Shown here in pieces: positions 1 to 64,000 of a stretch of DNA of 64,000 bases. This stretch comes from Acidobacteriota bacterium. GTDB lineage: Bacteria; Acidobacteriota; Thermoanaerobaculia; Multivoradales; UBA5704. Within the stretch, counting starts at the first letter, position 1; the number at the start of each line of letters is the position of its first letter. Position numbers and translations under genes: made by a program. Location of the stretch: contig JAXDKG010000051.1 in the NCBI GenBank assembly GCA_034667225.1, positions 106,657 through 170,656 of the forward strand, written 5' to 3'. The notes below the pieces were generated by a model that did no database searches, was not told the origin of the DNA, and was given only the letters and a program-made list of their open reading frames with translations.

Positions 1-733
1 GACCGCGGAAAAGATCGTGGCGCAGCGCGCCAAGACCGGGCTGTTCACCTCCTGGGACCAGCTCGCCGGCCTCGGCGGTCTCTCTCCGGCGGCGCTTCAG
101 TCCCTGCAGCAGCGGGCCACCCTGGGCAACTTCGGAGTGCTCGGCGTCGAGACTGTCGGTCCGCAGATCGGCGAGGAGCTGCGCATGCAGGGCCTCTACG
201 CGGTGCTGCTGTCGCTGGTCGGCATGCTGATCTACATCTGGGTGCGCTTCGAGCTGCGCTTCGGCGTGGGTGCGATCATGGCCTGCGTCCACGACGTGCT
301 GGTCACGCTCGGCCTGTTCGCGCTCTTCGGCTTCGAGTTCAACCTGACCACGATCGCGGCCTTCCTGACCCTGATCGGTTACTCGGTCAACGACACGGTG
401 GTGATCTTCGACCGCATCCGCGAGAACATGCGGAAGACCCGCCGCAAGCCGCTGCTCGAGATCATGAACGAGAGCATCAACCAGACGCTGTCGCGCACGA
501 TCCTGACCGGCGGCTCGACGCTGCTCGTCCTCGGAGCCCTGCTCTGGCTGGGCGGCGACGTGATCCGCGGCTTCGCGTTCGTGATGCTGGTCGGCATCCT
601 GGTGGGCACGTACTCGTCGATCTACGTGGCGAGCCCGTTCGCGCTCCTCTGGGAGGACTGGTTCGGGCCCGCGGCCAAGGCCCGCCGCGCTGGCCGCGCC
701 ACTGAAACTCCTGCACATACCAAAGCCGGCTAG
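1..733 (+). CDS. secF: protein-export membrane protein SecF (5' partial, continues upstream of window)
   Basis: ORF 17-733 has no upstream stop; multi-TM sequence with SecF-type motifs (GYSVNDTVVIFDRIREN); ends TAG at 733. Confidence 0.8.
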   Translation, partial: TAEKIVAQRAKTGLFTSWDQLAGLGGLSPAALQSLQQRATLGNFGVLGVETVGPQIGEELRMQGLYAVLLSLVGMLIYIWVRFELRFGVGAIMACVHDVLVTLGLFALFGFEFNLTTIAAFLTLIGYSVNDTVVIFDRIRENMRKTRRKPLLEIMNESINQTLSRTILTGGSTLLVLGALLWLGGDVIRGFAFVMLVGILVGTYSSIYVASPFALLWEDWFGPAAKARRAGRATETPAHTKAG

Positions 734-805
734 GACTTTCTGCCTGACGTTCTGCGTTAGAATCAAGGACCCGGAGTAGCACTTCTGCTCCGGGCCCCGT
801 GACTC

Positions 806-3061
806 ATGTCGCCGGCCCGAACAACCTTCGCTGCTCCCGTGCTCCCTGCACGGGCGACGCGCGTGGAAGACGTTTTCTCCACGCTCTCCGCCCACGGCCG
901 CCCCTTTGACCCCCAGCTCCTCGGCAGGGTTTACGAGTTTTCGCGGGAGATGCACAAGGACCAGCTCCGCCGCTCCGGCGAGCCGTACCTGATCCATCCC
1001 CTCAACGTCGCCTGGCTCCTCGCCGACCTCAACTTCGATCAGACGTGCGTCGCCGTCGGGCTCCTCCACGACGTGCTCGAAGACACGCTCACCAGCCGCG
1101 AGGTCCTGGAAAAAGAGTTCGGGCCCGAGATCGCAGAGCTCGTGGACGGCGTCACCAAGATCGGCCGCCACGAATACGTGCGCCGCGACGAAGCGCAGGC
1201 CGAAACCTTCCGCAAGATGATCCTGGCCTCGGCCAAGGACATCCGCGTCATCCTGGTCAAGCTCGCCGACCGCCTGCATAACATGCAGACCCTCGAGCCG
1301 CTGACGCCCGAGTCGCGGCGCCGCATCTCGCGCGAGACGCTGGAGATCTACGCGCCCATCGCGCACCGGCTGGGCATGGCCAAGGTCAAGGGCGACCTCG
1401 AAGACCTCGCCTTCTTCTATCTCTGGCCGCACCAGTTCGGCGAGCTGCACTCGAAGATCGCCGAGAAGATGCGCGCGATGGAGCGCGACACGCAGCGCAT
1501 CCGCGAGCGCCTCGCGCGCAGCCTGGAAGAGGCCGGCATCGACGCCGAGATCAGCTTCCGGGTCAAGCGCTACTACTCGATCTTCCAGAAGCTGCAGCGC
1601 CAGGGCGTCGACATCGACCAGCTCTACGACTACCTAGCCTTCCGCATCGTCACGGTCAACCTGCGCGACACCTACGCCGGGCTCGGCGTGGTCCACCAGA
1701 ACTGGCGCCCGATCCCGGGCCGGTTCAAGGACTACATCGCGATGCCCAAGCCCAACCTCTACCAGTCGCTGCACACGACGGTCGTGGGCGAGCGCGGCCA
1801 GCCGTTCGAGGTGCAGATCCGCACCCGCGAGATGGACCTGATCGCGGAAGAGGGGATCGCGGCCCACTGGCGCTACAAGGAGGGACGGCTGGAGACCCGC
1901 GGTAGTGGCGGGGGAGGGGACGACCAGAACATCCTCTGGCTGCGCCAGCTCCTGGAATGGCAGAAGGAGGTGCAGGATCCCCGCACCTTCCTCACCACGC
2001 TCAAGGTCGACCTCTATCCGGACGAGGTCTACGTGTTCACGCCCAAGGGCGACGTGCTCTCGTTCCCGCGCGGTGCGACTCCGCTCGACTTCGCCTACAA
2101 GGTGCACACCGATCTCGGCCATCACTGCGCCGGGGCGCGGCTCAACGGCCGGCTGGTGCCGCTGCGCACCGCGCTCCAGAACGGCGACATGGTGGAGATC
2201 GTCACCAACGCGAACCGCAACCCGAGCCGCGACTGGCTGAACTTCGTCACCACCTCGCGCGCCAAGAGCAAGATCCGGCAATGGCTCAACACGCAGCAGA
2301 AGCAGCGCGCCATGGAGATCGGCCGCCGGCTGCTGGACAAGGAGCTGCGCAAGTTCGGCGTGACGGTCAAGAAGTTCCTCGACGATCCGGCGCTCGCCAC
2401 CTACCTGCACGAGGAGGGGCTGTCCCGGGCCGACGACCTGTTCAGCCGCCTGGGCTTCGGCAAGGCCGAGACGCGGCACGTGCTGGCGCGGGTGCTCGGC
2501 GAGGAGAAGATGGCCGAGCCCGAGGAGAAGCCGAGCCGCATCCGCCAGGTGGTGAGCAAGATCCTGCCGTTCGGCGCCGGCGGAGGCGCGGGTCCGATCA
2601 CGGTCAAGGGGCAGGGCGACATGCTGGCCTACCTCGCCAAGTGCTGCAACCCGCTGCCGGGGGAGGACATCGTCGGCTACGTGACACGCGGCCGCGGGGT
2701 CTCGGTGCATTCGACCCACTGCCCGAACGTGCAGAACCTGCTCTACAACCCGGAGCGCGAGATCGAGGTGCAGTGGGACCAGGGGCGGGACGAGGTCTAC
2801 CAGGTCTCGCTGATGATCGAGACCGCCGACCAGCCCGGCATGCTGGCGAAGCTGACCGAGGCGATCACCAAGGTGGGGAGCAACATCACGCAGTTCGAGG
2901 CCGAGACCCACGAGACGGGCCGGGCCTCGATCGGCGTGGTCTGCCAGCTCAAGGACCGCAAGCAGCTCGACAAGCTGCTGCGCGAGGTGCGCGGGATCCC
3001 GGGAGTGCTGCGGGTGGACCGGAAGACGACGGGCGGCGGGAAGATGGCGGAGGCGCACTAG
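806..3061 (+). CDS. relA: bifunctional (p)ppGpp synthetase/hydrolase, RelA/SpoT family
   Basis: 751 aa; HD hydrolase motif (HPLNVAWLLADL...LLHDVLEDT), RelA/SpoT synthetase region (RVKRYYSIFQKL...FRIV), TGS and C-terminal ACT-like domain. Confidence 0.9.
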   Translation: MSPARTTFAAPVLPARATRVEDVFSTLSAHGRPFDPQLLGRVYEFSREMHKDQLRRSGEPYLIHPLNVAWLLADLNFDQTCVAVGLLHDVLEDTLTSREVLEKEFGPEIAELVDGVTKIGRHEYVRRDEAQAETFRKMILASAKDIRVILVKLADRLHNMQTLEPLTPESRRRISRETLEIYAPIAHRLGMAKVKGDLEDLAFFYLWPHQFGELHSKIAEKMRAMERDTQRIRERLARSLEEAGIDAEISFRVKRYYSIFQKLQRQGVDIDQLYDYLAFRIVTVNLRDTYAGLGVVHQNWRPIPGRFKDYIAMPKPNLYQSLHTTVVGERGQPFEVQIRTREMDLIAEEGIAAHWRYKEGRLETRGSGGGGDDQNILWLRQLLEWQKEVQDPRTFLTTLKVDLYPDEVYVFTPKGDVLSFPRGATPLDFAYKVHTDLGHHCAGARLNGRLVPLRTALQNGDMVEIVTNANRNPSRDWLNFVTTSRAKSKIRQWLNTQQKQRAMEIGRRLLDKELRKFGVTVKKFLDDPALATYLHEEGLSRADDLFSRLGFGKAETRHVLARVLGEEKMAEPEEKPSRIRQVVSKILPFGAGGGAGPITVKGQGDMLAYLAKCCNPLPGEDIVGYVTRGRGVSVHSTHCPNVQNLLYNPEREIEVQWDQGRDEVYQVSLMIETADQPGMLAKLTEAITKVGSNITQFEAETHETGRASIGVVCQLKDRKQLDKLLREVRGIPGVLRVDRKTTGGGKMAEAH

Positions 3062-3103
3062 CCGGCCGGGCATCAGCCTGGGGATGCGGGAGGGGGTGAG
3101 CTT

Positions 3104-3337
3104 CTAGCCCTGCTGCGTCTGCTGGTCTTCCGGCTTCCACTTGCGCGCCGGAGCCTTCACTACCTTGCCGCTGCGCAGGCAGCGGGTGCAGACGCGCACG
3201 TGGCGCACGGCGCCGTCCACCAGCGCGCGGACGCGCTGCAGGTTCGGCTCCCAGGTGCGCGAAGTCACGTTGTGGGCGTGGCTGATGTTGCGGCCGAACA
3301 CGGTGCCCTTGCCGCAGATCTCGCATTGCTTGGCCAT
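3104..3337 (-). CDS. rpmB: 50S ribosomal protein L28
   Basis: 77 aa, MAKQCEICGKGTVFGRNISHAHNVTSRTWEPNLQRVR matches L28 family. Confidence 0.85.
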   Translation of the reverse strand: MAKQCEICGKGTVFGRNISHAHNVTSRTWEPNLQRVRALVDGAVRHVRVCTRCLRSGKVVKAPARKWKPEDQQTQQG

Positions 3338-3544
3338 GGTGCTATCTCTCCAGTGTCTCTTGAATTCAGATGGGCCCCGAGGGGCAGGGTAAGATAGCAG
3401 AAGACCGCCTCCTCCGCAATCCCGCCCCCTGATCCCGCCTTGCGCGGGGGCACCGAATCTTCCTCAAACAAAGGGCTTGCGTTCTCAAAAAAGCAGGTGT
3501 ACAGTTCCCTCACTGGTTCATATAGCCATAGATACATGTTCAGC

Positions 3545-3573
3545 TTGACACCGGTGTCTTTTGCTGCTAGGTT
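3545..3573 (+). promoter_or_regulatory. candidate sigma70-type promoter for pilM operon (TTGACA-N17-TAGGTT)
   Basis: consensus -35 hexamer with 17-nt spacer and AT-rich -10 in the divergent rpmB/pilM intergenic region, ~70 nt upstream of the pilM start. Confidence 0.4.
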
Positions 3574-3642
3574 GCAGTGAAGCTTTAAGTATCACCGGGT
3601 AAGTAGGCTTGTTAGCTGGACTTTCAAGGGAGCTGAAACGCC

Positions 3643-4704
3643 GTGCTCTTCTCGCGCTCGAAAAAGAGTGTCGTAGGGCTGGACATCGGAAGCTCCGGGA
3701 TCAAGCTGGTCGAGCTCAAGGAGCGCAAGCAGGGCGAGTTCACCCTGATGCGCCTCGGGGTCGAGCCGCTCTCTCCGGAAGCGATCGTGGATGGCTCGAT
3801 CATGGACTCGTCGCTGGTCGTGGACGCGATCCACCGCCTGAACGACCAGACCAAGGTCAAGAGCACCAACTACGCCACCTCGCTGTCCGGCCACTCGGTG
3901 ATCATCAAGAAGATCCAGCTCCCCTCCATGCCCCTGGAGGAGCTGGACGAGTCGATCAAGTGGGAGGCGGAGCAGTACATCCCCTTCGACATCAACGACG
4001 TCCGCCTGAGCTACGAGGTGCTCTCCGAGGGTGAGCCCGGCCGGGACAACATGGACGTGCTGCTGGTGGCGGTCAAGCGCGACAAGGTCAACGACTACGT
4101 CTCGGTAATCAGCCAGACCGGCAAGACCCCCACGATCGTGGACGTCGACGCCTTCGCGGTGCAGAACGCCTACGAGGCCAATTACGACCTCAATCCGCGC
4201 TCGGTCGTCGCCCTGATCAACATGGGGGCGAGCGTCACCAACATCAACATCCTGTCGCGCGGCACGACGGTGTTCTGGCGCGACATCACGATGGGCGGCA
4301 ACCACTTCACCGAGTCGCTGCAGCGCGAGTTCAACCTGTCGTTCCAGCAGGCGGAGGCGCTGAAGCGCGGCGATCCGGTCGACCGCTACACGGCGGCGGA
4401 CGCCCGCGGCGTGCTGGAGAAGGTGTCGGCGGAGATGGCGTCGGAGATCCGCAAGACCTTCGACTTCTTCTCGGCCACCTCGTCGGAGGGTCCGGTCGAC
4501 GAGCTGGTGCTCTCCGGCGGCTGCGCGCTCACCCCGAACCTGCTGCAAGTGCTGCGCGAGCGCTTCGAAGTGCCCACCGAGCTGATGAACCCGCTCAAGC
4601 GGATCCATTACAAGGAGAGCGACTTCGACGCCACGTGGCTGCAGTCGATCGCGCCGATGATGGCGGTGGCGGTGGGGCTCGGCATCCGCAAGGTGGGGGA
4701 GTAG
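3643..4704 (+). CDS. pilM: type IV pilus assembly protein PilM
   Basis: 353 aa, GTG start; actin-like ATPase fold signature VGLDIGSSGIKLVEL; first gene of pilMNOPQ synteny. Confidence 0.85.
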   Translation: MLFSRSKKSVVGLDIGSSGIKLVELKERKQGEFTLMRLGVEPLSPEAIVDGSIMDSSLVVDAIHRLNDQTKVKSTNYATSLSGHSVIIKKIQLPSMPLEELDESIKWEAEQYIPFDINDVRLSYEVLSEGEPGRDNMDVLLVAVKRDKVNDYVSVISQTGKTPTIVDVDAFAVQNAYEANYDLNPRSVVALINMGASVTNINILSRGTTVFWRDITMGGNHFTESLQREFNLSFQQAEALKRGDPVDRYTAADARGVLEKVSAEMASEIRKTFDFFSATSSEGPVDELVLSGGCALTPNLLQVLRERFEVPTELMNPLKRIHYKESDFDATWLQSIAPMMAVAVGLGIRKVGE

Positions 4705-4707
4705 CCC

Positions 4708-5337
4708 ATGATCAAGATCAATCTCCTGAGCGAAGGCAAGCGGGCGGTCCGCAAGGCCAAGCCGGCGGCCTCCCTCCTCGAAGGCAAGGACATCGGGCAG
4801 TACCTGATCGTCATCGGCCTGCTGATCGGCGCGCTCGCCTCGGGCTGGTTCTGGTGGACCCTCAAGCAGAAGATCGCCGACCAGCAGGAAGAGATCTCCA
4901 TCGCCCAGGCCGAAGTGGAAGCCCTGGGCGCGGTGATCAGGGAGGTCGAGGAGTACAAGGGCAAGAAGGCCGAGCTCGAGCGCAAGATCGGGATCATCAA
5001 CGACCTCAAGGCCAACCAGAAGGGCCCGGTGCGGATCATGGACTACGTGTCCAAGGCCCTGCCCGAGCTGCTCTGGATGGACCGCATGACGATGAACGCC
5101 ACCACGATCGTGCTCGAGGGCCGGGCGTTCAACACCAACGCCGTGGCGGCGCTCATCGAGAACCTCGACAAGGTCCCGGAGTTCGAGGAGCCGACGCTGC
5201 GCGACGCGACCGAGCAGGGCGGCATCTACAGGTTCGTGATCGACTTCAACTATAAGTTCGAAGCGCCCAAGCCGGAGAAGGCCGCCGGGGACGACACCAA
5301 GCCGGGTGCACCGGCGTCCCCCGCGACTTCCGGGTAG
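4708..5337 (+). CDS. pilN: type IV pilus assembly protein PilN
   Basis: 209 aa, MIKINLL N-terminus, single TM, coiled coil; synteny after pilM. Confidence 0.8.
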   Translation: MIKINLLSEGKRAVRKAKPAASLLEGKDIGQYLIVIGLLIGALASGWFWWTLKQKIADQQEEISIAQAEVEALGAVIREVEEYKGKKAELERKIGIINDLKANQKGPVRIMDYVSKALPELLWMDRMTMNATTIVLEGRAFNTNAVAALIENLDKVPEFEEPTLRDATEQGGIYRFVIDFNYKFEAPKPEKAAGDDTKPGAPASPATSG

Positions 5338-5349
5338 GAGGGAAACCCG

Positions 5350-6015
5350 GTGGCGTTGAAGACCGGATTGGAAGGCAAACCCTGGTATTACGGCCTGGGC
5401 ATCGGGCTCGCCCTCGGGGCGGCGATCTTCGGCGTCGTCAACTGGCAGGTGCTCACCCCGATGAGGGACCAGCTCGTGGCCGGTGAGCAGCAGCTCTCCG
5501 AGCTGCAGAACAAGATCCAGGAAGGGCGGGCGGCCAAGCAGCAGCTCCCCAGGTTCCGCGAGGAGGTCCGCCAGCTCGAGATGGAGCTCGACAAGCTCCT
5601 GCGCATTCTGCCGGCGCGGCGCAACACGCCAGACCTCCTGCGCCGCATCCGCTCCCTGACCGAGCAGGGCGACTTCGCCATGCGGCGCTTCACCCCCGGC
5701 CAGCTTTCCGACCGGGAGTTCTTCAGCGAGTGGCCGATCGCGGTCAGCGTCGACGGCGGGTACCACAACCTCGCCCTCTTCTTCGACCGCATCAGCCGCT
5801 TCTCGCGCATCATCAACATCGAGGACCTCACCATCACCGCCCTGTCCGGAGCGAACGGAACCCACACCCTGTCGGCGAACTTCAATGCCAAGACGTTCGT
5901 CTACAAGGAGGCACCGCCGCCTTCCGCGACGCCGGCCGCGGCGCCGGCCGCCGCCGAACCCTCGGCGATGGAACGCGCCCGCGCAGCCCAGGCCCAGGGA
6001 GGAGGACCGGAATGA
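5350..6015 (+). CDS. pilO: type IV pilus assembly protein PilO
   Basis: 221 aa, N-terminal TM, coiled coil; GGAGGG RBS before GTG; synteny. Confidence 0.7.
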   Translation: MALKTGLEGKPWYYGLGIGLALGAAIFGVVNWQVLTPMRDQLVAGEQQLSELQNKIQEGRAAKQQLPRFREEVRQLEMELDKLLRILPARRNTPDLLRRIRSLTEQGDFAMRRFTPGQLSDREFFSEWPIAVSVDGGYHNLALFFDRISRFSRIINIEDLTITALSGANGTHTLSANFNAKTFVYKEAPPPSATPAAAPAAAEPSAMERARAAQAQGGGPE

Positions 6016-6563
6016 AGAACCACATCCGCGCCAGGATCCTCCTGGCCTGCCTCCTACTCCTGCCGGGGCTCGGCGCCCTTGCGCTCGCCCAGGCCCCGCA
6101 GTCTCCTCCTCCGGCAACTCCGCCGCCGGCAGGCAACGAGGATGGCTTCCTCGGTGCGCCGACGCCGGACACGGGCGACATCGACGAGATCCTCGAGGGC
6201 GAGGAGGAGGTCCTCTCCGGCAGCGGCGGCTTTACCTACGATCCCGGCAACCGTCGGGATCCCTTCAAGTCCCTGCTCACCGGGCCGGAGAAGGCCGAGC
6301 AGCACGGACCCCGGCCGGAGGGCATCCCCGGGCTGCTGATCGACGAGATCCAGCTCCTCGGGATCTGGCGTACGCCCCGCGGCTACGTGGCCCAGATCAG
6401 GGCTTCGAACAAGAGCTTCCTCCTGCGAGAGGGAGACCAGCTCTTCGACGGAGACGTGGTGACCATCCAGAAGAACGAAGTCGTCTTCAAGCAGCAGGTT
6501 CAGGATCCGACCGCCCTGAAGCCGTTCCGCGAGGTGGTCAAGAACCTTAGTCCCGCCCGGTGA
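6012..6563 (+). CDS. pilP: type IV pilus assembly lipoprotein PilP
   Basis: ATG at 6012 overlaps the pilO stop (ATGA); signal peptide MKNHIRARILLACLLLLPGLGALALA; Pro-rich linker and C-terminal beta domain; synteny. Confidence 0.65.
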   Translation: MKNHIRARILLACLLLLPGLGALALAQAPQSPPPATPPPAGNEDGFLGAPTPDTGDIDEILEGEEEVLSGSGGFTYDPGNRRDPFKSLLTGPEKAEQHGPRPEGIPGLLIDEIQLLGIWRTPRGYVAQIRASNKSFLLREGDQLFDGDVVTIQKNEVVFKQQVQDPTALKPFREVVKNLSPAR

Positions 6564-6597
6564 GGGCCGTTTGTTTTCAGGTCCGGAGGCGAGTGCC

Positions 6598-9207
6598 ATG
6601 GGAGATGTAGTGAAAAGAAGACAGAACGACCGATGGCAGCGTCTGTGCGCATCGGCGACCATCCTGGCCCTGGCAGCGGGGTTCGGCTGCACCTCCTCGA
6701 AGCCGGCCCGTGTCGTCGAGGCCGCGCCGGCTTCCCGTCAGTCACCGGCCGCACAGGGCGCCGCGGTGGCCGAAATCCGCACGCTCGATCTGCGTGAAGG
6801 GGCGCCTGAGGTCTTCGTCGACCTCGTGTCGAGCGCGCCCCTCGTGTGGACCAGCTTCCGCAACGCCGACGGCAAGGTCGTCGTCGAGCTTCCCAACTCG
6901 GCCGCCAGAGAGGGTCTCGCCGACCTCTCCCCCGCGGACGGGCTGGTCTCCGCGCTGCAGGTCCAGCGCAACCCGGAGGGGAGCCGCGCGATGACCCGCC
7001 TGGTCATTGCCACCCGGCAGGAGGTGGAGCACTCCATCTCCGCCGACGGCAACCGCCTTCAGATCCGGCTGCTCCCCATCGAGCAGCAGGCAGAGTCCGA
7101 GCCCGCGAAGCTCGCCTTCGAGCCGCTCGGTCCCGACAGCCCGCGCGGCGAGGAGCCGGCGGTTGAGCCCGAGCCCGCGGCCAGCGAGCCCGAGCCGGTC
7201 CAGGTCGCGACGTCCGCGCCCTCGGGCCCGGTCAACCTCGGTACTCCGGACCGTCCGGCCGTAGCTCCGGCCCCGTCCGGCGTCACGGCCACGCGGCTCG
7301 AAGGGATCGAAGTCCTGACCTCCGATGGCGGCGCGGTCATCCGCATCGGCGGCGACGGCGAGTTCCCCTACTCGACCTTCGCCCTGGACGCGCCCAGCCG
7401 CTTCATCATCGACCTCGAAGGGGTCGTGAACCGCAGCCCGCGCTCGACGCTGTCGGTCGAGGGCGGCATCGTCGAGCGGGTGCGGGTGGCCCAGTTCAAG
7501 CCGCTCCCCAAGCCCGTCTCGCGCGTGGTCTTCGATCTGAGCCGCGGCGTGGTGCCGGTCATCGAGCGCACCGCGGATGCCCTGGTGGTGAGCTTCCCCA
7601 GCGCCTCGGGCAACGCCACCGTCAAGGTGTCGCCCGCCGCCTGGGTCGCCGCGGCAAAGATCGAAGAAGAGCCGGAGCCCGAGCCGGTTCGTGAGGCGCG
7701 CTCGCCGCGGCCCGCGGCCCAGGTCTCGGACCTGGCCCTGGCCCAGGGTGGCTCCAGCGCCCGCCGCGAGCCGGAGATCGAGGTCGAAGAGGCCGCCGAG
7801 GCCAATCCCGCGCCCCCGCCGACGGCGCCGCCGCCGCCGGTAGCCCCGACCGCGGCGGATGATTCGATGGTCCAGGTGCGCCCCGCGACGCGCCGGCCGG
7901 CCGCGGCCACCGAGGTCCCCGCCACCGGCAGCAGCACCGGCGCCGCGATCCAGAGCTTCGAGACTCAGGCCATCGGCACCGACCGGGTGTACACCGGCGA
8001 GCCGATCGACCTCAAAGTCACCAACGCCGACGTGACCGAGGTGATCCGCACGTTCGCCCAGATCAGCGGCCTCAACGTCCTGGTGCAGCCCGGCGTGCAG
8101 GGCGCCGTCACCGCGGAGCTGGAGAATGTTCCCTGGGACCAGGCGCTGGAGCAGATCCTCAAGATCAACGGCCTGGGCTACGAGGTCGAAGGCAACGTGA
8201 TGCGCATCGCCCCGGTGGCGATCCTGCGCCAGGAAGCCCAGGAAGAGCAGCAGCTCGCGGCGGCCAAGGCGCTGTCGATCCCGCTGCAGACCATCTACCG
8301 GCGGCTCAGCTATGCCAATGCCGCCCAGATCTCGCAGCTTCTGCGCAGCGGCCAGGCCGGCCTGCTGTCGCAGCGCGGCAGCGTGATCGTGGACGACCGG
8401 ACGAACAGCCTGATCATCAAGGAGCTGCCGGCTTTCATGGACACGATCGTGTCGGTGATCGACCGGCTCGACTCGCCCGAGCCGCAGGTCATGATCGAGG
8501 CCCGGATCATCGAGACGACGAAGCGGTTCACCCGCGAGTTCGGCATCGACTGGGGCTTCTCCGGGATCGCCAGCCCGGCGACCGGCAACACGAGCGGCCT
8601 GGTCTTCCCGAACCAGGGCACGGTCACCGGCGGCGTCAACGTACCGGGCGGCGGCGATGCCGGCACGCTCAGCTTCCGGCTCGGCAACGTGCTCAACACC
8701 TTCACCCTGGACGTCGCGCTCCAGGCGGCCGAGAGCGAGGGCCTGATCAACATCCTGTCCGCGCCCAAGGTGGCCACGCTCAACAACCAGCAGGCCTCGA
8801 TCCAGAGCGGCCTGCAGATCCCGATCCAGACGATCGCCAACAACACGGTGACCGTGCAATACGTGTCCGCCACCCTGCAGCTCCAGGTGACGCCGCAGGT
8901 GACGGCCGAGGGCACCGTGCTCATGACGATCATGATCTCGAAGCGCGAGCCGCAGCTCGCCTTCCTGGTCCCGGGCGCCACCAACGCCCCGATCGCGACC
9001 AAGGAGGCCACGACCCGCCTGCTCGTCCGCGACGGCGGCACCGCGGTCATCGGCGGCATCTACAAAGTGTCCACCGACCAGGGCGAGGACCGGGTCCCCG
9101 GCCTGGCGAACATCCCGATCATCGGCAACCTGTTCAAGAACAAATCCCGGCGTGAAGAGAACGAGGAGCTGCTCATCTTCATCACCCCCAGGATCATGAA
9201 GCTTTGA
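6598..9207 (+). CDS. pilQ: type IV pilus secretin PilQ
   Basis: ATG at 6598 with GGAGG RBS (six-frame track starts at 6571); lipoprotein-like signal; AMIN-type N-domains; C-terminal secretin domain (…NIPIIGNLFKNKSRREENEELLIFITPRIMKL). Confidence 0.85.
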   Translation: MGDVVKRRQNDRWQRLCASATILALAAGFGCTSSKPARVVEAAPASRQSPAAQGAAVAEIRTLDLREGAPEVFVDLVSSAPLVWTSFRNADGKVVVELPNSAAREGLADLSPADGLVSALQVQRNPEGSRAMTRLVIATRQEVEHSISADGNRLQIRLLPIEQQAESEPAKLAFEPLGPDSPRGEEPAVEPEPAASEPEPVQVATSAPSGPVNLGTPDRPAVAPAPSGVTATRLEGIEVLTSDGGAVIRIGGDGEFPYSTFALDAPSRFIIDLEGVVNRSPRSTLSVEGGIVERVRVAQFKPLPKPVSRVVFDLSRGVVPVIERTADALVVSFPSASGNATVKVSPAAWVAAAKIEEEPEPEPVREARSPRPAAQVSDLALAQGGSSARREPEIEVEEAAEANPAPPPTAPPPPVAPTAADDSMVQVRPATRRPAAATEVPATGSSTGAAIQSFETQAIGTDRVYTGEPIDLKVTNADVTEVIRTFAQISGLNVLVQPGVQGAVTAELENVPWDQALEQILKINGLGYEVEGNVMRIAPVAILRQEAQEEQQLAAAKALSIPLQTIYRRLSYANAAQISQLLRSGQAGLLSQRGSVIVDDRTNSLIIKELPAFMDTIVSVIDRLDSPEPQVMIEARIIETTKRFTREFGIDWGFSGIASPATGNTSGLVFPNQGTVTGGVNVPGGGDAGTLSFRLGNVLNTFTLDVALQAAESEGLINILSAPKVATLNNQQASIQSGLQIPIQTIANNTVTVQYVSATLQLQVTPQVTAEGTVLMTIMISKREPQLAFLVPGATNAPIATKEATTRLLVRDGGTAVIGGIYKVSTDQGEDRVPGLANIPIIGNLFKNKSRREENEELLIFITPRIMKL

Positions 9208-9224
9208 CCGGCAGGAGCGCGAAA

Positions 9225-9764
9225 ATGAAACGTACGGGCACTTTTCTAGTCTTGGCCATCCTGGTCCTCGCCCTCGGCAGCTGCCAGAGCCGGACCGATC
9301 TCAGCGAAGGCTCCGTGATCCTGTCGGTGACCGACTTCGACGAGCTGCCTTTGCTGGTCAGCGTCAGCGGCGGCGGTCCCACGCAGGTGGGTGAGGTCAC
9401 GCTCCAGAACTTCGCCAAGGACCCGAACGGCACCACCAGCGATCTGCAAGGGATCGAGCTGCGCAGCTACGAGGTGCGCTACTCCCGGCGCGACACCGGA
9501 ACTCGCCTGCCGCCGCCGATGGTGCAGTCGCTCTTCAGCCTGGTCCCGGCCAACGGCTCGGCGACGATCTCGAACCTGCAGTTCCTCTCCTTGAACCAGC
9601 TGCTCAATCCGCCGCTGTCCGACCTGGCCACCGCCGGAGCGGACCGGGAGACGGGCAGCCAGGTCATCGTCCTCAACGTGACCATGCGTTTTTTCGGCCG
9701 GACGCTCGCGGGCGATGACATCGCCTCCGATCCGGCTTCGTTTACGGTCGAAGTCGTGCCGTAA
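9225..9764 (+). CDS. lipoprotein of unknown function (downstream of pilQ)
   Basis: AGGAG RBS 8 nt before ATG 9225; signal plus lipobox (LVLALGSC). Confidence 0.55.
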   Translation: MKRTGTFLVLAILVLALGSCQSRTDLSEGSVILSVTDFDELPLLVSVSGGGPTQVGEVTLQNFAKDPNGTTSDLQGIELRSYEVRYSRRDTGTRLPPPMVQSLFSLVPANGSATISNLQFLSLNQLLNPPLSDLATAGADRETGSQVIVLNVTMRFFGRTLAGDDIASDPASFTVEVVP

Positions 9765-9782
9765 CCTTTTCAGGAGCAAGGT

Positions 9783-11612
9783 ATGAAACCGTCGAGGATC
9801 GTCTTCCATCTGCTCTTCGCGCTCGCTCTGGTGGCGGCGTTCGGCTGCCAGTCCGACTCGCCCACCGAGCCGTCGAACGTGCCGCCGGCAGCGCCGATAC
9901 CGCCGGTGCCGGTCACGACCTACGCCATCACCGTGACCCCGAGCCCCGGGCAGCTCACGGCCGGGGCCAGTACGGGCAGCACCATCACGGTCGACGTGCG
10001 CCGCACCGACACCGGGCAGCCTCCCCCTGACCTGACGCCGGTGACGGTCACGACGAACATCGGCAGCTTCGGCGCCTTCGGCAGCGGCACGAAGGAAGTC
10101 GCGCTCCAGCTGGTCAACGGCAGGGCGCAGACCGTGCTCTTCCCCGATGACCAGGTGGGGACCGCCACGATCCGGGCGGTCGTGGGCCCCAGCGCCGGCG
10201 CGGCCAACGTCGCGATCGGCCAGGCCGGGACCTTCTTCATCTCGGCGGTGACCCCCTCGATCGGCACTCCCCAGGGCGGCGAGGAGGTCTCGATCCTGGG
10301 CGGCGGCTTCGACGGTCCCGTGCGGGTGACATTCAACGGCGCCGCGGCGCAGGTGCTCTCGGTCTCGCCGACCCGCATCCGGGTGCGGGTGCCGCCGGCC
10401 GCCGCCGCGGGAGTCACCGTCCCCGTCGGCCAGTCGGTGCCGGTGACGGTCTCGGTGACGATCAACTACAACGAGGCGACGGGCGTGGCCACGGACCAGC
10501 TGCCCGCCGGCTTCACCTACTCGCTCGGCGGCACGATCCAGCAGCCAGCGATCCTGTCGGTGACGCCCAACGCCGGCACCAACGACGGCGGCACCCGCAT
10601 CACGATCGTGGGCGAGGGCTTCCAGGCGCCGGTGCAGGTCCTCTTCGGGACCGGCGGCACGAGCAGCTTCGACGGCATCGAGGCCACGGTTCTGGAGACG
10701 TCGTCCAACCGGCTCGTCGTCGTCTCCCCGACCGCGTCGGGATTCGGCCAGAACAACGTCAACCAGCTCGTGGACATCCTGGTGAGGAACCTGAACAGCG
10801 GCTTCGCCACGGTGACGACCGACGCCTTCAAGTACGGCAACAAGGTCATCATCACCGCCATGGGTCCGGGCTCCGGCCCGTACACCGGCGGCACGCGCGT
10901 GACCCTCTTCGGCCAGGGCTTCGACGATCCGGTCGCGGTCTCCCTGGGCGGCATCGGACAGACGCCGATCTCGGTGACCGGCACCGAGATCGTCTTCATC
11001 ACCAGCGGGGTGGCGCTCGCGAACTGCCCGGCCAACGGCATCGTTTCGGTCAGCGGCGTCGGAGTGACCAACATCGACACCGGCGACAGCGGCACCGCCA
11101 CCATCGGCTTCAACTATGTCGTGCCGCTGCCTCTGCTCTTCGGGGTCAGCCCGCAGAGCGGCATCATCGGCTCGAACGTCACCCTGTCGGGCCAGAGCTT
11201 CAGCACCAACATCCAGGTGCTGTTCGGCGACCCGACCAACGGCTCCGCGGCCTCGATCGTCAGCAAGTCGTCCACGGCGATCACGGTCAGGGTGCCGACG
11301 CCGCCGCAGGGCTTCGTCTTCGCCACCGAGCCGTGCGACGGCAACGGCGACGGCATCGCCGGCGGCGAGCGCAACATCCCGACCCCCATCTCGGTGACCG
11401 TGCGCAACCTGGACGGCACCGGCTGCCTGGTGACGCTCAGCAACGCCTTCACCATCAGCCCGCAGAACTCGACCTGCACCGGCGACACGTCGACGCCGCC
11501 GCCGCCGCCGACGGTGCAGTGCACCGACGGCTTCGACAACGACGGTGACACGTTCATCGACGGGGCGGACCCGCAGTGCACCGGTCCTACGGACGACAGC
11601 GAGGCGTCGTAG
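9783..11612 (+). CDS. lipoprotein with four IPT/TIG-like Ig-fold repeats and an Asp-rich C-terminal Ca-binding-like motif
   Basis: 609 aa; signal/lipobox (VAAFGCQSD); repeated blocks of the form 'xxVTPxxGxxxGGxxVxIxGxGFxxPVxVxFG'; C-terminus DGFDNDGDTFIDGAD. Confidence 0.7.
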   Translation: MKPSRIVFHLLFALALVAAFGCQSDSPTEPSNVPPAAPIPPVPVTTYAITVTPSPGQLTAGASTGSTITVDVRRTDTGQPPPDLTPVTVTTNIGSFGAFGSGTKEVALQLVNGRAQTVLFPDDQVGTATIRAVVGPSAGAANVAIGQAGTFFISAVTPSIGTPQGGEEVSILGGGFDGPVRVTFNGAAAQVLSVSPTRIRVRVPPAAAAGVTVPVGQSVPVTVSVTINYNEATGVATDQLPAGFTYSLGGTIQQPAILSVTPNAGTNDGGTRITIVGEGFQAPVQVLFGTGGTSSFDGIEATVLETSSNRLVVVSPTASGFGQNNVNQLVDILVRNLNSGFATVTTDAFKYGNKVIITAMGPGSGPYTGGTRVTLFGQGFDDPVAVSLGGIGQTPISVTGTEIVFITSGVALANCPANGIVSVSGVGVTNIDTGDSGTATIGFNYVVPLPLLFGVSPQSGIIGSNVTLSGQSFSTNIQVLFGDPTNGSAASIVSKSSTAITVRVPTPPQGFVFATEPCDGNGDGIAGGERNIPTPISVTVRNLDGTGCLVTLSNAFTISPQNSTCTGDTSTPPPPPTVQCTDGFDNDGDTFIDGADPQCTGPTDDSEAS

Positions 11613-11642
11613 TCCTTTCCTGAGCATCCTGGGGCGGCTGCC

Positions 11643-11672
11643 TGTACGGCAGCCGCCTTTTTCATCTCTCGA
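11643..11672 (+). terminator. rho-independent terminator after the IPT/TIG lipoprotein gene
   Basis: perfect 10-bp stem GGCGGCTGCC/GGCAGCCGCC with loop TGTAC, followed by TTTTT. Confidence 0.7.
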
Positions 11673-11885
11673 GTGCTTTACGCGACAAGAAGCCGCGCTT
11701 CCGGCTCGCACCTCGGCCTCCAGATCGACCCGCGGAGCGCCACCGCCGCGCTCCGCCGCTGGGGCGTCCGCGGGCGGCTCGACGTGGTCCGCAAGGGGAC
11801 TTCCCACCGCGAGGGGCTGTTCACGAAGCCGAAGTAGGCTGGCTGCCTGGACGGGCAGCCGTCCCGATTCGTATACTCCATTGCT

Positions 11886-12860
11886 ATGAAACAAGCAGTC
11901 GCCCTCCTCTCCCTTCTCTGTCTCCTCGCGCCGGCCCTGGGCTGCGATAAAGCCTCGCCGGTCGCGCCGGCCGGTTCGATCCTGAGCATCAGCACCAACC
12001 CGTCCAGGATCGGCCTGAATGGCAGCTCCACCATCACCGTGATCGGCCGCAAGCCGGACGGCAACCCGCTCAACCCGGGGACGGAGATCCGGCTGTCCAG
12101 CGACCTGGGTACGCTCTCCCCTTCCATCGTGGAGGTGGACAGCGGCGGACGGGCGACGGCGACTCTCCGTGGCGACGGACGTTCGGGAGCCGCCAAGGTG
12201 ACGGCCGCGACGGCTGACGCCACGGTAGAAACCACGATTCAGATCGGCGAGACGGATACGTCGAAGCCGACGGTCCTGTTGTCGGTGAACCCGAGCACGG
12301 TCCCGGTGGAGGGCACCGCCACCGTGACGGTGATCGCGCGCAACTCGGACGGCTCCCCGGTCGCAGCAGGCCAGACCGTGATTCTGACCTCCTCCCTGGG
12401 GACGCTCTCGCCGAGCCGGCCGACCACCCGCGCCGACGGCACCGCCACCGCGACCCTCAATGCCGGCAGCCAGTCCGGGACCGCCACGATCACCGCCATT
12501 GTCGGCGCGAGCGCGGCGGCGACCACCACCGTGACGATCCGCGAGGCCGCGACGGACATCAGCGTCCAGGCCAACCCCGGATCCCTGCCCAGGGCCGGCG
12601 GCGAGGTCACGCTCACGGCGTTCGTGACGAACTCCCAGGGGCAGCCGCTGCAGGGCGCGCCGGTCACGTTCGAGGCCACCCGCGGGACCCTGGAGTTCAC
12701 CGGCGTCGTCTTCACCGACACCTCGGGCGTGGCCACGAACACGCTCACGCTGGATCAGCAGGACCTGCCGGCCGGCGTCAACGAAGTCACCGTGGAGGTG
12801 AGCACCCCGTCCGGCGACGGCACGCTGCTCTTCGACGAGACCACGATCGACATCCAGTGA
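11886..12860 (+). CDS. lipoprotein with tandem bacterial Ig-like (Big_1/invasin-type) domains
   Basis: 324 aa; signal/lipobox (APALGCDK); three ~90-aa repeats sharing 'GTLSPS…T…G.ATATL.G….G.A.VTA'. Confidence 0.65.
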   Translation: MKQAVALLSLLCLLAPALGCDKASPVAPAGSILSISTNPSRIGLNGSSTITVIGRKPDGNPLNPGTEIRLSSDLGTLSPSIVEVDSGGRATATLRGDGRSGAAKVTAATADATVETTIQIGETDTSKPTVLLSVNPSTVPVEGTATVTVIARNSDGSPVAAGQTVILTSSLGTLSPSRPTTRADGTATATLNAGSQSGTATITAIVGASAAATTTVTIREAATDISVQANPGSLPRAGGEVTLTAFVTNSQGQPLQGAPVTFEATRGTLEFTGVVFTDTSGVATNTLTLDQQDLPAGVNEVTVEVSTPSGDGTLLFDETTIDIQ

Positions 12861-12875
12861 TCTCTCTTCAGGAAA

Positions 12876-12907
12876 GCCCCCTGCGGTCAAAGGTTTGGCC
12901 GCAGGGG
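12876..12907 (+). terminator. strong hairpin after the Big-domain gene, no U-tract
   Basis: 10-bp perfect stem CCCCCTGCGG/CCGCAGGGGG; immediately followed by a second small hairpin whose loop is TATAAT (12916-12921). Confidence 0.35.
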
Positions 12908-12978
12908 GCCCGCTGCTATAATGCAGCCGCTTTGACCAACGATCCCAAAACCTACCGCTTCGCCCCGGGTGCGAACGC

Positions 12979-14250
12979 ATGACGGACGGTTCGATGCCCG
13001 ACCGGCTCGCCCAGCTCAAGGCGCGCTGGGAGTCCGATCCGAGCTCCCGCATCTTCCTCCAGCTCGCGGAGGAGTACCGCCACCAGGGCCGTATGCAGGA
13101 GGCGCTCGCCGTGCTCGACCGGGGGCTTCAGGAGCACCCGGGCTACCTCTCGGCCCTCGTGGCCAAGGGGCGCTGCCATCTCGAGCTGGGCGAGGCCGAC
13201 GCCTCGCGCTCGGTGCTCGAGCGGGTGGTCAAGCAGGACCCCACCCAGATGGTCGCCAACAAGCTGCTGGTGCGCGCCTACCTGGAAACGGGCGACCCCG
13301 CCCGTGCCCGCGAGCGCCTCGATCTCTACAGCCTGCTCAACGACGGCGATTCCGAGATCGGCGACCTCCGCCGGCAGATCAAGCTGATGGACCGTCCCAA
13401 GGAACGGGAAAAGGTTCCCGAGAACGACATCTTCGACCTCGGCGATGTCCGCCGGCAGTCGGCCGGGGACGTCTTCTCTCTGGAGGCTCCGGCCTCCGAA
13501 CCGGCCTACGAAATGGAAGAGCCTGTCGAAGACTCCGACGGCGACCTCTTCCCTGGCCTCGTCTCCCGCTCCTCCCGCGAGCGCTACCTGACGAGCCTGG
13601 GCTCCGAGGGCATCTTCGAGGTGGGCCTGACGCCGATGGCGCCCTCGGAGGTCCCCCTCACGGCCGCGGCTCCGGGGCCCATCCTGATGGCGCCGATCGC
13701 GATGCCCGAGGAGCCGCCGCTCCCGGCCGAGTCCGATCTCGCGGTGACGCGTTTCGAGGAGCCGGGGATTTCCCAGCCTGAGCCACACGTCGAGGACGCC
13801 TCGTGGCTGGAGGAGATCCCCGTCGTGCCGGCGGCCGCGATGCCCGAAGCGCCTGTTTTCGAGGATCTGGCGCCCATTCCGGCTCCCGCCCCTCCCCCGG
13901 AGGAGACAGCCGAGGATCTCTGGGCCGACGAGCCGGTCCAGCCGGCACAGCCGGTCGCGACCGCCACGCTCGGCGAGATCTACCTCCGCCAGGGGCACGC
14001 CGACGAGGCGGAGCGGATCTTCCGCGAGGTCCTGGAACGGGAGCCGGGCAACGGAGCGGCCCTCGCCGGCCTCGAACAGATCGAGGAGACGCGCCGCGTG
14101 CCCCAAAGCGTGGCGCTGGATGCGGGCCGTCTGCTCGCGGGCTTCCGGCCGGGCGGGGGCGGCACGACCGCGCGCAAGATCTTCCTGCTGAACCGTTATC
14201 TCGACCGCATCCGGGGGAGCCGCCTCCGGGGGGACCATAATGTTCCGTGA
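12979..14250 (+). CDS. TPR-repeat protein with a central Pro/Glu-rich low-complexity linker
   Basis: 423 aa; N-terminal TPRs (EEYRHQGRMQEALAVLDRGL…), ~180-aa acidic Pro-rich linker, C-terminal TPR (LGEIYLRQGHADEAERIFREVLEREPGN). Confidence 0.65.
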   Translation: MTDGSMPDRLAQLKARWESDPSSRIFLQLAEEYRHQGRMQEALAVLDRGLQEHPGYLSALVAKGRCHLELGEADASRSVLERVVKQDPTQMVANKLLVRAYLETGDPARARERLDLYSLLNDGDSEIGDLRRQIKLMDRPKEREKVPENDIFDLGDVRRQSAGDVFSLEAPASEPAYEMEEPVEDSDGDLFPGLVSRSSRERYLTSLGSEGIFEVGLTPMAPSEVPLTAAAPGPILMAPIAMPEEPPLPAESDLAVTRFEEPGISQPEPHVEDASWLEEIPVVPAAAMPEAPVFEDLAPIPAPAPPPEETAEDLWADEPVQPAQPVATATLGEIYLRQGHADEAERIFREVLEREPGNGAALAGLEQIEETRRVPQSVALDAGRLLAGFRPGGGGTTARKIFLLNRYLDRIRGSRLRGDHNVP

Positions 14251-14596
14251 GCTACTGAGCCAGATCAGCGGCCGCATCGACGGCGCGCTCGCCCTCTCGC
14301 TCGTGGCCCATGACGGCATGCCGGTCGAGTCTGTGACCTTCGACCGGGAGATCGACCTGGAGGCGCTCGGCGCCGAGATGGTCTCCCAGGCGCGGGCCAT
14401 TTCGGCCAACCACCGCGAGCTGGAAGTCGGGGACGTCCAGCAGCTCTCCGTGACTACCGATCGGGTGACCCTGATGGTCAGCTCCGTCACCCCGGATTAT
14501 TATCTGCTCCTCGTCCTGGGCCCGGAGGGAAACTACGGCCGCGCCCGGTTCGAGCTCCGGCGAGCGCGTCTGCTCCTGGAGGACGAGCTTTCCTGA
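14240..14596 (+). CDS. Roadblock/LC7 domain protein (MglB-like)
   Basis: 118 aa; [17 protein letters not shown]…[34 protein letters not shown] is the typical roadblock/LC7 pattern; overlaps the TPR gene end by 11 nt. Confidence 0.65.
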
Positions 14597-14609
14597 GGGG
14601 GGCTGGGTC

Positions 14610-15086
14610 TTGCTGACGTTTGAACAGATCAAGGAGCTCATCGAGCTGGTCGCGCAGCGCCGGCTACAGGGGCTGGAGATCGAGCGCTCGGGCTTCCGCC
14701 TGAAGATCGAGGGCCAGCCGCAGGCTCAGCCGGCCGTCCAGGCCGCTCCGGCCGCCGAGGCTTCCTTCGCCTCGTCCCCGGCGTCCGCGCCTGCCGTTCC
14801 CGTTTCAGCTGCGGTGCCGGAAGCCCCTGCTTCCGCCGACGCCGGAGCGCACATCGTCACCTCGCCCATCGTCGGCACCTTCTACCGTGCCGCCTCTCCG
14901 GATTCCGATCCGTTTGTCGAGGTCGGCTCCCGGGTCAAGAAGGGACAGGTCCTCTGCATCATCGAAGCGATGAAGCTGATGAACGAGATCGAGTCGGACG
15001 CGGACGGCGTGGTCGTGCAGATCTATCCGCAGAATGCCCAGGCCGTCGAGTATGGCGAGCCGCTCTTCGCCATCCGGGCCGACTAG
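14610..15086 (+). CDS. accB: acetyl-CoA carboxylase biotin carboxyl carrier protein
   Basis: 158 aa, TTG start; Ala/Pro linker; biotinyl-lysine motif [10 protein letters not shown]. Confidence 0.85.
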
Positions 15087-15093
15087 AGCCTCG

Positions 15094-16433
<1,340 letters not shown>

Positions 16434-16437
<4 letters not shown>

Positions 16438-17078
16438 GAGCCCCCGCCGGGCCTTCAGGTAGAATCTACGCGATCGCCGACGTCGAGGCCCTGCACCCGA
16501 CTCCGCTCCCCGCGGCCGTCCGCGCCATGGCGGAGGCCGGCATCCAGTGGATTCAGGTGCGGGCGAAGCAGCTCTCCGGCGGCGAGCTCTGCCGGCAGAT
16601 GGAGGCCTGCTGCCGCGCCCTGGAAGGGAGCGGCGTCCGGCTCTGGGTGGACGACCGGGCGGATGTCGCAGCCCTCTTCCCCCCGCCGGAGGTGGCCGGC
16701 CTGCATGTAGGGCAGACGGACCTGCCCCCCGCGGCTGCCCGGCGGGTGGTGGGCGATGAAATGTGGATCGGTCTTTCTACACATGATGAGGAGCAGCTCC
16801 TCGCCGCGGACGCCGATCCCGACGTGGACGTGATCGCGGTCGGGCCGGTCTTCCCCACGACGGGCAAGGCGAGCCCCGACCCGGTGGTGGGATTGAGTTT
16901 CCTGCGCCGGGCGCGAGAGCTGACCGCCAAGCCGCTGGTGGCGATCGGCGGGATCGATGCAGGCAATGTGGCCCAGGTTCTCGCCTCCGGGGCTGATACC
17001 GCGGCCGTGATCGGGGCGGTCTGCCGCGGAGATGTCGGGGCGAACTGCCGGCGGCTGATGGCGTGCGCGTCTATCTGA
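16434..17078 (+). CDS. thiE: thiamine-phosphate synthase
   Basis: 214 aa; TIM-barrel ThiE pattern (IYAIADVE…IQVRAK…VGLSTHD…IAIGGI); ATGA overlap with the accC stop. Confidence 0.75.
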
Positions 17079-17566
17079 CCGGTTTCATGGGGTCGGGCAA
17101 GACCGCGGTTGGCCGGATCCTGGCGGAGCGGCTCGGGGTGCCATTCATGGACCTCGACTCGGAGGTCGAGCAGCGGGCGGGAATGACGGTGCGGGAGATT
17201 TTCGAGCTCCACGGCGAGCCGGCGTTCCGCGGCCTGGAGCAGGAGGCGCTGCGGGGGACCGGAGAGCTGCCGGACGTGGTGGTGGCGACCGGGGGCGGCA
17301 CGGTGACGTTCGAGGCGAACGCCCGCTGGATCCGGGCGAACGGCGTTTCGGTCTGGCTGAACCCGCCGTTCGCCACGATCGTCTCCCGGATCGGGTCGCT
17401 GGGGAAACAGGACCGGCCGCTCTTCCGGGACGAGACCCAGGCCCTGGCCCTCTACCGCGAGCGGCTGCCCGCCTACCGGCAGGCGGACCTGACGGTGGAC
17501 GTGGCACCCGCCGAGCAGCCGGAGGAGATCGCGGCACGAATAGCGCTTTTCTTGAAGACATCATGA
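17063..17566 (+). CDS. aroK: shikimate kinase
   Basis: 167 aa; P-loop GFMGSGKTAVGRILAERLGVPFMDLD; overlaps the thiE end. Confidence 0.8.
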   Translation: MRVYLTGFMGSGKTAVGRILAERLGVPFMDLDSEVEQRAGMTVREIFELHGEPAFRGLEQEALRGTGELPDVVVATGGGTVTFEANARWIRANGVSVWLNPPFATIVSRIGSLGKQDRPLFRDETQALALYRERLPAYRQADLTVDVAPAEQPEEIAARIALFLKTS

Positions 17567-17579
17567 TTGGGGGAGGACG

Positions 17580-18323
17580 TTGCGTTACCTGATCCTGTCA
17601 GACATGCATGCCAACTGGGATGCCTTCGAGGTCGTCCTGCGGCGGGCCCGGCGCAAGCGTTTCGACGCAGTGCTGGTGCTCGGGGACCTGGTCGGCTACG
17701 GCGGCGCGCCGAACCAGGTGGTGGAGGCGGTGCGCGAGCTGGGTCCCCGGCTGCACACGGTCCGGGGCAACCACGACAAGGTCGTGACGGGGATCGACAG
17801 CGGCTCCAACTTCAACCAGACCGCGCTGATCGCCGCGCAGTGGACGACCACCCGCCTCACCCCTTCCAACCTGCGCTACGTCCGCGACCTGCCCCGGGGG
17901 CCGATCCGGATCGAGGAGGGCCTGGCGATCTGCCACGGCTCGCCGCTCGACGAGGACACCTACGTCTTTTCCGATGTGGACGCCTGGGAGATCTTTGCCT
18001 CGTTCGCGGTGCCGGTGACCTTCTTCGGCCACACGCACATCCCTTCGGTCTTTTCGCTGGAGGGGAGGGCGCTCGGAGTGAGGGCGCTGCGCGGCAACGC
18101 GGGCACGCTGCATCTGCACCCGGAAGGCCGCTACCTGGTCAACCCGGGCTCCATCGGCCAGCCGCGGGACCGCGACCCCCGGGCCTCGTACATGACCTAC
18201 GACAGCGAGCGCCGGATCGTGCGCTGGCACCGGATCGACTACCCGATCGCCGAGGCCCAGCGGCGCATCCGCAAGGCGGGGCTGCCGGGGTCGTTGGCCG
18301 ATCGGTTGGCGGTCGGGGCCTAG
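17580..18323 (+). CDS. metallophosphoesterase (calcineurin-like)
   Basis: LILSDMHANWDAF…VLGDLVGYG…GNHD…GHTH metal-binding motifs. Confidence 0.75.
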   Translation: MRYLILSDMHANWDAFEVVLRRARRKRFDAVLVLGDLVGYGGAPNQVVEAVRELGPRLHTVRGNHDKVVTGIDSGSNFNQTALIAAQWTTTRLTPSNLRYVRDLPRGPIRIEEGLAICHGSPLDEDTYVFSDVDAWEIFASFAVPVTFFGHTHIPSVFSLEGRALGVRALRGNAGTLHLHPEGRYLVNPGSIGQPRDRDPRASYMTYDSERRIVRWHRIDYPIAEAQRRIRKAGLPGSLADRLAVGA

Positions 18324-18326
18324 CCT

Positions 18327-20567
18327 TTACTCCGCCATCGAAGCCAGCACCGCCTCCCGCTTCCGCACCTGCCGGAGGCGGTTGAACGTGGCCACGGCGC
18401 CGCCGATCAGCACGAGGTAGAGGCCGTACCAGACGAGCTGGATCAGCGGCTTGCGGGTGACGTCGATCGACAGCTTCGCCGGGTTCGAGATCCCGGTCAC
18501 CTGGAACTGCACCGCGCCTTCCGACGCATTGATCCCCGAAACGAAGATCGCCCCGCCGCCGGGCAGGTTCATGGGCGGCGTGTCCACCGCTCCGTTCGCC
18601 GGGTTCAGCCGGTAGATCGGCTTGAGCGTGACCGGCCTGCCGTTGCGGGTGATCTCGACCTCCGTGCCGATCGTCACCATCCCGCCGGACGCCATCTGCG
18701 CCATGGCGTTGCCCTGCGCGTTCAGGTCGAAGCCCACGAAGCGGATGTCCATGCCGCCGATCTTGCCGCTCTCCCCCTTGGCGAGCTGCACCTGCGGCTG
18801 GCCGGGATCGAAATCGATGGGCGACACGTACAGGTCCTGGAACAGCGTGCTCCGGATGTCCGGGTTCGCCATGACCTGCCGGGTGCGGTCGTTCATGAAC
18901 AGCTTCGGGTAGACGAAGAACGGCTTGCGGCCGGGCTGCGTCACCAGGATCTCCATCTTCTCCTTCTCACGCCCGACGCGCGGGATGAACTTGGTGAAGG
19001 TGAGCGTCGTGTCGCCCAGCTTCTTGGGCGTGCCCATCTGCAGCGTGATCTTGGTGCTCTCGTCGTAGGCCGACGAAGCCAGGAAGCCCAGCAGGATCAC
19101 CCCGACACCCACGTGCGCGAGGTAGCCGCCGGCCGCCGCGACCCCCACGGACCGCGCGCGGGTCACGGTCTTGTGGATGTTCGTGGCCAGGGCCAGAGAC
19201 GCCAGGAACACGAACAGCAGATGGAAGGGGTCGCGCACCTGCCAGGCGCCCGCGGCCACCGTCATCGCCAGGGCGAAGAGCCCCGGCAGGATCAGCTTGC
19301 GCAGCAACGCCTTGGGATCGTCGCCGCGCCAGGTCAGGTACGGGACCACAGACAGCAGCAGCGCGATCAGCAGGGCGATCGGCAGGTTCACCTTGTTGTA
19401 CCAGGTCGGGCCGACCTGGGCCGGGTTCTCCAGGAACCAGCGGGTGATGAGCGGCGCGGACGTGCCGAAGGTGATGACCACGGCACAAACCAGCACCGTG
19501 ATCGTCGACAGCACCATGAACGTGCCGCGGGAAAGGAGCGGATCCTCGTTCGGCTTCGTCGGGACCTGGCGCAGCCGGGTGGCCAGCAGCCAGACCGCGA
19601 GGGCGAAGAAGGAGCCCATCAGCGCGATCAGCCAGCCCGAGATGCCGAGGTCCACGAAGCTGTGCACCGAGAAGTCGGCGAGCACGCCCGAGCGGGTCAG
19701 GAAGGTGCCGTAGAGCACCGACAGGTAGACCAGCGCGGCCAGCACGTAGTTGGCCCGTCGGTAGCGCCCCTTGGTGCGCTCCATGTGCAGGCCGTGGATC
19801 AGCACCGTGCCGAAGAGCCAGGGGATCAGCGAGGCGTTCTCCACCGGATCCCAGCCCCAGTAGCCGCCCCAGCCCAGGGTCTTGTAGGCCCAGTAGCCAC
19901 CCATCAGGATCGCGCAGCCCAGCACCAGGAAGCCGCCCAGCGCCCAGGGGAAGGCGCGCGCGGCCCAGTCGTCGTAGTCCCGGCGGAAGAGCGACGCCAT
20001 GGCGAAGGCGAATGGAATCGCGCTCGCGGCGTAGCCGATGAACATGATCGGAGGATGGATGACCATCCAGTTGTCCTGGAGGAGCGGGTTGAGCCCCTGG
20101 CCGTCCAGCGGGGTCTCCTTCAGCATGACGAAGGGGTTCTCCCGCACCAGGATGAAGAGCAGGCCGATCAGGGTCATGGTGTAGATGCCCATGATCGCCG
20201 GTTCGTTGCGGCCGGCGCTCTTGCGCACCAGCAAGCCGAGCAGCGTGCCCCAGAGCAGCCAGATGAGGAAGCTCCCCTTCTGGCCCGCCCAGAACGCGGC
20301 GAGCTGATAGTGGCCGGGGAGGTCCATGCCCGAGTACTGATGGACGTACTCGATGCGGAAGTCCCGCATCATCAGCAGCAGCCCCAGGATGAACGCGGAA
20401 AGCGTGATCGCCACGGCGAAGAAGTCGTAGGACCGCCGCGCGAAGCGTATCGCGCTACCGTCTCCCGCCCCGACCCAAATGTAGCCCACGATGGACATGA
20501 CGGAGAAGAACAGCGCGGTCCAGAGAGCGACGGCGCCGGGAAGGTAATATTGCGACAGCATTTCCAT
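18327..20567 (-). CDS. ccmF: cytochrome c-type biogenesis protein CcmF (haem lyase)
   Basis: 746 aa polytopic membrane protein with CcmF/NrfE-like sequence; last gene of the ccm operon. Confidence 0.85.
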   Translation of the reverse strand: MEMLSQYYLPGAVALWTALFFSVMSIVGYIWVGAGDGSAIRFARRSYDFFAVAITLSAFILGLLLMMRDFRIEYVHQYSGMDLPGHYQLAAFWAGQKGSFLIWLLWGTLLGLLVRKSAGRNEPAIMGIYTMTLIGLLFILVRENPFVMLKETPLDGQGLNPLLQDNWMVIHPPIMFIGYAASAIPFAFAMASLFRRDYDDWAARAFPWALGGFLVLGCAILMGGYWAYKTLGWGGYWGWDPVENASLIPWLFGTVLIHGLHMERTKGRYRRANYVLAALVYLSVLYGTFLTRSGVLADFSVHSFVDLGISGWLIALMGSFFALAVWLLATRLRQVPTKPNEDPLLSRGTFMVLSTITVLVCAVVITFGTSAPLITRWFLENPAQVGPTWYNKVNLPIALLIALLLSVVPYLTWRGDDPKALLRKLILPGLFALAMTVAAGAWQVRDPFHLLFVFLASLALATNIHKTVTRARSVGVAAAGGYLAHVGVGVILLGFLASSAYDESTKITLQMGTPKKLGDTTLTFTKFIPRVGREKEKMEILVTQPGRKPFFVYPKLFMNDRTRQVMANPDIRSTLFQDLYVSPIDFDPGQPQVQLAKGESGKIGGMDIRFVGFDLNAQGNAMAQMASGGMVTIGTEVEITRNGRPVTLKPIYRLNPANGAVDTPPMNLPGGGAIFVSGINASEGAVQFQVTGISNPAKLSIDVTRKPLIQLVWYGLYLVLIGGAVATFNRLRQVRKREAVLASMAE

Positions 20568-20966
20568 CTAGCTGTACTCCTTGACCTCTGCGCCCTGGTA
20601 TTTGCTCGGGCACTTCACCAGCAGCTTGTTTGCCTCGAACTCCTTGTCGCCCTCGTCGAAGTGGCCGATGGCCACGATGCTGATGGCGTCCTCGAAGTTG
20701 GCCGGCTTGAGGCCCTTGTAGCGCACCCGGATGGTGTCCTTGCTCTCGGGCTCCTTGATCGTGAAGTAGAGGAAGTCCTCGGTATCGACGTACTTCGAGC
20801 TCCCCTTCTCCAGAGCCCCCATCACCTGGACGACCCGGTCGGCCGCGCGCGCCTCCTGGTAGGAGACATACGGCGTCATGGTCTCCTTGAAGGCGGAGAG
20901 CGAGAACCCCGCGAAGGCCAGAAGGAGCACGGCGCCGAGCAGGTAGTAGCGGTGGGTCTTTTTCAT
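20568..20966 (-). CDS. ccmE: cytochrome c-type biogenesis haem chaperone CcmE
   Basis: 132 aa, N-terminal TM anchor, CcmE signature near the C-terminus (…LLVKCPSKY…). Confidence 0.85.
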   Translation of the reverse strand: MKKTHRYYLLGAVLLLAFAGFSLSAFKETMTPYVSYQEARAADRVVQVMGALEKGSSKYVDTEDFLYFTIKEPESKDTIRVRYKGLKPANFEDAISIVAIGHFDEGDKEFEANKLLVKCPSKYQGAEVKEYS

Positions 20967-21091
20967 GGCTCTTTCTCCGTACTTTCCTCAATCACCCGCA
21001 CCCGCCGGCTCAGGCGGAGCAGCCAGAGGAAGATTCCCGTCCAGATGATCAGGTTGACGAGGACGACGACATTGTCTCCGCTAAGTTCCAT
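20963..21091 (-). CDS. ccmD: haem exporter protein CcmD (42 codons; below the ORF-track length cut-off)
   Basis: read by hand: MELSGDNVVVLVNLIIWTGIFLWLLRLSRRVRVIEESTEKEP*; single TM; stop TGA overlaps ccmE ATG (ATGA); its ATG lies inside the last codons of ccmC; position matches ccmC-ccmD-ccmE synteny. Confidence 0.55.
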   Translation of the reverse strand: MELSGDNVVVLVNLIIWTGIFLWLLRLSRRVRVIEESTEKEP

Positions 21092-21773
21092 AACCTTGTT
21101 CCCTTGCCGCGGATTTCCGCTCCGCGAGCGCCTGGATCCGGGTATGCAGATCGTGCAGCCAGAAGAAGAGGGCCGTGAAGCCGACGCCGCTCGCCAGGAG
21201 GACCTGCAGGATCTCGGACTGCATCTGCGGCTTGCCCTCGGCGTTGACCACCGGCTCGGGATGGAGCGAGTCGAGCGCCCGCGGCATGACCCAATAGAGG
21301 TAGGGCGTCACGACCAGGCCGAGGATGGCATAGACGGCCGCCAGCCGGGCCCGCTTCTCCTGGTCCTCGACCGCGCCGCGCAACGCCATGTAGGCGCCGT
21401 AGAAGAGCAGCGAGATCAGGATGGAGGTCTGGCGCGGGTCCCAGTTCCAGTAGAGGCCCCACTCGATCCGCGCCCAGATCGCGCCGGTGACCGTGGCGAG
21501 CGTGCCGAACAGAATCCCGAGCTGGACCGACACCTGGGCCGACCGGTCGTGCCGTAGATCGCGCCGGCGCAGATAAAGGACGCTCGAGACCGCGGCCGAA
21601 ATAAAGCCGGCGAAGGAGGCCCAGGCCATCGGGACGTGAAAGAACAGGATCCGGTACGACTTGGGCGCCTGGAAACCCTCCGCCGCCCCCGGGGCGTAGT
21701 AGAACGCCGCCAGGATCACCAGGGAGATCCAGAGCCAGAGCAGCCAGGCAGAGATTGTCTTCATGGGTTCCAC
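21081..21773 (-). CDS. ccmC: haem exporter protein CcmC
   Basis: 230 aa, 6 TM; CcmC/CcsA-type WWD-like region (LYWNWDPRQ). Confidence 0.85.
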   Translation of the reverse strand: MEPMKTISAWLLWLWISLVILAAFYYAPGAAEGFQAPKSYRILFFHVPMAWASFAGFISAAVSSVLYLRRRDLRHDRSAQVSVQLGILFGTLATVTGAIWARIEWGLYWNWDPRQTSILISLLFYGAYMALRGAVEDQEKRARLAAVYAILGLVVTPYLYWVMPRALDSLHPEPVVNAEGKPQMQSEILQVLLASGVGFTALFFWLHDLHTRIQALAERKSAAREQGYGT

Positions 21774-22414
21774 ACCATCGGGAAGAGCATCAGGCCAACG
21801 ACGGTGACCGAAGCATCATACAGAAGTAGCTGCGGCAGGGCCACGCCGCCCCCGCCCCCGTCCACCGCCTTGAACGTCAGCTCGACCGCGAGCAGCAGCA
21901 GGGGCAGCAGGACCGGGAAGGCCAGTACCGAGAACAGCGTCCCCTTGGTCCGCGCCTGGGAGATGATCGCCGCCACCAGAGTGCTCCCCGCGGCCAGCCC
22001 GTAGCCGCCCGCGGCCAGCGTGCCCACGAACAGGGCCGGGCTCGCGATCTCCAGGTTCATCAGGGTGGCGAAGACCGGCGTGACCAGCAACTCGAGCGCT
22101 CCCACCAGGGTTAGACAGTAGAGGAGCTTGCCGCAGAACAGGGCCGACGGCGTGGCGGAGAGGCGCAGGGCCGTGGCCGTCTGGCTCTCTTCTTCCTGGA
22201 CGAAGGCGCGCGGCAGGCCGGCGGAGACCGAGAAGAGCAGGATGACCCAGAGCAGCACCGGCAGCACCTTGGACCCGCGGGCCCGCTCGATCCCGATCGG
22301 GCCGAGGCTGATGCTCATCACGACCATGGTAGTGAAGGCGAACAGGGCGAGCGTGTTCAAGGCATAGCGGGTGCGGAACTCGCACCGCCAGTCCTTGGCG
22401 AACACGGCCACCAC
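21761..22414 (-). CDS. ccmB: haem exporter permease CcmB
   Basis: polytopic ABC-2 permease matching CcmB; probable GTG start ~22414, just after the ccmA stop; the track's start at 22546 would overlap ccmA by ~95 nt. Confidence 0.7.
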   Translation of the reverse strand: MVAVFAKDWRCEFRTRYALNTLALFAFTTMVVMSISLGPIGIERARGSKVLPVLLWVILLFSVSAGLPRAFVQEEESQTATALRLSATPSALFCGKLLYCLTLVGALELLVTPVFATLMNLEIASPALFVGTLAAGGYGLAAGSTLVAAIISQARTKGTLFSVLAFPVLLPLLLLAVELTFKAVDGGGGGVALPQLLLYDASVTVVGLMLFPMVWNP

Positions 22415-22451
22415 CTCGGAGAGCCAGGTGAAGCGCAGCGGCAGAGCCGTT

Positions 22452-23105
22452 TCAGCGCCCGAGGTCGAGGTGACCTGCAACACGGTCGATCTCCAGGGAA
22501 GAGGGATTTGCCACGACGGCGAGGCCGCCCTGATGCAAGTGCTCACGCAGCAGGTCGCGGGTGCCCTGCTCGCCGCCTACGTCCAGATTCTGGAACGGCT
22601 CGTCGAGCAGGAGCAGTCGCGGCCGGTGGAGCAGGGCCCAGGCCCAGCGCAGCCGCTGCCGCATGCCGGAGGACAGCGCGCCGCCCATGCGGTCGGCGGG
22701 CAGGCCGAGGCGCTTGAGCACCTCGAAGCCCCAAGCCGGGCTCGTACGCCGGATGCGCGCGAAGAACTCCAGGTTCTCCGCGACGGTGAGCTCCGAGTAG
22801 AGCGCCAGATCGGGGGCCACGTAGCCGACCCGCCGCCGCCGCTCGTCCGTTTCGAGCACCTTTTCGTCCTCCCTATACTCTATGGTGCCCTTCTCGGGCA
22901 AAAGGAGCCCTGCCAGGCAGCGGAGCAGCGTGCTCTTGCCCGAGCCGTTCGGCCCGGTGACCAGCAAAGCCTGCCCCGGCGCGACTTCTCCGGACACCCC
23001 CTCCAGCACGGAAAGGCGCCCGAAGCGGCGGCGGAGGTTCTGGAAACGGAGCACGTCAAGACTATAGCGCGCCGGTGCTACCATCCACCGCAATGCGCCG
23101 CCCAT
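22452..23105 (-). CDS. ccmA: haem exporter ATP-binding protein CcmA
   Basis: 217 aa; Walker A GPNGSGKST, ABC signature LSSGMRQR, Walker B LLLLDEP; first gene of the operon. Confidence 0.75.
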   Translation of the reverse strand: MGGALRWMVAPARYSLDVLRFQNLRRRFGRLSVLEGVSGEVAPGQALLVTGPNGSGKSTLLRCLAGLLLPEKGTIEYREDEKVLETDERRRRVGYVAPDLALYSELTVAENLEFFARIRRTSPAWGFEVLKRLGLPADRMGGALSSGMRQRLRWAWALLHRPRLLLLDEPFQNLDVGGEQGTRDLLREHLHQGGLAVVANPSSLEIDRVAGHLDLGR

Positions 23106-25087
23106 CCTCCCCCGTCCTTTTGACCCTTTTGGTCCTTGTCGTCCTTTCCGGCTGCGCCGCCGCCCCTCCCGCGGCCACGCCCGCTCCCGGGCTCGAGCTC
23201 AACACCCGCGCCATGCTCCTCTACCTGGTCGATCGGCAGCAGTACGAGCCGGTGATCATGCAGCAGGCGCTAGCCGGGGGGCCGGAGCTGCGGGAAGCCC
23301 TCGCGGACGCCCTCGGGCGGATCCCCGACAAGCAGGGCCGCTCCCCCCTCATGGGGCTTCTTCTGGACGACGTGCCCGCCGTCCGCCGGGCGGCCGCCTT
23401 CGGGCTCGGCGAGCTGGAAGACCCCGAGGCCGTGCCCGCCCTGCTCTCTGCCGTGGTGGACGATGACCGCGAGACGGGCATCCTTGCCGTGGAAGCCCTG
23501 GGCAAGCTCAAGGCGCCGGTGCTCGACGTGGCGCAGGCCCTTTTGCCCCTTCCGGAGCAGGAGCGCTGGGCTCGCCTATTCCCCGCGCTCTTCCGCTTCA
23601 AGGAGGCCGCGACCGTCAGAATCGCGGAGCGCGGGCTCGCCCTGCCCGACCCCGAGCTGCACGCCCGGGCCGCCTATGCCCTCGCCCGCGATCCGCTGCC
23701 CGAGGGTCTCCCCCTGCTGCGCGGCCTGCTCGCCGATCCCAACCCCCAGGTCCGCGGCTGGGCCGCCCGCGGGCTCGGAATCGTAGGAGAGCCCGCCGAT
23801 CTCGCGGCGCTCCGGCCTCTCCTCGACGATCCCGCGCCCGGACCAGTCGTCCAGGCCCTCCGCTCGGCCGCGAGGCTCATCACCGACAGCAAGGCGCCGG
23901 CTCCGGCAGGGTGGCGTGACCGCCTTCGCGCGCTCCTCGACGATCCCCGCTCCGGAGTGCGTCTGACCGTCCTCGAAGCCGTTGCAGCCTGGCCCATGAA
24001 TACTGCCGATCCCCTCTCTGAAGCCTTGGCTTTGCGGGCGACCGAAGGGACCGGCCGCGAGCGGGGCCTGGCCCTCCTCGCCCTGGCCGCGGGCAAGCAC
24101 CCCCGCGCCCTGGAGCTGGCGACCGCCGCCCTGACCTCCCAGGAGACCGACGTCCGTGCCCATGCCGCCCAGGCCGCCGGACGGGTCGGCTTTCCGGACG
24201 CCGCGGACCTCGTCGCCCGGCTGACCTCCGATCCCTCCCCTCAGGTCCGGGGAGCGGCGGCCGAAGCGGCCCTGGCCGGAGACGGATCGGCGGAAATCGC
24301 AACAAGGCTCCTCTCCGACGCGGACGCCGGAGTCCGCGCCACCGTCTTCGGCTGGCTCGCCGAGCACCCGGTCCTGCCGCTCGGCCGGCTGCAGGCGGGC
24401 TTCGCCGCATCGGTGCAAGGCGGAGTGGAGGAGGAGACCCTGGCCGTGCTCGGCGCCCTGACCGCGCGGGCCAAAAGCGAGCCGCTGGAGCGGGGCGCGA
24501 TCGTGGCGTTCCTCGAAAAGGCCGCGGCGGGGGAGGCGGGAGGCGGGTATGCCGTGAGAAGAGAGGCGGGAGTTGCCCTCGGAGAGCTGGAGCGCCCCAT
24601 CCCGCCGCTCGGGCCGCTCAATGCGGGAAAGGCTCCGGAGGTCTACCAGGAGATCATCGAGCGCACCTGGCAGCCGCGGACCGTGGAGATCCGGACCTCC
24701 AAGGGTGCGATCGGGGTCCGCCTGGCCTGCCGGCAGGCGCCGCTCACCTGCCTCAACTTCCTCAACCTGGCGGAACAGGGCTTCTACGACGGCCTGATCT
24801 TCCACCGGGTGGTCGCCGACTTCGTGATCCAGGGGGGAGACCCCCGCGGCGACGGCTCCGGCGGTCCCGGCTATGACATCCGGGACGAGATCAACCGCCT
24901 GCGCTACCGCCGCGGCGTGGTCGGCATGGCCCTGTCGGGTCCGGACACGGGAGGGAGCCAGTTCTTCATCACCCTCTCCGAGCAGCCCCACCTCGACGGC
25001 GGCTACACCGCCTTCGGAGAGGTCGTCTCGGGCGACGAGATCCTCGACCGCATCGTGCCTGGGGACCGGATCGAGAGCGTGAGGTAG
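23093..25087 (+). CDS. lipoprotein: HEAT/PBS-lyase-like repeat domain fused to a C-terminal cyclophilin-type peptidyl-prolyl isomerase
   Basis: signal/lipobox (LVVLSGCAAAP); repeated 'DP.P.VR..AA.ALG' HEAT-like units; C-terminal ~165 aa cyclophilin (FHRVVADFVIQGGDP…GMALSGPDTGGSQFFITL). Confidence 0.7.
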   Translation: MRRPSSPVLLTLLVLVVLSGCAAAPPAATPAPGLELNTRAMLLYLVDRQQYEPVIMQQALAGGPELREALADALGRIPDKQGRSPLMGLLLDDVPAVRRAAAFGLGELEDPEAVPALLSAVVDDDRETGILAVEALGKLKAPVLDVAQALLPLPEQERWARLFPALFRFKEAATVRIAERGLALPDPELHARAAYALARDPLPEGLPLLRGLLADPNPQVRGWAARGLGIVGEPADLAALRPLLDDPAPGPVVQALRSAARLITDSKAPAPAGWRDRLRALLDDPRSGVRLTVLEAVAAWPMNTADPLSEALALRATEGTGRERGLALLALAAGKHPRALELATAALTSQETDVRAHAAQAAGRVGFPDAADLVARLTSDPSPQVRGAAAEAALAGDGSAEIATRLLSDADAGVRATVFGWLAEHPVLPLGRLQAGFAASVQGGVEEETLAVLGALTARAKSEPLERGAIVAFLEKAAAGEAGGGYAVRREAGVALGELERPIPPLGPLNAGKAPEVYQEIIERTWQPRTVEIRTSKGAIGVRLACRQAPLTCLNFLNLAEQGFYDGLIFHRVVADFVIQGGDPRGDGSGGPGYDIRDEINRLRYRRGVVGMALSGPDTGGSQFFITLSEQPHLDGGYTAFGEVVSGDEILDRIVPGDRIESVR

Positions 25088-25099
25088 ACTTGTGAAACC

Positions 25100-25669
25100 A
25101 TGAAACCTCCGGCCCTGCTCGCCGTACTTGCTTCCATTGTCACTCTAGCCACTTCCTGTGCCAGCTCAGCTCCTTCTCCTGCCGCGGCGGCGCAGCCCGA
25201 AGCCAAGCCTGTGATCGTGGGCGAGACCGTCCGGGCGGATATCGAGGCGGCCCCCGAATGGGCGGCGGCGGAAGCGGAGTCCCAGCCGGACCCCGCGGCC
25301 TCCACGGCGCTGGCCACCGTCCCGCCCGGCGCGGAAGTGACTATCTTCCTGGGCACCTGGTGCGGCGACAGCCGGCGCGAAGTGCCCCGGTTCTGGAAGG
25401 CGCTCGACATCGCCGGGAGCCGGGGAGCGGACGTGCCGTTCGCGATCCACTACATCGGCGTGGACCGGCAGAAGAAAGAGCCCTCCGCTCCGGTGACCAA
25501 CAACGACATCCGCTTCGTGCCGACCTTCATCGTCTCCAGAGAAGGCCGGGAAGTGGGGCGGATCGTGGAAGAGTCGCCGCATGGAATCGAAAAGGACCTC
25601 CTGGCGTTGCTGACCGGCCAGGCGCAGGGTCTGATCACCACCCGGACCGACTTGGTGTCCTCCCCCTAG
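25100..25669 (+). CDS. thioredoxin-fold lipoprotein with a monothiol CxxS motif (TlpA/CcmG-like)
   Basis: 189 aa; lipobox LATSCASS; VTIFLGTWCGDSRREVPRFW sits where the WCxxC motif is expected, but the second Cys is Ser. Confidence 0.6.
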   Translation: MKPPALLAVLASIVTLATSCASSAPSPAAAAQPEAKPVIVGETVRADIEAAPEWAAAEAESQPDPAASTALATVPPGAEVTIFLGTWCGDSRREVPRFWKALDIAGSRGADVPFAIHYIGVDRQKKEPSAPVTNNDIRFVPTFIVSREGREVGRIVEESPHGIEKDLLALLTGQAQGLITTRTDLVSSP

Positions 25670-25674
25670 GTCAA

Positions 25675-25848
25675 ATGCTCACGAGCCTCGCGTGGGTCCT
25701 GCAATTCCTCGCGCTCGTCCTGGTGGGCAGCGGTCTGCTCATCGGGCTGGTCTACAACCAGGTCCGTGTCGAGCTCGCCATCTGTGCCGTGGGCGGGGCG
25801 CTGTTCCTGCTCGGGCGATGGCTCCAGAGCCGGCACGGCCATCGATGA
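25675..25848 (+). CDS. possible small two-TM membrane protein (57 aa) upstream of the ECF sigma factor
   Basis: ATG 6 nt after the previous stop; two hydrophobic helices; no clear RBS. Confidence 0.25.
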   Translation: MLTSLAWVLQFLALVLVGSGLLIGLVYNQVRVELAICAVGGALFLLGRWLQSRHGHR

Positions 25849-25898
25849 GACCCGCCGTTTCTCTCTGAAACCTTGGCGGGAACATTGCGTATCCACCC

Positions 25899-26483
25899 AT
25901 GACGCGGGGAACGGAGCAGCCGACCGACGAGGATCTGGTTGCAGCGGTTCTCGAAGGAGATCGGGACCGCTTCGGCGACCTGGTCGACCGATACCAGGGC
26001 CGCCTCGTCAACTATCTGTTCCGCCTGCTGCGCAACGTGGACGACGCGCACGACCTGGCGCAGGAAGTTCTCGTCAAGGTCTACCAGGTGCTCGATCGCT
26101 ACGATCCGCAGTACCGGTTCTCGACCTGGCTCTTCCGGGTCGCCCAGAACGCCGCGATCGACCAGATCCGCCGCCGGCGACTGAAGGTTGTTTCGCTGCG
26201 GCAGGACGACGATGAAGGCGAAGGTCGTGATTGGGACCTGCCATCCCCGGAGCGCGGACCGTACGGCGACCTGCGTAACCGGGAGAGGGGAGACGCCATT
26301 CAGGAGGCCATCGACTCGCTCCCATGGGAATACCGGGAGCTGATCCTCCTGAGGCATTTCGGCGAGCTCCCCTACGAAGAGATCGCCCAGCTCAAAGGCA
26401 TGCCTCTGGGCACGGTGAAAAACAAGCTCTTCCGGGGACGGCAGATGTTGAAGGATAAATTGCAAGAGTTCCTGAGCGATTGA
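25899..26483 (+). CDS. ECF (sigma-70 family, group 4) RNA polymerase sigma factor
   Basis: 194 aa; region 2 (RLVNYLFRLL…DLAQEVLVKVYQVLDRY…FSTWLFRVAQNAAID) and region 4 HTH (YEEIAQLKGMPLGTVKNKLFRGR). Confidence 0.9.
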   Translation: MTRGTEQPTDEDLVAAVLEGDRDRFGDLVDRYQGRLVNYLFRLLRNVDDAHDLAQEVLVKVYQVLDRYDPQYRFSTWLFRVAQNAAIDQIRRRRLKVVSLRQDDDEGEGRDWDLPSPERGPYGDLRNRERGDAIQEAIDSLPWEYRELILLRHFGELPYEEIAQLKGMPLGTVKNKLFRGRQMLKDKLQEFLSD

Positions 26484-26494
26484 GCGGGGGCAAC

Positions 26495-27079
26495 ATGAAG
26501 CCGGATCACGCTACCTACAGAGAATGGCTGAACCTGGAGGCCGACGGCCGGCTGCCGCGCAACGAGCGGGCCCGGCTCGAAGACCACCTCGCCACCTGCT
26601 CCGACTGCAGCTCCGAGCTCGCCGAGCTGCGCGGGCTGGAAGGCCTCCTGCTCCGGTCCAGCTTGCCGGTGCGCGAGAGCTTCCGCGACGACGTCCTCGC
26701 CGCCCTGCCCGTCACGGGCTGGGAAGCGCGCGGCCCGCGCACCTGGGGCTTCCCGGCCGCCATGTTCATCCTGCTCGGCGTGATCTCCACGGCGGTGATC
26801 GGCAGCGGCTCGGCGGCCGGCGAGCACGCCGGCCTGGGCGCGCTCTCGGCCATCTTCGGCATGTTCCAGGCCACGGTCCTCGCCGGCTCCGGCCTTCTCG
26901 GCGCGAGCTGGAAGGGCTTCGGCCTCGTCTTCCAGGAGATGCTCTCCTCCCCGATGAGCTTGGGCATGTTCGGAGTGTTCGTGCTCTGCCTGAACATCCT
27001 GCTGGTCTCCATGATCCGGCGCAAGCGCACCGCGGTGGGCGTGAGCGAATCGCGCCCCGGGTCAAATCGATACAGATAG
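26495..27079 (+). CDS. anti-sigma factor with N-terminal zinc finger and transmembrane region
   Basis: immediately downstream of and overlapping the sigma gene; HLATCSDCSSEL zinc-finger anti-sigma motif; hydrophobic C-terminal half. Confidence 0.7.
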   Translation: MKPDHATYREWLNLEADGRLPRNERARLEDHLATCSDCSSELAELRGLEGLLLRSSLPVRESFRDDVLAALPVTGWEARGPRTWGFPAAMFILLGVISTAVIGSGSAAGEHAGLGALSAIFGMFQATVLAGSGLLGASWKGFGLVFQEMLSSPMSLGMFGVFVLCLNILLVSMIRRKRTAVGVSESRPGSNRYR

Positions 27080-27106
27080 TCCCCTCCTTGGCGTAGAGTT
27101 CCCGTC

Positions 27107-28003
27107 GTGAACGCCTTGCTGGTGAGCCTGTTGCTGCTCGCCTCCCCGGCCTCCGCCACGAGCGGGGATGGGGAGGTGGCGCTGCGCCTGGAGAAGGGGA
27201 GCCTGACGCGCAACCAGATGGTCGCGATGGGCAAGGACGTGATCGTCGCGGGAGAAGCGCTCTCCGACGTGGCCGCCATGGAAGGCTCGGTGGAAATCAC
27301 GGGCCGGGTGGCCGGGGACGTGGTCGTGCTGGGGGGAGATGCGCGGCTCGGTCCCGAGGCGCAGGTGGGAGGCGACATCTTCGTCCTCGGCGGGACGATC
27401 CAGGCCGCCCCCGGAGCGCACGCCGCGGGGCGGATGGTCTCCTACCCCACGGCCTCCTCGGCCCTGGTGACGCTGGTGGAGGGTCCGAGCTTCGGCCTCG
27501 GCTTCACCTCACCCCTGGTGCTGGGCACCAAGCTCGCGCTCCTGGCCGCCTGGGCGGCGCTCCTCCTGCTCCTCTTCGCCGCGACCGGCCGCCAGCTCCT
27601 CGAAACGGCGGACGGCGTCCGCCGCGAGCCCTTCCGCAGCTTCGCCACGGGCCTGACGGGCGTGCTCGCCCTGGTGCTGACGGCCATGTTCTTCAGCGCC
27701 TTCACGGGAGGTCTCGTGGGAATACCGCTGCTGGTGCTGGTGGTCCTCCTGGCGATGCTCCTCAAGCTCTGGGGGATGGTGGCGGTCTTCTACGCCCTGG
27801 GCGACTGGCTGGCCCGCCGCCTCCTCCACCAACCCCGCATGCGCCCCTTGAACGCCGCGACCATCGGGCTCCTGGTGATGGGAGCCGTGAAGTTCCTCCC
27901 CTACGTCGGCATCTGGGTCTGGACCGCCGCCACCCTCATCGGCATCGGCGCGGCCCTCTCGACCAAGTTCGGACGCCAGGAACCCTGGTTCGAACTGGCT
28001 TAA
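27107..28003 (+). CDS. membrane protein with N-terminal beta-helical (bactofilin/DUF4097-like) repeats and C-terminal multi-TM domain
   Basis: 298 aa, GTG start; signal peptide; repeated G(D)VVVLGG / GDIFVLGG motifs; then 4-5 TM helices; third gene of the sigma/anti-sigma operon. Confidence 0.55.
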   Translation: MNALLVSLLLLASPASATSGDGEVALRLEKGSLTRNQMVAMGKDVIVAGEALSDVAAMEGSVEITGRVAGDVVVLGGDARLGPEAQVGGDIFVLGGTIQAAPGAHAAGRMVSYPTASSALVTLVEGPSFGLGFTSPLVLGTKLALLAAWAALLLLLFAATGRQLLETADGVRREPFRSFATGLTGVLALVLTAMFFSAFTGGLVGIPLLVLVVLLAMLLKLWGMVAVFYALGDWLARRLLHQPRMRPLNAATIGLLVMGAVKFLPYVGIWVWTAATLIGIGAALSTKFGRQEPWFELA

Positions 28004-28086
28004 GCCAACTGGACATCTCAGTCCTCCTCTCCGTAGACCGACCAGACCGGCAGGGAGCCGGCCTGATCCCAGGAGAGGAGCGAGTC

Positions 28087-28596
28087 ATGCACAACGCAGC
28101 GTTTGCCGATCACATGGCGAGATGGGGCCAACTGTCTGAAGGAGTGGCGGAGGCCCCCTCCGACGCGGCCTTCCTGCAGCCGAGGCAGGAAAGCCTGATC
28201 CGGGCCCGGGCAGAGGTCTGGGAAGCCAAGCAGCGCCAGCTCCATCACCGCGCGGCTGCCCAGCAGGCCACCCGAGACATGGGCGCACCCGCGGTCCACG
28301 CAGGAGCCGCTCCACCCGCAGGGGGAAACGCTCCCTGGGCCGAAGCGGACGCCGCATGGATAGGGGGAGACGTTCCCCAAGCCGAAGCAGACATCGCTAC
28401 GCTCTCCCGGACAGCTCGAGCAGGAGGGGGCGAGGTTCCCCAAGCCGCGATGGAGGCCGTTGCACGAGGGGGAACGACTCCCCCGGCCGTTGAAGCCGCG
28501 CCAAGCGAGTTTGGAGAGGCAGTACTGCCGGGTAGAACGGGCTGCGTCGCACCGGCAGCGTTGACTCTGGAGAGGGCGAGGGATACTCTGTCTTAA
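28087..28596 (+). CDS. hypothetical Ala-rich repeat protein
   Basis: AGGAGAGGAG RBS 6 nt before ATG 28087; contains 4 in-frame imperfect repeats (GG[NDET].P.A.A, periods 42/63/42 nt = multiples of 3); an antisense 195-aa ORF exists but lacks an RBS. Confidence 0.4.
   Translation: MHNAAFADHMARWGQLSEGVAEAPSDAAFLQPRQESLIRARAEVWEAKQRQLHHRAAAQQATRDMGAPAVHAGAAPPAGGNAPWAEADAAWIGGDVPQAEADIATLSRTARAGGGEVPQAAMEAVARGGTTPPAVEAAPSEFGEAVLPGRTGCVAPAALTLERARDTLS
28321..28500 (+). repeat. four imperfect tandem repeats, each with a G5…C4-5 mini-hairpin
   Basis: GGGGGAAACGCTCCC / GGGGGAGACGTTCCCC / GGGGGCGAGGTTCCCC / GGGGGAACGACTCCCCC; all followed by AGCCGAAGC-like sequence. Confidence 0.6.
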
Positions 28597-28661
28597 GTGC
28601 CGCAACTAGAGCATGTTAGGGCTCGGGAGTGCGGCTTTTTGAGGAGGTGGAACGGGTGAGG

Positions 28662-29120
28662 GTTCTTCGGATCTACATCGATACTTCGGTTATCGGTGGC
28701 TGTTTTGACTCGGAATTTGCGCCTTGGTCTAACGGGCTCATTCGAGATTTCCAGGAGAGCCGATTTCTTCCCGTTGTTTCCGAGGTCGTCGCGACAGAGA
28801 TTGAGCTTGCCCCTGAAACTGTAAGAAACAAGTGGGATGAAATCCTTCTCCTGAATCCAGAGTTGATCGAGGTGACTGAAGAGGCGAAGGTACTCACCCA
28901 GAGTTATGCTGAACATGGTGCCCTGCCCCCGAAGTTCCATAACGACATGCTCCACATCGCTTTGGCAACGGTGGCTGATATAGATGTGCTCGTCAGCTGG
29001 AACTTCAAGCATATCGTCCGGTTGGACAAGATCCGGATCTTCAATGCAGTGAACCTGGAGTTGGGCTATAAGCAGTTACAGATCTACTCACCCAGGGAGG
29101 TGACGAGCTATGGAAAGTAA
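28662..29120 (+). CDS. PIN-domain ribonuclease (VapC-like toxin candidate)
   Basis: GAGGAGG RBS then GTG 28662 (track start 28629); MRVLRIYIDTSVIGG…EVVATEIEL…DMLHIALATVADIDVLVSWNFKHI, the acidic-residue pattern of PIN domains; ~50% GC against ~68% flanks. Confidence 0.6.
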   Translation, partial: VLRIYIDTSVIGGCFDSEFAPWSNGLIRDFQESRFLPVVSEVVATEIELAPETVRNKWDEILLLNPELIEVTEEAKVLTQSYAEHGALPPKFHNDMLHIALATVADIDVLVSWNFKHIVRLDKIRIFNAVNLELGYKQLQIYSPREVTSYGK

Positions 29121-29325
29121 TGAAATCGACGCGGTCGGACTGGTGCGTCAAATCCGGGATGATCTGTACGAGACAACAAAGGAGCTATCTGCAGAAGAAT
29201 TGATCGCATTCTATCGGCGCCACGCTGCTGGAACAAAGGAAAGATTGTCTCGACTCCGTGCAGAACGAGAAGATACGGGAGTCGATAAAACGCTCCAATC
29301 CGATCGCAGGACTGCGCTGAGGTAA
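29110..29325 (+). CDS. small charged helical protein; candidate cognate partner encoded downstream of the PIN gene
   Basis: 71 aa; ATG overlaps the PIN stop by 11 nt (ATGGAAAGTAA), implying translational coupling; no recognisable family. Confidence 0.4.
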   Translation: MESNEIDAVGLVRQIRDDLYETTKELSAEELIAFYRRHAAGTKERLSRLRAEREDTGVDKTLQSDRRTALR

Positions 29326-29375
29326 TCCGGCCGGCACGTCCTTCTCTTGTCGCGCTTTGGCTGAATGATCAGTCG

Positions 29376-29948
29376 TTGAATCTCGCCACGGCTGAAGATG
29401 CGTCCCCGCTCGCGGCACTTCACACCGCGGTCGCCGACGATCTGACCGGGCGCTACGGGAAGGGTCACTGGTCATCGCCGGTGTCGGAGAAGTCGGTCCT
29501 CGCCGGCATGCGGACCTCGAAGGTGTTCGTCGCACGCGACAACAGTGGAGTAATCATCGCCACCCTGCGGCTCACCACGAAGAAGCCATGGGCGATCGAC
29601 AAGAGCTACTTCACGGAGTGCCGGAAGCCGCTCTACCTGCACAGCATGGCCGTCGCGCCGGAGTTGCAGCATCAGGGAATCGGCCGGCTCTGCATCGAAG
29701 AGGTGAAGCGGATCGGCAGGGAATGGCCCGGCGATGCGATCCGTCTCGATGCCTATGACGCCGAGGCCGGCGCCGGCGGCTTCTATCGCAAGTGCGGCTT
29801 TCAGGAGGTCGGACGGGTCATCTACAGGAGCACGCCTCTGATCTATTTCGAGATGCTTCTGGGGGGTATGATGGCGCCGATGAATCCGTCCTCGCCGGTC
29901 CAGGGAGCGAATTCCCGGTCATCAAGGGAGGTAATCTCATGTATGTGA
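29376..29948 (+). CDS. GNAT family N-acetyltransferase
   Basis: TTG start; acetyl-CoA binding motif A (MAVAPELQHQGIGRLCIEE) and motif B (GFYRKCGFQE). Confidence 0.7.
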   Translation: MNLATAEDASPLAALHTAVADDLTGRYGKGHWSSPVSEKSVLAGMRTSKVFVARDNSGVIIATLRLTTKKPWAIDKSYFTECRKPLYLHSMAVAPELQHQGIGRLCIEEVKRIGREWPGDAIRLDAYDAEAGAGGFYRKCGFQEVGRVIYRSTPLIYFEMLLGGMMAPMNPSSPVQGANSRSSREVISCM

Positions 29949-30235
29949 TCCGCGACATCTTCCGCTGCAAGCCGGGCAAGGCGAAGCTGCTCGTCGAGAA
30001 GCTGCGTGCGACCCTGCCCTCGACCGAGAAGGAGGACGGCTTTCGAAACTGCCGGCTGATGGTCGACGCCGTCGCCACGTACTGGACGGTCGTCTGGGAA
30101 GCCGAGATCGAGAGCCTGGATCAGTTCGAGCATCACATGGCAAACTACGGCTCGCGCCCGGAGGTTCAGCAGGCCATGGCTGGGTACCTCGATCTCGTCG
30201 AGGGTGGGCATCGCGAGATCTTCCGGGTGGTTTGA
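29939..30235 (+). CDS. small alpha+beta-barrel protein (Dabb/ABM-like, 98 aa)
   Basis: ATG 29939 overlaps the GNAT stop by 8 nt; MYVIRDIFRCKPGKAKLLVEKL…WTVVWEAEIESLDQFEHHM has the size and pattern of dimeric alpha/beta barrel proteins. Confidence 0.45.
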   Translation: MYVIRDIFRCKPGKAKLLVEKLRATLPSTEKEDGFRNCRLMVDAVATYWTVVWEAEIESLDQFEHHMANYGSRPEVQQAMAGYLDLVEGGHREIFRVV

Positions 30236-30253
30236 TTAGAAAGGGGACTCGTC

Positions 30254-30811
30254 ATGTTGAATCGCATCGCGGTTCTCGTCGTGGCATGTTGTGCCTGGGC
30301 CGGCGCTCTCGCAGCGCAAGAGGTTGGCAGCGCGAGCGGCAAGGGAATGATTGAGCGGATCGTCGAGCCGAAAACCGGCAAGAGCGAGCAGGTGACGTTC
30401 CAGCCGCGTTACTCGTTCGCCTACCCGGAGAGCACCGGCGCGGAGAAGTTCACATGGATCGTCCTCACCGAGAAGGAGCCCCCGTTGAAGTCGTGGGCGG
30501 CGGCGAAGGACCGTGCCGAGGCGCGTCGGCTCTGGTGTGGGACGGAAAAGACGCCGTTCGTCGCCGTGAAGCTGGACGCGGACTGGAAAGTCGATCTGTA
30601 CTTCCTGTGTCCGGCGAACGGCTGGGTGAACACCGAGATGGTGAACACCGCGAACGGGCTCGACAGCGTCGTCGTCGAGCTCGAGGTGCGCGACGCGAAG
30701 AGGCTCAAGGGCACTCTGCGCACGGGCCAAGGCGCTTGCGGAGACACTGAGAGCATGACCTACTGCGAGGCGACGGGCGACTACACGTTCGATGCCCCTC
30801 TTTCGAAATGA
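30254..30811 (+). CDS. secreted protein of unknown function (4 Cys)
   Basis: 185 aa; signal peptide MLNRIAVLVVACCAWAGALAAQE. Confidence 0.5.
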   Translation: MLNRIAVLVVACCAWAGALAAQEVGSASGKGMIERIVEPKTGKSEQVTFQPRYSFAYPESTGAEKFTWIVLTEKEPPLKSWAAAKDRAEARRLWCGTEKTPFVAVKLDADWKVDLYFLCPANGWVNTEMVNTANGLDSVVVELEVRDAKRLKGTLRTGQGACGDTESMTYCEATGDYTFDAPLSK

Positions 30812-30814
30812 CGC

Positions 30815-30843
30815 TTGACAACCGTAAACCTTTCCTCTATCTT
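30815..30843 (+). promoter_or_regulatory. near-consensus sigma70 promoter TTGACA-N17-TATCTT
   Basis: perfect -35 hexamer, 17-nt spacer, -10 TATCTT; 4 nt after the stop of the preceding gene; drives the tiny ORF below. Confidence 0.55.
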
Positions 30844-30869
30844 CCCTCTCCCTGAACGAGGAAACCACC

Positions 30870-30950
30870 ATGAAGCCACAATCGATCTCGACCGCCTTTA
30901 ACTGCTACCAGCCTGGTAGCCGGCGGAGCGTGCAGGGAGATCGACCCTAG
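30870..30950 (+). CDS. 26-codon ORF with a strong RBS (MKPQSISTAFNCYQPGSRRSVQGDRP); small peptide or coding part of an sRNA
   Basis: GAGGAAA 5 nt before ATG; lies between the promoter at 30815 and the terminator at 30978; below the ORF-track cut-off. Confidence 0.35.
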   Translation: MKPQSISTAFNCYQPGSRRSVQGDRP

Positions 30951-30977
30951 AAGAGCGGAAACATCCGGCGTCTTGCC

Positions 30978-31010
30978 GGCCTTCCGGGGTCGAACCCCGG
31001 AAGGCCTTTT
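30978..31010 (+). terminator. rho-independent terminator
   Basis: 12-bp perfect stem GGCCTTCCGGGG/CCCCGGAAGGCC, loop TCGAA, then TTTTCGCTTTT. Confidence 0.75.
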
Positions 31011-31135
31011 CGCTTTTCTGGGGGGTAATGATTCAGTGGATAACGTCCGCCTTTCTCCGGCGGCGCCCGCGCCTCACTGCGTGTGATCGGTAGCGTGCGT
31101 TCCGTACACGGGTTCTAAGGGGGTGGACTTAGCCA

Positions 31136-31210
31136 GCAAGGCTAGCTCAGCCAGGTAGAGCACCAGACCGTTAATCTGGCATCCGAAGGTTCGAATCCTT
31201 CGCCTTAGCA
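31136..31210 (+). tRNA. tRNA-Asn (anticodon GTT)-like; possibly degenerate
   Basis: hand fold: D-arm GCTC-AGCCAGGTA-GAGC, anticodon stem CCAGA/TCTGG with loop CCGTTAA (GTT at 31170-31172), variable loop CATCC, T-arm GAAGG-TTCGAAT-CCTTC; acceptor pairs only with a bulged A in the 3' strand, position 33 is C, and no CCA is encoded. Confidence 0.6.
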
Positions 31211-31448
31211 AGGTAGCAAGGTTTTCCGGAGGGCGGGTTCCGCAACCCGCCGGCCGCCGTGAAGTCTGCGGCGGCAGCATGCGACGGCGCTCTGCGGCGT
31301 CGCCGACCTGACCGTGACAAAACGCCGGATCACGAAGTTTGTGTGAAAGCGGAGTCGGCGCAGTCTTGGGCGGCGCCCCGCGCCCGAGGTGTGGCGGAGC
31401 GGTGTCTTCGCCCTCCGGTAGCCGCTTACAGAGAAAGGCAGGTGGAGC

Positions 31449-32552
31449 ATGGGTGTGAGACTGATCAAGGTGGAGACGTACGAGCGTGGCCTGGTCTTCG
31501 TGGATGGCGCGTTCTCGCGGCTGCTCGCGCCGGGCCGGCATTTCGTGACGGAGCCGCTGCGGAGCCTGCAGGTGGAAAAGGTTTCCATCCGTCAGCCGTG
31601 GCTGCGCCACCGCGACCTCGAAGTGATCGTGAAGTCCGGGGCGCTCGCGGGCCAGGCCCTGGTACTGGATATCAAGGACCACGAGCGCGCGCTGGTGTGG
31701 ATCGACGGACGTCTCGATTCGGTGCGCGGTCCCGGTCTATACGCGGTCTGGACCCTGTTCCATGAGGTCCGCGTCGAGCTGATTGATGCGCGGCCGGTGC
31801 GTTTCGAGCATCCGGAGCTGGCCAAGGTGCTTGCGGCCGAGGGCGGGATGCTGCTGCTGGAGTCCGCGACCGTGGCTTCCGGCTGGGTCGGCCTTGTTTT
31901 CATGAATGGCCGTCTGGGCGAGCCTCTGGCGCCGGGTCTGCACGGATTCTGGCGGGGCGAGGGCGATCTGCGGATCATTCAGTTCGACCTGCGTGAGCAG
32001 TCGGTGGACATCTCCGGCCAAGAGATCATGACGGCTGACAAGGTGACGCTGCGGATGAACGCGGTGGTCACCTACCGGATCGCAGACCCGGTGAAGGCGA
32101 TCACGGAGGTCGAGGGCTACGCCCAGGCGCTGTACCGGCAGGCACAGCTCGCGTTGCGGGCCGTGGTGGGCACCCGCGAGCTCGACGCGCTGCTGTCCGA
32201 CAAGGACGGCGTCGTGGCCGAGCTGGAGGGAATGGTGCGGGTCCGGGCCGAGGCGCTGGGCATCGAGGTGCGCACCATAGGTCTGCGCGACGTGATCCTG
32301 CCGGGCGAGATGAAGGAGATCCTGAACCGGGTGACGGAAGCCCGCAAGGCCGCGGAGGCCGCCCTCATCACGCGCAGGGAGGAGACCGCCGCGATCCGCT
32401 CGCAGGCCAACACCGCGCGGCTCTATGAGTCGAACCCGACCCTGATGCGGCTGCGCGAGCTGGAGGTTCTGGAGAGGGTCACCGAGAAGGCGAATCTGTC
32501 GGTCATCCTGGGCGAGGGCGGGCTGGCGGATCGGGTGGTGAAGCTGTTGTAG
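31449..32552 (+). CDS. SPFH/band-7 domain protein (stomatin/flotillin-like)
   Basis: 367 aa; AGGTGGAG RBS; band-7 core and coiled-coil C-terminus (…EARKAAEAALITRREETAAIRSQANTARLYE…). Confidence 0.7.
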   Translation: MGVRLIKVETYERGLVFVDGAFSRLLAPGRHFVTEPLRSLQVEKVSIRQPWLRHRDLEVIVKSGALAGQALVLDIKDHERALVWIDGRLDSVRGPGLYAVWTLFHEVRVELIDARPVRFEHPELAKVLAAEGGMLLLESATVASGWVGLVFMNGRLGEPLAPGLHGFWRGEGDLRIIQFDLREQSVDISGQEIMTADKVTLRMNAVVTYRIADPVKAITEVEGYAQALYRQAQLALRAVVGTRELDALLSDKDGVVAELEGMVRVRAEALGIEVRTIGLRDVILPGEMKEILNRVTEARKAAEAALITRREETAAIRSQANTARLYESNPTLMRLRELEVLERVTEKANLSVILGEGGLADRVVKLL

Positions 32553-32575
32553 ATCGAAGGACACCAGGGACCTCC

Positions 32576-35500
32576 TTGGTGTCCTTCAAGTCCTTTTCCG
32601 CCGCCCCCGTGGTAGCGTCGCAAAGCGTGGTTCGCGTTGCGCTCCTACTCTTCGGCTCGGGCTTTTGCGCCCTGGTTTACCAGACCGCCTGGCTACGCAT
32701 GTTGCGGCTGGTATTCGGAGCCTCGACCGCGGCGTCGGCAGCGGTGCTCGCGATCTTCATGGGTGGGCTCGGGTTCGGCGGGCTCCTGCTTGGCCGGATC
32801 GCGGACCGCCGGGGCTCTCCCCTCCGCTTCTATGCCGGATTGGAGGCCGGAATCGCCCTCGCCGCCGGCCTCTCGCCCTGGCTCGTCGTTCTGATCCAAA
32901 AGGTTTATGTCGGTCTCGGGGGCAGCGGGTCGTTGGGGCTCGCGGGCGGGAGCCTCGTGCGCCTGGTGTTGTCGGCGCTCGTCTTGGGTCTTCCGACCTT
33001 CCTGATGGGTGGGACCCTCCCCGCCCTGGCCCGGGCGGTGGAGCAGGCTTCCGACACGGGCCGGCGCAGGACGGGGCTGCTCTACGCGCTGAACACGCTC
33101 GGCGCGGTGGCCGGCGCCCTCGGCACAACCTTCTGGTCGCTGGAGCACCTGGGCATCCGGAAGACGATCTGGGCGGCGGCCCTGCTGAACATGGCGATCG
33201 CCGCCGTTGCCTGGTTCTCCCGGATGTCCGCTTCGGAGGTGACCGAGGAGACGGCGGAGCCTCGACGGGGTTTCTTCATTCCGCTCGCCGCCGGCGTGGT
33301 TGGCTTCGCGTTCCTCCTCATGGAACTGGTCTGGTACCGGATGCTGTCCCCGCTGCTGGGCGGCTCTTCCTATACCTTCGGGCTGATCCTCGCCGTGGCC
33401 CTGCTGGGGATCGGGCTCGGTAGTCTCCTGTATGGCTCAGGGCCTCGCCAGCTTCGCCCCACGCTCGCCGGCTTTGCCGTCACCTGCTCTCTGGAGGCCC
33501 TCGCCCTCGCCTTGCCCTTCGCTCTGGGCGACCGGCTGGCCGTTCTGGCGGTGCTCCTGCGGCCCTTGGCCGGCGCCGGCTTTCTCCCCCTCGTCCTTGG
33601 GTGGAGCCTGGTGACCGCGATCGTCGTCCTGCCGGCGGCGATCGTGGCGGGCTACCAGTTCCCGCTCCTCATCGCCCTGCTCGGACCCGGCCGGAGCCGG
33701 GTTGGCCGGGAGGTGGGCGCCACCTACGCGGCGAACACGGTCGGGGCCATCGCCGGCTCGATCGCCGGCGGCTTCGGGCTCCTCCCCCTGCTCTCGGCGC
33801 CGGGCGTCTGGCGCCTGGTGGCCGGTCTGCTCCTCGTCCTGGCCCTGGCCGCGGCAGTCCTTTCTCTCCGGCGGGAGGGCTCCTGGAGACCCCTGGCTCT
33901 GCCGGTTGGGCTCGCCCTGATCGGCGCGCTGCTCATGTCTGCTCCGGGTCCGAGTGCCTTCTGGCGGCATAGCCCGATCGGCGCCGGGCGAGTGAGCGCC
34001 GACTGGAGCGGTCCCAACGAGCTGCGGGATGCCATGAACAGCCAGAGGCGGGGAGTCGTCTGGGAGCAGGACGGGGTCGAGAGCAGCGTGGCGATTGACA
34101 TCACCCGGGAGATCGCCTTCCTGGTCAACGGCAAGGCCGACGGCAGCGCGCGGGCGGATGCTCCCACGCAGATCATGAGCGGGCTGGTCGGGTCGATGCT
34201 CCACCCGGACCCCCGCCGCGCCCTGGTAATCGGGCTGGGGACCGGCAGCACCGCGGGCTGGCTCGCGGCCGTGCCGTCCATGGAGCGGGTGGATGTGGTG
34301 GAGCTGGAGCCCGCGGTGGTCAGAGTGGCCGAGCTGCTAGCGCCGATCAACCGGAAGGCCCTGAGCAACCCCAAGGTGCACCTGACGATCGGCGACGGCC
34401 GCGAGCTTCTCCTGACCAGCCCGGAGAGATACGACGTCATCTTCTCCGAGCCATCCAATCCCTACCGGGCGGGGATCGCCAGCCTTTTCTCTCGCGAGCT
34501 CTACGAGGCGGTGAGCGGCCGGCTGCGCCCCGGTGGCATCTTCCTCCAGTGGCTCCAGGGGTACGAGGTGGACGCGGAGGTCGTGGCCACGGTCTACGCC
34601 ACCCTGAGCTCCATGTTCCCGGCCGTCGAGACCTGGGAGATCAACTCCGGCGACCTGCTGCTCGTCGCCACCCGGGAGCCGCTCGTCCATGATGTCGGCC
34701 GGGTACGGACCCGCGTCCGGCAGCCGCCCTACGAGGAGGCTCTCCTCCGGACCTGGGGAGTGGAGGGAGCCGAGGGCTTCTACAGCGGCTACATCGCCTC
34801 CCCCGAGCTGGCCCGGGCCGTGGCGGGCCGGCCGCGCACCCGGCTCAACACAGACGACCTGCCAATCCTGGAGTTCGGCTTCGCCCGCAACCTGGGCCGG
34901 TCGGGCCTCTTCCGCGTCGAAGATCTGGTCTCGCTGGTGCGATCCCGCGGAGAGGACCGGCCCCGAGGAGCCTCCCTCGACTGGGGGCTCGTGGGCGAGC
35001 TGAGGCAGGCGCGCAGCCTCTTCTGGGGAGATTCAATCGACGGCAAGGGGAGGGACACTGACGCGGAGACTCGACGGCTTGCGCGGGTCGCTTACTCGGA
35101 CGTCGATCTGAAGTCGGCCTGCGGGCACTGGTTCGCCCAGCCCGCAGCTCCCTTCACCTATCCCGATCTCCTCCTGACCTCCGAATGCCTGGCCGGGACA
35201 GGAGATCCCCGCGCGCCGGAGCACGCCGCTCGGCTGCGCCCGGTGGATGCCGAGCTGGTCCTCGCCATCTGGCACGACCAGGCGGGCCGCACTCCGGAGG
35301 CGGTCCGGCACCTGGTGGCCGCGTTCGAGGGGGCGCGGCGCGATCCCTGGGCCTCGATTTCGCTGCTGGAGCGGGTGCTGGAGTTCGCCTCTGAGATCGC
35401 CACCCGCGACCCGGACGCCGCCGAGACGATCTTCAAGGCCCTGGCCGAGCCGTTCGCGGTGGGCATGGCCGATCAGACTCGGCTGCGTCAGCGGGTGGAG

Positions 35501-35701
35501 CTGACCTGGCTGTTGAGGGATGGCTGTGTCGAGGCGCTGAAGCCGTTCGAGCCCAGCCCTCCCTGGGAAGACCTGTTCCTCGCCCAGCGCGCCCGGTGCT
35601 ACCGCGAGGCACATCATCCGCTCGCCGACCGCGCCCGCTCCGATCTGGCGGAGTACATGGGGAATGCCCCGCCGCGTTTGGAGACGGGGCTGCCTCCTTG
35701 A
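32576..35701 (+). CDS. fused polytopic membrane domain (MFS-like) / spermidine-synthase-like aminopropyltransferase / C-terminal helical repeat protein
   Basis: 1041 aa; ~450 aa with ~12 TM helices; then a SAM-dependent class I MTase/spermine synthase core (VIGLGTGSTAGWLA…VVELEP…DVIFSEPSNPY…GGIFLQW); then ~350 aa helical tail. Confidence 0.65.
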   Translation: MVSFKSFSAAPVVASQSVVRVALLLFGSGFCALVYQTAWLRMLRLVFGASTAASAAVLAIFMGGLGFGGLLLGRIADRRGSPLRFYAGLEAGIALAAGLSPWLVVLIQKVYVGLGGSGSLGLAGGSLVRLVLSALVLGLPTFLMGGTLPALARAVEQASDTGRRRTGLLYALNTLGAVAGALGTTFWSLEHLGIRKTIWAAALLNMAIAAVAWFSRMSASEVTEETAEPRRGFFIPLAAGVVGFAFLLMELVWYRMLSPLLGGSSYTFGLILAVALLGIGLGSLLYGSGPRQLRPTLAGFAVTCSLEALALALPFALGDRLAVLAVLLRPLAGAGFLPLVLGWSLVTAIVVLPAAIVAGYQFPLLIALLGPGRSRVGREVGATYAANTVGAIAGSIAGGFGLLPLLSAPGVWRLVAGLLLVLALAAAVLSLRREGSWRPLALPVGLALIGALLMSAPGPSAFWRHSPIGAGRVSADWSGPNELRDAMNSQRRGVVWEQDGVESSVAIDITREIAFLVNGKADGSARADAPTQIMSGLVGSMLHPDPRRALVIGLGTGSTAGWLAAVPSMERVDVVELEPAVVRVAELLAPINRKALSNPKVHLTIGDGRELLLTSPERYDVIFSEPSNPYRAGIASLFSRELYEAVSGRLRPGGIFLQWLQGYEVDAEVVATVYATLSSMFPAVETWEINSGDLLLVATREPLVHDVGRVRTRVRQPPYEEALLRTWGVEGAEGFYSGYIASPELARAVAGRPRTRLNTDDLPILEFGFARNLGRSGLFRVEDLVSLVRSRGEDRPRGASLDWGLVGELRQARSLFWGDSIDGKGRDTDAETRRLARVAYSDVDLKSACGHWFAQPAAPFTYPDLLLTSECLAGTGDPRAPEHAARLRPVDAELVLAIWHDQAGRTPEAVRHLVAAFEGARRDPWASISLLERVLEFASEIATRDPDAAETIFKALAEPFAVGMADQTRLRQRVELTWLLRDGCVEALKPFEPSPPWEDLFLAQRARCYREAHHPLADRARSDLAEYMGNAPPRLETGLPP

Positions 35702-35783
35702 CCCCTACCCACCGAACTTTATACGCTCACCGTTCGGTCAGTACCAGGTCCGGAGGCGGACCAGGAGGGGATAGGTCTATCAG

Positions 35784-36644
35784 ATGGAGTCCATCCGGAC
35801 GATTGGAGTGATCGGCGCGGGCACCATGGGGCATGGAATCGCCCAGGTGGCAGCCCAGAGCGGGTATGAGGTGCTGCTGGTCGACGTGGCGCCTCAGGCG
35901 CTGGAGCGCGGCGTTTCCCAGATCGGCAAGGGGCTGGAGCGCCTGGTGAGCAAGGGCAAGCTCGCGGCCGAGGAGCGCGACCAGGCCCTCTCCCGCCTCT
36001 CCTCCCATGGCGAGCTCGCCGCTCTCGAACGCGCCGACCTCGTGGTCGAGGCGGTCGTCGAGAAGCTGGAGGTCAAGCGCTCGGTCTTCACCGAGCTCGA
36101 CCGGATCTGCCCGCCGCACACGATCCTCTCGTCCAACACCAGCTCGATCTCCATCACCAAGATCGCGGCCTCCACCTCGCGGCCCGGCAAGGTCATCGGC
36201 ATGCACTTCATGAACCCGGTGCCCGTGATGCATCTCGTGGAGATCATCCGCGGTCTCGCCACCGATCAGGAGACCTATGACGCGGTCGAAGCCGCGTCGC
36301 GCAAGATGGGCAAGACGCCGGTCGAGGTCCACGACGCGCCGGGGTTCGTCTCCAACCGCGTCCTCATGCCGATGATCAACGAGGCAATTTATTGCCTCTA
36401 CGAGGGGGTCGGGAAGGCTGAAGCCATTGACCAGGTTATGAAGCTTGGAATGAACCATCCGATGGGTCCGCTGGCCTTGGCCGACCTGATCGGTCTGGAC
36501 GTCTGTCTCGATATCCTGCGGGTGCTCTCCGACGGCTTCGGCGATCCGAAGTACCGTCCATGCCCGCTGCTGGTCAAGATGGTGGACGCCGGCTACTTGG
36601 GCCGTAAGTCCGGCCGGGGATTTTATGCGTACGATGGGTCCTGA
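35784..36644 (+). CDS. hbd: 3-hydroxybutyryl-CoA / 3-hydroxyacyl-CoA dehydrogenase
   Basis: 286 aa; NAD Rossmann motif IGVIGAGTMGHGIAQV; HFMNPVPVMHLVEII; C-terminal dimerisation domain. Confidence 0.85.
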   Translation: MESIRTIGVIGAGTMGHGIAQVAAQSGYEVLLVDVAPQALERGVSQIGKGLERLVSKGKLAAEERDQALSRLSSHGELAALERADLVVEAVVEKLEVKRSVFTELDRICPPHTILSSNTSSISITKIAASTSRPGKVIGMHFMNPVPVMHLVEIIRGLATDQETYDAVEAASRKMGKTPVEVHDAPGFVSNRVLMPMINEAIYCLYEGVGKAEAIDQVMKLGMNHPMGPLALADLIGLDVCLDILRVLSDGFGDPKYRPCPLLVKMVDAGYLGRKSGRGFYAYDGS

Positions 36645-36681
36645 TGCGTTCGCTTCCGGCCACGGGCCGGAAGACCGCAGC

Positions 36682-38526
36682 ATGTACTGCCAGGTCTGCG
36701 GCGCTCCCAACCGGGACGACCATGAGTATTGCGTCCGCTGCCATCAGAAGCTGCTGGTGGTCTCGGGGGCCATGCGCGATGACGACGAGTACGAGGAGGC
36801 CGTCGGGGAGGAGAGCTTCTCGTTCGACGAGCACCTCCTGGAGCGCATCTCGATCCTGGAGGAAGCGGTCAAGCGCACCGCCGAGACCGTGCGCCAGGTC
36901 CTCGGCGCCCTGCACAAGCAGGAGAAGAACATCCTCATCAACCAGACCGGCCTCTCGGCCCTGCGCGAGCTGCTGGAGCAGAAGCACTACATCGGCTGGG
37001 AGGAGTGGAGCGAGCTCTGGGAATCCAAGATGGACTACCAGCTCCTCGCCCTGGAGAAGCGCGAGCGCTTCCTCTCGATCAAGGAACGGATAGCTGCGCT
37101 CCACCACGGCGAGAAGCGCAAGGTGTTCCTCCAGCACCTGGAGGATGCCGAGTACGCCCTGTTCGCCTTCGACATCGAGCGCGCCGTCGGCGCCCTGGAG
37201 TCCGCTTTCAAGCTGGACCGGGAGAACTATGAGCTCGCCTACTTCCTCGGCGAGACCCACTTCAACGAGGGGGACACGGCCCAGGCCCTGACCTTCTTCA
37301 GCCACGTGCTGGACGTCAAGGCCGATCACTACGAGGGGCTGGTCTACAGCGGGGTCATCTACTACGAGCGCGGCGACCACGAACGCGCCGAGGACTACCT
37401 GAAGCGCGCCATCGCGCTCTATCCCGAAAGCTTCCTGCCCCACTTCAGCCTCGGTGCCGTCTATGCCGGCCAGGGGAATCTGGCCAAGGCTGTGCTCTTC
37501 CTGGAGCGGGCGGTGCAGGTCGATCCGGTGCCGCAGGCCCTCTACCTGCTCGGGAGCTGCTATTACGAGATGGGCAAGCTCTCGCTCGCCGTCCACTACC
37601 TGCAGGAGGCGGTGCGCCACGATCCCGCGTTTGAGGAGGCGCACCACCTGCTCGGGCTGGCCTATCTCGACCGGCATTGGACGCGCAAGGCGCTCGAGTC
37701 GTTCCGCCAGGCGCAGCGGCTCAATCCCAAGAAGCTGCAGTATCAGGATCTGGTGCGCTACCTCTCGGGCGCCGCGGGCTCGCCGCTGCCCGGAGTGAGC
37801 GGCGAGGCCGAATCCTGGTTTAAAAAGGGAGAGGAGTTCCTCGCCCGCGAGAACCTGAAGCAGGCCCACGCCTGCTACCGGCGCGCGCTCTCGATCGAAC
37901 CGGACAACCCGACGCTGTTGATGTCCTATGCGCTTCTCTGCCTGCACCTGAACCGCAACCAGGAGATCGAGGCGGTGACGCGCAAGGTGCTGGATCTCAA
38001 GCCCGGCGAGATGCTCATGGCGACCGCCTATGCCACGCTCATCGAGGCCATGCGCAGCCAGGGCAAGTACCGGGAGGGGAACCGCATCGGCAAGCTGCTG
38101 CTCGACGAGGGCAACTCCAACTTCGCCAAGTCGATCGCCTACTACGAGATGGCGTACAACCTGGCGGAGATGGAGGAGGACCTGGACGAGGCCCTGGACT
38201 TCGCCCGCCAATCGGTGGAGCTGGCGCCGGACGAGATCAAGCAGTTTCCGCTCGCGGCGCTCGGCTGGGTGCACTACAAGCGCAAAGAGTTCGACAAGGC
38301 GGTCGACTTCCTCGCCCGGTCGAGCGAGCTGGGGCCGTCCTCCACGACGCTGACGCATCTGGGCATGGCCCTGCTCGCGTCGGGCCAGGAGGACCGGGCG
38401 CGAACGGTGCTCGCCCATGCCCGCAACGTGGGCGAGCGCGGCGAGGCGCTGCAGGAAAAGATGATGGAGTGCATGAAGGATTCGACGCGCCTGATCGAAA
38501 GGGCTCGCCGCAGCCAGAGAAAGTAA
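36682..38526 (+). CDS. TPR-repeat protein with N-terminal zinc ribbon
   Basis: MYCQVCGAPNRDDHEYCVRCHQKL (CxxC…CxxC), then coiled coil and ≥8 TPR units; alternative start ATG 36625 overlapping hbd. Confidence 0.6.
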   Translation: MYCQVCGAPNRDDHEYCVRCHQKLLVVSGAMRDDDEYEEAVGEESFSFDEHLLERISILEEAVKRTAETVRQVLGALHKQEKNILINQTGLSALRELLEQKHYIGWEEWSELWESKMDYQLLALEKRERFLSIKERIAALHHGEKRKVFLQHLEDAEYALFAFDIERAVGALESAFKLDRENYELAYFLGETHFNEGDTAQALTFFSHVLDVKADHYEGLVYSGVIYYERGDHERAEDYLKRAIALYPESFLPHFSLGAVYAGQGNLAKAVLFLERAVQVDPVPQALYLLGSCYYEMGKLSLAVHYLQEAVRHDPAFEEAHHLLGLAYLDRHWTRKALESFRQAQRLNPKKLQYQDLVRYLSGAAGSPLPGVSGEAESWFKKGEEFLARENLKQAHACYRRALSIEPDNPTLLMSYALLCLHLNRNQEIEAVTRKVLDLKPGEMLMATAYATLIEAMRSQGKYREGNRIGKLLLDEGNSNFAKSIAYYEMAYNLAEMEEDLDEALDFARQSVELAPDEIKQFPLAALGWVHYKRKEFDKAVDFLARSSELGPSSTTLTHLGMALLASGQEDRARTVLAHARNVGERGEALQEKMMECMKDSTRLIERARRSQRK

Positions 38527-38546
38527 CCAGGGAGACGGGAGAGAGA

Positions 38547-40256
38547 ATGCGCTGGAGCCAGTATTATCTGTTTACGACCCGTGAGGTTCCGAACGACGCG
38601 GAGGTGATCAGCCATCAATTGATGGTGCGCGCCGGCATGATCAAAAAGGTTGCGGCCGGCATCTACGATTACCTGCCGCTCGGCTGGCGAAGCTTGATGA
38701 AACTGATGAACATCGTCCGCCGCGAGATGGACGCGGCCGGCGCCATCGAGCTGATGCTGCCGAACATCCAGCCCGCGGAGCTCTGGCAGGAGTCCGGCCG
38801 CTGGCAGCGCTACGGCAAGGAATTGCTGCGCATCAAGGACCGTCACGACCGCGAGTTCGTCTTCGGTCCCACCGAGGAGGAAGTGATCACCGACATGGTG
38901 CGGCGCGACGTGAAGAGCTACCGCCAGCTCCCGTTCAACCTGTACCAGATCCAGACCAAGTTCCGCGACGAGATCCGTCCCCGCTTCGGATTGATGCGCG
39001 GCCGCGAGTTCCTCATGAAGGACGCCTACTCCTTCGGAACGAGCCCCGAGAGCCTGGACGTCACCTATGAATCGATGCGCAACGCCTACTGCCGGGTCTT
39101 CGAGGCGTGCCATCTCGATTATTCGCCGGTGGAGGCGGACGTCGGCACCATCGGCGGCTCGGCTTCCCACGAGTTCATGGTGGTGGCCGACACCGGAGAG
39201 AGCGCGGTCGTGCGCTGCCCGAGCTGCGGCTATGCCGCGAACGTGGAGCGGGCCGAGACGCGGGGGATCGCAACGGAGAAGGCGGAGGGCCGCGAGCCCC
39301 AGGAGCTGGAAGAGGTCGCGACTCCCGGCCAGAAGTCGATCGAAGAGGTCTCGAAGTTCCTCGGCATCGAGCCGCGGCAACTCGTGAAAACCCTGATCTA
39401 TGAGACCGAAAAAGGTTTCGTTGCGGTCCTGATCCGCGGCGACCGCGAGATCAACGAGATCAAGCTCACCAACCACCTGGACGTCCAGCACCTGGCCCTC
39501 GCGAGCGAGGACAAGGTGCGCGAGGTCACCAAGGCGCCGGTGGGCTTCGCCGGTCCGGTGGGTCTCTCCGGGCTGCGCATCGTGGCGGACGAGACGGTCC
39601 GCAACATGACCGACTTCGCCACCGGCGCCAACAAGGACGACGCGCACTACACGGGCGTCAACTGGGGGCGGGACGCCGACCTCTCCGAGTTCGTCGACCT
39701 GCTCCTCGTGAGCGGCGGCGATCCCTGCCCGCGCTGTGAAGGAACGCTCGAGCTGTTCCGAGGCATCGAGGTCGGGCACATCTTCAAGCTCGGCACCAAG
39801 TATTCGGAGAAGCTGGGCTGCAACTTCACGGACGAGGACGGCCAGGAGCGCCCCATGATCATGGGCTGCTACGGCCTCGGGATCGGCCGCACCGTAGCCG
39901 CCGCGATCGAGCAGAACCACGACGCGGACGGCATCATCTGGCCGCGCCCGCTCGCGCCCTTCGAGGTGCTGCTCGCGGCGCTCAACCCCGACGACGGCGA
40001 GGTGCGCCGCGTCGCGGAGCAGATCTACGGCCAGCTCCTGGAAAAGGGGATCGAGGTGCTCTACGACGACCGCGACGAGCGGCCGGGCGTGAAGTTCAAG
40101 GACGCGGACCTCGTCGGCTTCCCGGTGCGTGTGGTCGTGGGGGCCAAATCCCTGGCCGACGGCAAGGTCGAGGTCTCGCTGCGCCGCGACCGGCAGAAGC
40201 AACTCGTCCCCGTGGTGGAGGCGGTGTCGAGGGTGATGGAGCTGCTCGGGGAGTAG
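38547..40256 (+). CDS. proS: proline--tRNA ligase
   Basis: MRWSQYYLFTTREVPNDAEVISHQLMVRAGMIKKVAAGIYDYLPLG; class II aaRS motifs; bacterial-type editing domain. Confidence 0.9.
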   Translation: MRWSQYYLFTTREVPNDAEVISHQLMVRAGMIKKVAAGIYDYLPLGWRSLMKLMNIVRREMDAAGAIELMLPNIQPAELWQESGRWQRYGKELLRIKDRHDREFVFGPTEEEVITDMVRRDVKSYRQLPFNLYQIQTKFRDEIRPRFGLMRGREFLMKDAYSFGTSPESLDVTYESMRNAYCRVFEACHLDYSPVEADVGTIGGSASHEFMVVADTGESAVVRCPSCGYAANVERAETRGIATEKAEGREPQELEEVATPGQKSIEEVSKFLGIEPRQLVKTLIYETEKGFVAVLIRGDREINEIKLTNHLDVQHLALASEDKVREVTKAPVGFAGPVGLSGLRIVADETVRNMTDFATGANKDDAHYTGVNWGRDADLSEFVDLLLVSGGDPCPRCEGTLELFRGIEVGHIFKLGTKYSEKLGCNFTDEDGQERPMIMGCYGLGIGRTVAAAIEQNHDADGIIWPRPLAPFEVLLAALNPDDGEVRRVAEQIYGQLLEKGIEVLYDDRDERPGVKFKDADLVGFPVRVVVGAKSLADGKVEVSLRRDRQKQLVPVVEAVSRVMELLGE

Positions 40257-40284
40257 CCTGCGTCGAGGGTGTATACTTAGGCGT

Positions 40285-40533
40285 ATGGCCCGCATGCAAG
40301 TCTACCTCCCCGACGATTTGTACCAACAGGTGAAGGCCCGTGGTCTACCGGCCTCGGAGCTGCTTCAGAAGGCTGTGCGGGCGGAACTGCGTCGGCTGGA
40401 ATTGCTCACCGAGACCGACCGCTACGTTGCGGATCTGGTCGCCGAGGTGGGGCCACCCACTGCAGCTCAGCGCACACGCGCCTCCACCGTTGCGCGGCGG
40501 CTTGCGCGACGACCCACACGCCAAGTGGGTTGA
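40285..40533 (+). CDS. vapB: ribbon-helix-helix antitoxin (VapB/CopG-like)
   Basis: 82 aa; N-terminal beta-strand MQVYLPDDLYQQV then helices; overlaps the PIN gene by TTGA. Confidence 0.6.
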   Translation: MARMQVYLPDDLYQQVKARGLPASELLQKAVRAELRRLELLTETDRYVADLVAEVGPPTAAQRTRASTVARRLARRPTRQVG

Positions 40534-40919
40534 TCGCCGTGCTGGTTCTCGATTCGGGTGGAGTCAGCCGTCTGGCCGAGCGATCTCAGCAGGCGGCAGC
40601 GCTGATCCTGGCGTTTCGCGAAGAGGGACTGTGGCCACCCCTTGTTCCCTCCATCGTTCTGGTGGAGTGTTTACAGGGGCATCCTGGTCGCGACGCTCTC
40701 CCGAACAGCTTTCTCAAAACGTGCGACATCGTGGAGGAGATCGGGGAACCGCTGGCACGGCGAGCTGCGCTGTTGCGGAGGCTGGCACGGCGAGGCTCCG
40801 CAGTCGATGCGCTCGTCGTCGCCTTGGCCGAACCGGGAGGAACGGTGCTCACCTCGGACCTTGGCGATCTGGCCGCTCTTGCTCAATACGCACACGACGT
40901 CATTGTGGAGAAGGTCTGA
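40530..40919 (+). CDS. vapC: PIN-domain toxin VapC
   Basis: 129 aa; LVLDSGGV…VECLQG…DALVVALAEPGGTVLTSDLGDLAALA, the PIN acidic-residue pattern; TTG start. Confidence 0.65.
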   Translation: MIAVLVLDSGGVSRLAERSQQAAALILAFREEGLWPPLVPSIVLVECLQGHPGRDALPNSFLKTCDIVEEIGEPLARRAALLRRLARRGSAVDALVVALAEPGGTVLTSDLGDLAALAQYAHDVIVEKV

Positions 40920-40974
40920 TTCCAGCCAAGACACCCACAAGGGTCTCTACACCCTGCAGGCGCGTTTAAAAGAC

Positions 40975-41460
40975 AAACAGCGCACGAGAATCAATTCGGG
41001 TCCATTAGAATGGAGTCGAGCGCACAGAATCCAATCTGTTGGAGCCGAAATCTTTTTCGACGAGTCCGAAATGCATTCTAGCGTTTTAAAATGAAAACGG
41101 AAGCTTCCGAAGAGAGTTTAGCTCCATAAGATTCAATTCAGAGAGACTTCAGATTCAATCTAATATAGCCGAAATCAATTCGAGCTCTCAAGAATCAAAT
41201 CGGACGCCTCGTTATCCAATCTATTGGAGCCGAAGTCATTTCGAACCCTTCAGATTCGATTCTGAGGCGTCATGATCCAATCTATTGGAGCCAAAGTCTT
41301 TTTGAGACGCTCGAAGTCTTCTCTGGCGCCTCAAAATCGAATTCAGAGCGCCGAAAGTCTCGCCGGGCGCTTCGAATTTCTATCTAGCGCGCTCGAAGAG
41401 ATCTCGGCGGGCTGAAATCCCATTCTGCGTGCCGAAATCGGTCTTCGGGTCGGCGCGCCT
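40975..41460. repeat. degenerate tandem array, ~62-bp period, ~8 units, AT-richer (~45% GC), non-coding
   Basis: best-conserved 33-bp core ATCCAATCT(A/G)TTGGAGCC(G/A)AA(G/A)TC(A/T)TT(T/C)CGA at 41028, 41214, 41276, with degenerate copies at ~41150, ~41334, ~41415; the inter-core segments are also mutually similar (e.g. tcaagaatcaaatcggacgcctcgtt vs ttcagattcgattctgaggcgtcatg). Confidence 0.6.
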
Positions 41461-41488
41461 GCTGAACGGCGGCTGAACAGGCCGTTCA
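41461..41488. promoter_or_regulatory. palindromic TGAAC-containing site (CTGAACGGC-N10-GCCGTTCAG) upstream of the secreted-protein/metalloprotease operon
   Basis: 9-bp perfect inverted repeat ~80 nt upstream of the 41567 start; TGAAC/GTTCA occurs 4 times within 45 bp. Confidence 0.3.
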
Positions 41489-41566
41489 GCGTCCATTCAG
41501 CAAAGCCTCGCCACAATGACTGCCATAACGAAGTCCTAACGAGGAAAGGATTCTGGAGGTACCACT

Positions 41567-42184
41567 ATGAGCATTGAGTTGGTCCGCATGAACAGAATGA
41601 GGAAAGCCCTCTTCGGGCTCGCGGCTCTCCTCGCCGCGGGCACCGCGCCCCCTGTCGATGCCTCCACGTTCAACCGCGTGGGACTCGACTACCTGGTTGC
41701 CGAGAACGGGACGATTGTGGTGGGAGAGGTGGTGGACGCGCGCTCGTACTGGAACGAAGGCCGGACGTTCATCCTAACTGATTACCGGGTGAGCGTGACC
41801 GAGGTCCTCAAGGGACAGGGCGCGGCCCGGGAGATCACCGTCACAATCCCCGGCGGCACGGTGGACGATCTGACGGCGCGGCTCGTGGGCGCCGCCGACC
41901 TGGTCCCGGGCAAGTGGTACGTGCTCTTCCTCGACCGGGCCAACATGATGGGCGCCCGCGGGTTGCTTTCCGTTCGCGACCACTCCCAGGGTGTCTTCGA
42001 CCTCGAGATGACGGCGCAGGGCCTGCGTGCGGTCAGCCAGGCGCGCCGGCACTCCCTGCGGCCGGATGCCAGGGGCAACGGGGTACCGGTGGGCGGAGGC
42101 GAGGGAATGCCGTTCACGACTCTGATCCAGACGGTGCGCGAGCTCGCGGACCGGGAGCGGGGAAGCCGCCAGGAGGTGAAGTGA
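41567..42184 (+). CDS. secreted protein of unknown function
   Basis: 205 aa; signal peptide MRKALFGLAALLAAGTAPPVDAS; stop overlaps the next ATG (TGATG). Confidence 0.5.
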   Translation: MSIELVRMNRMRKALFGLAALLAAGTAPPVDASTFNRVGLDYLVAENGTIVVGEVVDARSYWNEGRTFILTDYRVSVTEVLKGQGAAREITVTIPGGTVDDLTARLVGAADLVPGKWYVLFLDRANMMGARGLLSVRDHSQGVFDLEMTAQGLRAVSQARRHSLRPDARGNGVPVGGGEGMPFTTLIQTVRELADRERGSRQEVK

Positions 42185-43668
42185 TGAACCCGAGAAAACT
42201 GACCGGTCTATCGGTCCTGGCGCTGCTCGTCGCGCTCGCCGGGCCGGCACCTTCTCCCGCGTACAGGATGAACTACAGCTCGACAGGGTGGAAGACCTCA
42301 GGCCCTGAGGTGGCGTGCGGCTATTTCAACGGCTTCGACCACTGGAACACCGGCACCATCACATGGTATCTGAACACTTCGGGAATGACGTCGCAACAGG
42401 CGACGGACAGGTCCAATGCCATCCAGGATGCCCTGGATACCTGGAACGACGCGGGTTTCGATCGCCAACTGGTCTGGGGAGGGACGGCGAGCGGCTCGTT
42501 CATGGGGCGCGACGACAAGAACGTGATGTTGTGGAGCACCCGTGACGAGTGCGACGAGGCTTCCTGCCATGCCATCACGGCCGTCTACATGAAGGGCTAT
42601 CCGGACGCCCCGACGAATGGGAACGTGATCATCGAATCGGACATCCTTTTCAACGCCGACGCGACCCTGGCTTTCGACTGGAGGACCGACGGCACTTCCA
42701 GCCCAGAGTGCTGGGACACCGAGGGGAGCACCGGGCTCATGATCGACACGCAGGGAGTCGCCACCCACGAGCTCGGTCACAGCCTCGGGATCGGTCACAC
42801 CGAGAAACCGAGCCCGCCGGACGTGCTCCTTTCGAACACGGTGCCCACGATGGGTGGCATCGGCTGCACGGAAGAGGCGCAGGATCTCGCCACGGACGAC
42901 CTCAACGCCCTCAACTGCTCCATGACGCGCTACCCGTACGACCCCGATTATGCTGGCGAGCTCGAGGTCGTCAACTGCCGGGAGATCAGCGGCTGGGCCT
43001 TGAACGAGAGCGAAACCTGGCAGAAGAGCTACGTCGAGCTGCTCTTCCCCAACACCAGCACCGTCAAAGCCGTGCTGAATGCGAACTTCTACACCGGAGG
43101 CCCGCACGGCGTCCACTATTTCCGGTACACCCCGAACAACACTTTCTTCACCGGGGTCTGGTACACGGTGGGAGCCCGGTACTCCGGGAACGGCGCGGCC
43201 CTCACCGGATCGCCGAAGCCGATCATCTGCTACGCCCGCATCTTCAAGACCCAGTCGCCCGCGGAGAGCGCCTCGACGGGAGGCGTCTACACGGTGGGCA
43301 CCCGGTTCAGCTCGAACCGGGCCGGTTACATCACGGAGCTCGGCTTCCACCGCGCGGATGGCGAAACCGGGTCCAACACCCTCCGCCTCTGGACCGACGG
43401 CGGCCAGAAGCTCGCCGAAAAGACGGCGACCTGCACCTCCTCAGGCTGGTGCTGGGTCAACATCCCGGACGTGTCGATCACGGCGAACACCTACTACCGG
43501 GTGGCGGTCAACACCAACACCAAGCAATCTAAGACCGGCTGCGGTCTCGGTTCGGGGATCACCAACGATCCCCTGACCGCTCATCACGGCTACTGGATCG
43601 CGGGCGACGACTTTCCCACCGAACAGAGCTGCACGAACTTCTTCGTCGACGTGAGGTTCGACATGTAG
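42184..43668 (+). CDS. secreted metzincin-type zinc metalloprotease (M10/matrixin-like catalytic domain) with ~230-aa C-terminal domain of unknown function
   Basis: signal MNPRKLTGLSVLALLVALAGPAPSPA; zinc motif HELGHSLGIGHT (HExxHxxGxxH); track ORF starts upstream in frame at 41914, but a signal peptide follows ATG 42184. Confidence 0.7.
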   Translation: MNPRKLTGLSVLALLVALAGPAPSPAYRMNYSSTGWKTSGPEVACGYFNGFDHWNTGTITWYLNTSGMTSQQATDRSNAIQDALDTWNDAGFDRQLVWGGTASGSFMGRDDKNVMLWSTRDECDEASCHAITAVYMKGYPDAPTNGNVIIESDILFNADATLAFDWRTDGTSSPECWDTEGSTGLMIDTQGVATHELGHSLGIGHTEKPSPPDVLLSNTVPTMGGIGCTEEAQDLATDDLNALNCSMTRYPYDPDYAGELEVVNCREISGWALNESETWQKSYVELLFPNTSTVKAVLNANFYTGGPHGVHYFRYTPNNTFFTGVWYTVGARYSGNGAALTGSPKPIICYARIFKTQSPAESASTGGVYTVGTRFSSNRAGYITELGFHRADGETGSNTLRLWTDGGQKLAEKTATCTSSGWCWVNIPDVSITANTYYRVAVNTNTKQSKTGCGLGSGITNDPLTAHHGYWIAGDDFPTEQSCTNFFVDVRFDM

Positions 43669-43789
43669 CCGCGAGCCCGCTTCGGGGTGCCGGCCGATCC
43701 GCCGGCACCTCCCTTTCAACGGAAGTACGGCGCCACAGAGCGCGCCTGGTGGAGCGCCCGGGCCAAGGCGAGTACAATCTCCGCCCGTC

Positions 43790-44629
43790 ATGCCGCAGAA
43801 GCTGATCGAAAACGTATCGGACACGGCCCGGTGGGTGGCGTTCTACCGCGCGATGGAGAGCGAGCGGCCCGATGCCCTGTTCCGCGACCCCTGGGCGCGG
43901 AAGCTGGCGGGCGAGCGCGGCGCGGCCATCGTGCGCCACATCCCCCGGGCCCAGGCCATGGCCTGGGCGCTGATCGTCCGCACCCAGGTCTTCGACGAGC
44001 TGATCCTGCAAGCCGTGCAGCGCGGCGGTGCCGATGTGGTGCTGAACCTCGCGGCCGGCTTCGACACCCGCCCCTACCGTCTCCCCCTGCCGCCCGCCCT
44101 CCGCTGGATCGAGGTCGACCTCCCCGAGCTTCTCGCGCACAAGGAGCGGGAGCTGGCGGGGGATCGTCCGGTCTGCAAACTGGAGCGGGTGCGGCTCGAT
44201 CTGGCGGACGCCGAAGCGCGCCGCGCCCTGTTCAATCGGGTCGGCGGGATGGGGGAGCGGGTGCTGGTTGCCTCCGAGGGGCTGCTGCTCTATCTCACTC
44301 CGGAGCAGGTGGCGCCGCTCGCCGAGGACCTCCACAGGCCGGCGAGCTTCCACTGGTGGATCACCGACCTCCTCTCGCCCGCGCTCCGCAAGCGGCTCCA
44401 TCGGAGCTGGGGCAAGCACTTGGAGGGCGCGAGCTCGCTCTACGAGTTCGCTCCCGAGGAGGGACCTGATTTCTTCCGTCCCTACGGCTGGGACGTGGCC
44501 GAGTTCCGCCCGGTCTTCGACGAGGCGCGCCGGCTCAAGCGGGAGATGCCTCTGGCCTGGCTCCTCGCCTGGATCGGGCGAAAAGGTTTTGGCAAAGGCG
44601 CGGGCGTCGCCTTCCTGGAGCGGAAGTGA
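43790..44629 (+). CDS. class I SAM-dependent methyltransferase (Lcm/TcmP-like O-methyltransferase family)
   Basis: 279 aa; VLNLAAGFDTRPYRL…WIEVDLPE… pattern of the leucine carboxyl methyltransferase superfamily. Confidence 0.55.
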   Translation: MPQKLIENVSDTARWVAFYRAMESERPDALFRDPWARKLAGERGAAIVRHIPRAQAMAWALIVRTQVFDELILQAVQRGGADVVLNLAAGFDTRPYRLPLPPALRWIEVDLPELLAHKERELAGDRPVCKLERVRLDLADAEARRALFNRVGGMGERVLVASEGLLLYLTPEQVAPLAEDLHRPASFHWWITDLLSPALRKRLHRSWGKHLEGASSLYEFAPEEGPDFFRPYGWDVAEFRPVFDEARRLKREMPLAWLLAWIGRKGFGKGAGVAFLERK

Positions 44630-45576
44630 ACGTTGCTGCTGCCCTGCAAGCGATCGCCGGCGTGCTTCCTCGCACTCCGGTCCTCCGCTCGGAGGTGCTC
44701 GACAATCTGGCGGGGGCTCGGCTCTGGTTCAAAGCCGAGGGGCTCCAGATCACCGGCTCGTTCAAGGTGCGGGGCGCCTGGAACCGGGTGCGCTCGTTCA
44801 CTCCCGAGGAGCTGACGCCCGGCCTGATCACGGTGAGCGCGGGCAACGCGGCCCTGGGCGCGGCCTGGGCGGCTCGGGCCGCAGGGGCCCGCCTGGTGGT
44901 GGTCATGCCCGAGAATGCCGTGCCCGAGAAGCTCATCGCGGTGGCCGCCATGGGAGCCCGCATCGAAAAGGAAGGAGTCACGAACGCCACGCAGGCATTC
45001 GAGCGGCTCGCCCGGCTCCGCGCCGAGCACGGCTACACCCTGGTCCATCCATTCGACGATCCCTTCGTCATTGCCGGAGCCGCCACGGCCACTTGGGAGC
45101 TGCTCGAAGAGGTCCCGGACCTCGACGCCGTGGTGGTCCCCACCTCCGGCGGCGGGCTCTTCGCCGGGGCGATCCTGGCGGCTCGGACTGCAACGGTTCA
45201 TGGAATCCAGCCCTTCGGAGCCGACGGACTGATCCGCTCGCTGGCGGCGGGGGAGCCGACGCCGCCGGAGCGGGTGCAGACCGTGGCCGACGGCCTGACC
45301 GCTCCCAAACCAGGTGTACTCAACTTCAAGATCATCCGTGAGGCGGTCGAACAGGGAAGGGCGGACACATCGACCGTGAGCGACGAGGCGATCCTCGAAG
45401 CCATGGGGCTGATCATCCGCCACCTGCGGGTAATCGTGGAGCCGGCTGCCGCCGCGGGGCTGGCGGGAGTATTGGCGGGGGTGCTCGTCAACGACCGCTT
45501 CCGGGGGAAGAAGGTCGGCGTGGTGCTCAGCGGCAGCAACGCGGGCATGGAGCGGGTGCGGTCGGTGCTGGCTTAA
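44626..45576 (+). CDS. PLP-dependent threonine/serine dehydratase family enzyme (fold type II)
   Basis: 316 aa; PLP lysine motif TGSFKVRGAWNRV; glycine-rich loop PTSGGGLFAG. Confidence 0.65.
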   Translation: MNVAAALQAIAGVLPRTPVLRSEVLDNLAGARLWFKAEGLQITGSFKVRGAWNRVRSFTPEELTPGLITVSAGNAALGAAWAARAAGARLVVVMPENAVPEKLIAVAAMGARIEKEGVTNATQAFERLARLRAEHGYTLVHPFDDPFVIAGAATATWELLEEVPDLDAVVVPTSGGGLFAGAILAARTATVHGIQPFGADGLIRSLAAGEPTPPERVQTVADGLTAPKPGVLNFKIIREAVEQGRADTSTVSDEAILEAMGLIIRHLRVIVEPAAAAGLAGVLAGVLVNDRFRGKKVGVVLSGSNAGMERVRSVLA

Positions 45577-46322
45577 TGGCTCCGATATTGCCGAGGCACC
45601 GTCCGCAGGAAGCTCGCCCGGTGGACGAGGATGCGGGCGAGCTGGTCGTGCTCCTTGAGCGCTGTGAATATTTCGGCGGACCGGTCGAGCAGGTCTAGGG
45701 CCCGCTGCATCTGGCCGAGGTCTCGGCGCAGGACCGCCTCCAGCAGGTCGATGCGCGCCGCGAGGTCCGGATCGGCCCCGCCGCGCTCCTCGTGCAGCCG
45801 GCTCTCCGCGAAGGCCAGCAGGGCCTGCTCGGGATCGCCTGAGGTGCGGAGCGCCTCCCCCTCCATGGCGAAGGAGTAGGCCTCGAGGTCGGCGAGCGCG
45901 GCCGTGCCGCCGCAGGATCTGGGATCCACCTGTCCGGTCACGGCGCGGGCGAGCCGGGCGAGCCTCTGGCCCTTGTCCGGATCGCGCAGGATCTCCGTCT
46001 CGCAGCGCTTCAGGATGTAGGAGGCCAGGGCGTAGCTGTGGAACCGGCCGTCCAGCGCGAGCGCCGTCTCCCTCTCGATCTCAGGCATGGCGAGGAGCTC
46101 GGCCAGCAGGTCCGGCGCCGCCGCTTTCTCGGCCCGGACCTCCGGAAGCCTGCGGAGCGTGCCCTCGGCTGCCCGGAACAGGGCGGCGCGATAGCCACTG
46201 TCCTCCTCGGCCGCGACCTCCCTGAGGCGCGACCGGCACTCCTCGCACTCCTCCAGATGCTGCATCTCGACCGCAAACCTGCGGGCGAGGGCCCTCGTCT
46301 GCTCCTCGGTCAGGTGTGACAT
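45573..46322 (-). CDS. hypothetical helical protein, short paralogue of 46457-47788 (N-terminal Cys cluster ECEECRSR)
   Basis: 249 aa; shares a ~200-aa core with the next gene (LAELLAMP…RFH.Y.LASY.L.RCE…DPR.CGGTAALADLEAY..AME…RGGADPDL.ARIDLLEA.LRRDL). Confidence 0.5.
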   Translation of the reverse strand: MSHLTEEQTRALARRFAVEMQHLEECEECRSRLREVAAEEDSGYRAALFRAAEGTLRRLPEVRAEKAAAPDLLAELLAMPEIERETALALDGRFHSYALASYILKRCETEILRDPDKGQRLARLARAVTGQVDPRSCGGTAALADLEAYSFAMEGEALRTSGDPEQALLAFAESRLHEERGGADPDLAARIDLLEAVLRRDLGQMQRALDLLDRSAEIFTALKEHDQLARILVHRASFLRTVPRQYRSH

Positions 46323-46456
46323 GGCCGCAATCCCTCCCCGAATCTTAGGTCCTCCTTATATAAGTTGCCGCACGGGCGAAAAAAATGACACCGGCTCGGA
46401 AAGAGCCGGTGTCAGGGATGCTCGAAAGAGGGTCGAGGGGGGCTAGTTCGCCGGAT

Positions 46457-47788
46457 TTAGTTCGCCGGATTACCGCGGACCTGGTTCACACGGACCCGGT
46501 CGGCGGCATGGGCGAGGAGCTTGAAGCTGACCGTCTGCCGCTCGGCGGCCTGTTGCACCGCCTTGAGGGCGGCGAGCGCCTCCGGATGGACGTCCCGGGA
46601 CTGGAACAGACGTACCAGGTCCGAGGCGACACGGAAGACCTCGGCGGTCTCCCCGCGGCGGGCGTAGACCATGACCAGGTCGAGCCCGGCCAGAGCCGCG
46701 TCGTAGGCGTAGCCGTGCTCGGTGAGCCGGTCCATCGCCTGCGTGAGGAGCTCCTCGGCCCGGGCCAGATCCTCGTCCAGCTCCCGCGCGATGAGCCCCT
46801 CCGCCCAGATGCGGCGGCTGACGGTCAGCGGGTCGTTGTACTGGAGGTACAGGTCCTTGGAGGACTCGTAGAGGTCCGCCGCCTCGCGCGCGCTCCCGCA
46901 CTCGGCGAGGGCGAAGATGAGGTTGTGGCGCACCACCAAGGCGAGCCAGGGGTCGTTGGCCAGGGTCAGGGCTTTGCGCAGGTTCTCGATCACCCGGTCC
47001 AGCTCCTTCGTGACCAGGAAGACGTTGGCCCGGTTGATGATCGCCCGTGCCTGCCGGTTGCGGTCGTTGAGGGCCACGAAGCCCCGCTCCGCCCGGTCGA
47101 GGAGCTCGAAGGCGGCGGCGAACTGGCGCAGATCGCGGCGCAGCGAAGCTTCCAATAGGTCGATGCGGGCCGAGAGGTCGGGGTCCGCGCCTCCGCGGTC
47201 CTGCGTGCGGCGCGACAGCAGAAACGTGCTGAACGCCTCCTGCAGGTTGCCTCCCACGCGCGCGGCGTTCGCTTCCATGGCCATGGCATAGGCCTCGAGG
47301 TCGGCCAGGGCCGCGGTGCCGCCGCACTCCCGCGGGTCGGCCTGCTCGGCGACGGTCCGTGCGAGCCGGGCCAGCTCTCCGGCCATCGCCGGATCGTGGA
47401 AGACCACCTTCTCGCAACGTTCCAGAGTGTACGAAGCGAGGGAGTAGGTGTGGAACCGCGCCTGCGAGGCCACGGCCGACTCCCTCTCATGATTGGGCAT
47501 CGCCAGCAACTCGGCGAGTTGGGCGGGGGCCGAGGCCCTCTCCCCCGAGACCTGGGAGGTGCGGCTCAGGACTGTCCTGAGCACCTGGTCCAGGGACTCG
47601 TCGTCTTCGAGGACCGACGACCCGCCGGCGACCTGGGATTCCTCCTCCAGATCTGGCGTGCCTTCTGCCGTGCCTTCCTTCTCCGCATTGAGAGCCCGTG
47701 CGAGAACTCGTGCCAAGGCACCCATCCGCTTGTCCGGCGAACGTTCCATGTCTGTCTCCTCGTGCCGAGTCGCTGCTTTCCCTACCAT
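46457..47788 (-). CDS. hypothetical helical (TPR-like) protein, long paralogue of 45573-46322
   Basis: 443 aa; same conserved core as above plus ~190-aa C-terminal helical extension; acidic N-terminus. Confidence 0.5.
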   Translation of the reverse strand: MVGKAATRHEETDMERSPDKRMGALARVLARALNAEKEGTAEGTPDLEEESQVAGGSSVLEDDESLDQVLRTVLSRTSQVSGERASAPAQLAELLAMPNHERESAVASQARFHTYSLASYTLERCEKVVFHDPAMAGELARLARTVAEQADPRECGGTAALADLEAYAMAMEANAARVGGNLQEAFSTFLLSRRTQDRGGADPDLSARIDLLEASLRRDLRQFAAAFELLDRAERGFVALNDRNRQARAIINRANVFLVTKELDRVIENLRKALTLANDPWLALVVRHNLIFALAECGSAREAADLYESSKDLYLQYNDPLTVSRRIWAEGLIARELDEDLARAEELLTQAMDRLTEHGYAYDAALAGLDLVMVYARRGETAEVFRVASDLVRLFQSRDVHPEALAALKAVQQAAERQTVSFKLLAHAADRVRVNQVRGNPAN

Positions 47789-47826
47789 TCTACCTTGAAC
47801 GCATCACACATCAAAAAATGAAGGAT

Positions 47827-48109
47827 CTAGTGCTGGCCGTTCGGATCAATGTAGCCGCCACCCTCTCCGGTACCGGTGCCATGCGTCGAAGGCGGCGGGA
47901 TCGGAACCGTTCCACCGACGTTCTCCGTCACATGGAGGAACGAAACCGGACTCTCCAGCAGTGAAGCCACCCATTCCCACACTGCGACCAACATGCCAGG
48001 GCTCCGGTCGGCATTCCGGCCTTCCGAAGGGAGCGCGTGCGCCGCGCCGCTTCCCAGGAAAAGCGTCAGCATCACCAGCGCCAGCATGATTCGCACTTTA
48101 CGGGACATA
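47827..48109 (-). CDS. small secreted protein (94 aa)
   Basis: ATG at 48109 (complement); signal MSRKVRIMLALVMLTLFLGSGAAHA; Gly/Pro-rich tail; the track's 211-aa ORF extends upstream without support. Confidence 0.4.
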
Positions 48110-48301
48110 CAGGTCTCCTTACGGGATCTGAGTTTCCGGCCGCCCACCATGAGCTGTCCGGGTCGAATTCTATCGCCTTCTACAAGACATGAGTGCACCA
48201 TCGAGCCAAAAAGGAGCCAAGATGCCGAAACATTGATAGTCATCAATGCGTGTCGCCGGTCTGTCGCCGTACAGACTGTATTATTGGTATCATACACCTG
48301 A

Positions 48302-48742
48302 GTGAGCCGAAGCCTGCGCATCGACCCTGCCGATCCTCGGCCGATCTGGCGCCAGATCGAGGAGAACGTGCGCCATCTTGTCGCCTCCGGCGCCCTGGCC
48401 CTTGGGGCGCCGGTGCCGTCGGTGCGCGATCTCGCCCGAGATCTGCAGGTGAATCCGGCCACGGTCTCGAAGGCCTACCAGCGGCTGACGGACGCGGGGG
48501 TGCTCACGGTGAAGCGCGGGGAGGGGACGTACGTGAGCGACTCGCCGCCCGAGCTGTCGCCCAGGGAGAGAGGCAAGCGGATGCTGCAAGGCGCCGTGAG
48601 GTACGCGAGCCTGGCGGTGACCCTCGGCGCCGACCGCGAGGAGACAAAGGAGACGCTGGAGGACGCCTGGAGCAGCCTTGGCGCGGGTCCTCAGGAGCAG
48701 GAGGAAGAAGAGGAATGGACCTCGTCGCCATCGAAGAGCTGA
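48302..48742 (+). CDS. GntR-family transcriptional regulator (YtrA-like)
   Basis: GTG start; winged HTH SVRDLARDLQVNPATVSKAYQRLTDAGVLTVKRGEGTYV; short acidic C-terminus. Confidence 0.75.
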   Translation: MSRSLRIDPADPRPIWRQIEENVRHLVASGALALGAPVPSVRDLARDLQVNPATVSKAYQRLTDAGVLTVKRGEGTYVSDSPPELSPRERGKRMLQGAVRYASLAVTLGADREETKETLEDAWSSLGAGPQEQEEEEEWTSSPSKS

Positions 48743-49575
48743 GCGTCCGCTACGGCAGGAGGCTCGTGCTCGACCGGGTCTCGCTGTCGGTGCCGGAGGG
48801 CTCGGTGTACGTCCTCCTCGGCCGCAACGGCGCGGGCAAGAGCTCCCTCGTGCGCTGCCTGCTGGGGGAGCAGCGGCCGGGAGCGGGGAGCGTCCGCCTG
48901 CTGGGCGGAGACGTCTGGAGCGAGCGGGCCGCGCTCCTCCGCGAGGTCGGCGTCGTACCGGAGGAGCCCGACGCGCCGCCCTCGATGAACGCCCGCCAGC
49001 TCGCCCGTTTCTGCTCCGGCCTCTATCCCTCCTGGGACGACGCGGGCTTCGCGGCGCGGCTGGAGCGCTTCGGGGTCCCTCCCGGGCTCCCCTTCGGACA
49101 GCTCTCCAAGGGGCAGAAGGGGCAGGTGACCCTCTCCCTCGCTCTGGCGGGCTCTCCGCGGCTGCTCATCCTGGACGATCCCACCCTGGGCCTCGATCCC
49201 GTCGCCCGCCGCGCGGTTTTCGACGAGCTGATCGTGGACCTCGCCGACCGGGGCACGACGGTTTTCCTCACCAGCCACGACCTGGCGGGAGTCGAGGGGA
49301 TCGCGGACCGGGTCGGCGTCCTGCGCGGCGGCCAGCTCCTGGTGGACGAGGAGATGGACACCCTGAAGCAGCGGTTTCGCCGGCTCCGTCTCCCCGCGGA
49401 AAATGGACACAATCTGGAGGCGCTCGAGCCGGTCTCGGTCACGACCCGCGCCTGGGGCTCGGAGGTGGTGGTCTCCGCCTGGGACGAGTCTTTCGCGAAG
49501 GAGGACGTCGAGGTCTCGGCGATGACGCTGGAGGAGATCTTCCTCTCGCTGGTGGGCCAGGAGGGGGTGAAATGA
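48715..49575 (+). CDS. ABC transporter ATP-binding protein
   Basis: ATG 48715 overlaps the gntR end; Walker A GRNGAGKSS, signature LSKGQKGQ, Walker B LLILDDPT. Confidence 0.85.
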   Translation: MDLVAIEELSVRYGRRLVLDRVSLSVPEGSVYVLLGRNGAGKSSLVRCLLGEQRPGAGSVRLLGGDVWSERAALLREVGVVPEEPDAPPSMNARQLARFCSGLYPSWDDAGFAARLERFGVPPGLPFGQLSKGQKGQVTLSLALAGSPRLLILDDPTLGLDPVARRAVFDELIVDLADRGTTVFLTSHDLAGVEGIADRVGVLRGGQLLVDEEMDTLKQRFRRLRLPAENGHNLEALEPVSVTTRAWGSEVVVSAWDESFAKEDVEVSAMTLEEIFLSLVGQEGVK

Positions 49576-51503
49576 GATCGTTCGGTGCGGTCCTCCGGCG
49601 GGAGCTTGCCGAGCGCTGGCTGCTGGCGCTGGCCGCGGCTCTCCTGGGTCTCATCCCCCTGGCCGTGCCGTTCCTGCCGGTGGAGATTTCCCACTCGCCG
49701 GATGCGCGCTCCGGCACCGCGATCGCCCTGGCCATGATCGTCAGCTACGTCCTGGCCCTGGTGCTCGGGAGCACGGTGCTCGCCCGCGATCTGTCCGAGC
49801 GGCGCCTGGGGTTCTACTTCTCCCGTCCGCTGCCGGGCTGGGCGATCTGGGCGGGCAAGCTCGCTGGCGCCGCTCTCCTCGCCTTCGGCTCCGGGGTGCT
49901 GGTCCTCCTCCCGTCGCTGGCGCTCGGTGACCGCCCGGACCCGTCCGGCTCCTGGGGATGGGGGTTCGGCGGCGCCGCCGATTCCGCGCTGTCCTTCGCC
50001 CTCTGGGCCACGACCGTGCTGGCCCTGCTGCTGGCCGCCAACGCCTTCAGCACGATGGTGCGGTCGCGCTCGCCCTGGCTCCTGCTCGATCTGCTCGCCG
50101 GGACTCTGCTGGCGGGGCTCGTCGCGGTCGCCACGGCGCGCCTGCTCTCCGCCTGGGCGCTCGGCGCCCTGACCATGGCGTATTTCGCTCTGCTCGTCAC
50201 CGTCGTCCTCTGCTTTGCGGCGGCGAGCGCCGTCCAGGTGACGCGGGCCCGCACCGACCCGCGGCGCGGGCATCGGCTCCTCTCCCTCACCCTCTGGACC
50301 CTCCTGGGCTTCTCGGCCCTGGCTTTCGGCGGTTACGCGCAGTGGGTGCTCGCGGCTAGCCCTGAAGACCTGGTGGAGATCGGAGGAGTGGTCCCGGCGC
50401 CGGCGGGGGATTGGATCGCGCTCGGAGGCTCCACGGGGAAGCTACGCGGAGAATTCGAGCCCTTCTTCCTGCTGGACACATCCTCGGGCCGCTCCTTCCG
50501 GCTGCAGGCGCATGCCACGGACTGGGGCGGTTTCGCCTTCTCGAGCGACGGCCGCCACGCCGCCTGGACGGAGATGGCCGGCCGCGGCGCTTCTCAGGTA
50601 ACGATCCACCGGCTGGACCTCGGCCGCCCGGGAGCCGAGCCTGCAGCGACCCCCATCGGCTTCTCGGATCATTTCCCGTACTCCCTCGTCCTCTCCCCGG
50701 ACGGGAGGAGGATGGCCTGCATCATCGACGAGCGCATCGTCGCGCAGGAGATGGGGAACGGGCGGCTGCTTCTGGCAACCCCGATGCCGGCCGGAGAGTC
50801 CTGGGGCGCTGACCGCCTGCGCTTCCTCGACCCGCGGACGCTCCGCTGGTATGGCACCCGGAGGGGCGGCCGTCTCCAGGGAGGGCAGGGCGAGCTCCGG
50901 GCCGTGGACTTCGATCTGGGCACGGGCCGGATCGTCCGCGAGATCCGGTTGCCCGGAAAAGACAAGTCCATCCGGGGGATCAGCCCGGATGGGCAGAGTG
51001 TCCTCCTCAAAAGCCGGGCGCTGGAGCCGACCGGCGAGGAGATCGCCGTCGTGGACCTCCGCACCGGAGAGCCCCCGGTCAACATCCTGATGAAGGGCGT
51101 CCAGAGCGGGCTCTCCTTCCTGCCGGATGGCCGCGTGGTGGTCGCCCGGCGGAACCGGGACCGGATCGAGCTGCGTGTCCTGAACGGCCGCGGCGCGGAG
51201 CTGAAGCGTTTCCTCCTCCCCGGCCGCCGTGTCCGGCTCGGAGGCCAGCCGGCTCCCGGGCTCCTCGCTCTGGTGACCACGCGGGAGCCGTCCGAGAAGA
51301 CGTGGCGGAGCGATCTCCTGGACCTGGAGAGCGGCGCCCTGCGTCCGATCGGTGAAGGAATGTTCCCGCAAAGCTGGCCGAGCCTGCCGCCGGGGAGCAT
51401 CGGGACCCAGCTCTTTGTCCAGGAGAAGGGCGGGCTCGTCCGGATCGATCCCGTGACCGGCCGCCAGCGCGTGATCCTGCACCCCGAAAAAACCAACGGG
51501 TAG
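49572..51503 (+). CDS. ABC-2 type permease fused to a C-terminal beta-propeller-like domain
   Basis: ATG overlaps the ATPase stop (ATGA); ~270 aa with 6 TM helices, then ~370 aa rich in periplasmic propeller-like repeats (TolB/WD40-like); typical GntR-ABC-permease operon. Confidence 0.7.
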   Translation: MRSFGAVLRRELAERWLLALAAALLGLIPLAVPFLPVEISHSPDARSGTAIALAMIVSYVLALVLGSTVLARDLSERRLGFYFSRPLPGWAIWAGKLAGAALLAFGSGVLVLLPSLALGDRPDPSGSWGWGFGGAADSALSFALWATTVLALLLAANAFSTMVRSRSPWLLLDLLAGTLLAGLVAVATARLLSAWALGALTMAYFALLVTVVLCFAAASAVQVTRARTDPRRGHRLLSLTLWTLLGFSALAFGGYAQWVLAASPEDLVEIGGVVPAPAGDWIALGGSTGKLRGEFEPFFLLDTSSGRSFRLQAHATDWGGFAFSSDGRHAAWTEMAGRGASQVTIHRLDLGRPGAEPAATPIGFSDHFPYSLVLSPDGRRMACIIDERIVAQEMGNGRLLLATPMPAGESWGADRLRFLDPRTLRWYGTRRGGRLQGGQGELRAVDFDLGTGRIVREIRLPGKDKSIRGISPDGQSVLLKSRALEPTGEEIAVVDLRTGEPPVNILMKGVQSGLSFLPDGRVVVARRNRDRIELRVLNGRGAELKRFLLPGRRVRLGGQPAPGLLALVTTREPSEKTWRSDLLDLESGALRPIGEGMFPQSWPSLPPGSIGTQLFVQEKGGLVRIDPVTGRQRVILHPEKTNG

Positions 51504-51754
51504 ACCCCTCAAACCACTCGTTTGAGAGAGCTACCCAGTGGGTAGACGCCTCAAACGACTCGTTTGAGCCGCCAACTCAGCCGTTTGAGCCGCCAACCAC
51601 TCGTTTGAGCCGGCAACCCGCTCGTTTGCGCGAGCTACTCAGTGGGTAGACGCCTCAAACGACTCGTTTGAGCCGCCAACTCAGCCGTTTGAGCCGCCAA
51701 TCACTCGTTTGAGCCGGCAACCCGCTCGTTTGCGCGAGCTACCCAGTGGGTACC
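51498..51754. repeat. tandem direct repeat, 104-bp unit x ~2.5, with nested palindromes
   Basis: units begin GAGCTAC(C/T)CAGTGGGTAGACGCCTCAAACGACTCGTTTGAGCC… at 51528, 51632 and 51736 (partial); each unit has palindromes CTACCCA-G-TGGGTAG and CTCAAACG-ACT-CGTTTGAG plus 3 copies of the sub-repeat CTCGTTTGAGCCGCCAA. Confidence 0.8.
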
Positions 51755-51811
51755 AGGCATCTGTAACCAATCTGCCTCTCGCGACTCTGTTCGCTTGGAA
51801 GGAGATTGGTC

Positions 51812-53101
51812 ATGCAACTGAAAAAGAGCATCGGTTTGGGGATCATGGCGCTCGCCGCCGTCGCCTACGGCTCCACTCTGGATTCCACTGCGGAGACCGC
51901 CAAGGCCGATCCAGTCCTGCGTAGCGCCAAGGGGATGATCGAGAGGGGGCGCCAGACCTTCCGCCATGACACGCTGGGAAGCGAGTCTTTCTTCTCCGGG
52001 GCCATCCGGCTCAACGAGGCCATCCAGACCGTCACCCCCCGGACCGCCCTCGCCGTGGGGCTCAAGGTGGATTCCGCGGCCCTGCCGCAGGAGCTGATCC
52101 GCGCCATCAAGAAAGGCAAGGTCGACCTGGACGATCCCGCGACCACGGCGGCCCTGCTCTCCCTCGGCGCGGTGGTCGGCGTTGAGTCGGAAGTGGGGAA
52201 GGATGGATCGATCCGCAACCTGGGGATCACCTGCGGTTTCTGCCACTCCACCGTGGACGATTCGGTGGCGCCGGGGATCGGCCAGCGGCTCGACGGCTGG
52301 GCCAACCGGGACCTCAATGTGGGCGCGATCCTGAACCTGGCGCCCAACCTCCAGCCCGTGGCCGACCTGCTGGGAGTGGACGTGCCCACCGTCAAGACGG
52401 TGCTCCAGAGCTGGGGGCCGGGCCGGTTCGATGCCCATCTGAACCTGGACGGCAAGGCTTTCCGGCCGGACGGCAAGACCGCGGCGGTGCTGATCCCGCC
52501 GGCCTTCGGGCTCGCCGGGGTGAATCTCCACACCTATGAAGGCTGGGGCTCGGTGACCTACTGGAACGCCTTCGTGGGCAACCTGGAGATGAACGGCAAG
52601 GGGACCTTCTTCGATCCCCGCCTCGACGACCCGGTCAAGCACCCGGTGGCCTCCCACAACGGCTTCGCGGACGTCCGCAACGAGCCGGACCTGATCACGC
52701 CGAAGCTGGCCGACCTCCACTTCTACCAGCTCGCCCTCACCGCCCCAGTTCCCCCGGCGGGCAGCTTCGACGAGGGAGGCGCGCGCCGCGGCCGCATCCT
52801 GTTCGCGGGCAAGGCGCAGTGCGGGACCTGCCACGTAGCGCCCCTGTTCACCGAGCCTGGCTGGAATCTTCACAAGCCGGAGGAGATCGGGATCGACGCC
52901 TTCCAGGCAGACCGCGGGCCCGAGGGCCGCTACCGCACCACCCCGCTCAAGGGGCTCTGGACCCACACGAAGGGCGGCTTCTACCACGACGGACGCTTCC
53001 CCACGCTGCTCGACGTCGTGAGCCACTACGATGGATTCCTGAAGCTGGGGCTGTCGCAGGGAGAGAAGGAGGATCTGGTCGAGTACCTGAAGTCGCTCTA
53101 G
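51812..53101 (+). CDS. c-type cytochrome with two CxxCH haem-binding motifs (di-haem cytochrome c peroxidase-like family)
   Basis: GGAGATTGG RBS then ATG 51812; signal peptide; CGFCH and CGTCH motifs. Confidence 0.55.
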   Translation: MQLKKSIGLGIMALAAVAYGSTLDSTAETAKADPVLRSAKGMIERGRQTFRHDTLGSESFFSGAIRLNEAIQTVTPRTALAVGLKVDSAALPQELIRAIKKGKVDLDDPATTAALLSLGAVVGVESEVGKDGSIRNLGITCGFCHSTVDDSVAPGIGQRLDGWANRDLNVGAILNLAPNLQPVADLLGVDVPTVKTVLQSWGPGRFDAHLNLDGKAFRPDGKTAAVLIPPAFGLAGVNLHTYEGWGSVTYWNAFVGNLEMNGKGTFFDPRLDDPVKHPVASHNGFADVRNEPDLITPKLADLHFYQLALTAPVPPAGSFDEGGARRGRILFAGKAQCGTCHVAPLFTEPGWNLHKPEEIGIDAFQADRGPEGRYRTTPLKGLWTHTKGGFYHDGRFPTLLDVVSHYDGFLKLGLSQGEKEDLVEYLKSL

Positions 53102-53119
53102 AGCGTAAGATCCCGCCCC

Positions 53120-53359
53120 GTGGCGTTCCTCTACATCCTCCGCTGCGGGGACGGCTCTCTCTACACCGGCATCGCGCTCGACCTGGAGCGCCGGCTGGCT
53201 CAGCACCAGGCGGGAAAGGCCTCGCGATACACTCGTTCCCGCCTGCCGGTCTCCCTGGTCTGGTCGCGGGAGATCGGCTCCTGGAGCGAGGCGCTGCGCG
53301 AAGAGCTGCGCATCAAACGCCTGAGCCGCGCCGCGAAAGAGGCGCTTGTGAGAGAGTAA
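53120..53359 (+). CDS. GIY-YIG nuclease-domain protein (79 aa)
   Basis: AFLYILRCGDGSLYTGIALDLERRLAQHQ… GIY-YIG (URI) motif. Confidence 0.6.
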   Translation: MAFLYILRCGDGSLYTGIALDLERRLAQHQAGKASRYTRSRLPVSLVWSREIGSWSEALREELRIKRLSRAAKEALVRE

Positions 53360-53366
53360 GCCCAGG

Positions 53367-54173
53367 ATGTACAACGACTTCTATGGCTTCCGGGAAGCGC
53401 CGTTCAACATCACGCCCGATCCGCGCTTCCTGTTCTTCAGCGATCGGCACCGCGAGGCGTACAACCACATCCTGTTCGGGCTGCGGGAGCGCAAGGGATT
53501 CATCCAGGTCACGGGCGAAGTGGGAGCGGGCAAGACCACGGTCTGCCGCGCCCTGCTGGAAGAGCTCGGGCCCCAGTACCGGACGGCGCTGATCCTCAAC
53601 CCCCTCCTGACCGGCGATCAGCTCCTGCGCAGCATCCTGATCGAGCTCGGGCTGGAGCCGTCGGACGACAGAGTCACGGCTTTGCAGAGACTCAATCAAT
53701 TCCTCTTGGACCAGCTCGCCGAGGGCAACGACGTGGTGCTCCTGATCGACGAGGCCCAGGACCTGAGCTTCGACCTGCTGGAGCAGATCCGCCTGCTCTC
53801 GAACCTGGAGACCGACCAGCGCAAGCTGCTGCAGATCGTGCTCCTCGGCCAGCCCGAGCTGCGGGAGAAGCTGGACGATCCGCGCCTGCGCCAGCTCCGG
53901 CAGCGGATCACGGTGCGCTACCACCTGGCGCCGCTCTCGCGCCAGGAGGTGGAGCAATACATCCAGCATCGTCTCCAGGTGGTGGGGGCGAACGGCCGGC
54001 CGAGCTTCAACCGCTGGGCGCTCGGCAGCATCTACCGCTACTCCGGGGGCGTGCCGCGGCTGGTCAACGCCGTCTGTGACAAGGCGCTCCTCTGCGGCTA
54101 TGTCGAGGGGGAAGACCACCTGACCTGGCGGCACGTGAGGCGGGCCATCCGCGAGCTGGAGGGAAACTTTTGA
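53367..54173 (+). CDS. ExeA/GspA-like AAA ATPase
   Basis: 268 aa; Walker A GEVGAGKTT, Walker B VLLIDEAQ; ExeA-type N-terminus FGFREAPFNITPDPRFLFFSDRHREAYNHI. Confidence 0.75.
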   Translation: MYNDFYGFREAPFNITPDPRFLFFSDRHREAYNHILFGLRERKGFIQVTGEVGAGKTTVCRALLEELGPQYRTALILNPLLTGDQLLRSILIELGLEPSDDRVTALQRLNQFLLDQLAEGNDVVLLIDEAQDLSFDLLEQIRLLSNLETDQRKLLQIVLLGQPELREKLDDPRLRQLRQRITVRYHLAPLSRQEVEQYIQHRLQVVGANGRPSFNRWALGSIYRYSGGVPRLVNAVCDKALLCGYVEGEDHLTWRHVRRAIRELEGNF

Positions 54174-54880
54174 GCCTGATCGACGAGGCGCTGAGGCGCG
54201 CGCGCCAGCAAGCCGCCCACCAGGACGCGGCGAAACGGGACGAGCCCTACCGGCACGTGCCGGTGCTCCCGCCCATGGCATCGAGGAAGCGCTCCGGGCT
54301 CAATCCCGCCCTGATCGGAGCGGCCGTGGCTCTCCTCGTGGTCGCCGGAATCGCGTTCGGAGTCTACCTGGGCCGCGGAAGCTCGCCGGAGCCCCAGCCC
54401 CGGATCGCCGAAGCTCCTTCCATCCCGCCGGTTCCCACCCCCGAGCCCCAGCGGCCGGTCACGGTGCAGGAGGAAATACCGGAAGAGACGCCGAAGCCGA
54501 AGCCCGAGCCGACTCCCGCGCCCGTAGTCATCGCTCCGATCCCGGCCCCGCCGGCTCCGGAGCCTGAGCCCACCGCGGAGCCTGTCGCACAGGAGCCCCT
54601 TCCGCCTCCGACCCCGGCTCCCACCCCGGAGCCCACTCCGAAGCCAGTACCGATTCCCGCGCCCGAGGTCCGGACCTACGTCCGCGAGATCCCCCTTCCT
54701 GAGGGCGGATCGCTGCGCCTGAACGGCATCGCCTTCTCGGCGTCCCAGCCCGTGGCGCTGATCAACGACAAGGTCCTAACCAAGGGCGAGAGCTATCAGG
54801 GCTTCCTGGTGACCGACATCAAGGCCAACCTGGTCGAGCTGCGGAACAACGGGACGATCGTCCGGGTGACCTTGAAATGA
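54170..54880 (+). CDS. GspB/ExeB-like membrane protein with Pro-rich periplasmic linker
   Basis: 236 aa; cytoplasmic N-terminus, single TM (ALIGAAVALLVVAGIAFGVYL), ~100-aa PEPTPAP-rich linker, conserved C-terminal beta region; gene-coupled to the exeA-like gene. Confidence 0.5.
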   Translation: MSLIDEALRRARQQAAHQDAAKRDEPYRHVPVLPPMASRKRSGLNPALIGAAVALLVVAGIAFGVYLGRGSSPEPQPRIAEAPSIPPVPTPEPQRPVTVQEEIPEETPKPKPEPTPAPVVIAPIPAPPAPEPEPTAEPVAQEPLPPPTPAPTPEPTPKPVPIPAPEVRTYVREIPLPEGGSLRLNGIAFSASQPVALINDKVLTKGESYQGFLVTDIKANLVELRNNGTIVRVTLK

Positions 54881-55518
54881 CCTTCGAGGTGAAGCACGAG
54901 CTACCCGGTTGGGAGCTGCTCTGGCTCCGGCTGCGGCTCCGTCCGGGGCACGACGAGGAGCTAGCCAATCTCCGCGAGGAAGTGGCCGCGGTCGCCCGGG
55001 CCAACTTCGAGGGGGACAGCCTGTCCTCCGATCCCGTCGTGGCCGGAGTGCGGGCCCTGTTCCGGGCCGCCGGCTGCGATCCGACCCGCTACCGTCCGTC
55101 GTCCGAGGCGCTTCTGAGGAGACTGCTCAAAGGGGAAGAGCTGCCGGCGATCCACCCCTTCGTGGACCTCAACAACTGCCTCTCGGTGGAGCTGGCCGTG
55201 CCCTGCTGCGCCTCGGCCGATGGGACCTTCACGCCGCCGGTTACCCTGCGGGCCGGCCGGCCGGGCGAGACGGTCCAGTCGCTTCGAGGCCCCTTCAACC
55301 TGGAAGGCAAGCCATTGCTGGAAGATTCGCAAGGCGCCTTCAGCACGCCGATCACGGACAGCGAGAGGGTACGGGTGCACGAGGGGACCGAGCGCGCCTG
55401 GATGGTGGTCTATCTCCCCCAGGGGAAGATGGATGCCGCCGCCGCCCGTGCGCGGCTCGACGAGCTGCTCAGGAAAGCGCCGGTGGCGGAGGTGGAAGAG
55501 GCCGGAGTGTCAGGCTAG
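54877..55518 (+). CDS. B3/B4 tRNA-binding-domain-like protein
   Basis: 213 aa; by-eye similarity to the B3/4 domain family (phenylalanyl-tRNA ligase beta-like). Confidence 0.4.
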   Translation: MTFEVKHELPGWELLWLRLRLRPGHDEELANLREEVAAVARANFEGDSLSSDPVVAGVRALFRAAGCDPTRYRPSSEALLRRLLKGEELPAIHPFVDLNNCLSVELAVPCCASADGTFTPPVTLRAGRPGETVQSLRGPFNLEGKPLLEDSQGAFSTPITDSERVRVHEGTERAWMVVYLPQGKMDAAAARARLDELLRKAPVAEVEEAGVSG

Positions 55519-55932
55519 CCGTTCCATCAGAGCCTTGAAGCTGGGAGCGATCTCCTCTTCACCTTGCATCACCGGGCAATCCCGGTCGATTCGCCGCCGC
55601 TCCGTATCGAAGCACACCATGGCCCCGTCCGGTCCGGCTGCGAAAGGGATGAATCCACCCTCGAATCCGGCGATCTCCCGCTCCATGGGATTGGGGAGCA
55701 GCCTGAACGGACCAAGGTCGACCTCCTCCTCCCATTCATAGGCGGTGACGAGCTGTTCGAAGAGGGGTGGGAAGCGTCCCGGCAGCTTGGCGTAGACGGA
55801 ATCCAGGACCTCGCGGCCGGCGATCACGGCCCGTGGAGACAGGCCGAACGCCGTCGCGAAGCGTTTGAGCAGCGCGGCGTCTCCGAGCCTGCCGAACGGC
55901 ACCCGGGCCGCCGCTGAGGACGAGCCAGCCAT
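55510..55932 (-). CDS. SMI1/KNR4 (SUKH-superfamily) immunity-type protein
   Basis: 140 aa; …KLPGRFPPLFEQLVTAYEWEE… and C-terminal GGFIPFAAGPDGAMVCFD match the SUKH-1 pattern. Confidence 0.5.
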   Translation of the reverse strand: MAGSSSAAARVPFGRLGDAALLKRFATAFGLSPRAVIAGREVLDSVYAKLPGRFPPLFEQLVTAYEWEEEVDLGPFRLLPNPMEREIAGFEGGFIPFAAGPDGAMVCFDTERRRIDRDCPVMQGEEEIAPSFKALMERLA

Positions 55933-55988
55933 GAACTTTTCCTTGTCAGATCCAAAATCGCTGGGGGTATCTTGCCAGACTCGGGGCG

Positions 55989-56798
55989 TCAGCGCCAGAC
56001 GGCTTCGCGGCCCGTGCCGGCCCGGCCGTGGCGCTCGAGGTAGTCGTCGATCAGCGCGCGGGCGATGCTCAGCCCGGGCGGGATGAGGGGCAGGTCGTCG
56101 AGCGTGAACCAGCGGGCGTCCTCGATCTCGGTGGGATCGATGCGCACCTCGCCGCTAGCGTAGCGAGCCGTGAAGCCGATCATGAGGGAATTGGGGAAGG
56201 GCCACGGCTGGCTGCCGAAGTAGCGAATGTCGCGGAGCTCGACCCCGACCTCCTCGCGGACCTCGCGAGCCACCGCCTCCTCGAGCGACTCCCCCGGCTC
56301 CACGAAGCCGGCAATGGTGCTGTAGACCCCGGGAACGAAATGAGGGGACCGGGCGAGGAGGGCGCGCCCCTCGTCGTCTTCCACGAGCGTGATGACAGCG
56401 GGGGAGAGCCGGGGGAAGTGCTGCAATCCGCAGCTCGGGCACGTGCGCGACCGTTCGGAGGGTTGGGCAGCGGTGGGGGTGCCGCACCGGCCGCAGAACC
56501 GGTGATTGCGGTCCCACTCCACGATCTGAACCGCCCGCCCCGCGAGCTTCCAGGCCTCCTCATCGAGGCATCCCCACAGCTTGCGCAGTCCGATGAGCGC
56601 CATCCCTTCGGGCAGAGGCATCTCCGGATCGAGCCCCACAGCGTACGCAGCGCTCCCACGCAGCTCGCCCACGAGATGCGGCTCCTCCGCGGAGATCCCG
56701 AGCGCCGCCCACTCCTCCGCGCTCGGCAGCGCCGCCGTCCTCTCCTCGATGCGGACCAGCAGATCCTGCCCGCGAAACGCGAACCACGTCGTCTCCAA
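55989..56798 (-). CDS. nudC: NAD(+) diphosphatase (NADH pyrophosphatase), Nudix family with zinc ribbon
   Basis: 269 aa; zinc ribbon CGRCG…CPSCG; Nudix box GFVEPGESLEEAVAREVREEVGV. Confidence 0.8.
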   Translation of the reverse strand: METTWFAFRGQDLLVRIEERTAALPSAEEWAALGISAEEPHLVGELRGSAAYAVGLDPEMPLPEGMALIGLRKLWGCLDEEAWKLAGRAVQIVEWDRNHRFCGRCGTPTAAQPSERSRTCPSCGLQHFPRLSPAVITLVEDDEGRALLARSPHFVPGVYSTIAGFVEPGESLEEAVAREVREEVGVELRDIRYFGSQPWPFPNSLMIGFTARYASGEVRIDPTEIEDARWFTLDDLPLIPPGLSIARALIDDYLERHGRAGTGREAVWR

Positions 56799-56800
56799 AG

Positions 56801-57217
56801 CTACAGCCCCAGCAGGTACTCCGCGAACACCTCGTTGAAGAGCGCCCCGGGGCGCCGGTCGCGGAGGAGGCGGACGGCTTCCGGCCCGGGCACTCCCAGG
56901 TGGTGGAGGATCAGGCCCGCTACCAGCGCGGAACGGTTGTAGCCCATGCCGCAGTGGGAGAGCACTCTGTGCCCGGCTTCTACCATCGAGGCGCCGAGCC
57001 GGGACACTGCCTGGAGCTTGTGCATGTCCGGCAAATCTTCGTCGTAGATTGGATAGTAGATATACAGGACGTGGTTCGGCATCGTCGGAATGCAGTGGTC
57101 GAGATCCCCTTCGAGATCGATCACCACCGTGATCTCGTGCTTTGCCACCTCCTCCCAGTCGTCGATCTTCGGGGAGAGGTACAGACAGCCCTTTTCGTCG
57201 AGGCAGATGATGTCCAT
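56801..57217 (-). CDS. dual-specificity protein phosphatase
   Basis: 138 aa; active-site HCGMGYNRS (CX5R). Confidence 0.75.
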   Translation of the reverse strand: MDIICLDEKGCLYLSPKIDDWEEVAKHEITVVIDLEGDLDHCIPTMPNHVLYIYYPIYDEDLPDMHKLQAVSRLGASMVEAGHRVLSHCGMGYNRSALVAGLILHHLGVPGPEAVRLLRDRRPGALFNEVFAEYLLGL

Positions 57218-57297
57218 GGACGTCCTCCGGGAGGAGAGTCTAATTCACTCCTGCTTTGGAGTAAGCTGTTCCTGCAAATCTACGAGGAGGATGTGCC

Positions 57298-58392
57298 ATG
57301 CGGTTCCCGACGTACCTGAAGCTCGGCTTCGTGCTGGTCCTGCTCCCTGCTACCGCCATGGCGGGCACGGTGAGCCTTTCGAATACGAACAAGAAGGCGG
57401 AGAAGCGCTGGACGGCGGAGCGCTATGCCGCGGCCCGGCCGCTGCCCATGCGGCAGGTCGATTCCGACATCGATCCGTTCCCCGCTGCCCTGGAAGAGAC
57501 GGAGTCGGCCCCCGGGAGCCGTTCCGCGGCGGGCCGGGCGCCGATGGCCGGAGTCCGCGCCGACTCGTCGAACCGGCTGTTCGACGCCCGGGACCGCGAG
57601 CTGGCCTCGATCTTCGGCGAGGACCTCGATTCCATCGCCGAGCCGGCTTCGGGCAGCGGCGGCGGCTATTTCACCAGCTCCCGGCTCGTGCCCGAATCGG
57701 CCGACGAGAGCTATCCCTACTCCACCGTGGGCAAGCTGTTCTTCACCATTCCAGGCCAGGGGGATTTCTACTGCTCGGCGGCCGTGATCCGCAATCGGGT
57801 CATCGCGACCGCGGCGCAGTGCATCCACAGCGGCACCCCCAGCCCGGGCTTCTACGACGACTTCGAGTTCGTCCCGGTCTACCGGGACGGCACGGCGCCC
57901 TTCGGCATCTGGGCCTGGGAGTACGTGACCGTGTCTTCGACCTGGACGAGCGGCAAGGGCAAGCTTCCCCATGCCGCGGATTTCGGGCTGATCGAGCTCG
58001 AGGACCGGGTGGTCAACGGCGCGCTCCACACGATCGGCGACATCGTGGGCTACCTGGGCTATGCGACCCAGCGCCTGCGCCCGAACCACGTGCACATGCT
58101 CGCCTATTCGAGCAGCCATGACGGCGGCGAGATCGTCCACCAGGTGACCGCGAAGGATCACAAGACGGCGAAGCCGACCAACGTCCTGTACGGCTCCGAC
58201 ATGCGCGCAGGCTCGGCCGGCGGACCGCTGATCCAGGATTTCGGCGACGACCCGGACCTGGTGAGGTGGGTCGGCGCACTTTCGACCTTCAACAGCTCGA
58301 CCTCGGTGAAGCTGCAGGGGGCTTCCATCCCGGACACCCGCTTCACGAGCCTGCTCAACGACGTCTGCGCCCATCGGGGCGGGAACTGCTGA
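57298..58392 (+). CDS. secreted trypsin-like (S1 family) serine protease homologue with non-canonical catalytic motifs
   Basis: 364 aa; signal peptide; S1 fold signatures, but ATAAQCIHSG where TAAHC is expected and GSAGGPL where GDSGGP is expected. Confidence 0.6.
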   Translation: MRFPTYLKLGFVLVLLPATAMAGTVSLSNTNKKAEKRWTAERYAAARPLPMRQVDSDIDPFPAALEETESAPGSRSAAGRAPMAGVRADSSNRLFDARDRELASIFGEDLDSIAEPASGSGGGYFTSSRLVPESADESYPYSTVGKLFFTIPGQGDFYCSAAVIRNRVIATAAQCIHSGTPSPGFYDDFEFVPVYRDGTAPFGIWAWEYVTVSSTWTSGKGKLPHAADFGLIELEDRVVNGALHTIGDIVGYLGYATQRLRPNHVHMLAYSSSHDGGEIVHQVTAKDHKTAKPTNVLYGSDMRAGSAGGPLIQDFGDDPDLVRWVGALSTFNSSTSVKLQGASIPDTRFTSLLNDVCAHRGGNC

Positions 58393-58403
58393 TGGAGTGA
58401 GCT

Positions 58404-59339
58404 CTAGCCGATGTCCTGCTTCCGCAGGGATTGATCGATCATCACCGCCGCGATGTTGCCCGTGCCCATGGCCACAGCCACCTGCTGGGTCATGGGCCGG
58501 ATGTCTCCCGCGATCCAGACTCCCGGAACGTTCGTATCCCCTCGTTGCGACTTCGGCTGCACGTGATGGCCGGTCGAGGCCATTTCGATGCCGAGCTGTT
58601 GCGCCAGGTCGGTCCGGCCCACGGCGGGGCTCGAGACGAAGAAGGCTTCGGCATTCAGCGTGCGGCCGTCCTGGAGCTCGAGGCCGGTGAGCATCTTGTC
58701 CTCTCCCACCAAGCGCTGAATTTTTCCGGGGATCACCTCGATCCCTTTCTCTCTCAGTTTCTCAGCGTGGCGTTCGGGCAGGCCGGGCTCGGTCGTGGCG
58801 AGAACGCGCAGGCGGTCGGTGTAGCGCGAGAGGCCCAGCGCCATGCCGGCTGCACTGTCCGTCGAGCCCACTCCGATCACGATCGTGTCCTTGCCCCGCA
58901 CCTCGGGCGCCTCGCAATCCGAGCAGTAGAAAAGGTTTCCTTTGCCTGCGTAGTGGAAGCAGGGGGTGAAGTCGCCGTCCACGAGCGGATGGTAGCGGGC
59001 CACGCCGGTCGCGAGGAGCAGCGTGCGGCCGCGGAAGGTCTCGCCCTTTTCGCCGGTGAGGAGGAAGTCCCCGTCGTGCCCCTCGGCCTTCACGATATTG
59101 GCGCGGCGGACCTCGGCGCCCATCTCCTTGGCCTGTTCCCTCAAGCTCTTCTGGATGTCGATACCGCGCACATGAGGCATGCCGGGCACATTGTGGAGCT
59201 GCTCCAGGGTGAAGAAGAGCGGGCCGCTGACGCGGTCGAGGACCAGCGTCTTGCGGCCGTGCCAGGCGAGGTGGAGAGCCGCCGTGAGCCCGGCCGGCCC
59301 GCCGCCGACGATCAGGGTGTCGTAGATCGTGTCGGTCAT
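58404..59339 (-). CDS. FAD/NAD(P)-dependent oxidoreductase of the thioredoxin-reductase family
   Basis: 311 aa; FAD motif IVGGGPAGLTAA; NAD(P) motif; CSDC redox motif. Confidence 0.7.
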   Translation of the reverse strand: MTDTIYDTLIVGGGPAGLTAALHLAWHGRKTLVLDRVSGPLFFTLEQLHNVPGMPHVRGIDIQKSLREQAKEMGAEVRRANIVKAEGHDGDFLLTGEKGETFRGRTLLLATGVARYHPLVDGDFTPCFHYAGKGNLFYCSDCEAPEVRGKDTIVIGVGSTDSAAGMALGLSRYTDRLRVLATTEPGLPERHAEKLREKGIEVIPGKIQRLVGEDKMLTGLELQDGRTLNAEAFFVSSPAVGRTDLAQQLGIEMASTGHHVQPKSQRGDTNVPGVWIAGDIRPMTQQVAVAMGTGNIAAVMIDQSLRKQDIG

Positions 59340-59350
59340 TTGGACGAAGT

Positions 59351-60283
59351 TTATCGCAGGCCGGATTGGAGCGCTTCAAGCTCCTTCAGGATGGGTTCGA
59401 AGCCGGCGAGGCGTCGATCCCGGTCCTTGACCAGGCAGGCGGCGATCAGGGCGGAGAGCCGGGGATCGTACTCGGGGTTGAGCTCATGGATCGGCCTCGG
59501 ATCCTCTTCCAGGAGCCGGCGGGAGACCTCCGGGAAGCTGGTGGCGGCGAACGGGCGCACGCCGGTGAGCAGCTCGTAGGCCAGGACGCCGAAGGAGAAG
59601 ACGTCCGCCCGGGCGTCCACCTGCTCGCCGCGGAACTGCTCGGGGGAGACGTAGCCGAGCGTGCCGATGGCCACCCCCTTGGTCGTGAGGTTCAAATCCC
59701 GGTCGAGCAGCTTGGCGAAGCCGAAGTCCATGAGCTTGACGGAGCCGTCCGGCAGCACCCGCACGTTGCGCGGCTTGACATCGCGGTGGAGGACGCCCTG
59801 GGAATGGGCGTAGGCCAGCCCGCGGGCGATCTGGAGGAGCACCGCGGTCCGCTCGCGGAGCGTCATCGGGTCCCCCCGCTTGATGAAGGCGCTCAGGTCT
59901 TCGCCTTCGAGCAGCTCCTGGACCAGGTAGGGGAAGTCGCCCTCGGACCCCAGCTCCAGCACCCGGGTGACGTTCGGGTGCTGCAGGGCCGCGGCGATCT
60001 GGGCTTCGAGCAGGAAGCGCCGGCGGAGCTTCGGATTGGTGCTCGTGCAGACCTTGATCGCGACGTCGGCATGCCGCTCGGGGTCCCACCCTCTGTAGAC
60101 CACGGCCACGCCGCCGGTGCCGATCCGCCGGATCAGGTCGTAGCGGCCGACACGGTCGCGGCCTTCGAGGGGATCGGAGAGGCGTTCGCGCAAGGTGCGA
60201 CGAGTGTAACGAATCCCCGGGGCGATTCGCCCGAGAAAGTGCAGGCAAGCGGACGGGCTGCCCTGTAAAGAGAACTGATTCAA
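59351..60283 (-). CDS. serine/threonine protein kinase
   Basis: 310 aa; IGTGGVAVVY…AIK, HRDVKPRNV, DFG, GTLGYVSPE. Confidence 0.85.
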   Translation of the reverse strand: MNQFSLQGSPSACLHFLGRIAPGIRYTRRTLRERLSDPLEGRDRVGRYDLIRRIGTGGVAVVYRGWDPERHADVAIKVCTSTNPKLRRRFLLEAQIAAALQHPNVTRVLELGSEGDFPYLVQELLEGEDLSAFIKRGDPMTLRERTAVLLQIARGLAYAHSQGVLHRDVKPRNVRVLPDGSVKLMDFGFAKLLDRDLNLTTKGVAIGTLGYVSPEQFRGEQVDARADVFSFGVLAYELLTGVRPFAATSFPEVSRRLLEEDPRPIHELNPEYDPRLSALIAACLVKDRDRRLAGFEPILKELEALQSGLR

Positions 60284-60310
60284 CCCCCCTGTCTTGTGAA
60301 AGGAGTCGAC

Positions 60311-60514
60311 ATGCCCGAGCTGAAGAGAAAGGGAGAAGCGGGAGTGCGCGAGCTTCGCCTCGCCCTCGATTCAAGAACCGATTTCAAGGAAGTCGTAGGC
60401 ATTCTGGAGCGGGTTCTGACCATCAAGGACCTGCCCGGCATCAAAGGCTGTGCCCCCTGCCTGTCCGGCCTCGAGAAGCTGGTCATCCAGGACCTCGTCA
60501 CCAACCCACAGTGA
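60311..60514 (+). CDS. candidate RiPP precursor peptide (67 aa) for the adjacent MNIO/DUF692 enzyme
   Basis: AAAGGAG RBS 7 nt before ATG 60311 (track lists GTG 60296); MPELKRKGEAGVRELRLALDSRTDFKEVVGILERVLTIKDLPGIKGCAPCLSGLEKLVIQDLVTNPQ; only 2 Cys, in a GCAPC motif; ends 42 nt before the DUF692 ATG. Confidence 0.5.
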   Translation: MPELKRKGEAGVRELRLALDSRTDFKEVVGILERVLTIKDLPGIKGCAPCLSGLEKLVIQDLVTNPQ

Positions 60515-60555
60515 GCGCAGCCCGTCCGCGCGCCTCAGTCTTTGGAGGAGCAAAC

Positions 60556-61458
60556 ATGGATCGCATCCCATCGCTCGGCATCGGCCTCGCCTACCAGCCC
60601 GCCCTGCGCCCCTACATCGAGGAGAAGCGGGACACGTTCGACTACGTCGAAATCGTCCCCGACCTGTTGTGGACTGACTTGGGAGCCGGCAAGACGCCGC
60701 GCTACGTAGACGACGAGGAGGGGCTCGCGTTCCTCCGCCGCTGGGCGGATGGCCGGCCGGTGATCCCCCATGGAATCGGACTGTCCATCGGCACCGCCCA
60801 CCGCTTCAACCGCGACCATCTGGGCCAGGTGGAGAGGTGGTTCGAACGGTTCGGGTTCCCGTGGCACAGCGATCATCTCGCCTACAACCTTGCAGAGCAT
60901 GGGATCGACGAGATGAACGTCGGAGTGACGATGCCGCTGCCGCGCGACGAGGAGACGCTGGAGTCGCTGGCGCCCCGGATCGCCGAGGTGCAAAGGCGGC
61001 TGCCGGTGCCGTTCCTGCTGGAGAACAACGTCTATTTTTTCGAGATGCCGGGCGAGGAGATGAGCGACGCGCAGTTCCTCAACGCCCTGTGCGCGAGGAC
61101 CGGCTGCGGTCTGCTCCTCGACCTCCACAACGTCTACTGCAACAGCGTCAACCATGCTGCCGACGCCTTCCGGCTCCTCGACGAGCTGGACATGGGCCGC
61201 GTGGTGGAGATCCACGTGGCGGGCGGCATGGAGCACGAGGGCTGGTGGCTCGACGCCCACTGCGGACCGCTGCCCGATCCTGTCTGGTCGCTCCTCGAAT
61301 ACGCCCTGCCGCGCTGCCCGAACCTGGGCGGCGTCACCTTCGAGATGCTCGGCTCCTGGTTCGTGGACATGGGGAGCGAGCGCCTGGAGAGGGAGCTCCT
61401 GAGGTTGCGGGAGCTCTGGCACCGGTACCGTTGCGCGCCGTTGGAGCAGACCGCGTGA
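60556..61458 (+). CDS. DUF692/MNIO family protein (MbnB/TglH-like multinuclear non-haem iron oxidative enzyme)
   Basis: GGAGGAG RBS 5 nt before ATG 60556 (track GTG 60511 would overlap the precursor); N-terminal MDRIPSLGIGLAYQPALRPYIEE…FDYVEIVPD; C-terminal VEIHVAGG…GWWLDAHCGPLPDPVWSLLEYAL; both are hallmark DUF692 patterns. Confidence 0.75.
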   Translation: MDRIPSLGIGLAYQPALRPYIEEKRDTFDYVEIVPDLLWTDLGAGKTPRYVDDEEGLAFLRRWADGRPVIPHGIGLSIGTAHRFNRDHLGQVERWFERFGFPWHSDHLAYNLAEHGIDEMNVGVTMPLPRDEETLESLAPRIAEVQRRLPVPFLLENNVYFFEMPGEEMSDAQFLNALCARTGCGLLLDLHNVYCNSVNHAADAFRLLDELDMGRVVEIHVAGGMEHEGWWLDAHCGPLPDPVWSLLEYALPRCPNLGGVTFEMLGSWFVDMGSERLERELLRLRELWHRYRCAPLEQTA

Positions 61459-62060
61459 GCGCTGCGGTCTTCCAGTCCGCGTTGGCTCGCTTGGTAGTCG
61501 ATCCCGATTTCCGGGACGGCGTTCGCGGGCGCGGGGCCGAGGCCCTTCCCGCAGAGCTGTCGGACCTGGAGCGGGAGCGTCTCCTGGCCGTGGCCGTCGA
61601 TCGCGGACTGGATATCACCCGCACGCTGCACGTCGGTTTCCGTCTGGCCAAGCTCCTGGCGTGGATTCCCCTGACCTGCGCCGTGCTCGGCCGCGAGGTC
61701 CGCATCCGGGAAGTGGGAGAGTTCTGGAAGAGGCGCCTGCCGGTGAGCTTCTACTATCTGGAGGAGGCCGTGGCCTTCTGCGACTACATTCTGGAGCGGG
61801 CGGGGGAGGGGCTCGAAATCCCCTACCTGGAGGAGGTCGCGGCCTATGAGCGCGCTTCGCTGGAGCTGCGTCGAGCGCGGCCGGCGGGCGAGGAGGCTGC
61901 TCCCCAGACGGTGGGGTTCCTGCACGACCCCGAGGCCCTGTTGGGAGCGCTGGCGCGGGGGGAGGAGCTCGGAGGCTTGCCCGAAATGCCGTGCCGGCTG
62001 GTGGGGAGGCGGGTGGAGGATGGGGTGGAGTGGGGCTTTTACAGCCGCCACCAGTCGTAG
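61455..62060 (+). CDS. DUF2063-like partner protein of the MNIO enzyme (MbnC/TglI-like)
   Basis: GTG start overlapping the DUF692 stop (GTGA); 201 aa; N-terminal VFQSALARLVVDPDFRDGV resembles the DUF2063 N-terminal region. Confidence 0.5.
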   Translation: MSAAVFQSALARLVVDPDFRDGVRGRGAEALPAELSDLERERLLAVAVDRGLDITRTLHVGFRLAKLLAWIPLTCAVLGREVRIREVGEFWKRRLPVSFYYLEEAVAFCDYILERAGEGLEIPYLEEVAAYERASLELRRARPAGEEAAPQTVGFLHDPEALLGALARGEELGGLPEMPCRLVGRRVEDGVEWGFYSRHQS

Positions 62061-62521
62061 GCCTGTTGCTCAGGATCCCAGAAGATGTGGAAGGCGTCGC
62101 ACTGGTCGTCGTGGAGGTTGATCCCCGGCTTGGCGGGGGACCCTTCCTCCTCGATCTTCTCCAGGTCGATCGTGGCCTCGCGGGAGCAGAGGGCATCCTG
62201 CGTGCCGTCCCAGGGGAACCCCAGGGTCCAATGCCGGCAGGAGTCCCCGACCGGACCGTGCACGATCCCTACGACGAGCCGGTTGCCCCGGATGCCGGTC
62301 AGGGCGTAATCCTCCGTCCCATCCTGGTTCAGGTCCGCCTCGAGCAGGCTGGCGGGGTCCCACTCCGTATCCGGCTCGCGCTGCCGCAGGACGTCGAGGG
62401 CCGCCATGCCTTTCGCCGGAGGCCGCGGGGGAGTCTCCGGGCCGGAGGGCGGACGCGTGCCGACGCAGCCGAGGAGCCCCGGCAGGGCGAGCGTCAACAG
62501 GATGCGGACCGCGGTCTTCAT
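62039..62521 (-). CDS. lipoprotein of unknown function
   Basis: 160 aa; signal/lipobox LALPGLLGCVGT; 3' end overlaps the DUF2063 gene convergently. Confidence 0.5.
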   Translation of the reverse strand: MKTAVRILLTLALPGLLGCVGTRPPSGPETPPRPPAKGMAALDVLRQREPDTEWDPASLLEADLNQDGTEDYALTGIRGNRLVVGIVHGPVGDSCRHWTLGFPWDGTQDALCSREATIDLEKIEEEGSPAKPGINLHDDQCDAFHIFWDPEQQAYDWWRL

Positions 62522-62533
62522 CGCCGGAGGATC

Positions 62534-63190
62534 TTACTGCCGATCGAAACGCTCGATACGCTCCTGGATCTCACCGGTGATCTTGCGGAGAGAGGCCATG
62601 TCAGTGGTGCTGAGGTGCTCCTTCAGCTCCTCGAAGAGCGGCTCGACCGGCGGCCGGTAGTCGTGCATCAGGGTCGCGATGTCACCTTCGTAGAGCGCGA
62701 CGCGGGCGAAGTTCCCCTGGCGATAGAGGGAGGGAAGGGCGTACAGCTTGAGGAGCAGCAGGCCCTCCACCGTGGCGCAGGGGATCTCCCGTTCGACGAA
62801 ACGCTGGGTCGTGGCGTAGCGCCGCCTGACCTTCTCGAACAGCGGATTGCTGGTCAGGAGGAGGTCGATCTGGAGGCCGTCGAAGGTGCCGCGCGCGAAG
62901 TCGTCGTCCTGTTTATCGATCCGGATCTCGGGCAGCTTCTCCAGGGAGGACAGCGCCATGATGAGGTCGATGTCCTCAGTGTTGCGGCCTTCCACGTACT
63001 TGAGGAGGGCGATGCCTCCGACGAGGAGGTAGTCGGTCCGCCGTTCCCCGAGGAGGATGAAGAGACGGCTCACCGCCTTCAGCAGATCGTCGCCTTGCAC
63101 GGCACCTCCGCGCTTGCTTCCGAAGTTGAAGAGGACCGCGTTGCGGACGACCTTGCCGATATGGACTTCCCGGGTCTCAGCGGTTCTCAT
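62534..63190 (-). CDS. nucleotidyltransferase-fold protein (minimal pol-beta-type NTase, AbiEii-like)
   Basis: 218 aa; LLVGGIALLKYVEGRNTEDIDLIM = hG[GS]…[DE]h[DE]h NTase motif. Confidence 0.45.
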   Translation of the reverse strand: MRTAETREVHIGKVVRNAVLFNFGSKRGGAVQGDDLLKAVSRLFILLGERRTDYLLVGGIALLKYVEGRNTEDIDLIMALSSLEKLPEIRIDKQDDDFARGTFDGLQIDLLLTSNPLFEKVRRRYATTQRFVEREIPCATVEGLLLLKLYALPSLYRQGNFARVALYEGDIATLMHDYRPPVEPLFEELKEHLSTTDMASLRKITGEIQERIERFDRQ

Positions 63191-63639
63191 GACACTTCGA
63201 TCTTATCCTCCATCCCCTCGAATTGCCGGATCTCCTCCTTCAGGCTCTCCGGTAAGGGGATGGACCGGCCGGTTCCGTAGTCGACCCAGACGATGACGCC
63301 GTGGCCGTCGGCCACCCGCTGGCCGAGGGTTTCGGTGCCGCGGTAGACGATCTCGTAGTCCATCCGAAAGCTGCTCCGTCCGATCTCGGAGACCCGGGCG
63401 AGGACTTCGAGCTCGGCGGGATAGCGCACCTGCTGGCGGAAGTTGAGGTGTGCGGCGGCGAGCGCCGGACCGTGCTTCTCCCCCTGCCGGTGGTCGTACA
63501 TGTGCACCGCCGCGAAGTAGCTCATCCGGGCCGACTCGCAGTAGGTGAAGTACTTGGCGTTGTTGACGTGCCCCATGGAGTCCATGTCCCCCCAGCGCAC
63601 CGAGATCGGCTCCACGTGTCCTCTGTGCTCCTCGCTCAT
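63187..63639 (-). CDS. acyl-CoA thioesterase, hotdog fold (YbgC/4HBT family)
   Basis: 150 aa; VRWGDMDSMGHVNNAKYFTYCESAR is the 4HBT catalytic-region pattern; ATGA overlaps at both ends. Confidence 0.75.
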   Translation of the reverse strand: MSEEHRGHVEPISVRWGDMDSMGHVNNAKYFTYCESARMSYFAAVHMYDHRQGEKHGPALAAAHLNFRQQVRYPAELEVLARVSEIGRSSFRMDYEIVYRGTETLGQRVADGHGVIVWVDYGTGRSIPLPESLKEEIRQFEGMEDKIEVS

Positions 63640-63971
63640 CGATCCTCCACCAGTTCCAGGAGCCGCTCCGGCGGCCGGCCGACCACGGCCCTGTCTCCAA
63701 GCACTCCGATAGGGGGCTGAAGCAGGGTCGGGTGGCGCGCCATGGCGGCGATCAGCTCCTTGTCCGGCTCTTCACCGGTGAAGCCCAGGTCGTTCTTCCG
63801 CAGCACGTCGCGCGGGCGGAGGCCCAGCTTGCGCAGCACCTCGCGGATCTCCTTCTCGGACAGCGGCTCCCGGTTGTACTCCCGGTAGCGGTACTCGATT
63901 CCCTTCCCGTCCAGCAAGGCGACCGCCTTGCGGCAGGTGCTTCAGGTCGCGGCGCAGATCAGCTCGATCAT
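63636..63971 (-). CDS. ArsC/Spx (YffB)-family thioredoxin-fold protein with in-frame TGA (candidate selenocysteine, UxxC)
   Basis: ATG at 63971 (complement): MIELICAAT-[TGA 63944-63942]-STCRKAVALLDGKGIEYRYREYNREPLSEKEIREVL…; family consensus …LY…C..CRKA…; the track ORF starts only at the TTG after the TGA. Confidence 0.55.
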
Positions 63972-64000
63972 GGGCCCGATTCTATGCCGAGCGGGGCGGC

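What the first reader, a model, noticed from the sequence alone, without database searches (positions are those of the whole stretch)
30815..31010. Free-standing promoter - 26-codon ORF - terminator unit (small peptide or sRNA) next to tRNA-Asn
Four nt after the stop of the preceding gene lies a near-perfect sigma70 promoter (TTGACA-N17-TATCTT), which stands out in a 68% GC genome. It is followed by GAGGAAA-N5-ATG and a 26-codon ORF (MKPQSISTAFNCYQPGSRRSVQGDRP), then a 12-bp-stem rho-independent terminator (30978-31010). The whole unit is ~160 nt and is missed by the >=60-aa ORF track. It could be a small protein, a regulatory leader, or an sRNA whose ORF is incidental.
Basis: seen in the sequence. 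Interest (0 to 1): 0.55.

Follow-up and report, generated by a model that had tools for sequence, protein, structure and literature searches.

The report
Leader-peptide attenuator before tRNA-like/SPFH operon
The promoter, 26-codon ORF and terminator are real, but they are most likely a translated regulatory leader that decides whether transcription continues into a degenerate tRNA-like element and an SPFH-protein operon; the same leader design, which matched no Rfam family and was not found in the literature searched, occurs in Acidobacteriota and Planctomycetota, where it heads tRNA gene arrays of 22-26 genes.

Summary
The unit is not free-standing. It is conserved as a block upstream of a tRNA(-like) element and an SPFH gene in about 50 distinct loci from Acidobacteriota, Planctomycetota and metagenomes.

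Two results decide what it is. First, the ORF is kept open and in frame: SD+ATG sites fall 45/2/7 in frames 0/1/2 relative to the conserved stop. The peptide itself is not conserved, with substitutions at codon positions 32/48/48. Second, the last codons, the stop codon and the next few bases (30941-30958) can pair with the terminator's 5' arm and loop (30976-30993). This pairing has -25.8 kcal/mol against -27.3 for the terminator, and it covaries across the family.

A ribosome sitting on the stop codon would mask this anti-terminator. An internal SD-like GGAGG and a Pro-stop ending are placed where they could hold it there. I read the unit as a ribosome-mediated transcription attenuator: off when translation keeps pace, read-through when ribosomes lag.

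The same design precedes asd (behind a Thr-rich leader), acetyltransferase, methyltransferase, ABC and MATE genes. Nothing matched in Rfam, and I found no description in the literature searched.

The parts
30815..30843 (+). Sigma-70-type promoter: -35 TTGACA (30815-30820), 17-nt spacer, -10 TATCTT (30838-30843)
   Evidence: 10 of 12 consensus matches. TTGACA-N17-TAnnnT is conserved in the Acidobacteriota relatives and in L020. Nucleotide conservation among relatives starts at the -35.
30844..30869 (+). 5' leader: C/U-rich box CCCTCTCCCT (30844-30853, includes the presumed start site), SD GAGGAA (30858-30863), 6-nt spacer
   Evidence: The C-rich box directly after the -10 and the GAGGAA are conserved across the Thermoanaerobaculia leaders. 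The transcription start site is inferred, not mapped.
30870..30950 (+). Leader ORF, 26 codons plus TAG (MKPQSISTAFNCYQPGSRRSVQGDRP*)
   Evidence: An SD+ATG that is in frame and open to the conserved stop is present in 40 of 51 leaders. SD+ATG sites fall 45/2/7 in frames 0/1/2. The peptide sequence is not conserved.
30882..30889 (+). Region 1 (UCGAUCUC), which pairs with GAGAUCGA at 30937-30944; candidate anti-anti-terminator
   Evidence: The helix is in the MFE of the full leader. The analogous region 1 in the sister clade pairs with the stop and post-stop bases, with compensatory changes in L005, L006, L120 and L141. It is invariant within the window's own clade.
30905..30919 (+). Central hairpin inside the ORF (CUACCAGCCUGGUAG); its sequence varies between relatives
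   Evidence: L001 and L031 have a different hairpin (CUGUCGRCCUGACAG) at the same place.
30935..30939 (+). Internal SD-like GGGAG, 5 nt upstream of the last sense codon (CCC)
   Evidence: Predicted pairing to the anti-SD peaks for 7-mers starting at -18 to -12 from the stop (mean -6.4 kcal/mol against about -1.3 background). The motif is present in 45 of 51 leaders.
30941..30958 (+). Region 2, the 5' strand of the anti-terminator: UCGACCC-UAG-AAG..CGG. It contains the Pro codon and the stop codon.
   Evidence: The duplex with 30976-30993 is -25.8 kcal/mol. It is in the MFE of the nascent RNA. Covariation across 49 leaders is shown.
30976..30993 (+). Region 3, the 3' strand of the anti-terminator: the terminator's 5' arm plus the first loop bases (CCG GCCUUCCGGGGUCGA)
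   Evidence: The loop bases UCGA pair with UCGA at 30941-30944. The same positions covary in other leaders, for example L095 GCGGCCCC/GGGGCCGC and L106 UCAUGCCC/GGGCAUGA.
30978..31019 (+). Intrinsic terminator: 13-bp hairpin 30978-31006 (-27.3 kcal/mol) and T-rich tract 31007-31019
   Evidence: In the family, 95.9% of stem cells are paired and 0 of 500 shuffles reach this.
31057..31119 (+). Conserved structured segment between the terminator and the tRNA-like element (function unknown)
   Evidence: nhmmer finds it in 13 loci. The consensus has 20 pairs, 5 with compensatory changes.
31136..31210 (+). tRNA-like element, called tRNA-Asn(GTT) by ARAGORN; first downstream product of read-through
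   Evidence: 52.6 bits, extra base in the acceptor 3' strand. C33 replaces the usual U33, and the anticodon differs in L031 (GAT) and L001 (ATT).
31449..32552 (+). SPFH/Band 7 protein gene, the conserved protein-coding cargo of the operon
   Evidence: Pfam PF01145, E = 7e-37. 519 relatives were confirmed in genome contigs, and the 80 loci kept share 55-95% amino-acid identity with it. 55 of 74 have a same-strand tRNA within 750 nt upstream.

Best explanation
The unit is the 5' leader of an operon: leader, tRNA-like element, SPFH gene, and probably the fused MFS/spermidine-synthase gene. It works as a ribosome-mediated (leader-peptide) transcription attenuator. Transcription starts at the strong promoter and the 26-codon ORF is translated. 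The last codons, the stop codon and the next bases (region 2, 30941-30958) can pair with the 5' arm and loop of the terminator (region 3, 30976-30993). This forms an anti-terminator about as stable as the terminator itself.

If the leading ribosome reaches the stop codon while RNA polymerase is still transcribing the terminator, it covers region 2. The terminator then forms, and only a leader RNA of about 160 nt is made. An SD-like GGGAG sits at initiation-like spacing from the P-site codon, and the ORF ends in Pro-UAG. I infer that both features prolong the time the ribosome spends there. If ribosomes lag or stall earlier in the ORF, region 2 pairs with region 3 first, and polymerase reads through into the tRNA-like element and the SPFH gene. 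The element would therefore report translation capacity.

Shown here: the ORF is conserved as an open frame, the anti-terminator is conserved and covaries, and the layout is linked to downstream tRNA and SPFH genes. Inferred: the direction of the switch, the pausing role of GGAGG and Pro-stop, and the physiological signal.
For: 1. The ORF is under selection to be translated, but not for its peptide. SD+ATG sites upstream of the conserved stop fall 45/2/7 in frames 0/1/2. The 5'-most one is in frame in 39 of 41 leaders. The median stop-free run is 64 codons in frame 0, against 32 and 23 in the other frames. ORF length ranges from about 19 to 51 codons with frame-preserving indels. The triplet after the last sense codon is always a stop in the 51 leaders tabulated: TAG 43, TGA 5, TAA 3. 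Substitutions by codon position are 32/48/48, and GC3 is 0.69 against 0.84-0.87 in neighbours.

2. The anti-terminator is real. The window duplex is -25.8 kcal/mol, against -27.3 for the terminator. Across 51 leaders the region 2:region 3 duplex averages -21.8 kcal/mol, against -10.9 with region 2 shuffled (mean z -3.8). Pairs between the 4 nt before CCC and the first 4 loop nt number 122 of 188, against 96 +/- 5 in shuffles (maximum 116 in 10,000). With the count of structure pairs, 78.7% of cells are paired against 70.9 +/- 1.5 (0 of 500 shuffles). The covariation score is 0.265 against 0.147 (0 of 500) and 0.057-0.120 for slid partners.

3. Folding supports the switch. In nascent RNA ending before the terminator's 3' arm, the anti-terminator is in the MFE for the window. 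It is also in the MFE for 29-34 of 40 leaders.

4. An SD-like peak lies at a fixed distance from the stop, and CCC is the last codon in 45 of 51 leaders.

5. The leader is linked to downstream genes. No other sigma-70-like promoter was found up to the SPFH ATG. The whole stretch from promoter to SPFH is conserved. In L020 a tRNA starts about 10 nt after the T-run, and in L023 and L032 about 60 nt after. In L014 and L028 the leader heads arrays of 22-26 tRNAs.

6. There is an internal positive control. The same design sits in front of an aspartate-semialdehyde dehydrogenase gene, with a Thr-rich leader (..TTAPSTTTETTTRREMP*), as in classical amino-acid attenuators. It also sits in front of GNAT, methyltransferase, ABC-exporter and MatE genes.
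Against: There is no expression data: the transcript ends, translation of the ORF and read-through are all inferred. The window's leader has no run of regulatory codons, so the signal is a guess. Region 1 pairing is invariant in the window's clade, and across all leaders it is not significant (mean z -0.8). The CCC codon and the UAG preference can be explained by base pairing alone: CCC pairs with GGG, and the G of UAG pairs with a C. Pro-stop pausing is therefore not required by the data. The anti-terminator helix has bulges in many leaders, and 21% of its cells are unpaired. The 0-of-40 result with a ribosome at the stop follows from the masking itself and is not independent evidence. About half the leaders were retrieved with the terminator sequence as the search pattern, which inflates the apparent conservation of the stem. 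The promoter scan covers only sigma-70-type sites.
Confidence: 0.78

Rival explanations
1. An independent small RNA gene. The roughly 160-nt terminated transcript would be the functional product, acting in trans on other mRNAs or binding a protein. The ORF would be tolerated or secondary.
For: It has its own strong promoter and an efficient-looking terminator. The fold is stable, z = -3.9. The hairpin stem sequence CCUUCC/GGAAGG is conserved across phyla. The terminated leader would accumulate whatever its cis role, so a second function in trans is not excluded.
Against: Frame, start codon and stop codon are conserved far beyond chance. The best-conserved and covarying pairing is an alternative to the terminator itself, which is the signature of a cis switch. 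It is always followed on the same strand by tRNA or SPFH genes or another gene, sometimes with no room for a promoter. No seed-like single-stranded conserved region was identified.
Confidence: 0.1
2. The same attenuator anatomy, but sensing something more specific than general translation speed. Candidates are release-factor-1 or termination efficiency at Pro-UAG, supply of one particular aminoacyl-tRNA, or a ribosome-targeting antibiotic acting through the nascent peptide.
For: The stop is UAG in 43 of 51 leaders and the last codon is CCC in 45 of 51. From general knowledge, Pro-stop endings terminate slowly (TnaC; SsrA tagging at C-terminal Pro). The same design precedes acetyltransferase, methyltransferase, ABC and MatE genes, which is typical of antibiotic-induced attenuators, and a Thr-rich leader precedes asd. 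An Asn or Asp codon often follows region 1 in the sister clade.
Against: UAG and CCC are both explained by the anti-terminator pairing. TGA and TAA variants exist. The peptide sequence is not conserved, which argues against a sequence-specific arrest peptide. The anticodon of the downstream tRNA-like element does not match leader codons; L009, for example, has a Gln anticodon but no Gln codon.
Confidence: 0.1
3. A gene for a functional 26-residue protein, with an ordinary terminator.
For: There is an SD, an ATG and a conserved open frame. The ends of the peptide look conserved (M-K/R-x-Q.. and ..G-x-x-x-P*).
Against: There is no third-position excess in substitutions (32/48/48) and GC3 is low. 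Length ranges from about 19 to 51 residues and the middle is unrelated between clades. The conserved ends coincide with RNA pairing regions 1 and 2 and covary with their RNA partners.
Confidence: 0.02

Closest known systems
Classical leader-peptide attenuators of amino-acid operons (E. coli trpL, thrL, hisL, pheL; reviewed in PMC1183508, PMC3082878)
   Same: A short translated leader ORF. Alternative hairpins in which a segment overlapping the end of the ORF pairs either upstream (region 1) or with the terminator's 5' arm. A ribosome at the stop codon masks region 2 and favours termination. A relative of this leader in front of asd carries a Thr-codon run.
   Different: There is no run of regulatory codons in the window's leader. 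The stop codon lies inside the anti-terminator strand, next to a conserved internal SD-like motif and a Pro codon. The regulated genes are a tRNA-like element or tRNA arrays and an SPFH protein, not biosynthetic enzymes. The phyla differ, there is no sequence similarity, and no Rfam leader family matches.
Antibiotic- and translation-stress-responsive ribosome-mediated attenuators (B. subtilis bmrB-bmrCD, PMC4191407; streptococcal msrD leader, PMC10314930)
   Same: A leader ORF whose ribosome occupancy sets the choice between terminator and anti-terminator. There are no amino-acid-specific codon runs. Relatives of this leader precede ABC exporter, MatE, GNAT and methyltransferase genes.
   Different: Those systems are in Firmicutes, are unrelated in sequence, and in the studied cases depend on drug-dependent stalling at defined peptide motifs. 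Here the peptide is not conserved, and no inducer is known.
[quoted passage not shown] PCC 7120 (PMC8421152)
   Same: The output would be the same: horizontally spread tRNA arrays (also reported in Planctomycetes), silent by default and switched on when translation is impaired. Here the leader heads arrays of 22-26 tRNAs in L014 and L028.
   Different: In Anabaena, control is at the promoter, through direct repeats over the -10 and start site and a presumed repressor. The words leader, attenuation and terminator do not occur in that paper. Here the control element is a translated attenuator. In the window the array is reduced to one degenerate tRNA-like element.
TnaC-type Pro-stop stalling leaders (from general knowledge; not tested here)
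   Same: A short leader peptide ending in ..R-P-stop, where ribosome occupancy at the stop codon decides downstream transcription.
   Different: TnaC needs specific residues and free tryptophan, and it blocks Rho rather than an RNA hairpin. Here the peptide is not conserved and the terminator is intrinsic.

Membership tests
Ribosome-mediated (leader-peptide) transcription attenuator | Short ORF with a ribosome-binding site in the 5' leader, maintained as an open frame | tested here: met
   GAGGAA-N6-ATG, 26 codons. SD+ATG frames are 45/2/7, and 40 of 51 leaders have an in-frame start open to the conserved stop.
Ribosome-mediated (leader-peptide) transcription attenuator | Intrinsic terminator between the leader ORF and the downstream genes on the same strand | tested here: met
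   13-bp hairpin plus T-tract at 30978-31019. The stem is 95.9% paired in 49 leaders. The tRNA-like element and SPFH gene lie downstream on the + strand.
Ribosome-mediated (leader-peptide) transcription attenuator | An anti-terminator that excludes the terminator and overlaps the part of the ORF covered by a ribosome | tested here: met
   30941-30958 pairs with 30976-30993 at -25.8 kcal/mol. Covariation is supported (0 of 500 shuffles; slid controls lower). It forms in nascent-RNA folds.
Ribosome-mediated (leader-peptide) transcription attenuator | Upstream region 1 that sequesters region 2 when the ORF is not translated | tested here: inconclusive
   An 8-bp helix 30882-30889:30937-30944 is in the full-length MFE, but it is invariant in the window's clade. 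There are compensatory changes in the sister clade only, and the overall z is -0.8.
Ribosome-mediated (leader-peptide) transcription attenuator | Run of regulatory codons matching the regulated pathway (amino-acid subtype only) | tested here: not met
   The window peptide has no codon run. A Thr run is present in the asd-linked relatives L087 and L124.
Ribosome-mediated (leader-peptide) transcription attenuator | Termination and read-through depend on translation of the ORF in vivo or in vitro | not testable with these tools
   This needs Term-seq, reporter or coupled in vitro assays.
Any curated RNA family (Rfam 15) | Match to a covariance model | tested here: not met
   In window 30000-32000 at E <= 1, only tRNA and a sub-threshold U7 hit on the hairpin (20.4 bits against a gathering score of 34) were found. 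Only tRNAs were found in 12 related loci at gathering thresholds.
Trans-acting small RNA | The ORF is incidental and there is no conserved cis alternative structure | tested here: not met
   The ORF frame is conserved. The conserved alternative pairing competes with the element's own terminator.
Functional small protein | Purifying selection on the amino-acid sequence | tested here: not met
   Substitutions by codon position are 32/48/48 and GC3 is 0.69. Peptides have variable length and unrelated middles.
Canonical elongator tRNA (for the neighbouring 'tRNA-Asn') | 7-bp acceptor stem, 7-nt anticodon loop with U33, and an anticodon conserved among close relatives | tested here: not met
   There is an extra base in the acceptor 3' strand. 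The window has C33. U33 is present in only 25 of 48 elements, and 10 of 58 have loops of 6, 8 or 9 nt. There are 15 different anticodon triplets. The anticodon is GTT, GAT, ATT and GTT in four close relatives, and the 5' acceptor strand is deleted in L001.

The most novel reading that the evidence does not exclude
A conserved attenuator design shared by Acidobacteriota and Planctomycetota couples transcription of tRNA gene arrays (and of an SPFH operon that always carries a tRNA-like element with a freely drifting anticodon) directly to how fast ribosomes reach a stop codon. That stop codon is built into the anti-terminator and flanked by an internal SD and a Pro codon that park the ribosome. 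This would be a direct translation-capacity feedback on tRNA gene transcription. It would also be a second mechanism, unrelated to the Anabaena one, for translational-stress induction of L-arrays. The same design would be reused as a general stalled-ribosome sensor for resistance-type genes and for asd.
Probability: 0.4. Interest if true: 0.85.

Novelty: new variant of a known kind. Interest (0 to 1): 0.68.

Why it matters
How bacteria regulate individual tRNA genes, and long tRNA arrays in particular, is largely unknown. The one studied case (PMC8421152) found induction by translational stress through a promoter element and an unidentified repressor. The leader described here offers a self-contained, testable mechanism in other phyla: the ribosome itself reports translation capacity to the polymerase that is about to transcribe tRNA genes.

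It also defines a sequence-conserved attenuator family in poorly studied phyla. This family can be used to find translation-stress regulons in metagenomes. It links an uncharacterised, highly conserved cytoplasmic-looking SPFH protein and a tRNA-like element to translation stress. For annotation, it shows that a 'missed small ORF' and a 'tRNA-Asn' in this region are both regulatory or structural RNA features, not ordinary genes.

Tried and rejected
1. Known RNA families. Rfam at E <= 1 on the region and at gathering thresholds on 12 related loci gave only tRNAs and a sub-threshold U7 hit on the hairpin.

2. The hairpin as a T-arm-like minihelix or a tRNA-derived attachment-site remnant. The GGGGUCGAACCCC loop resembles a T-loop, but the loop sequence varies freely between relatives while the stem is conserved. 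The loop bases instead covary with the codons before the stop.

3. Phage origin. The terminator pattern has no match in 2.9 million viral contigs.

4. The leader senses the amino acid of the downstream tRNA. The anticodon varies between close relatives and does not match leader codons.

5. A universal region 1:region 2 helix. It is clear and compensated in one Thermoanaerobaculia clade but not significant overall.

6. Protein-coding selection on the peptide. There is no codon-position periodicity.

7. Further copies of the design in the window. There are none.

8. Literature linking SPFH, tRNA arrays and attenuation. Nothing was found.

9. An early automated truncation-and-masking fold of all leaders placed the truncation point inconsistently. 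It was replaced by anchored analyses.

10. A fuzzy-regex scan timed out.
Full report
**Observation.**
- The -35 TTGACA is at 30815-30820, and after 17 nt the -10 TATCTT is at 30838-30843.
- GAGGAA (30858-30863) is followed by 6 nt and then the ATG.
- The 26-codon ORF is 30870-30950.
- A 13-bp hairpin at 30978-31006 is followed by TTTTCGCTTTT.
- ARAGORN calls tRNA-Asn(GTT) at 31136-31209.

The scan of 3 kb found 2 promoter-like sites against 0.3 expected. The presumed transcript folds with z = -3.9. Rfam gives nothing for it at E <= 1.

**Context and relatives.** The gene 240 nt downstream of the tRNA is an SPFH/Band 7 protein (PF01145). It is followed by a fused MFS/spermidine-synthase gene. 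I used the SPFH protein to fetch 80 related loci from GTDB genomes. The window resembles Thermoanaerobaculia (Acidobacteriota) MAGs, with 95% amino-acid identity to L001 and L031. More distant relatives (55-60%) are mostly Planctomycetota.

blastn and nhmmer found the promoter-ORF-terminator unit full-length in L001, L031 and L002 (75-84% identity). Weaker matches appeared in other Thermoanaerobaculia. The hairpin stem GCCUUCCNGGG...CCNNGGAAGGC plus U-tract is present in 31 loci, including Planctomycetota, always upstream of the SPFH gene.

Between the hairpin and the SPFH gene there is nearly always a tRNA, but its anticodon varies. In several Planctomycetota the SPFH gene is embedded in arrays of 14-34 tRNA genes. 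Scanning metagenome contigs with the hairpin as a pattern gave 64 loci, and about 30 of these are true relatives. Viral contigs gave none.

**The ORF is translated, but the peptide does not matter.** In almost every relative, an SD+ATG ORF ends 27-35 nt before the hairpin (the ORFs defined by SD+ATG span 19-51 codons). SD+ATG sites upstream of the conserved stop fall 45/2/7 in frames 0/1/2. The 5'-most one is in frame in 39 of 41 leaders. The stop-free run upstream is twice as long in frame 0. The triplet at the conserved position is TAG in 43 leaders, TGA in 5 and TAA in 3.

Substitutions between close pairs, however, are spread 32/48/48 over codon positions. GC3 is 0.69 against 0.84-0.87 in neighbouring genes, and the ORF uses several of the rarest codons. 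The middle of the peptide is unrelated between clades. This is the pattern of a regulatory leader ORF, not a protein gene and not an incidental frame.

**The anti-terminator.** The bases before the stop covary with the 5' side of the terminator loop:

| Leader | Bases before stop | Loop side |
|---|---|---|
| window | UCGACCC | GGGGUCGA |
| L022 | GUCACCC | GGGUGAC |
| L095 | GCGGCCCC | GGGGCCGC |
| L106 | UCAUGCCC | GGGCAUGA |
| L108 | GCUCCC | GGGAGC |

After the stop, GAAGG pairs with CCUUC of the terminator's 5' arm. Region 2 is thus a near copy of the terminator's 3' arm with a stop codon built in. In L005, CCCUAGAAGGCUUUU compares with CCCUGGAAGGCUUUUU.

The quantitative support is as follows.
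- The loop-extension positions form 122 of 188 pairs, against 96 +/- 5 in shuffles (maximum 116 in 10,000).
- Region 2:region 3 duplexes average -21.8 kcal/mol, against -10.9 with shuffled region 2.
- On a gapless 49-leader alignment (A2), the upper helix is 78.7% paired against 70.9 +/- 1.5. Its covariation score is 0.265 against 0.147 (0 of 500 shuffles for both) and 0.057-0.120 for slid partners.
- The terminator itself is 95.9% paired.

In the window, 30941-30958 pairs with 30976-30993 at -25.8 kcal/mol, against -27.3 for the terminator hairpin. In folds of the nascent RNA ending before the 3' arm, the anti-terminator is in the MFE with no ribosome. It is also there with a ribosome whose P site is at or before 30924. 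A ribosome at or after 30933 masks region 2. Across 40 leaders the anti-terminator is in the nascent-RNA MFE in 29-34 cases. Its absence with a ribosome at the stop follows from the masking.

**Features that could hold the ribosome on region 2.** An SD-like motif (GGAGG; GGGAG in the window, 30935-30939) lies at a fixed distance from the stop. Predicted anti-SD pairing peaks for 7-mers starting at -18 to -12 from the stop (-6.4 kcal/mol against about -1.3). This places it 5-9 nt from the last sense codon, which is the spacing used at initiation sites. The last codon is CCC in 45 of 51 leaders. From general knowledge, Pro-stop endings terminate slowly. I infer, but cannot show, that both features prolong occupancy of region 2. 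CCC and the G of UAG are also explained by pairing with region 3.

**Region 1.** In the window, UCGAUCUC (30882-30889) pairs with GAGAUCGA (30937-30944), which overlaps region 2. This helix and the terminator together form the full-length MFE. In the sister clade, codons 3-7 pair perfectly (9-11 bp) with the stop and post-stop bases. Compensatory changes are seen in L005, L006, L120 and L141. Over all leaders the signal is not significant.

**Link to downstream genes.**
- No other sigma-70-like promoter was found before the SPFH ATG.
- Conservation among four relatives starts at the -35 and runs uninterrupted to the SPFH start.
- The segments on either side of the tRNA-like element are conserved in 11-13 loci.
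- In L020 a tRNA starts about 10 nt after the T-run, and in L023 and L032 about 60 nt after. In L014 and L028 the leader precedes tRNA arrays.

The same leader design precedes other genes in metagenome contigs. These are an aspartate-semialdehyde dehydrogenase behind a leader rich in Thr codons (..TTAPSTTTETTTRREMP*), a GNAT acetyltransferase, two SAM methyltransferases, an ABC exporter, a MatE transporter and an RNase H-like protein. The Thr-rich asd leader is what a classical attenuator looks like. It supports reading the whole family as ribosome-mediated attenuators with interchangeable sensor ORFs.

**Mechanism proposed.** When translation keeps pace with transcription, the lead ribosome parks on the stop codon inside region 2. 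The terminator then forms, and only the leader RNA of about 160 nt is made. When ribosomes lag or stall earlier, region 2 pairs with region 3 and polymerase reads into the tRNA-like element and SPFH operon. The window's leader has no codon run, so I take the signal to be general translation capacity or stress, with moderate confidence.

**Comparison with what is known.** The kind of mechanism is known: trp- and thr-type leaders (PMC1183508, PMC3082878), and the bmrB-bmrCD and msrD leaders (PMC4191407, PMC10314930). What is new is this family. It matches no Rfam model and shares a sequence-conserved design across two phyla. Its stop codon sits inside the anti-terminator, next to an internal SD and a Pro codon. 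Its cargo is also unusual.

Long tRNA arrays are known to spread horizontally, also in Planctomycetes. In Anabaena they are induced more than 100-fold by translational stress, through promoter repeats and a presumed repressor (PMC8421152). That paper mentions no leader or attenuator. I found no paper linking SPFH genes, tRNA arrays or tRNA-like elements with attenuation.

**The neighbouring 'tRNA-Asn'.** It scores 52.6 bits but has an extra base in the acceptor 3' strand and C33 in place of U33. In four relatives whose SPFH proteins are 89-95% identical, the anticodon reads GTT, GAT, ATT and GTT. In L001 the 5' acceptor strand is deleted. Over 58 SPFH-proximal elements, 10 have anticodon loops of 6, 8 or 9 nt. 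U33 is present in 25 of 48, and there are 15 different anticodon triplets, 10 with A34. The D and T arms are strongly conserved. It is a tRNA-like structural element, perhaps the remnant of an array kept as a processing signal. This was not tested.

**Verdict.** The best-supported reading is a translated leader with a terminator/anti-terminator switch, confidence about 0.78. The signal, and the role of Pro-stop and the internal SD, are inferred. Novelty: a new variant of a known kind. Interest: 0.68.

Noticed in passing
window 31136-31210; L001-L080 and L092-L141 equivalents: The 'tRNA-Asn' belongs to a conserved SPFH-proximal tRNA-like element with a hypervariable anticodon loop. There are 15 different triplets, U33 in only 25 of 48, 10 of 58 loops of 6, 8 or 9 nt, and A34 in 10. 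The acceptor stems are imperfect, while the D and T arms are strongly conserved.
   Followed up: partly
window 31057-31119: A conserved structured RNA segment lies between the attenuator and the tRNA-like element (CCGGCGG...GUUCCG..ACGGGUUCUAAGG). nhmmer finds it in 13 loci. Its 20-pair consensus has 5 compensated pairs. It has no Rfam match and its function is unknown.
   Followed up: partly
window 31210-31448: The 240-nt GC-rich stretch between the tRNA-like element and the SPFH start codon is conserved at nucleotide level in 11 loci and nearly invariant among four close relatives. This suggests a second structured or regulatory 5'-UTR element.
   Followed up: no
L014, L024, L027, L028, L034, L035, L039 (Planctomycetota loci): The SPFH gene is embedded in, or directly follows, arrays of 14-34 tRNA genes on the same strand. 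In L014 and L028 tRNAs lie on both sides of it. 18 of 74 loci have at least 10 tRNAs upstream. I found no paper describing an SPFH-tRNA array association.
   Followed up: partly
L087 and L124 (metagenome contigs Ga0272444_...): The same leader design, but with a Thr-rich ORF (..TTAPSTTTETTTRREMP*), lies directly upstream of aspartate-semialdehyde dehydrogenase. This looks like a threonine attenuator.
   Followed up: partly
L027:1100-1283: Upstream of a 23-tRNA array there is a different long hairpin followed by GGGCCTTTTTTT, without the CCUUCC stem. It may be a variant leader.
   Followed up: no
window 28600-29300: A low-GC island (about 50% against 65-70% around it) contains a 163-aa ORF (28629-29120) with no Pfam family above threshold. 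It is probably horizontally acquired.
   Followed up: partly
window 31449-32552: The SPFH protein has no obvious N-terminal membrane helix. It appears to carry three repeats of the motif that begins an SPFH domain (..GLVFVDG....L.PG.HF..) before the Band 7 domain at residues 141-312. This was seen by eye in the translation.
   Followed up: no
window 25899-27079: An ECF sigma factor gene (Sigma70_r2/r4, 25899-26483) overlaps by 4 nt the start of a 199-aa ORF (26480-27079) that looks like a membrane anti-sigma factor.
   Followed up: no

Follow-up and report, generated by a model that had tools for sequence, protein, structure and literature searches.

Most characterised multinuclear non-heme iron oxidases (MNIOs; DUF692 proteins) work on cysteine (PMC13056109). 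MNIO chemistries so far include oxazolone-thioamide and 5-thiooxazole formation, beta-carbon excision, hydantoin macrocycles, ortho-tyrosine and nitriles, and nearly every substrate family tested revealed peptide chemistry without precedent. In the TglHI/pearlin system (3-thiaglutamate, Pseudomonas syringae), TglH excises the beta-carbon of a C-terminal Cys added by a PEARL ligase, and TglI consists of a helical domain plus an RRE. The BufABC and HvfABC operons are arranged as precursor, MNIO and DUF2063-type partner; their precursors carry Sec or lipoprotein signal peptides and DUF2282 or EGKCG signatures, with EGKCG repeated in the HvfA oxazolins and a BUF_6/12Cys signature in some bufferins, and their partners are bona fide PF09836 proteins, often accompanied by DoxX. 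ApyH, of the aminopyruvatide pathway, has a C-terminal Asp substrate and P450 and radical SAM neighbours. The ChrHI/DybH (chryseobasin) subfamily acts on a highly conserved two-Cys motif that sometimes lies inside a larger protein, and ChrH itself (about 360 aa) has a C-terminal helical bundle or a DUF1772 partner. MbnABC (methanobactin) loci are marked by MbnA features and by copper-uptake, TonB and MATE genes. The adjamnio-7 candidates lack a signal peptide, contain CxxC and are encoded upstream of an MNIO gene, and the partner of adjamnio candidates has a DUF2063/TglI fold without a PF09836 signature (PMC12452194).

The locus described here lies in a 64,000-nucleotide stretch of Acidobacteriota DNA (the window), in which an earlier note had recognised three co-directional, tightly packed genes as a possible precursor, MNIO and partner; all three were found in that arrangement on the forward strand. 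The first (60311-60514), identified from the list of open reading frames, its homologues and dN/dS, encodes the candidate substrate, a protein of 67 aa translated from an ATG at 60311 (MPELKRKGEAGVRELRLALDSRTDFKEVVGILERVLTIKDLPGIKGCAPCLSGLEKLVIQDLVTNPQ). An upstream GTG at 60296 would give 72 aa, but the ATG is the likely start because homologues begin MPELKRK or MAELKRK and outside gene callers likewise give 67 aa. The Shine-Dalgarno-like AAAGGAG read from the sequence at 60299-60305 on the same strand ends 5 nt before the ATG, not 7 nt as had been stated.

The small protein contains exactly two Cys, C47 and C50, within a GCAPC motif, as had been described, although C50 is 17 rather than 20 residues from the C-terminus. 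The predicted modification site, delimited by conservation, spans codons G46-C47-A48-P49-C50-L51-S52-G53 (60446-60469, forward strand). An alignment of 32 diverse family members shows no variation at C47, C50, S52 or G53 and at least 90% conservation at G46, P49 and D55. The sequence around the invariant core C-x-x-C-x-S-G is mostly GC[A/R/D]PC[L/R]SGLD[R/K]; 11 motif variants were seen in 67 loci, all of which keep the core. The motif is internal and is followed by a conserved tail of 14-17 residues, the window peptide ending in NPQ and its relatives in R or G. The whole body of about 50 residues is conserved on both sides of the Cys motif, and the N-terminus varies in length and composition among relatives. 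By inspection this N-terminus is charged and without a hydrophobic stretch, in agreement with the proposed lack of a signal peptide. The earlier reading of it as a 45-aa charged leader stands as to charge, but it can be called only a putative leader, the body being conserved and no protease linked. No conserved cleavage motif, Gly-Gly or other, precedes the Cys loop in the family alignment.

The small open reading frame has 27 homologous clusters, and a profile search of 1.84 billion representatives gave 41 matches. Values of dN/dS against six relatives ranged from 0.09 to 0.46, a pattern of codon change that places the small protein under purifying selection. An AF2 model was of low confidence (pLDDT 62), too weak for fold searches; it comprises a strand (residues 14-19), a helix (25-36), the Cys loop and a second strand (56-61), and the invariant Cys, Cys, Ser and Gly fall in the least confidently modelled loop. 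The window peptide had no match in Pfam or NCBIfam, nor did the 32 diverse relatives match Pfam, NCBIfam or PDB sequences, and DUF2282, EGKCG and MbnA features were absent from the small protein. The suggestion that the substrate class is undescribed thus held as far as it was tested.

The second gene (60556-61458, forward strand) begins with an ATG 41 nt past the stop of the small gene, with GGAGGAG in front, and encodes a protein of 300 aa. Its assignment to DUF692 was borne out by PF05114 (E 4.5e-59; 200.3 bits against a cut-off of 25; residues 9-256), and the family strings quoted for it, LGIGL...DYVEIVPD and EIHVAGG...DAHCGPLPDPVW, are present. Among solved structures, 3bww and TglH come closest to it. 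Residues H72, H107, E156, D189, N192, H220, D233, H235 and E263 align, in that order, with the TglH iron ligands H71, H107, E151, D184, N187, H216, D229, H231 and E258 (PMC10880893), and by this alignment the ligand set is complete, all nine being conserved. Against the NCBIfam equivalogs the enzyme fell under every cut-off: 162 bits for BufB (NF050167; cut-off 310), the top similarity, 142 for HvfB (NF003818; 360), 140 for ApyH (NF050151; 400), 64.8 for ChrH (NF050165; 600) and 21.4 for MbnB (TIGR04159; 325). Its chemistry is therefore not transferable from any characterised MNIO.

The third gene (61455-62060, forward strand), assigned by fold and orthologues, encodes the partner protein of 201 aa. 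Its GTG start overlaps the MNIO stop, as had been noted, in a GTGA by which, to judge from the sequence, the partner is translationally coupled to the MNIO gene. The description of the partner as DUF2063-like rests on its fold and on its orthologues, because the window protein itself has no PF09836 match. Weak PF09836 matches occur in 12 of 21 orthologues (best E 1.2e-5), and a precomputed match was present for one of the 56 homologues listed. A partner-family profile searched against PDB sequences returned only noise, so fold comparison was needed. The model is of high confidence and has an N-terminal helical DUF2063-like domain followed by a strand/helix/hairpin region, which we read as a short RRE-like domain. 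The nearest folds are TglI and NGO1945 (3dee; the DUF2063 prototype), the TglI arrangement of helical domain plus RRE being matched at a sequence identity of only 11-16%. The partner fits PME-type 2 of Antoine et al. 2025, for which the gene lies right after the MNIO gene, the PF09836 signature is lacking and the structure is NGO1945/TglI-like; precursors without a signal peptide associate with partners of this type (PMC12452194).

Across two phyla the small gene proved to be conserved in the position directly 5' of an MNIO gene that is paired with this partner. Linkage was counted for 68 motif-bearing open reading frames in 67 loci. The MNIO gene directly follows the small gene in 61 of the 62 occurrences with at least 300 nt downstream, a figure that does not stand for 61 independent events because the loci include many short metagenome contigs and several near-duplicates. 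Among loci fetched via the peptide and not via the enzyme, the MNIO gene came next in 56/57, and the partner was present in 46/47 occurrences of any origin with at least 1500 nt downstream. Linkage fails once, in a duplicated second copy that lies 2.1 kb away from a complete cassette. The trio was found in Thermoanaerobaculia, Holophagales, Bryobacteraceae, Ca. Solibacter, Blastocatellia/Pyrinomonadaceae and Actinomycetota, and all taxonomically named loci belong to Acidobacteriota or Actinomycetota. Judged by gene order, the trio is a real, self-contained unit with near-obligate linkage across two phyla. Separately, a 502-aa protein (P0250) was considered as an MNIO-partner fusion and set aside; its distal half degenerates into low-complexity sequence, so that a frameshift or read-through in a metagenome contig is the probable origin.

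The genes on either side are of a different kind. The divergent upstream gene does encode a kinase, as proposed (Pkinase E 1.2e-48), but the 27-bp gap ascribed to it requires translation from the TTG at 60283; outside gene callers place the start at 60193, leaving 117 bp. The convergent lipoprotein was confirmed as a protein of 160 aa (62039-62521, reverse strand; lipobox LLGC) overlapping the partner gene end by 22 nt. The kinase is a lineage-specific neighbour, syntenic only within Thermoanaerobaculia and already absent in locus L003, and the lipoprotein is syntenic only in the window's Thermoanaerobaculia lineage. Distant loci have unrelated flanks, for example isocitrate lyase, SIR2, M28 peptidase and glycosyltransferases. 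Because flanking genes differ between lineages, neither the kinase nor the lipoprotein belongs to the unit. A TrxR-like flavoprotein, an AbiEii-like protein, a thioesterase and an ArsC-like gene were rejected as parts; each is syntenic only within the Thermoanaerobaculia lineage. All-against-all clustering of open reading frames from 16 distant loci revealed no conserved protease, exporter or further tailoring enzyme: besides the trio it returned only out-of-frame frames overlapping the cassette and one upstream cluster, common to three related loci only. Rfam and tRNA scans of the window gave nothing related to the trio, and a promoter/terminator scan of 59900-62700 gave no sites, such scans being uninformative for Acidobacteriota.

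Compared with the described systems, the cassette shares the partner fold of TglHI, but its two Cys lie within the ribosomally made peptide and are gene-encoded, conservation is confined to three genes, and the scanned window neighbours include no PEARL-ligase-type domain. It shares the gene order of BufABC and HvfABC and may be likened to the bufferins and oxazolins, in which a small protein keeps most of its length and Cys is turned into a metal-binding heterocycle. The window peptide nevertheless lacks their signal peptides and their DUF2282 and EGKCG signatures, including the EGKCG repeated in HvfA; no BUF_6/12Cys signature was found by Pfam or NCBIfam in it or its 32 relatives, and neither a bona fide PF09836 partner nor DoxX occurs at the window cassette. 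The peptide lacks the C-terminal Asp on which ApyH acts, and none of the P450 and radical SAM genes of that pathway is conserved at the cassette, and the MbnA features and the copper-uptake, TonB and MATE genes of MbnABC are absent from it. The adjamnio-7 family is represented by Novilysobacter spongiicola, a gammaproteobacterium, whereas the named loci here are from Acidobacteriota and Actinomycetota. The descriptors "CxxC" and "no signal peptide" both fit, and the two families may be identical, a comparison made by descriptors only. Full-text literature searches found no paper on the small-protein family, with adjamnio-7 comparable by description only. In the databases and papers searched, the precursor family matches no curated or published family found, adjamnio-7 again having been compared by description only.

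We consider it rather probable that the MNIO and its partner oxidise the Cys loop of a small, uncleaved cytoplasmic protein to a metal-binding product of thiooxazole or thioamide type. The 300-aa oxidase would pair with the 201-aa TglI-like partner, whose C-terminal RRE-like strands would bind the 67-aa protein, probably pairing with one or other of its two strands, and the flexible loop G46-C-A-P-C-L-S-G53 would thereby be placed in the iron site. The enzyme would then use O2 to oxidise one or both Cys. Our guess is a four-electron oxidation per Cys to a heterocycle of 5-thiooxazole or oxazolone-thioamide type, with a loss of 4 Da each; such a sulfur-bearing ring would form a metal-binding site of N,S type. 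The product would be an uncleaved, modified small protein inside the cell, serving a housekeeping-type role such as metal or redox buffering and not that of a secreted antibiotic. An uncleaved intracellular product seems most likely from the missing signal peptide, the conservation of the body of about 50 residues and the absence of a linked protease or exporter; the intracellular location is suggested by there being no signal peptide to see and no export genes linked. As a counter-point, RiPP precursors are not usually folded small proteins that are conserved throughout and have no cleavage site. Should the product be a small metal-binding protein inside the cell, the periplasmic "bufferin" idea would extend to the cytoplasm.

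A bolder proposal, which we hold tentatively, is that the C-x-P-C-x-S-G loop of this uncleaved cytoplasmic protein of about 7 kDa undergoes unprecedented MNIO chemistry, for example one involving Ser52 and Gly53 together with both Cys. If true, this would be the first case of an MNIO cofactor or metal site borne by a protein inside the cell, and the trio would be a housekeeping-type system widespread in soil Acidobacteriota and Actinomycetota.

The same substrate and enzyme could instead follow ChrH/DybH-like chemistry, in which the two Cys, instead of each becoming a heterocycle of its own, would be linked in a thioether macrocycle while the backbone rearranges to a hydantoin-type heterocycle, with an overall loss of 4 Da. 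The ChrA-type motif CPxCGxG is conserved, has both Cys consumed, involves two residues after the second Cys and can sit within larger proteins; the loop here has the same CxxCxxG spacing and an invariant Ser and Gly after its second Cys. That spacing is all that the motifs have in common, the Pro and Gly registers differing between CPxCGxG and CxPCxSG. The enzyme falls far below the ChrH equivalog cut-off (64.8 against 600 bits), has 300 aa against a 363-position model and lacks the C-terminal helical bundle, and its partner is TglI-like, neither DUF1772 nor absent. We regard this outcome as unlikely.

The motif CxxC is classically associated with redox and metal functions. Since the small protein carries one, it could be an accessory, for example a metal or redox carrier by which the iron site is loaded or reduced, with the substrate encoded elsewhere or not a peptide. 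Its conserved body, its predicted strand-helix-strand fold and the lack of linked leader-cleavage machinery suit that role. Yet all characterised MNIO systems encode their substrate immediately before the enzyme, the partner found here belongs to a peptide-recognition type, no alternative substrate gene is conserved nearby, and the invariant residues lie in the loop, outside the secondary-structure elements. An accessory role is therefore very doubtful.

It is likewise improbable that the locus makes a conventional secreted RiPP, with some 45 N-terminal residues cleaved as a leader and export genes elsewhere. The variable length and composition of the N-terminus would suit a leader; in one lineage the cassette is immediately preceded by a co-directional M28 peptidase gene, and MacB-type ABC genes some 3 kb downstream could supply the exporter in the window's lineage, MacAB-like genes being syntenic in Thermoanaerobaculia. 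Peptidases and transporters, however, are conserved with the cassette only within single lineages, the Cys loop is not preceded by Gly-Gly or another conserved cleavage motif, and conservation that continues past the Cys motif in both directions does not resemble a leader/core split. That only the MNIO and partner are real, the small frame being a chance one in a GC-rich intergenic region, has next to no probability: GC-rich genomes do yield many spurious frames and one public annotation misses the gene, but an amino-acid sequence conserved across two phyla, dN/dS below 0.5, a strong Shine-Dalgarno sequence and the motif in all 67 loci already refute it.

The cassette offers a clean, minimal three-gene substrate family, marked by a sharply conserved two-Cys motif, a TglI-type partner and the lack of a signal peptide. 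It is common in Acidobacteriota, a phylum dominant in soil and difficult to cultivate. Cultured carriers are Nocardioides sp. LML1-1-1.1 and Paeniglutamicibacter psychrophenolicus CC174, and with the trio present in such culturable actinobacteria the proposed modification is directly testable. The small gene is left uncalled in at least one public annotation; a precursor gene missed in this way may help to explain why the family has had no curated model.

The three genes lie where the earlier note had placed them, as confirmed from the ORF list and by reading the sequence: a small-protein gene (60311-60514, plus strand), an MNIO gene (60556-61458, plus strand) and a partner gene (61455-62060, plus strand). 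The ATG at 60311, giving 67 residues, is the most likely start of the small gene, because homologues begin MPELKRK or MAELKRK and outside gene callers agree. The AAAGGAG ribosome-binding motif reported ahead of this ATG is present, with a measured spacer of 5 nt in place of 7 nt. The MNIO gene starts 41 nt past the small-protein stop and is preceded by GGAGGAG, and the GTG of the partner gene (61455) overlaps its stop as GTGA. The convergent 160-aa gene has the expected lipobox and overlaps the partner gene by 22 nt. The divergent kinase is a real gene, and the 27-bp gap claimed between it and the small gene holds for one possible start, the other giving 117 bp. One JGI metagenome contig (Ga0467041_0000082) and one Logan contig encode the MNIO protein with 100% identity, and the neighbour genes tested there by tblastn were likewise 100% identical. 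The small protein is identical to the NCBI MAG entry 'Acidobacteriota bacterium, QOH06_4878', and close relatives are annotated as Thermoanaerobaculia.

Loci for the analysis of linkage were gathered through the peptide rather than the enzyme, save for five fetched via the MNIO. A scan of species-representative genomes with the peptide returned 20 loci, 30 more came from scanning metagenomes with another variant of the motif, and contigs looked up for further peptide variants and for two Blastocatellia/Pyrinomonadaceae MNIOs supplied the remainder, for a total of 68 motif ORFs in 67 loci. An MNIO gene was found within 400 nt downstream of 61 of the 62 motif ORFs with at least 300 nt of downstream sequence (56 of 57 without the enzyme-fetched loci), although these are not 61 independent events because several loci are near-duplicates. 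The partner was present for 46 of 47 motif ORFs with at least 1500 nt downstream. Named genomes with the cassette belong to Thermoanaerobaculia, Holophagales, Bryobacteraceae, Ca. Solibacter and Actinomycetota, the last including Nocardioides sp. LML1-1-1.1 and Paeniglutamicibacter psychrophenolicus CC174. The small ORF is accordingly conserved and adjoins an MNIO gene in related genomes, as the proposed check required. Even with the near-duplicates, the evidence for linkage is decisive, since the genes keep their order in two phyla and with eleven or more variants of the motif. The single exception was a second peptide copy in locus L023, 2.1 kb from a complete cassette. This copy arose by a 328-nt inverted duplication (3442-3769 and 5858-6185; arms 92% complementary) that took in the peptide gene together with the region upstream of it. 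The arms are separated by two ORFs of 180 and 219 aa, and the second copy is followed by a 369-aa ORF and no MNIO gene.

Homologues of the small protein formed 27 clusters in which PGIxGCAPCxSG..VI was invariant, and a profile search among 1.84 billion representatives extended this to 41 clusters. Across 32 diverse members, with the consensus ...F..IV..L...LT.P..PG..GC.PC.SGLDR.VIE..., C47, C50, S52 and G53 were invariant and G46, P49 and D55 were at least 90% conserved; the N-terminal 10-15 and last 6-8 residues varied. The only invariant residues form the two-Cys loop. None of the 32 members matched Pfam, NCBIfam or any PDB sequence, and dN/dS against six relatives was 0.09-0.46. The AlphaFold model was weak (pLDDT 62), with a strand at 14-19, a helix at 25-36, a strand at 56-61 and the Cys motif in a poorly defined loop. 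Small ORFs upstream of the MNIO in Blastocatellia/Pyrinomonadaceae carry GCPGCRSGIDR and GCPTCRSGFDR. That the family has no curated model may be due in part to small genes of this kind being under-called. In a Blastocatellia MAG (GCA_049590935.1), the peptide gene (L029:5583-5882; ...GCPGCRSGIDRIVFEDQVINRVK) is uncalled in the public annotation, where a 'gap' of 735 nt precedes the MNIO gene. In two Pyrinomonadaceae loci (L030 and L031:5445-5810) the homologue is 121 aa long; its conserved body is preceded by a long N-terminal extension rich in Lys and Gly (KKGGGGGSKKGGTRGG...KKGGSKKGG) and by a repeat of Gly, Thr and Ile (VGTIAGTVGTIAGG).

The 300-aa enzyme matched PF05114 (MbnB_TglH_ChrH) with an E-value of 4.5e-59, bearing out its assignment to DUF692. 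Its NCBIfam scores (BufB 162 bits, HvfB 142, ApyH 140, ChrH 65, MbnB 21) are far under the equivalog cut-offs of 310-600 bits and therefore place it outside all curated functional subfamilies. Among proteins of known structure, 3bww and TglH were the closest in sequence. When the TglH iron ligands (PMC10880893) were transferred by HMMER alignment, all nine were found to be kept (H72, H107, E156, D189, N192, H220, D233, H235 and E263), and the predicted iron site is intact. The surrounding clade is large (1706 clusters at E < 1e-20); the best 120 of these are all at least 54% identical, many being from Pyrinomonadaceae and Blastocatellia. An apparent MNIO-partner fusion, P0250 (502 aa), was rejected: some 80 partner-like residues lead into an Arg/Ser/Pro-rich low-complexity distal half, the probable cause being a frameshift or read-through in metagenomic sequence.

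The claim of a DUF2063 partner was upheld by structural likeness and not by a Pfam match of the protein itself. The 201-aa partner had no Pfam match and only a faint NCBIfam match to HvfC (E 0.015), and its 56 homologues are all unannotated; 12 of 21 diverse orthologues weakly matched PF09836/DUF2063 (best E 1.2e-5). An AlphaFold model built on orthologues (pLDDT 88.9) comprised an eight-helix region and then a strand, a helix and a hairpin, and TglI was its sole significant Foldseek match in the PDB (E 5.7e-5, probability 1.0). By its fold the protein is a recognition partner of the TglI type, and its gene is translationally coupled to that of the MNIO. PME-type 2 partners have a DUF2063-like structure undetected by the Pfam model and accompany signal-peptide-less precursors in the survey of Antoine et al. 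2025 (PMC12452194); judged by its predicted fold, the window partner is PME-type 2 in that sense. Partner length varies from about 200 aa in the window to 178 aa (L036:7390-7926) and 139 aa (L032:7132-7551), and some lineages seem to have a shorter RRE-like part at the C-terminus, a shortening also reported for PME-type 2 proteins. One orthologue matched the ribosomally synthesised peptide family PF14407 (Frankia_peptide; E 6.6e-4), an isolated match that is probably noise.

The cassette would work like known precursor-MNIO-partner trios, with an enzyme within the MNIO superfamily: the MNIO-partner pair would bind the small protein and the MNIO would oxidise C47 and/or C50. Four-electron oxidation per Cys to a 5-thiooxazole or oxazolone-thioamide-type heterocycle is tentatively favoured, at somewhat less than an even chance, because it is the most common Cys chemistry among MNIOs (PMC13056109) and BufB and HvfB are the curated families closest to the enzyme. 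A chemistry of a new kind is rather unlikely. ChrH-like macrocyclisation of the two Cys is improbable: CxPCxSG shares the CxxCxxG spacing of CPxCGxG in ChrA-type precursors (PMC13056109), but the MNIO lies outside the ChrH subfamily and the partner differs from the ChrH type. The residual probability goes to readings where the substrate is something other than the small protein, or where C47/C50 are not the residues modified. Whichever chemistry applies, we infer that the product would be uncleaved and intracellular with a physiological role, rather than a secreted antibiotic, because no signal peptide is evident, conservation extends to both sides of the motif and no processing genes are linked.

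The reading of the locus as a candidate RiPP system was essentially right. The cassette fell outside the bufferins, oxazolins, aminopyruvatides, chryseobasins and methanobactins, and shares only the partner fold with the pearlins. A full-text literature search found no description of the small-protein family. It comes closest to the 'adjamnio' candidates, precursors without signal peptides described by Antoine et al. 2025, who stress that many minor precursor types remain unidentified; adjamnio-7 (representative from Novilysobacter) has a reported CxxC motif (PMC12452194) and, compared by description only, could be the same family. Unless it coincides with adjamnio-7, the small protein would represent a family of substrates that has no name yet, for an enzyme class already known. 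Such families are expected by specialists; this one is an uncommonly clean case, occurs widely in a phylum that has had little study, appears to be cytoplasmic, and can be tested at once in culturable actinobacteria.

When all ORFs from 16 distant loci were clustered, the only families in common were the trio and out-of-frame ORFs overlapping it; one more ORF, upstream, recurred in just three loci, which are related. The cassette was not accompanied by any protease, exporter or second tailoring enzyme. Flanks elsewhere were unrelated (isocitrate lyase, SIR2, M28 peptidase, glycosyltransferases, acyl-CoA dehydrogenase). A 677-aa Peptidase_M28 gene (L032 and L033:3907-5940) directly precedes the peptide gene in the same orientation, with 60 nt between the two. 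It was seen in this lineage only, where it could serve in processing or be there by coincidence. The window neighbours tested by tblastn (a thioredoxin-reductase-like flavoprotein, the kinase, the lipoprotein, a 218-aa AbiEii-like protein, a thioesterase, an ArsC-like protein and a 364-aa secreted protein) were rejected as cassette members, being found only in the window's own Thermoanaerobaculia lineage. The flavoprotein (58404-59339, minus strand; Pyr_redox_2, E 3.9e-26), divergent from the peptide gene, stays beside the cassette in that lineage, even in locus L003, where the kinase is already absent; it is missing from other Thermoanaerobaculia loci (L011-L018) and all other clades. The 218-aa protein (62534-63190, minus strand) has a weak AbiEii/DUF6036 nucleotidyltransferase match below cut-off (E 5.8e-4) and is syntenic in related Thermoanaerobaculia. 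The 364-aa protein (57298-58392, plus strand) has no other annotation but is conserved in close relatives; its N-terminal part includes a hydrophobic stretch, and the sequence around a conserved 'AAQC' site gave a faint trypsin-like match (E 0.02). A tRNA-Asn (GTT; 31136-31209, plus strand) was the sole Rfam or ARAGORN match in the 64-kb window.

Follow-up and report, generated by a model that had tools for sequence, protein, structure and literature searches.

An ArsC-family gene with an in-frame UGA codon and a SECIS-type hairpin in an acidobacterium, probably encoding a selenoprotein of a known family

Organization of the locus

We analysed a 64,000-nucleotide stretch of DNA from an Acidobacteriota bacterium (GCA_034667225.1, JAXDKG010000051.1:106657-170656), hereafter called the window. 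Near its end lies a short minus-strand gene of the ArsC family that carries an in-frame TGA. The sequence beyond the window was read from a second assembly, L080 (the Logan assembly of SRR24887413), which agrees with the window at every position of a 10,365-nt stretch and runs 2.2 kb past its end. The genes and features considered here, in the direction of transcription, are the following:

63968..64000, minus strand: 3' end of a CAT-family gene for a 214-aa protein, most of which lies outside the window (PF00302, 88 bits; gene 1561-2205 of L080)
63636..63971, minus strand: CDS of the probable ArsC-family selenoprotein, 111 codons from the ATG at 63971-63969 to the stop TGA at 63638-63636, by translation
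63954..63956, minus strand: codon of Cys6, at the position of His8 in the ArsC motif HX3CX3R; Cys in 74 of 74 TGA genes, as TGC or TGT
63942..63944, minus strand: in-frame UGA, residue 10 (probable Sec), directly after MIELICAAT
63906..63937, minus strand: extended lower stem (CCUGCC / GG.CGGG, two bulges) in the minimum-free-energy structure of the window sequence only
63933..63935, minus strand: codon of Cys13, second residue of UxxC and presumed resolving Cys; Cys in 74 of 74 TGA genes (TGC 39, TGT 35)
63914..63931, minus strand: SECIS-type hairpin found by folding, 7-bp stem GCAAGGC/GCCUUGC, GGUC loop at 63924-63921, 10 nt after the UGA
63915..63917, minus strand: TTG, Leu19, within the 3' arm of the hairpin; false start of gene callers
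63714..63716, minus strand: CCC codon of Pro86, aligned with the active-site Arg94 of ArsC
63187..63639, minus strand: 4HBT_2 thioesterase-superfamily gene (PF13279, 98.7 bits), its ATG overlapping the selenoprotein stop (ATGA)
62534..63190, minus strand: gene for a 218-aa protein with a weak AbiEii-like match under the cutoff; 4-nt overlap with the thioesterase gene
62039..62521, minus strand: gene for a 160-aa protein that belongs to no Pfam family and whose N-terminus is lipoprotein-like, after a 12-nt gap

Direct reading of the minus strand bore out the original prediction as to the frame. An ATG at 63971 opens MIELICAAT, the TGA follows at 63944-63942, and the same frame then continues as STCRKAVALLDGKGIEYRY... 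up to the TGA stop at 63638-63636. In translation, the UxxC motif of the window protein reads U10-S-T-C13. The ORF listing gives, as had been noted, only the part that follows the TGA (63636-63917, 93 aa, TTG start). TGA is the commonest stop in the window, ending 25 of its 56 genes, the selenoprotein gene and the gene upstream of it among them, which excludes a reassignment of the codon. Ten other candidates for an in-frame TGA were found in the window; each is tiny, or is placed within a well-supported gene or opposite to one on the other strand, and none is credible.

The gene had been placed at the head of a four-gene operon with 4-nt overlaps. The ATGA overlaps at 63639/63636 and 63190/63187 are present, whereas the fourth gene follows after the gap, and the leading position was refuted by the CAT-family gene that L080 places upstream. 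The selenoprotein ATG and the stop TGA of that gene (63970-63968) overlap, again as ATGA. The selenoprotein gene is, therefore, the second of the operon; it is probably translationally coupled to the first, which fits the missing Shine-Dalgarno sequence in front of it.

A GGUC-looped hairpin downstream of the UGA codon

Folding recovered the perfect 7-bp stem that the original prediction had drawn (GCAAGGC-GGUC-GCCUUGC), with two small corrections: the hairpin spans 63931-63914, ending at 63914 instead of 63913, and the spacer between the UGA and the first paired base is 10 nt long, not 11. Counted from the U of the UGA, the loop starts at nt 21. Bacterial SECIS elements have been described as a stable stem-loop immediately downstream of the UGA with an apical loop that is small and includes a G (PMC1088965), and the hairpin has each of these properties, with its 7-bp stem and its GGUC loop 10 nt past the codon.

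The loop had also been likened to that of the Escherichia coli fdhF SECIS element, and reading fdhF from E. coli K-12 confirmed the GGUC. There, the UGA is codon 140 and is followed, after 11 nt, by GGUUGCA-GGUC-UGCACC. The two hairpins share the identical apical loop and a short, G+C-rich stem within the coding sequence. They differ in that the fdhF loop starts at nt 22 from the U of the UGA, against nt 21 here, and in that the fdhF stem has a bulged U, whereas the stem in the window is a perfect 7 bp. The fdhF hairpin is known to bind SelB; the window hairpin resembles it in sequence and fold.

The folding energy of the 61-nt region is unremarkable (z = -1.34; 21 of 200 shuffled sequences fold as well). 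Perfect hairpins with a 7-bp stem and a 4-nt loop number 17 per strand in the window, and a GGUC loop is found in that of the selenoprotein gene alone. No Rfam family matches the hairpin, either in the whole window at gathering thresholds or between 63800 and 64000 at E <= 10; since no curated Rfam model fits such an element, this null result is no evidence against a SECIS. The weight of the evidence lies in the comparison of relatives and not in the single sequence.

Conservation of the UGA codon and of the hairpin

We scanned genomes for homologous loci, taking one genome per species, and analysed the best 79 loci of 214 relatives. They represent the Acidobacteriota (Thermoanaerobaculia, Holophagales and others), the Gemmatimonadota, the Myxococcota (Polyangiaceae and Nannocystaceae) and, in one case, the Calditrichaceae. 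In these best 79 species-level genomes, the codon aligned with the in-frame TGA is TGA in 73 and TGC in six. Codon, loop and stem counts were made on a set of 74 TGA genes. The original prediction had taken relatives with a stop at this position and a restart downstream as a sign against a selenoprotein. This expectation was misconceived: relatives do share the stop, and their carrying the same TGA is evidence for recoding, not against it.

A search of protein databases returned 584 relatives, of which the best 120 clusters comprise 27 full-length proteins (109-130 aa) and 93 proteins of 82-99 aa. The short ones start at the Leu that follows the hairpin. All 17 full-length homologues that were aligned have Cys at the TGA position, within MIELIC..TC.TCRKAVALL, and Cys homologues of 109-125 aa align with the window protein over its complete length. 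Together with the alignment of the same position with Cys12 of E. coli ArsC, this upholds the proposed correspondence between the UGA and the nucleophilic Cys.

The protein is conserved in a single frame on both sides of the UGA, as M[IL][ED]LIC..T upstream and.TCRKAVALL downstream, with synonymous variation outside the hairpin. Across the nine codons 5' of the UGA, the amino acids of the 74 TGA genes are conserved while synonymous sites vary: Leu at -6 is written with four codons, Cys at -4 with TGC in 61 genes and TGT in 13, and Thr at -1 with three codons. A start codon stands at -9 in 69 of 73 TGA loci, and many of these loci have a strong Shine-Dalgarno sequence in front of it (AAGGAG or GGAGG, for example). 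The conservation, the start codon and the Shine-Dalgarno motifs indicate that the stretch before the UGA is translated, in frame with the downstream part.

The codons of the hairpin behave differently. Those from +4 to +9 are nearly frozen, with CGC in 71 of 71 genes, AAG in 70 of 71, GCG and GTC each in 74 of 74, GCC in 72 of 74 and TTG in 71 of 74. Their synonymous entropy is 0-0.24 bits, compared with 0.4-1.4 bits at equally invariant residues elsewhere. TTG makes up 5% of the Leu codons in the window, yet it is the codon used at Leu19 in those 71 genes, where it is fixed because it forms part of the 3' arm of the hairpin. Each of the 74 TGA genes has the GGUC loop, and in 72 the stem is completely paired. 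An RNAalifold consensus of the 74 sequences recovered the same seven pairs, two of which show compensatory double changes: the stem is GCAGGGC/GCCCUGC in L027 and L076 and GCAAAGC/GCUUUGC in L062, that is, an AU pair was replaced by GC twice and a GC pair by AU once. A conserved lower stem was considered and rejected. The relatives have no common register for it, with 18-36 of 71 sequences unpaired at three of its four pairs and five of 71 at the fourth, so that a functional role for the extended lower stem of the window sequence is doubtful.

For comparison, we assembled 12 Cys-form genes, six genomic and six metagenomic. The hairpin is kept in five of them and has been lost in seven through synonymous changes, whereas among TGA genes it is intact in 72 and imperfect in two (Fisher p = 4.7e-6). 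Constraint at the nucleotide level on the hairpin codons is, thus, present only when the codon is TGA. Among the hairpin-keeping Cys forms, L002, L084, L085 and L086 share 73-89% identity with the window protein, and L088 is a more distant relative. Nine of the 12 Cys-form genes have a TGA form as their closest relative in the set, which indicates repeated switching between Sec and Cys. The relic hairpins suggest that several of these switches may have gone from Sec to Cys.

Protein family and active site

With Cys put in place of the internal stop, the protein matches PF03960 (ArsC) at 42.6 bits against a cutoff of 24, in agreement with the predicted ArsC-family assignment. Its best NCBIfam match, TIGR00014 (arsC), stays under the cutoff (70.6 versus 106.05 bits), as do the Spx models TIGR01617 (35.6 versus 75) and NF002459 (31.8 versus 123). 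In profile searches, the nearest solved structures are the ArsC/YfgD-type proteins 3f0i and 3rdw (E of about 1e-21), followed by Spx (2e-16) and YffB (2e-8). At E = 1e-21, the hits against solved structures of ArsC fix the fold.

The alignment with E. coli ArsC (31% identity, E = 5e-12) pairs Sec10 with the nucleophile Cys12, Arg14 with Arg16, Cys6 with His8, Arg58 with Arg60, Arg99 with Arg107 and position 86 with Arg94. The reported catalytic features of ArsC are the HX3CX3R motif and the triad Arg60/94/107, the latter missing from YffB (PMC3169414). In the window protein, the corresponding residues read C6-x3-U10-x3-R14: the nucleophile and the Arg are kept and the His is replaced by Cys. 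Taken with the extra Cys, the active site reads C6-x3-U10-x2-C13-R14, in which Sec takes the place of the nucleophilic Cys12. The triad R58/R86/R99 is kept by the family. As judged from these alignments, the family would combine an ArsC-type oxyanion site with an added UxxC pair.

Compared with E. coli ArsC, an R773-type, glutaredoxin-coupled enzyme, the window protein belongs to the same PF03960 fold family and has an aligned nucleophile and aligned arginines. It is shorter, however (111 versus 141 aa), lacking the C-terminal beta-hairpin extension, and it has Cys for His8, an extra Cys at +3 and Pro86 for Arg94. Spx and MgsR are of the same superfamily and carry a CxxC-type motif at the corresponding place, but the window protein is shorter than these proteins and falls far under the Spx model cutoffs. 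That the arginine triad of ArsC is kept in the family points to an enzyme and not to an RNA-polymerase-binding regulator such as Spx or MgsR.

The triad is incomplete in the window copy itself, which has Pro86 at the Arg94 position. This residue is Arg in all 84 homologous loci parsed, Pro being found in the window copy only, and Arg94 of E. coli ArsC is one of three arginines reported to be essential (PMC3169414). Pro86 may cripple oxyanion binding. The recoding signals could, then, be intact in a copy that is enzymatically impaired or a decaying allele. We consider this unlikely: apart from Pro86, the window copy has an intact frame, start, UGA and hairpin and all of the conserved residues, and the replacement is a single-nucleotide change, CGC to CCC. 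The CCC codon is found in both of the identical assemblies, the window and L080, which may share one source population. An impaired allele would concern activity and is compatible with the decoding of the UGA as selenocysteine; the two can be true together.

Decoding of the UGA codon

The gene very probably encodes a 111-residue, ArsC-family protein with a thioredoxin fold, in which codon 10, a UGA, is translated as selenocysteine. The original prediction of a candidate selenoprotein is, thus, strengthened by the conservation of the TGA, of the coding sequence upstream of it and of the hairpin in 73 other genomes. The recoding signals and their conservation are direct observations.

The same UGA and hairpin could, in principle, be read by a suppressor that resembles tRNA-Sec, for example a tRNA-Cys of the SelC* type or an allo-tRNA of Acidobacteria, and so be recoded as Cys or as another residue. 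In some anaerobes, a tRNA-Cys that mimics tRNA-Sec may read UGA, and the allo-tRNAs of Acidobacteria may be nonsense suppressors (Mukai et al., PMC5389517). Yet the groups in which selC* was reported are Firmicutes, Thermodesulfobacteria, Nitrospirae and Proteobacteria, Acidobacteria not being among them (PMC5389517), and no suppressor of the SelC* or allo-tRNA type was found in the window. A plain TGC would, moreover, suffice for Cys, and 92% of the species nonetheless retain a costly TGA together with a frozen hairpin. We, therefore, regard a suppressor as highly improbable.

A split gene or pseudogene, in which the UGA ends a nine-codon remnant and a 93-residue protein starts at the TTG at 63917, is what current annotation amounts to, given that gene callers report the ORF 63636-63917 and that proteins of such length prevail among the best database clusters. 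It is scarcely credible. The truncated product would be devoid of the entire C-x3-U-x2-C-R active site; the amino acids encoded between the UGA and the TTG do not vary; purifying selection acts on the nine codons upstream, which are preceded by Shine-Dalgarno motifs; and the same "break" is found in 73 species of four phyla. That a TGC or TGT was turned into TGA by a mistake in sequencing or assembly, as might be thought from the close homologues with TGC (P0001-P0004 and L002, 87-89% identity), has a negligible chance of being true, the TGA being included in the stretch shared with L080 and found again in the 73 other genomes, which come from unrelated projects.

Under selenocysteine decoding, translation would start at the ATG at 63971, coupled to the stop of the CAT-like gene through the ATGA overlap. 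By analogy with fdhF, we infer that the GGUC-looped hairpin, 10 nt past the UGA, binds SelB carrying Sec-tRNA(Sec); SelB would then deliver Sec-tRNA(Sec) to the ribosome paused at the UGA, where selenium would enter the protein.

Genes of the selenocysteine machinery were searched for around the gene. ARAGORN found no tRNA-Sec in the window and 60 related loci, none of 50 window ORFs scanned with Pfam matched SelA, SelB or SelD, and the E. coli SelA, SelB and SelD proteins had no tblastn match in the window and 80 loci (1.3 Mb). The Sec genes are, thus, not linked to the selenoprotein gene, which says nothing about the remaining genome. Acidobacteria have been recorded as having selenoproteins (PMC1794560); the main text of a 2016 survey in ISME J (PMC5029168) makes no mention of Acidobacteria, Gemmatimonadetes or ArsC. 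The conservation of the gene would imply that its Thermoanaerobaculia-like host and many Acidobacteriota, Gemmatimonadota and Myxococcota run a Sec machinery and prefer Sec over Cys at this site.

Likely chemistry and gene neighbourhood

From the active site, we infer a selenol-based reductase. The selenolate of Sec10 would attack an oxyanion or a disulfide substrate, with arsenate as the leading candidate; Cys13 would resolve the adduct as a selenenylsulfide, and a thioredoxin or glutaredoxin system would reduce the enzyme again. The assignment of arsenate is weak, and our confidence in it is much lower than in Sec recoding, because the TIGR00014 score is under its cutoff, no neighbour family is common among the loci and a Cys stands at the His8 position.

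The gene neighbourhood was examined as a clue to function and discarded, as it is not conserved beyond the closest relatives. The adjacency of the selenoprotein and thioesterase genes is kept only in these (L001-L004 and L007). No neighbour family occurs in more than six of the 79 loci within 4 kb on either side, in a survey by recurrence of neighbour clusters rather than by gene name (arsR, arsB or acr3).

Relation to known selenoprotein groups

ArsC-family selenoproteins have been catalogued before. Those with a UxxS motif were described in the Sargasso Sea study (PMC1088965), ArsC-like selenoproteins were listed in a 2006 survey (PMC1794560), and the GOS study distinguished the groups "Arsenate reductase 1 (UxxS)" and "Arsenate reductase 2 (UxxC)" (Zhang & Gladyshev 2008, PMC2398784). 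A 2022 review lists an "Arsenate reductase-like protein, COG1393, UxxC" (PMC9312934). The window gene is, thus, an addition to a selenoprotein family known since 2005-2008 and opens no new question.

Two UxxC members in Dataset S3 of the GOS study, JCVI_READ_1093018614276 and JCVI_READ_2161197, belong to the subfamily of the window gene. They have LIC..TU.TCRKAVALL...HPTLLQRPIG in common with it and agree with it in the Sec position and in the UxxC motif; the first shares 61% identity with the window protein along its complete length (E = 5e-46). The majority of the GOS UxxC group (MGNKVDWGYFRNSU...), by contrast, forms another subfamily, with 28% identity over 93 residues, and the GOS sequences are ocean reads, whereas the source of the window gene is a Thermoanaerobaculia-like acidobacterium of high GC content. 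The best matches outside the subfamily are "Arsenate reductase 1 (UxxS)" and the glutaredoxin-type ArsC clade (TIGR00014, 3f0i and 3rdw). One GOS UxxS member matches the window protein at 32% identity (E = 1e-20). These proteins have Sec or Cys at the same position and a C-terminal half (...RPI...GRPPE...) in common with it, but their active site is H-x3-U/C-x2-S-R, compared with C-x3-U-x2-C-R in the window protein.

It is possible, though on balance doubtful, that the LIC..TU.TCRKAVALL subfamily is a distinct selenoenzyme, Sec-obligate in practice, that was lumped with an unrelated UxxC group in 2008. If so, it would be a family of its own, never characterised, with a three-residue C-x3-U-x2-C centre on an ArsC scaffold and a full arginine triad. 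It would span Acidobacteriota, Gemmatimonadota and Myxococcota, with Sec in 92% of species and an fdhF-like SECIS that is nucleotide-identical across phyla. Such an enzyme could mark the use of Sec in the major phyla of soil, and the oxyanion reduction that it might catalyse would be selenium-dependent and unlike that of classical ArsC.

For annotation, the consequence is that the true product would be a protein of 111 residues with a Sec active site, and not a 93-residue fragment. The same truncation affects most relatives (93 of the best 120 database clusters), and the false start at which they begin is the TTG frozen by the hairpin.

Cysteine-containing relatives and probable leftover hairpins

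The GGUC-looped hairpin that follows the UGA codon of the selenoprotein gene is not confined to Sec-encoding forms. Five of the 12 homologous genes compared that carry a Cys codon at position 10 (at loci L002, L084, L085, L086 and L088) keep the hairpin with all seven stem pairs. It is nucleotide-identical to the Sec-form hairpin in the first four and contains one G-U pair in L088. The hairpin is gone from the seven other Cys-form genes, mostly more distant relatives. The five retained hairpins look like relic SECIS elements, which suggests that Sec was replaced by Cys recently in the forms still bearing them.

Database annotation and published relatives

The 3' arm of the hairpin also holds fixed a rare TTG codon (63915-63917, minus strand), which is the start chosen by gene callers. 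In the database search, 93 of the 120 best clusters of this family were truncations of 82-99 aa, because gene callers start at this hairpin-frozen TTG. The truncated entries are labelled 'arsenate reductase' in their sources, with Sec nowhere indicated.

The published group 'Arsenate reductase 2 UxxC' (PMC2398784, Dataset S3) is heterogeneous. Two of its sequences belong to the same subfamily as the window protein, one characterised by an ArsC-type arginine triad, whereas the majority represent another subfamily (MGNKVDWGYFRNSU...), only 28% identical.

Within the window protein, codon 86 (63714-63716, minus strand) is CCC and encodes Pro, at a position occupied by Arg (QRPIG) in each of the 84 homologues parsed. 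Its counterpart in the alignment with E. coli ArsC is Arg94, an essential residue. L080, an independent Logan assembly of SRR24887413 that extends past the window end, shares this base. Pro86 could mark an impaired allele, or it could be a substitution specific to the strain.

Genomic neighbourhood

Genes and ORFs near the selenoprotein gene:
L080 1561-2205 (past the window end; last codons at window 63968-64000): CAT-family (chloramphenicol acetyltransferase-like) gene
60511-61458, plus strand: MbnB/TglH/ChrH (DUF692) RiPP-modifying family gene (PF05114, 200 bits)
60296-60514, plus strand: small ORF with the motif GCAPC, preceding the DUF692-family gene

The CAT-family gene lies 5' of the selenoprotein gene, and its end overlaps the selenoprotein start as ATGA. 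This pairing was found only in the window/L080 locus and in the homologous locus L001. Upstream of the CAT-family gene, at L080 1443-1472, there is a weak sigma-70-like site.

The region 60296-62060 (plus strand), where the 201-aa ORF after the DUF692-family gene had no Pfam match, may be a peptide-modification cluster. On the minus strand (58404-60283), a pyridine nucleotide-disulphide oxidoreductase of 311 aa, the size of a thioredoxin reductase, adjoins a Ser/Thr protein kinase, the pair being ~3.4 kb away from the selenoprotein gene. The oxidoreductase could supply reductant, but no linkage was seen in other loci.

Elsewhere in the window, several long ORFs (249-443 aa) with strong coding signal, at 45573-47788, 49023-53101 and 57298-58392, matched no Pfam family at E <= 1e-4. 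A stretch of ~600 bp without ORFs (about 40900-41500), with no Rfam match, has a G+C content of 45-49% vs 67% for the window and lies upstream of a Peptidase_M10/DUF4082 gene (41914-43668).
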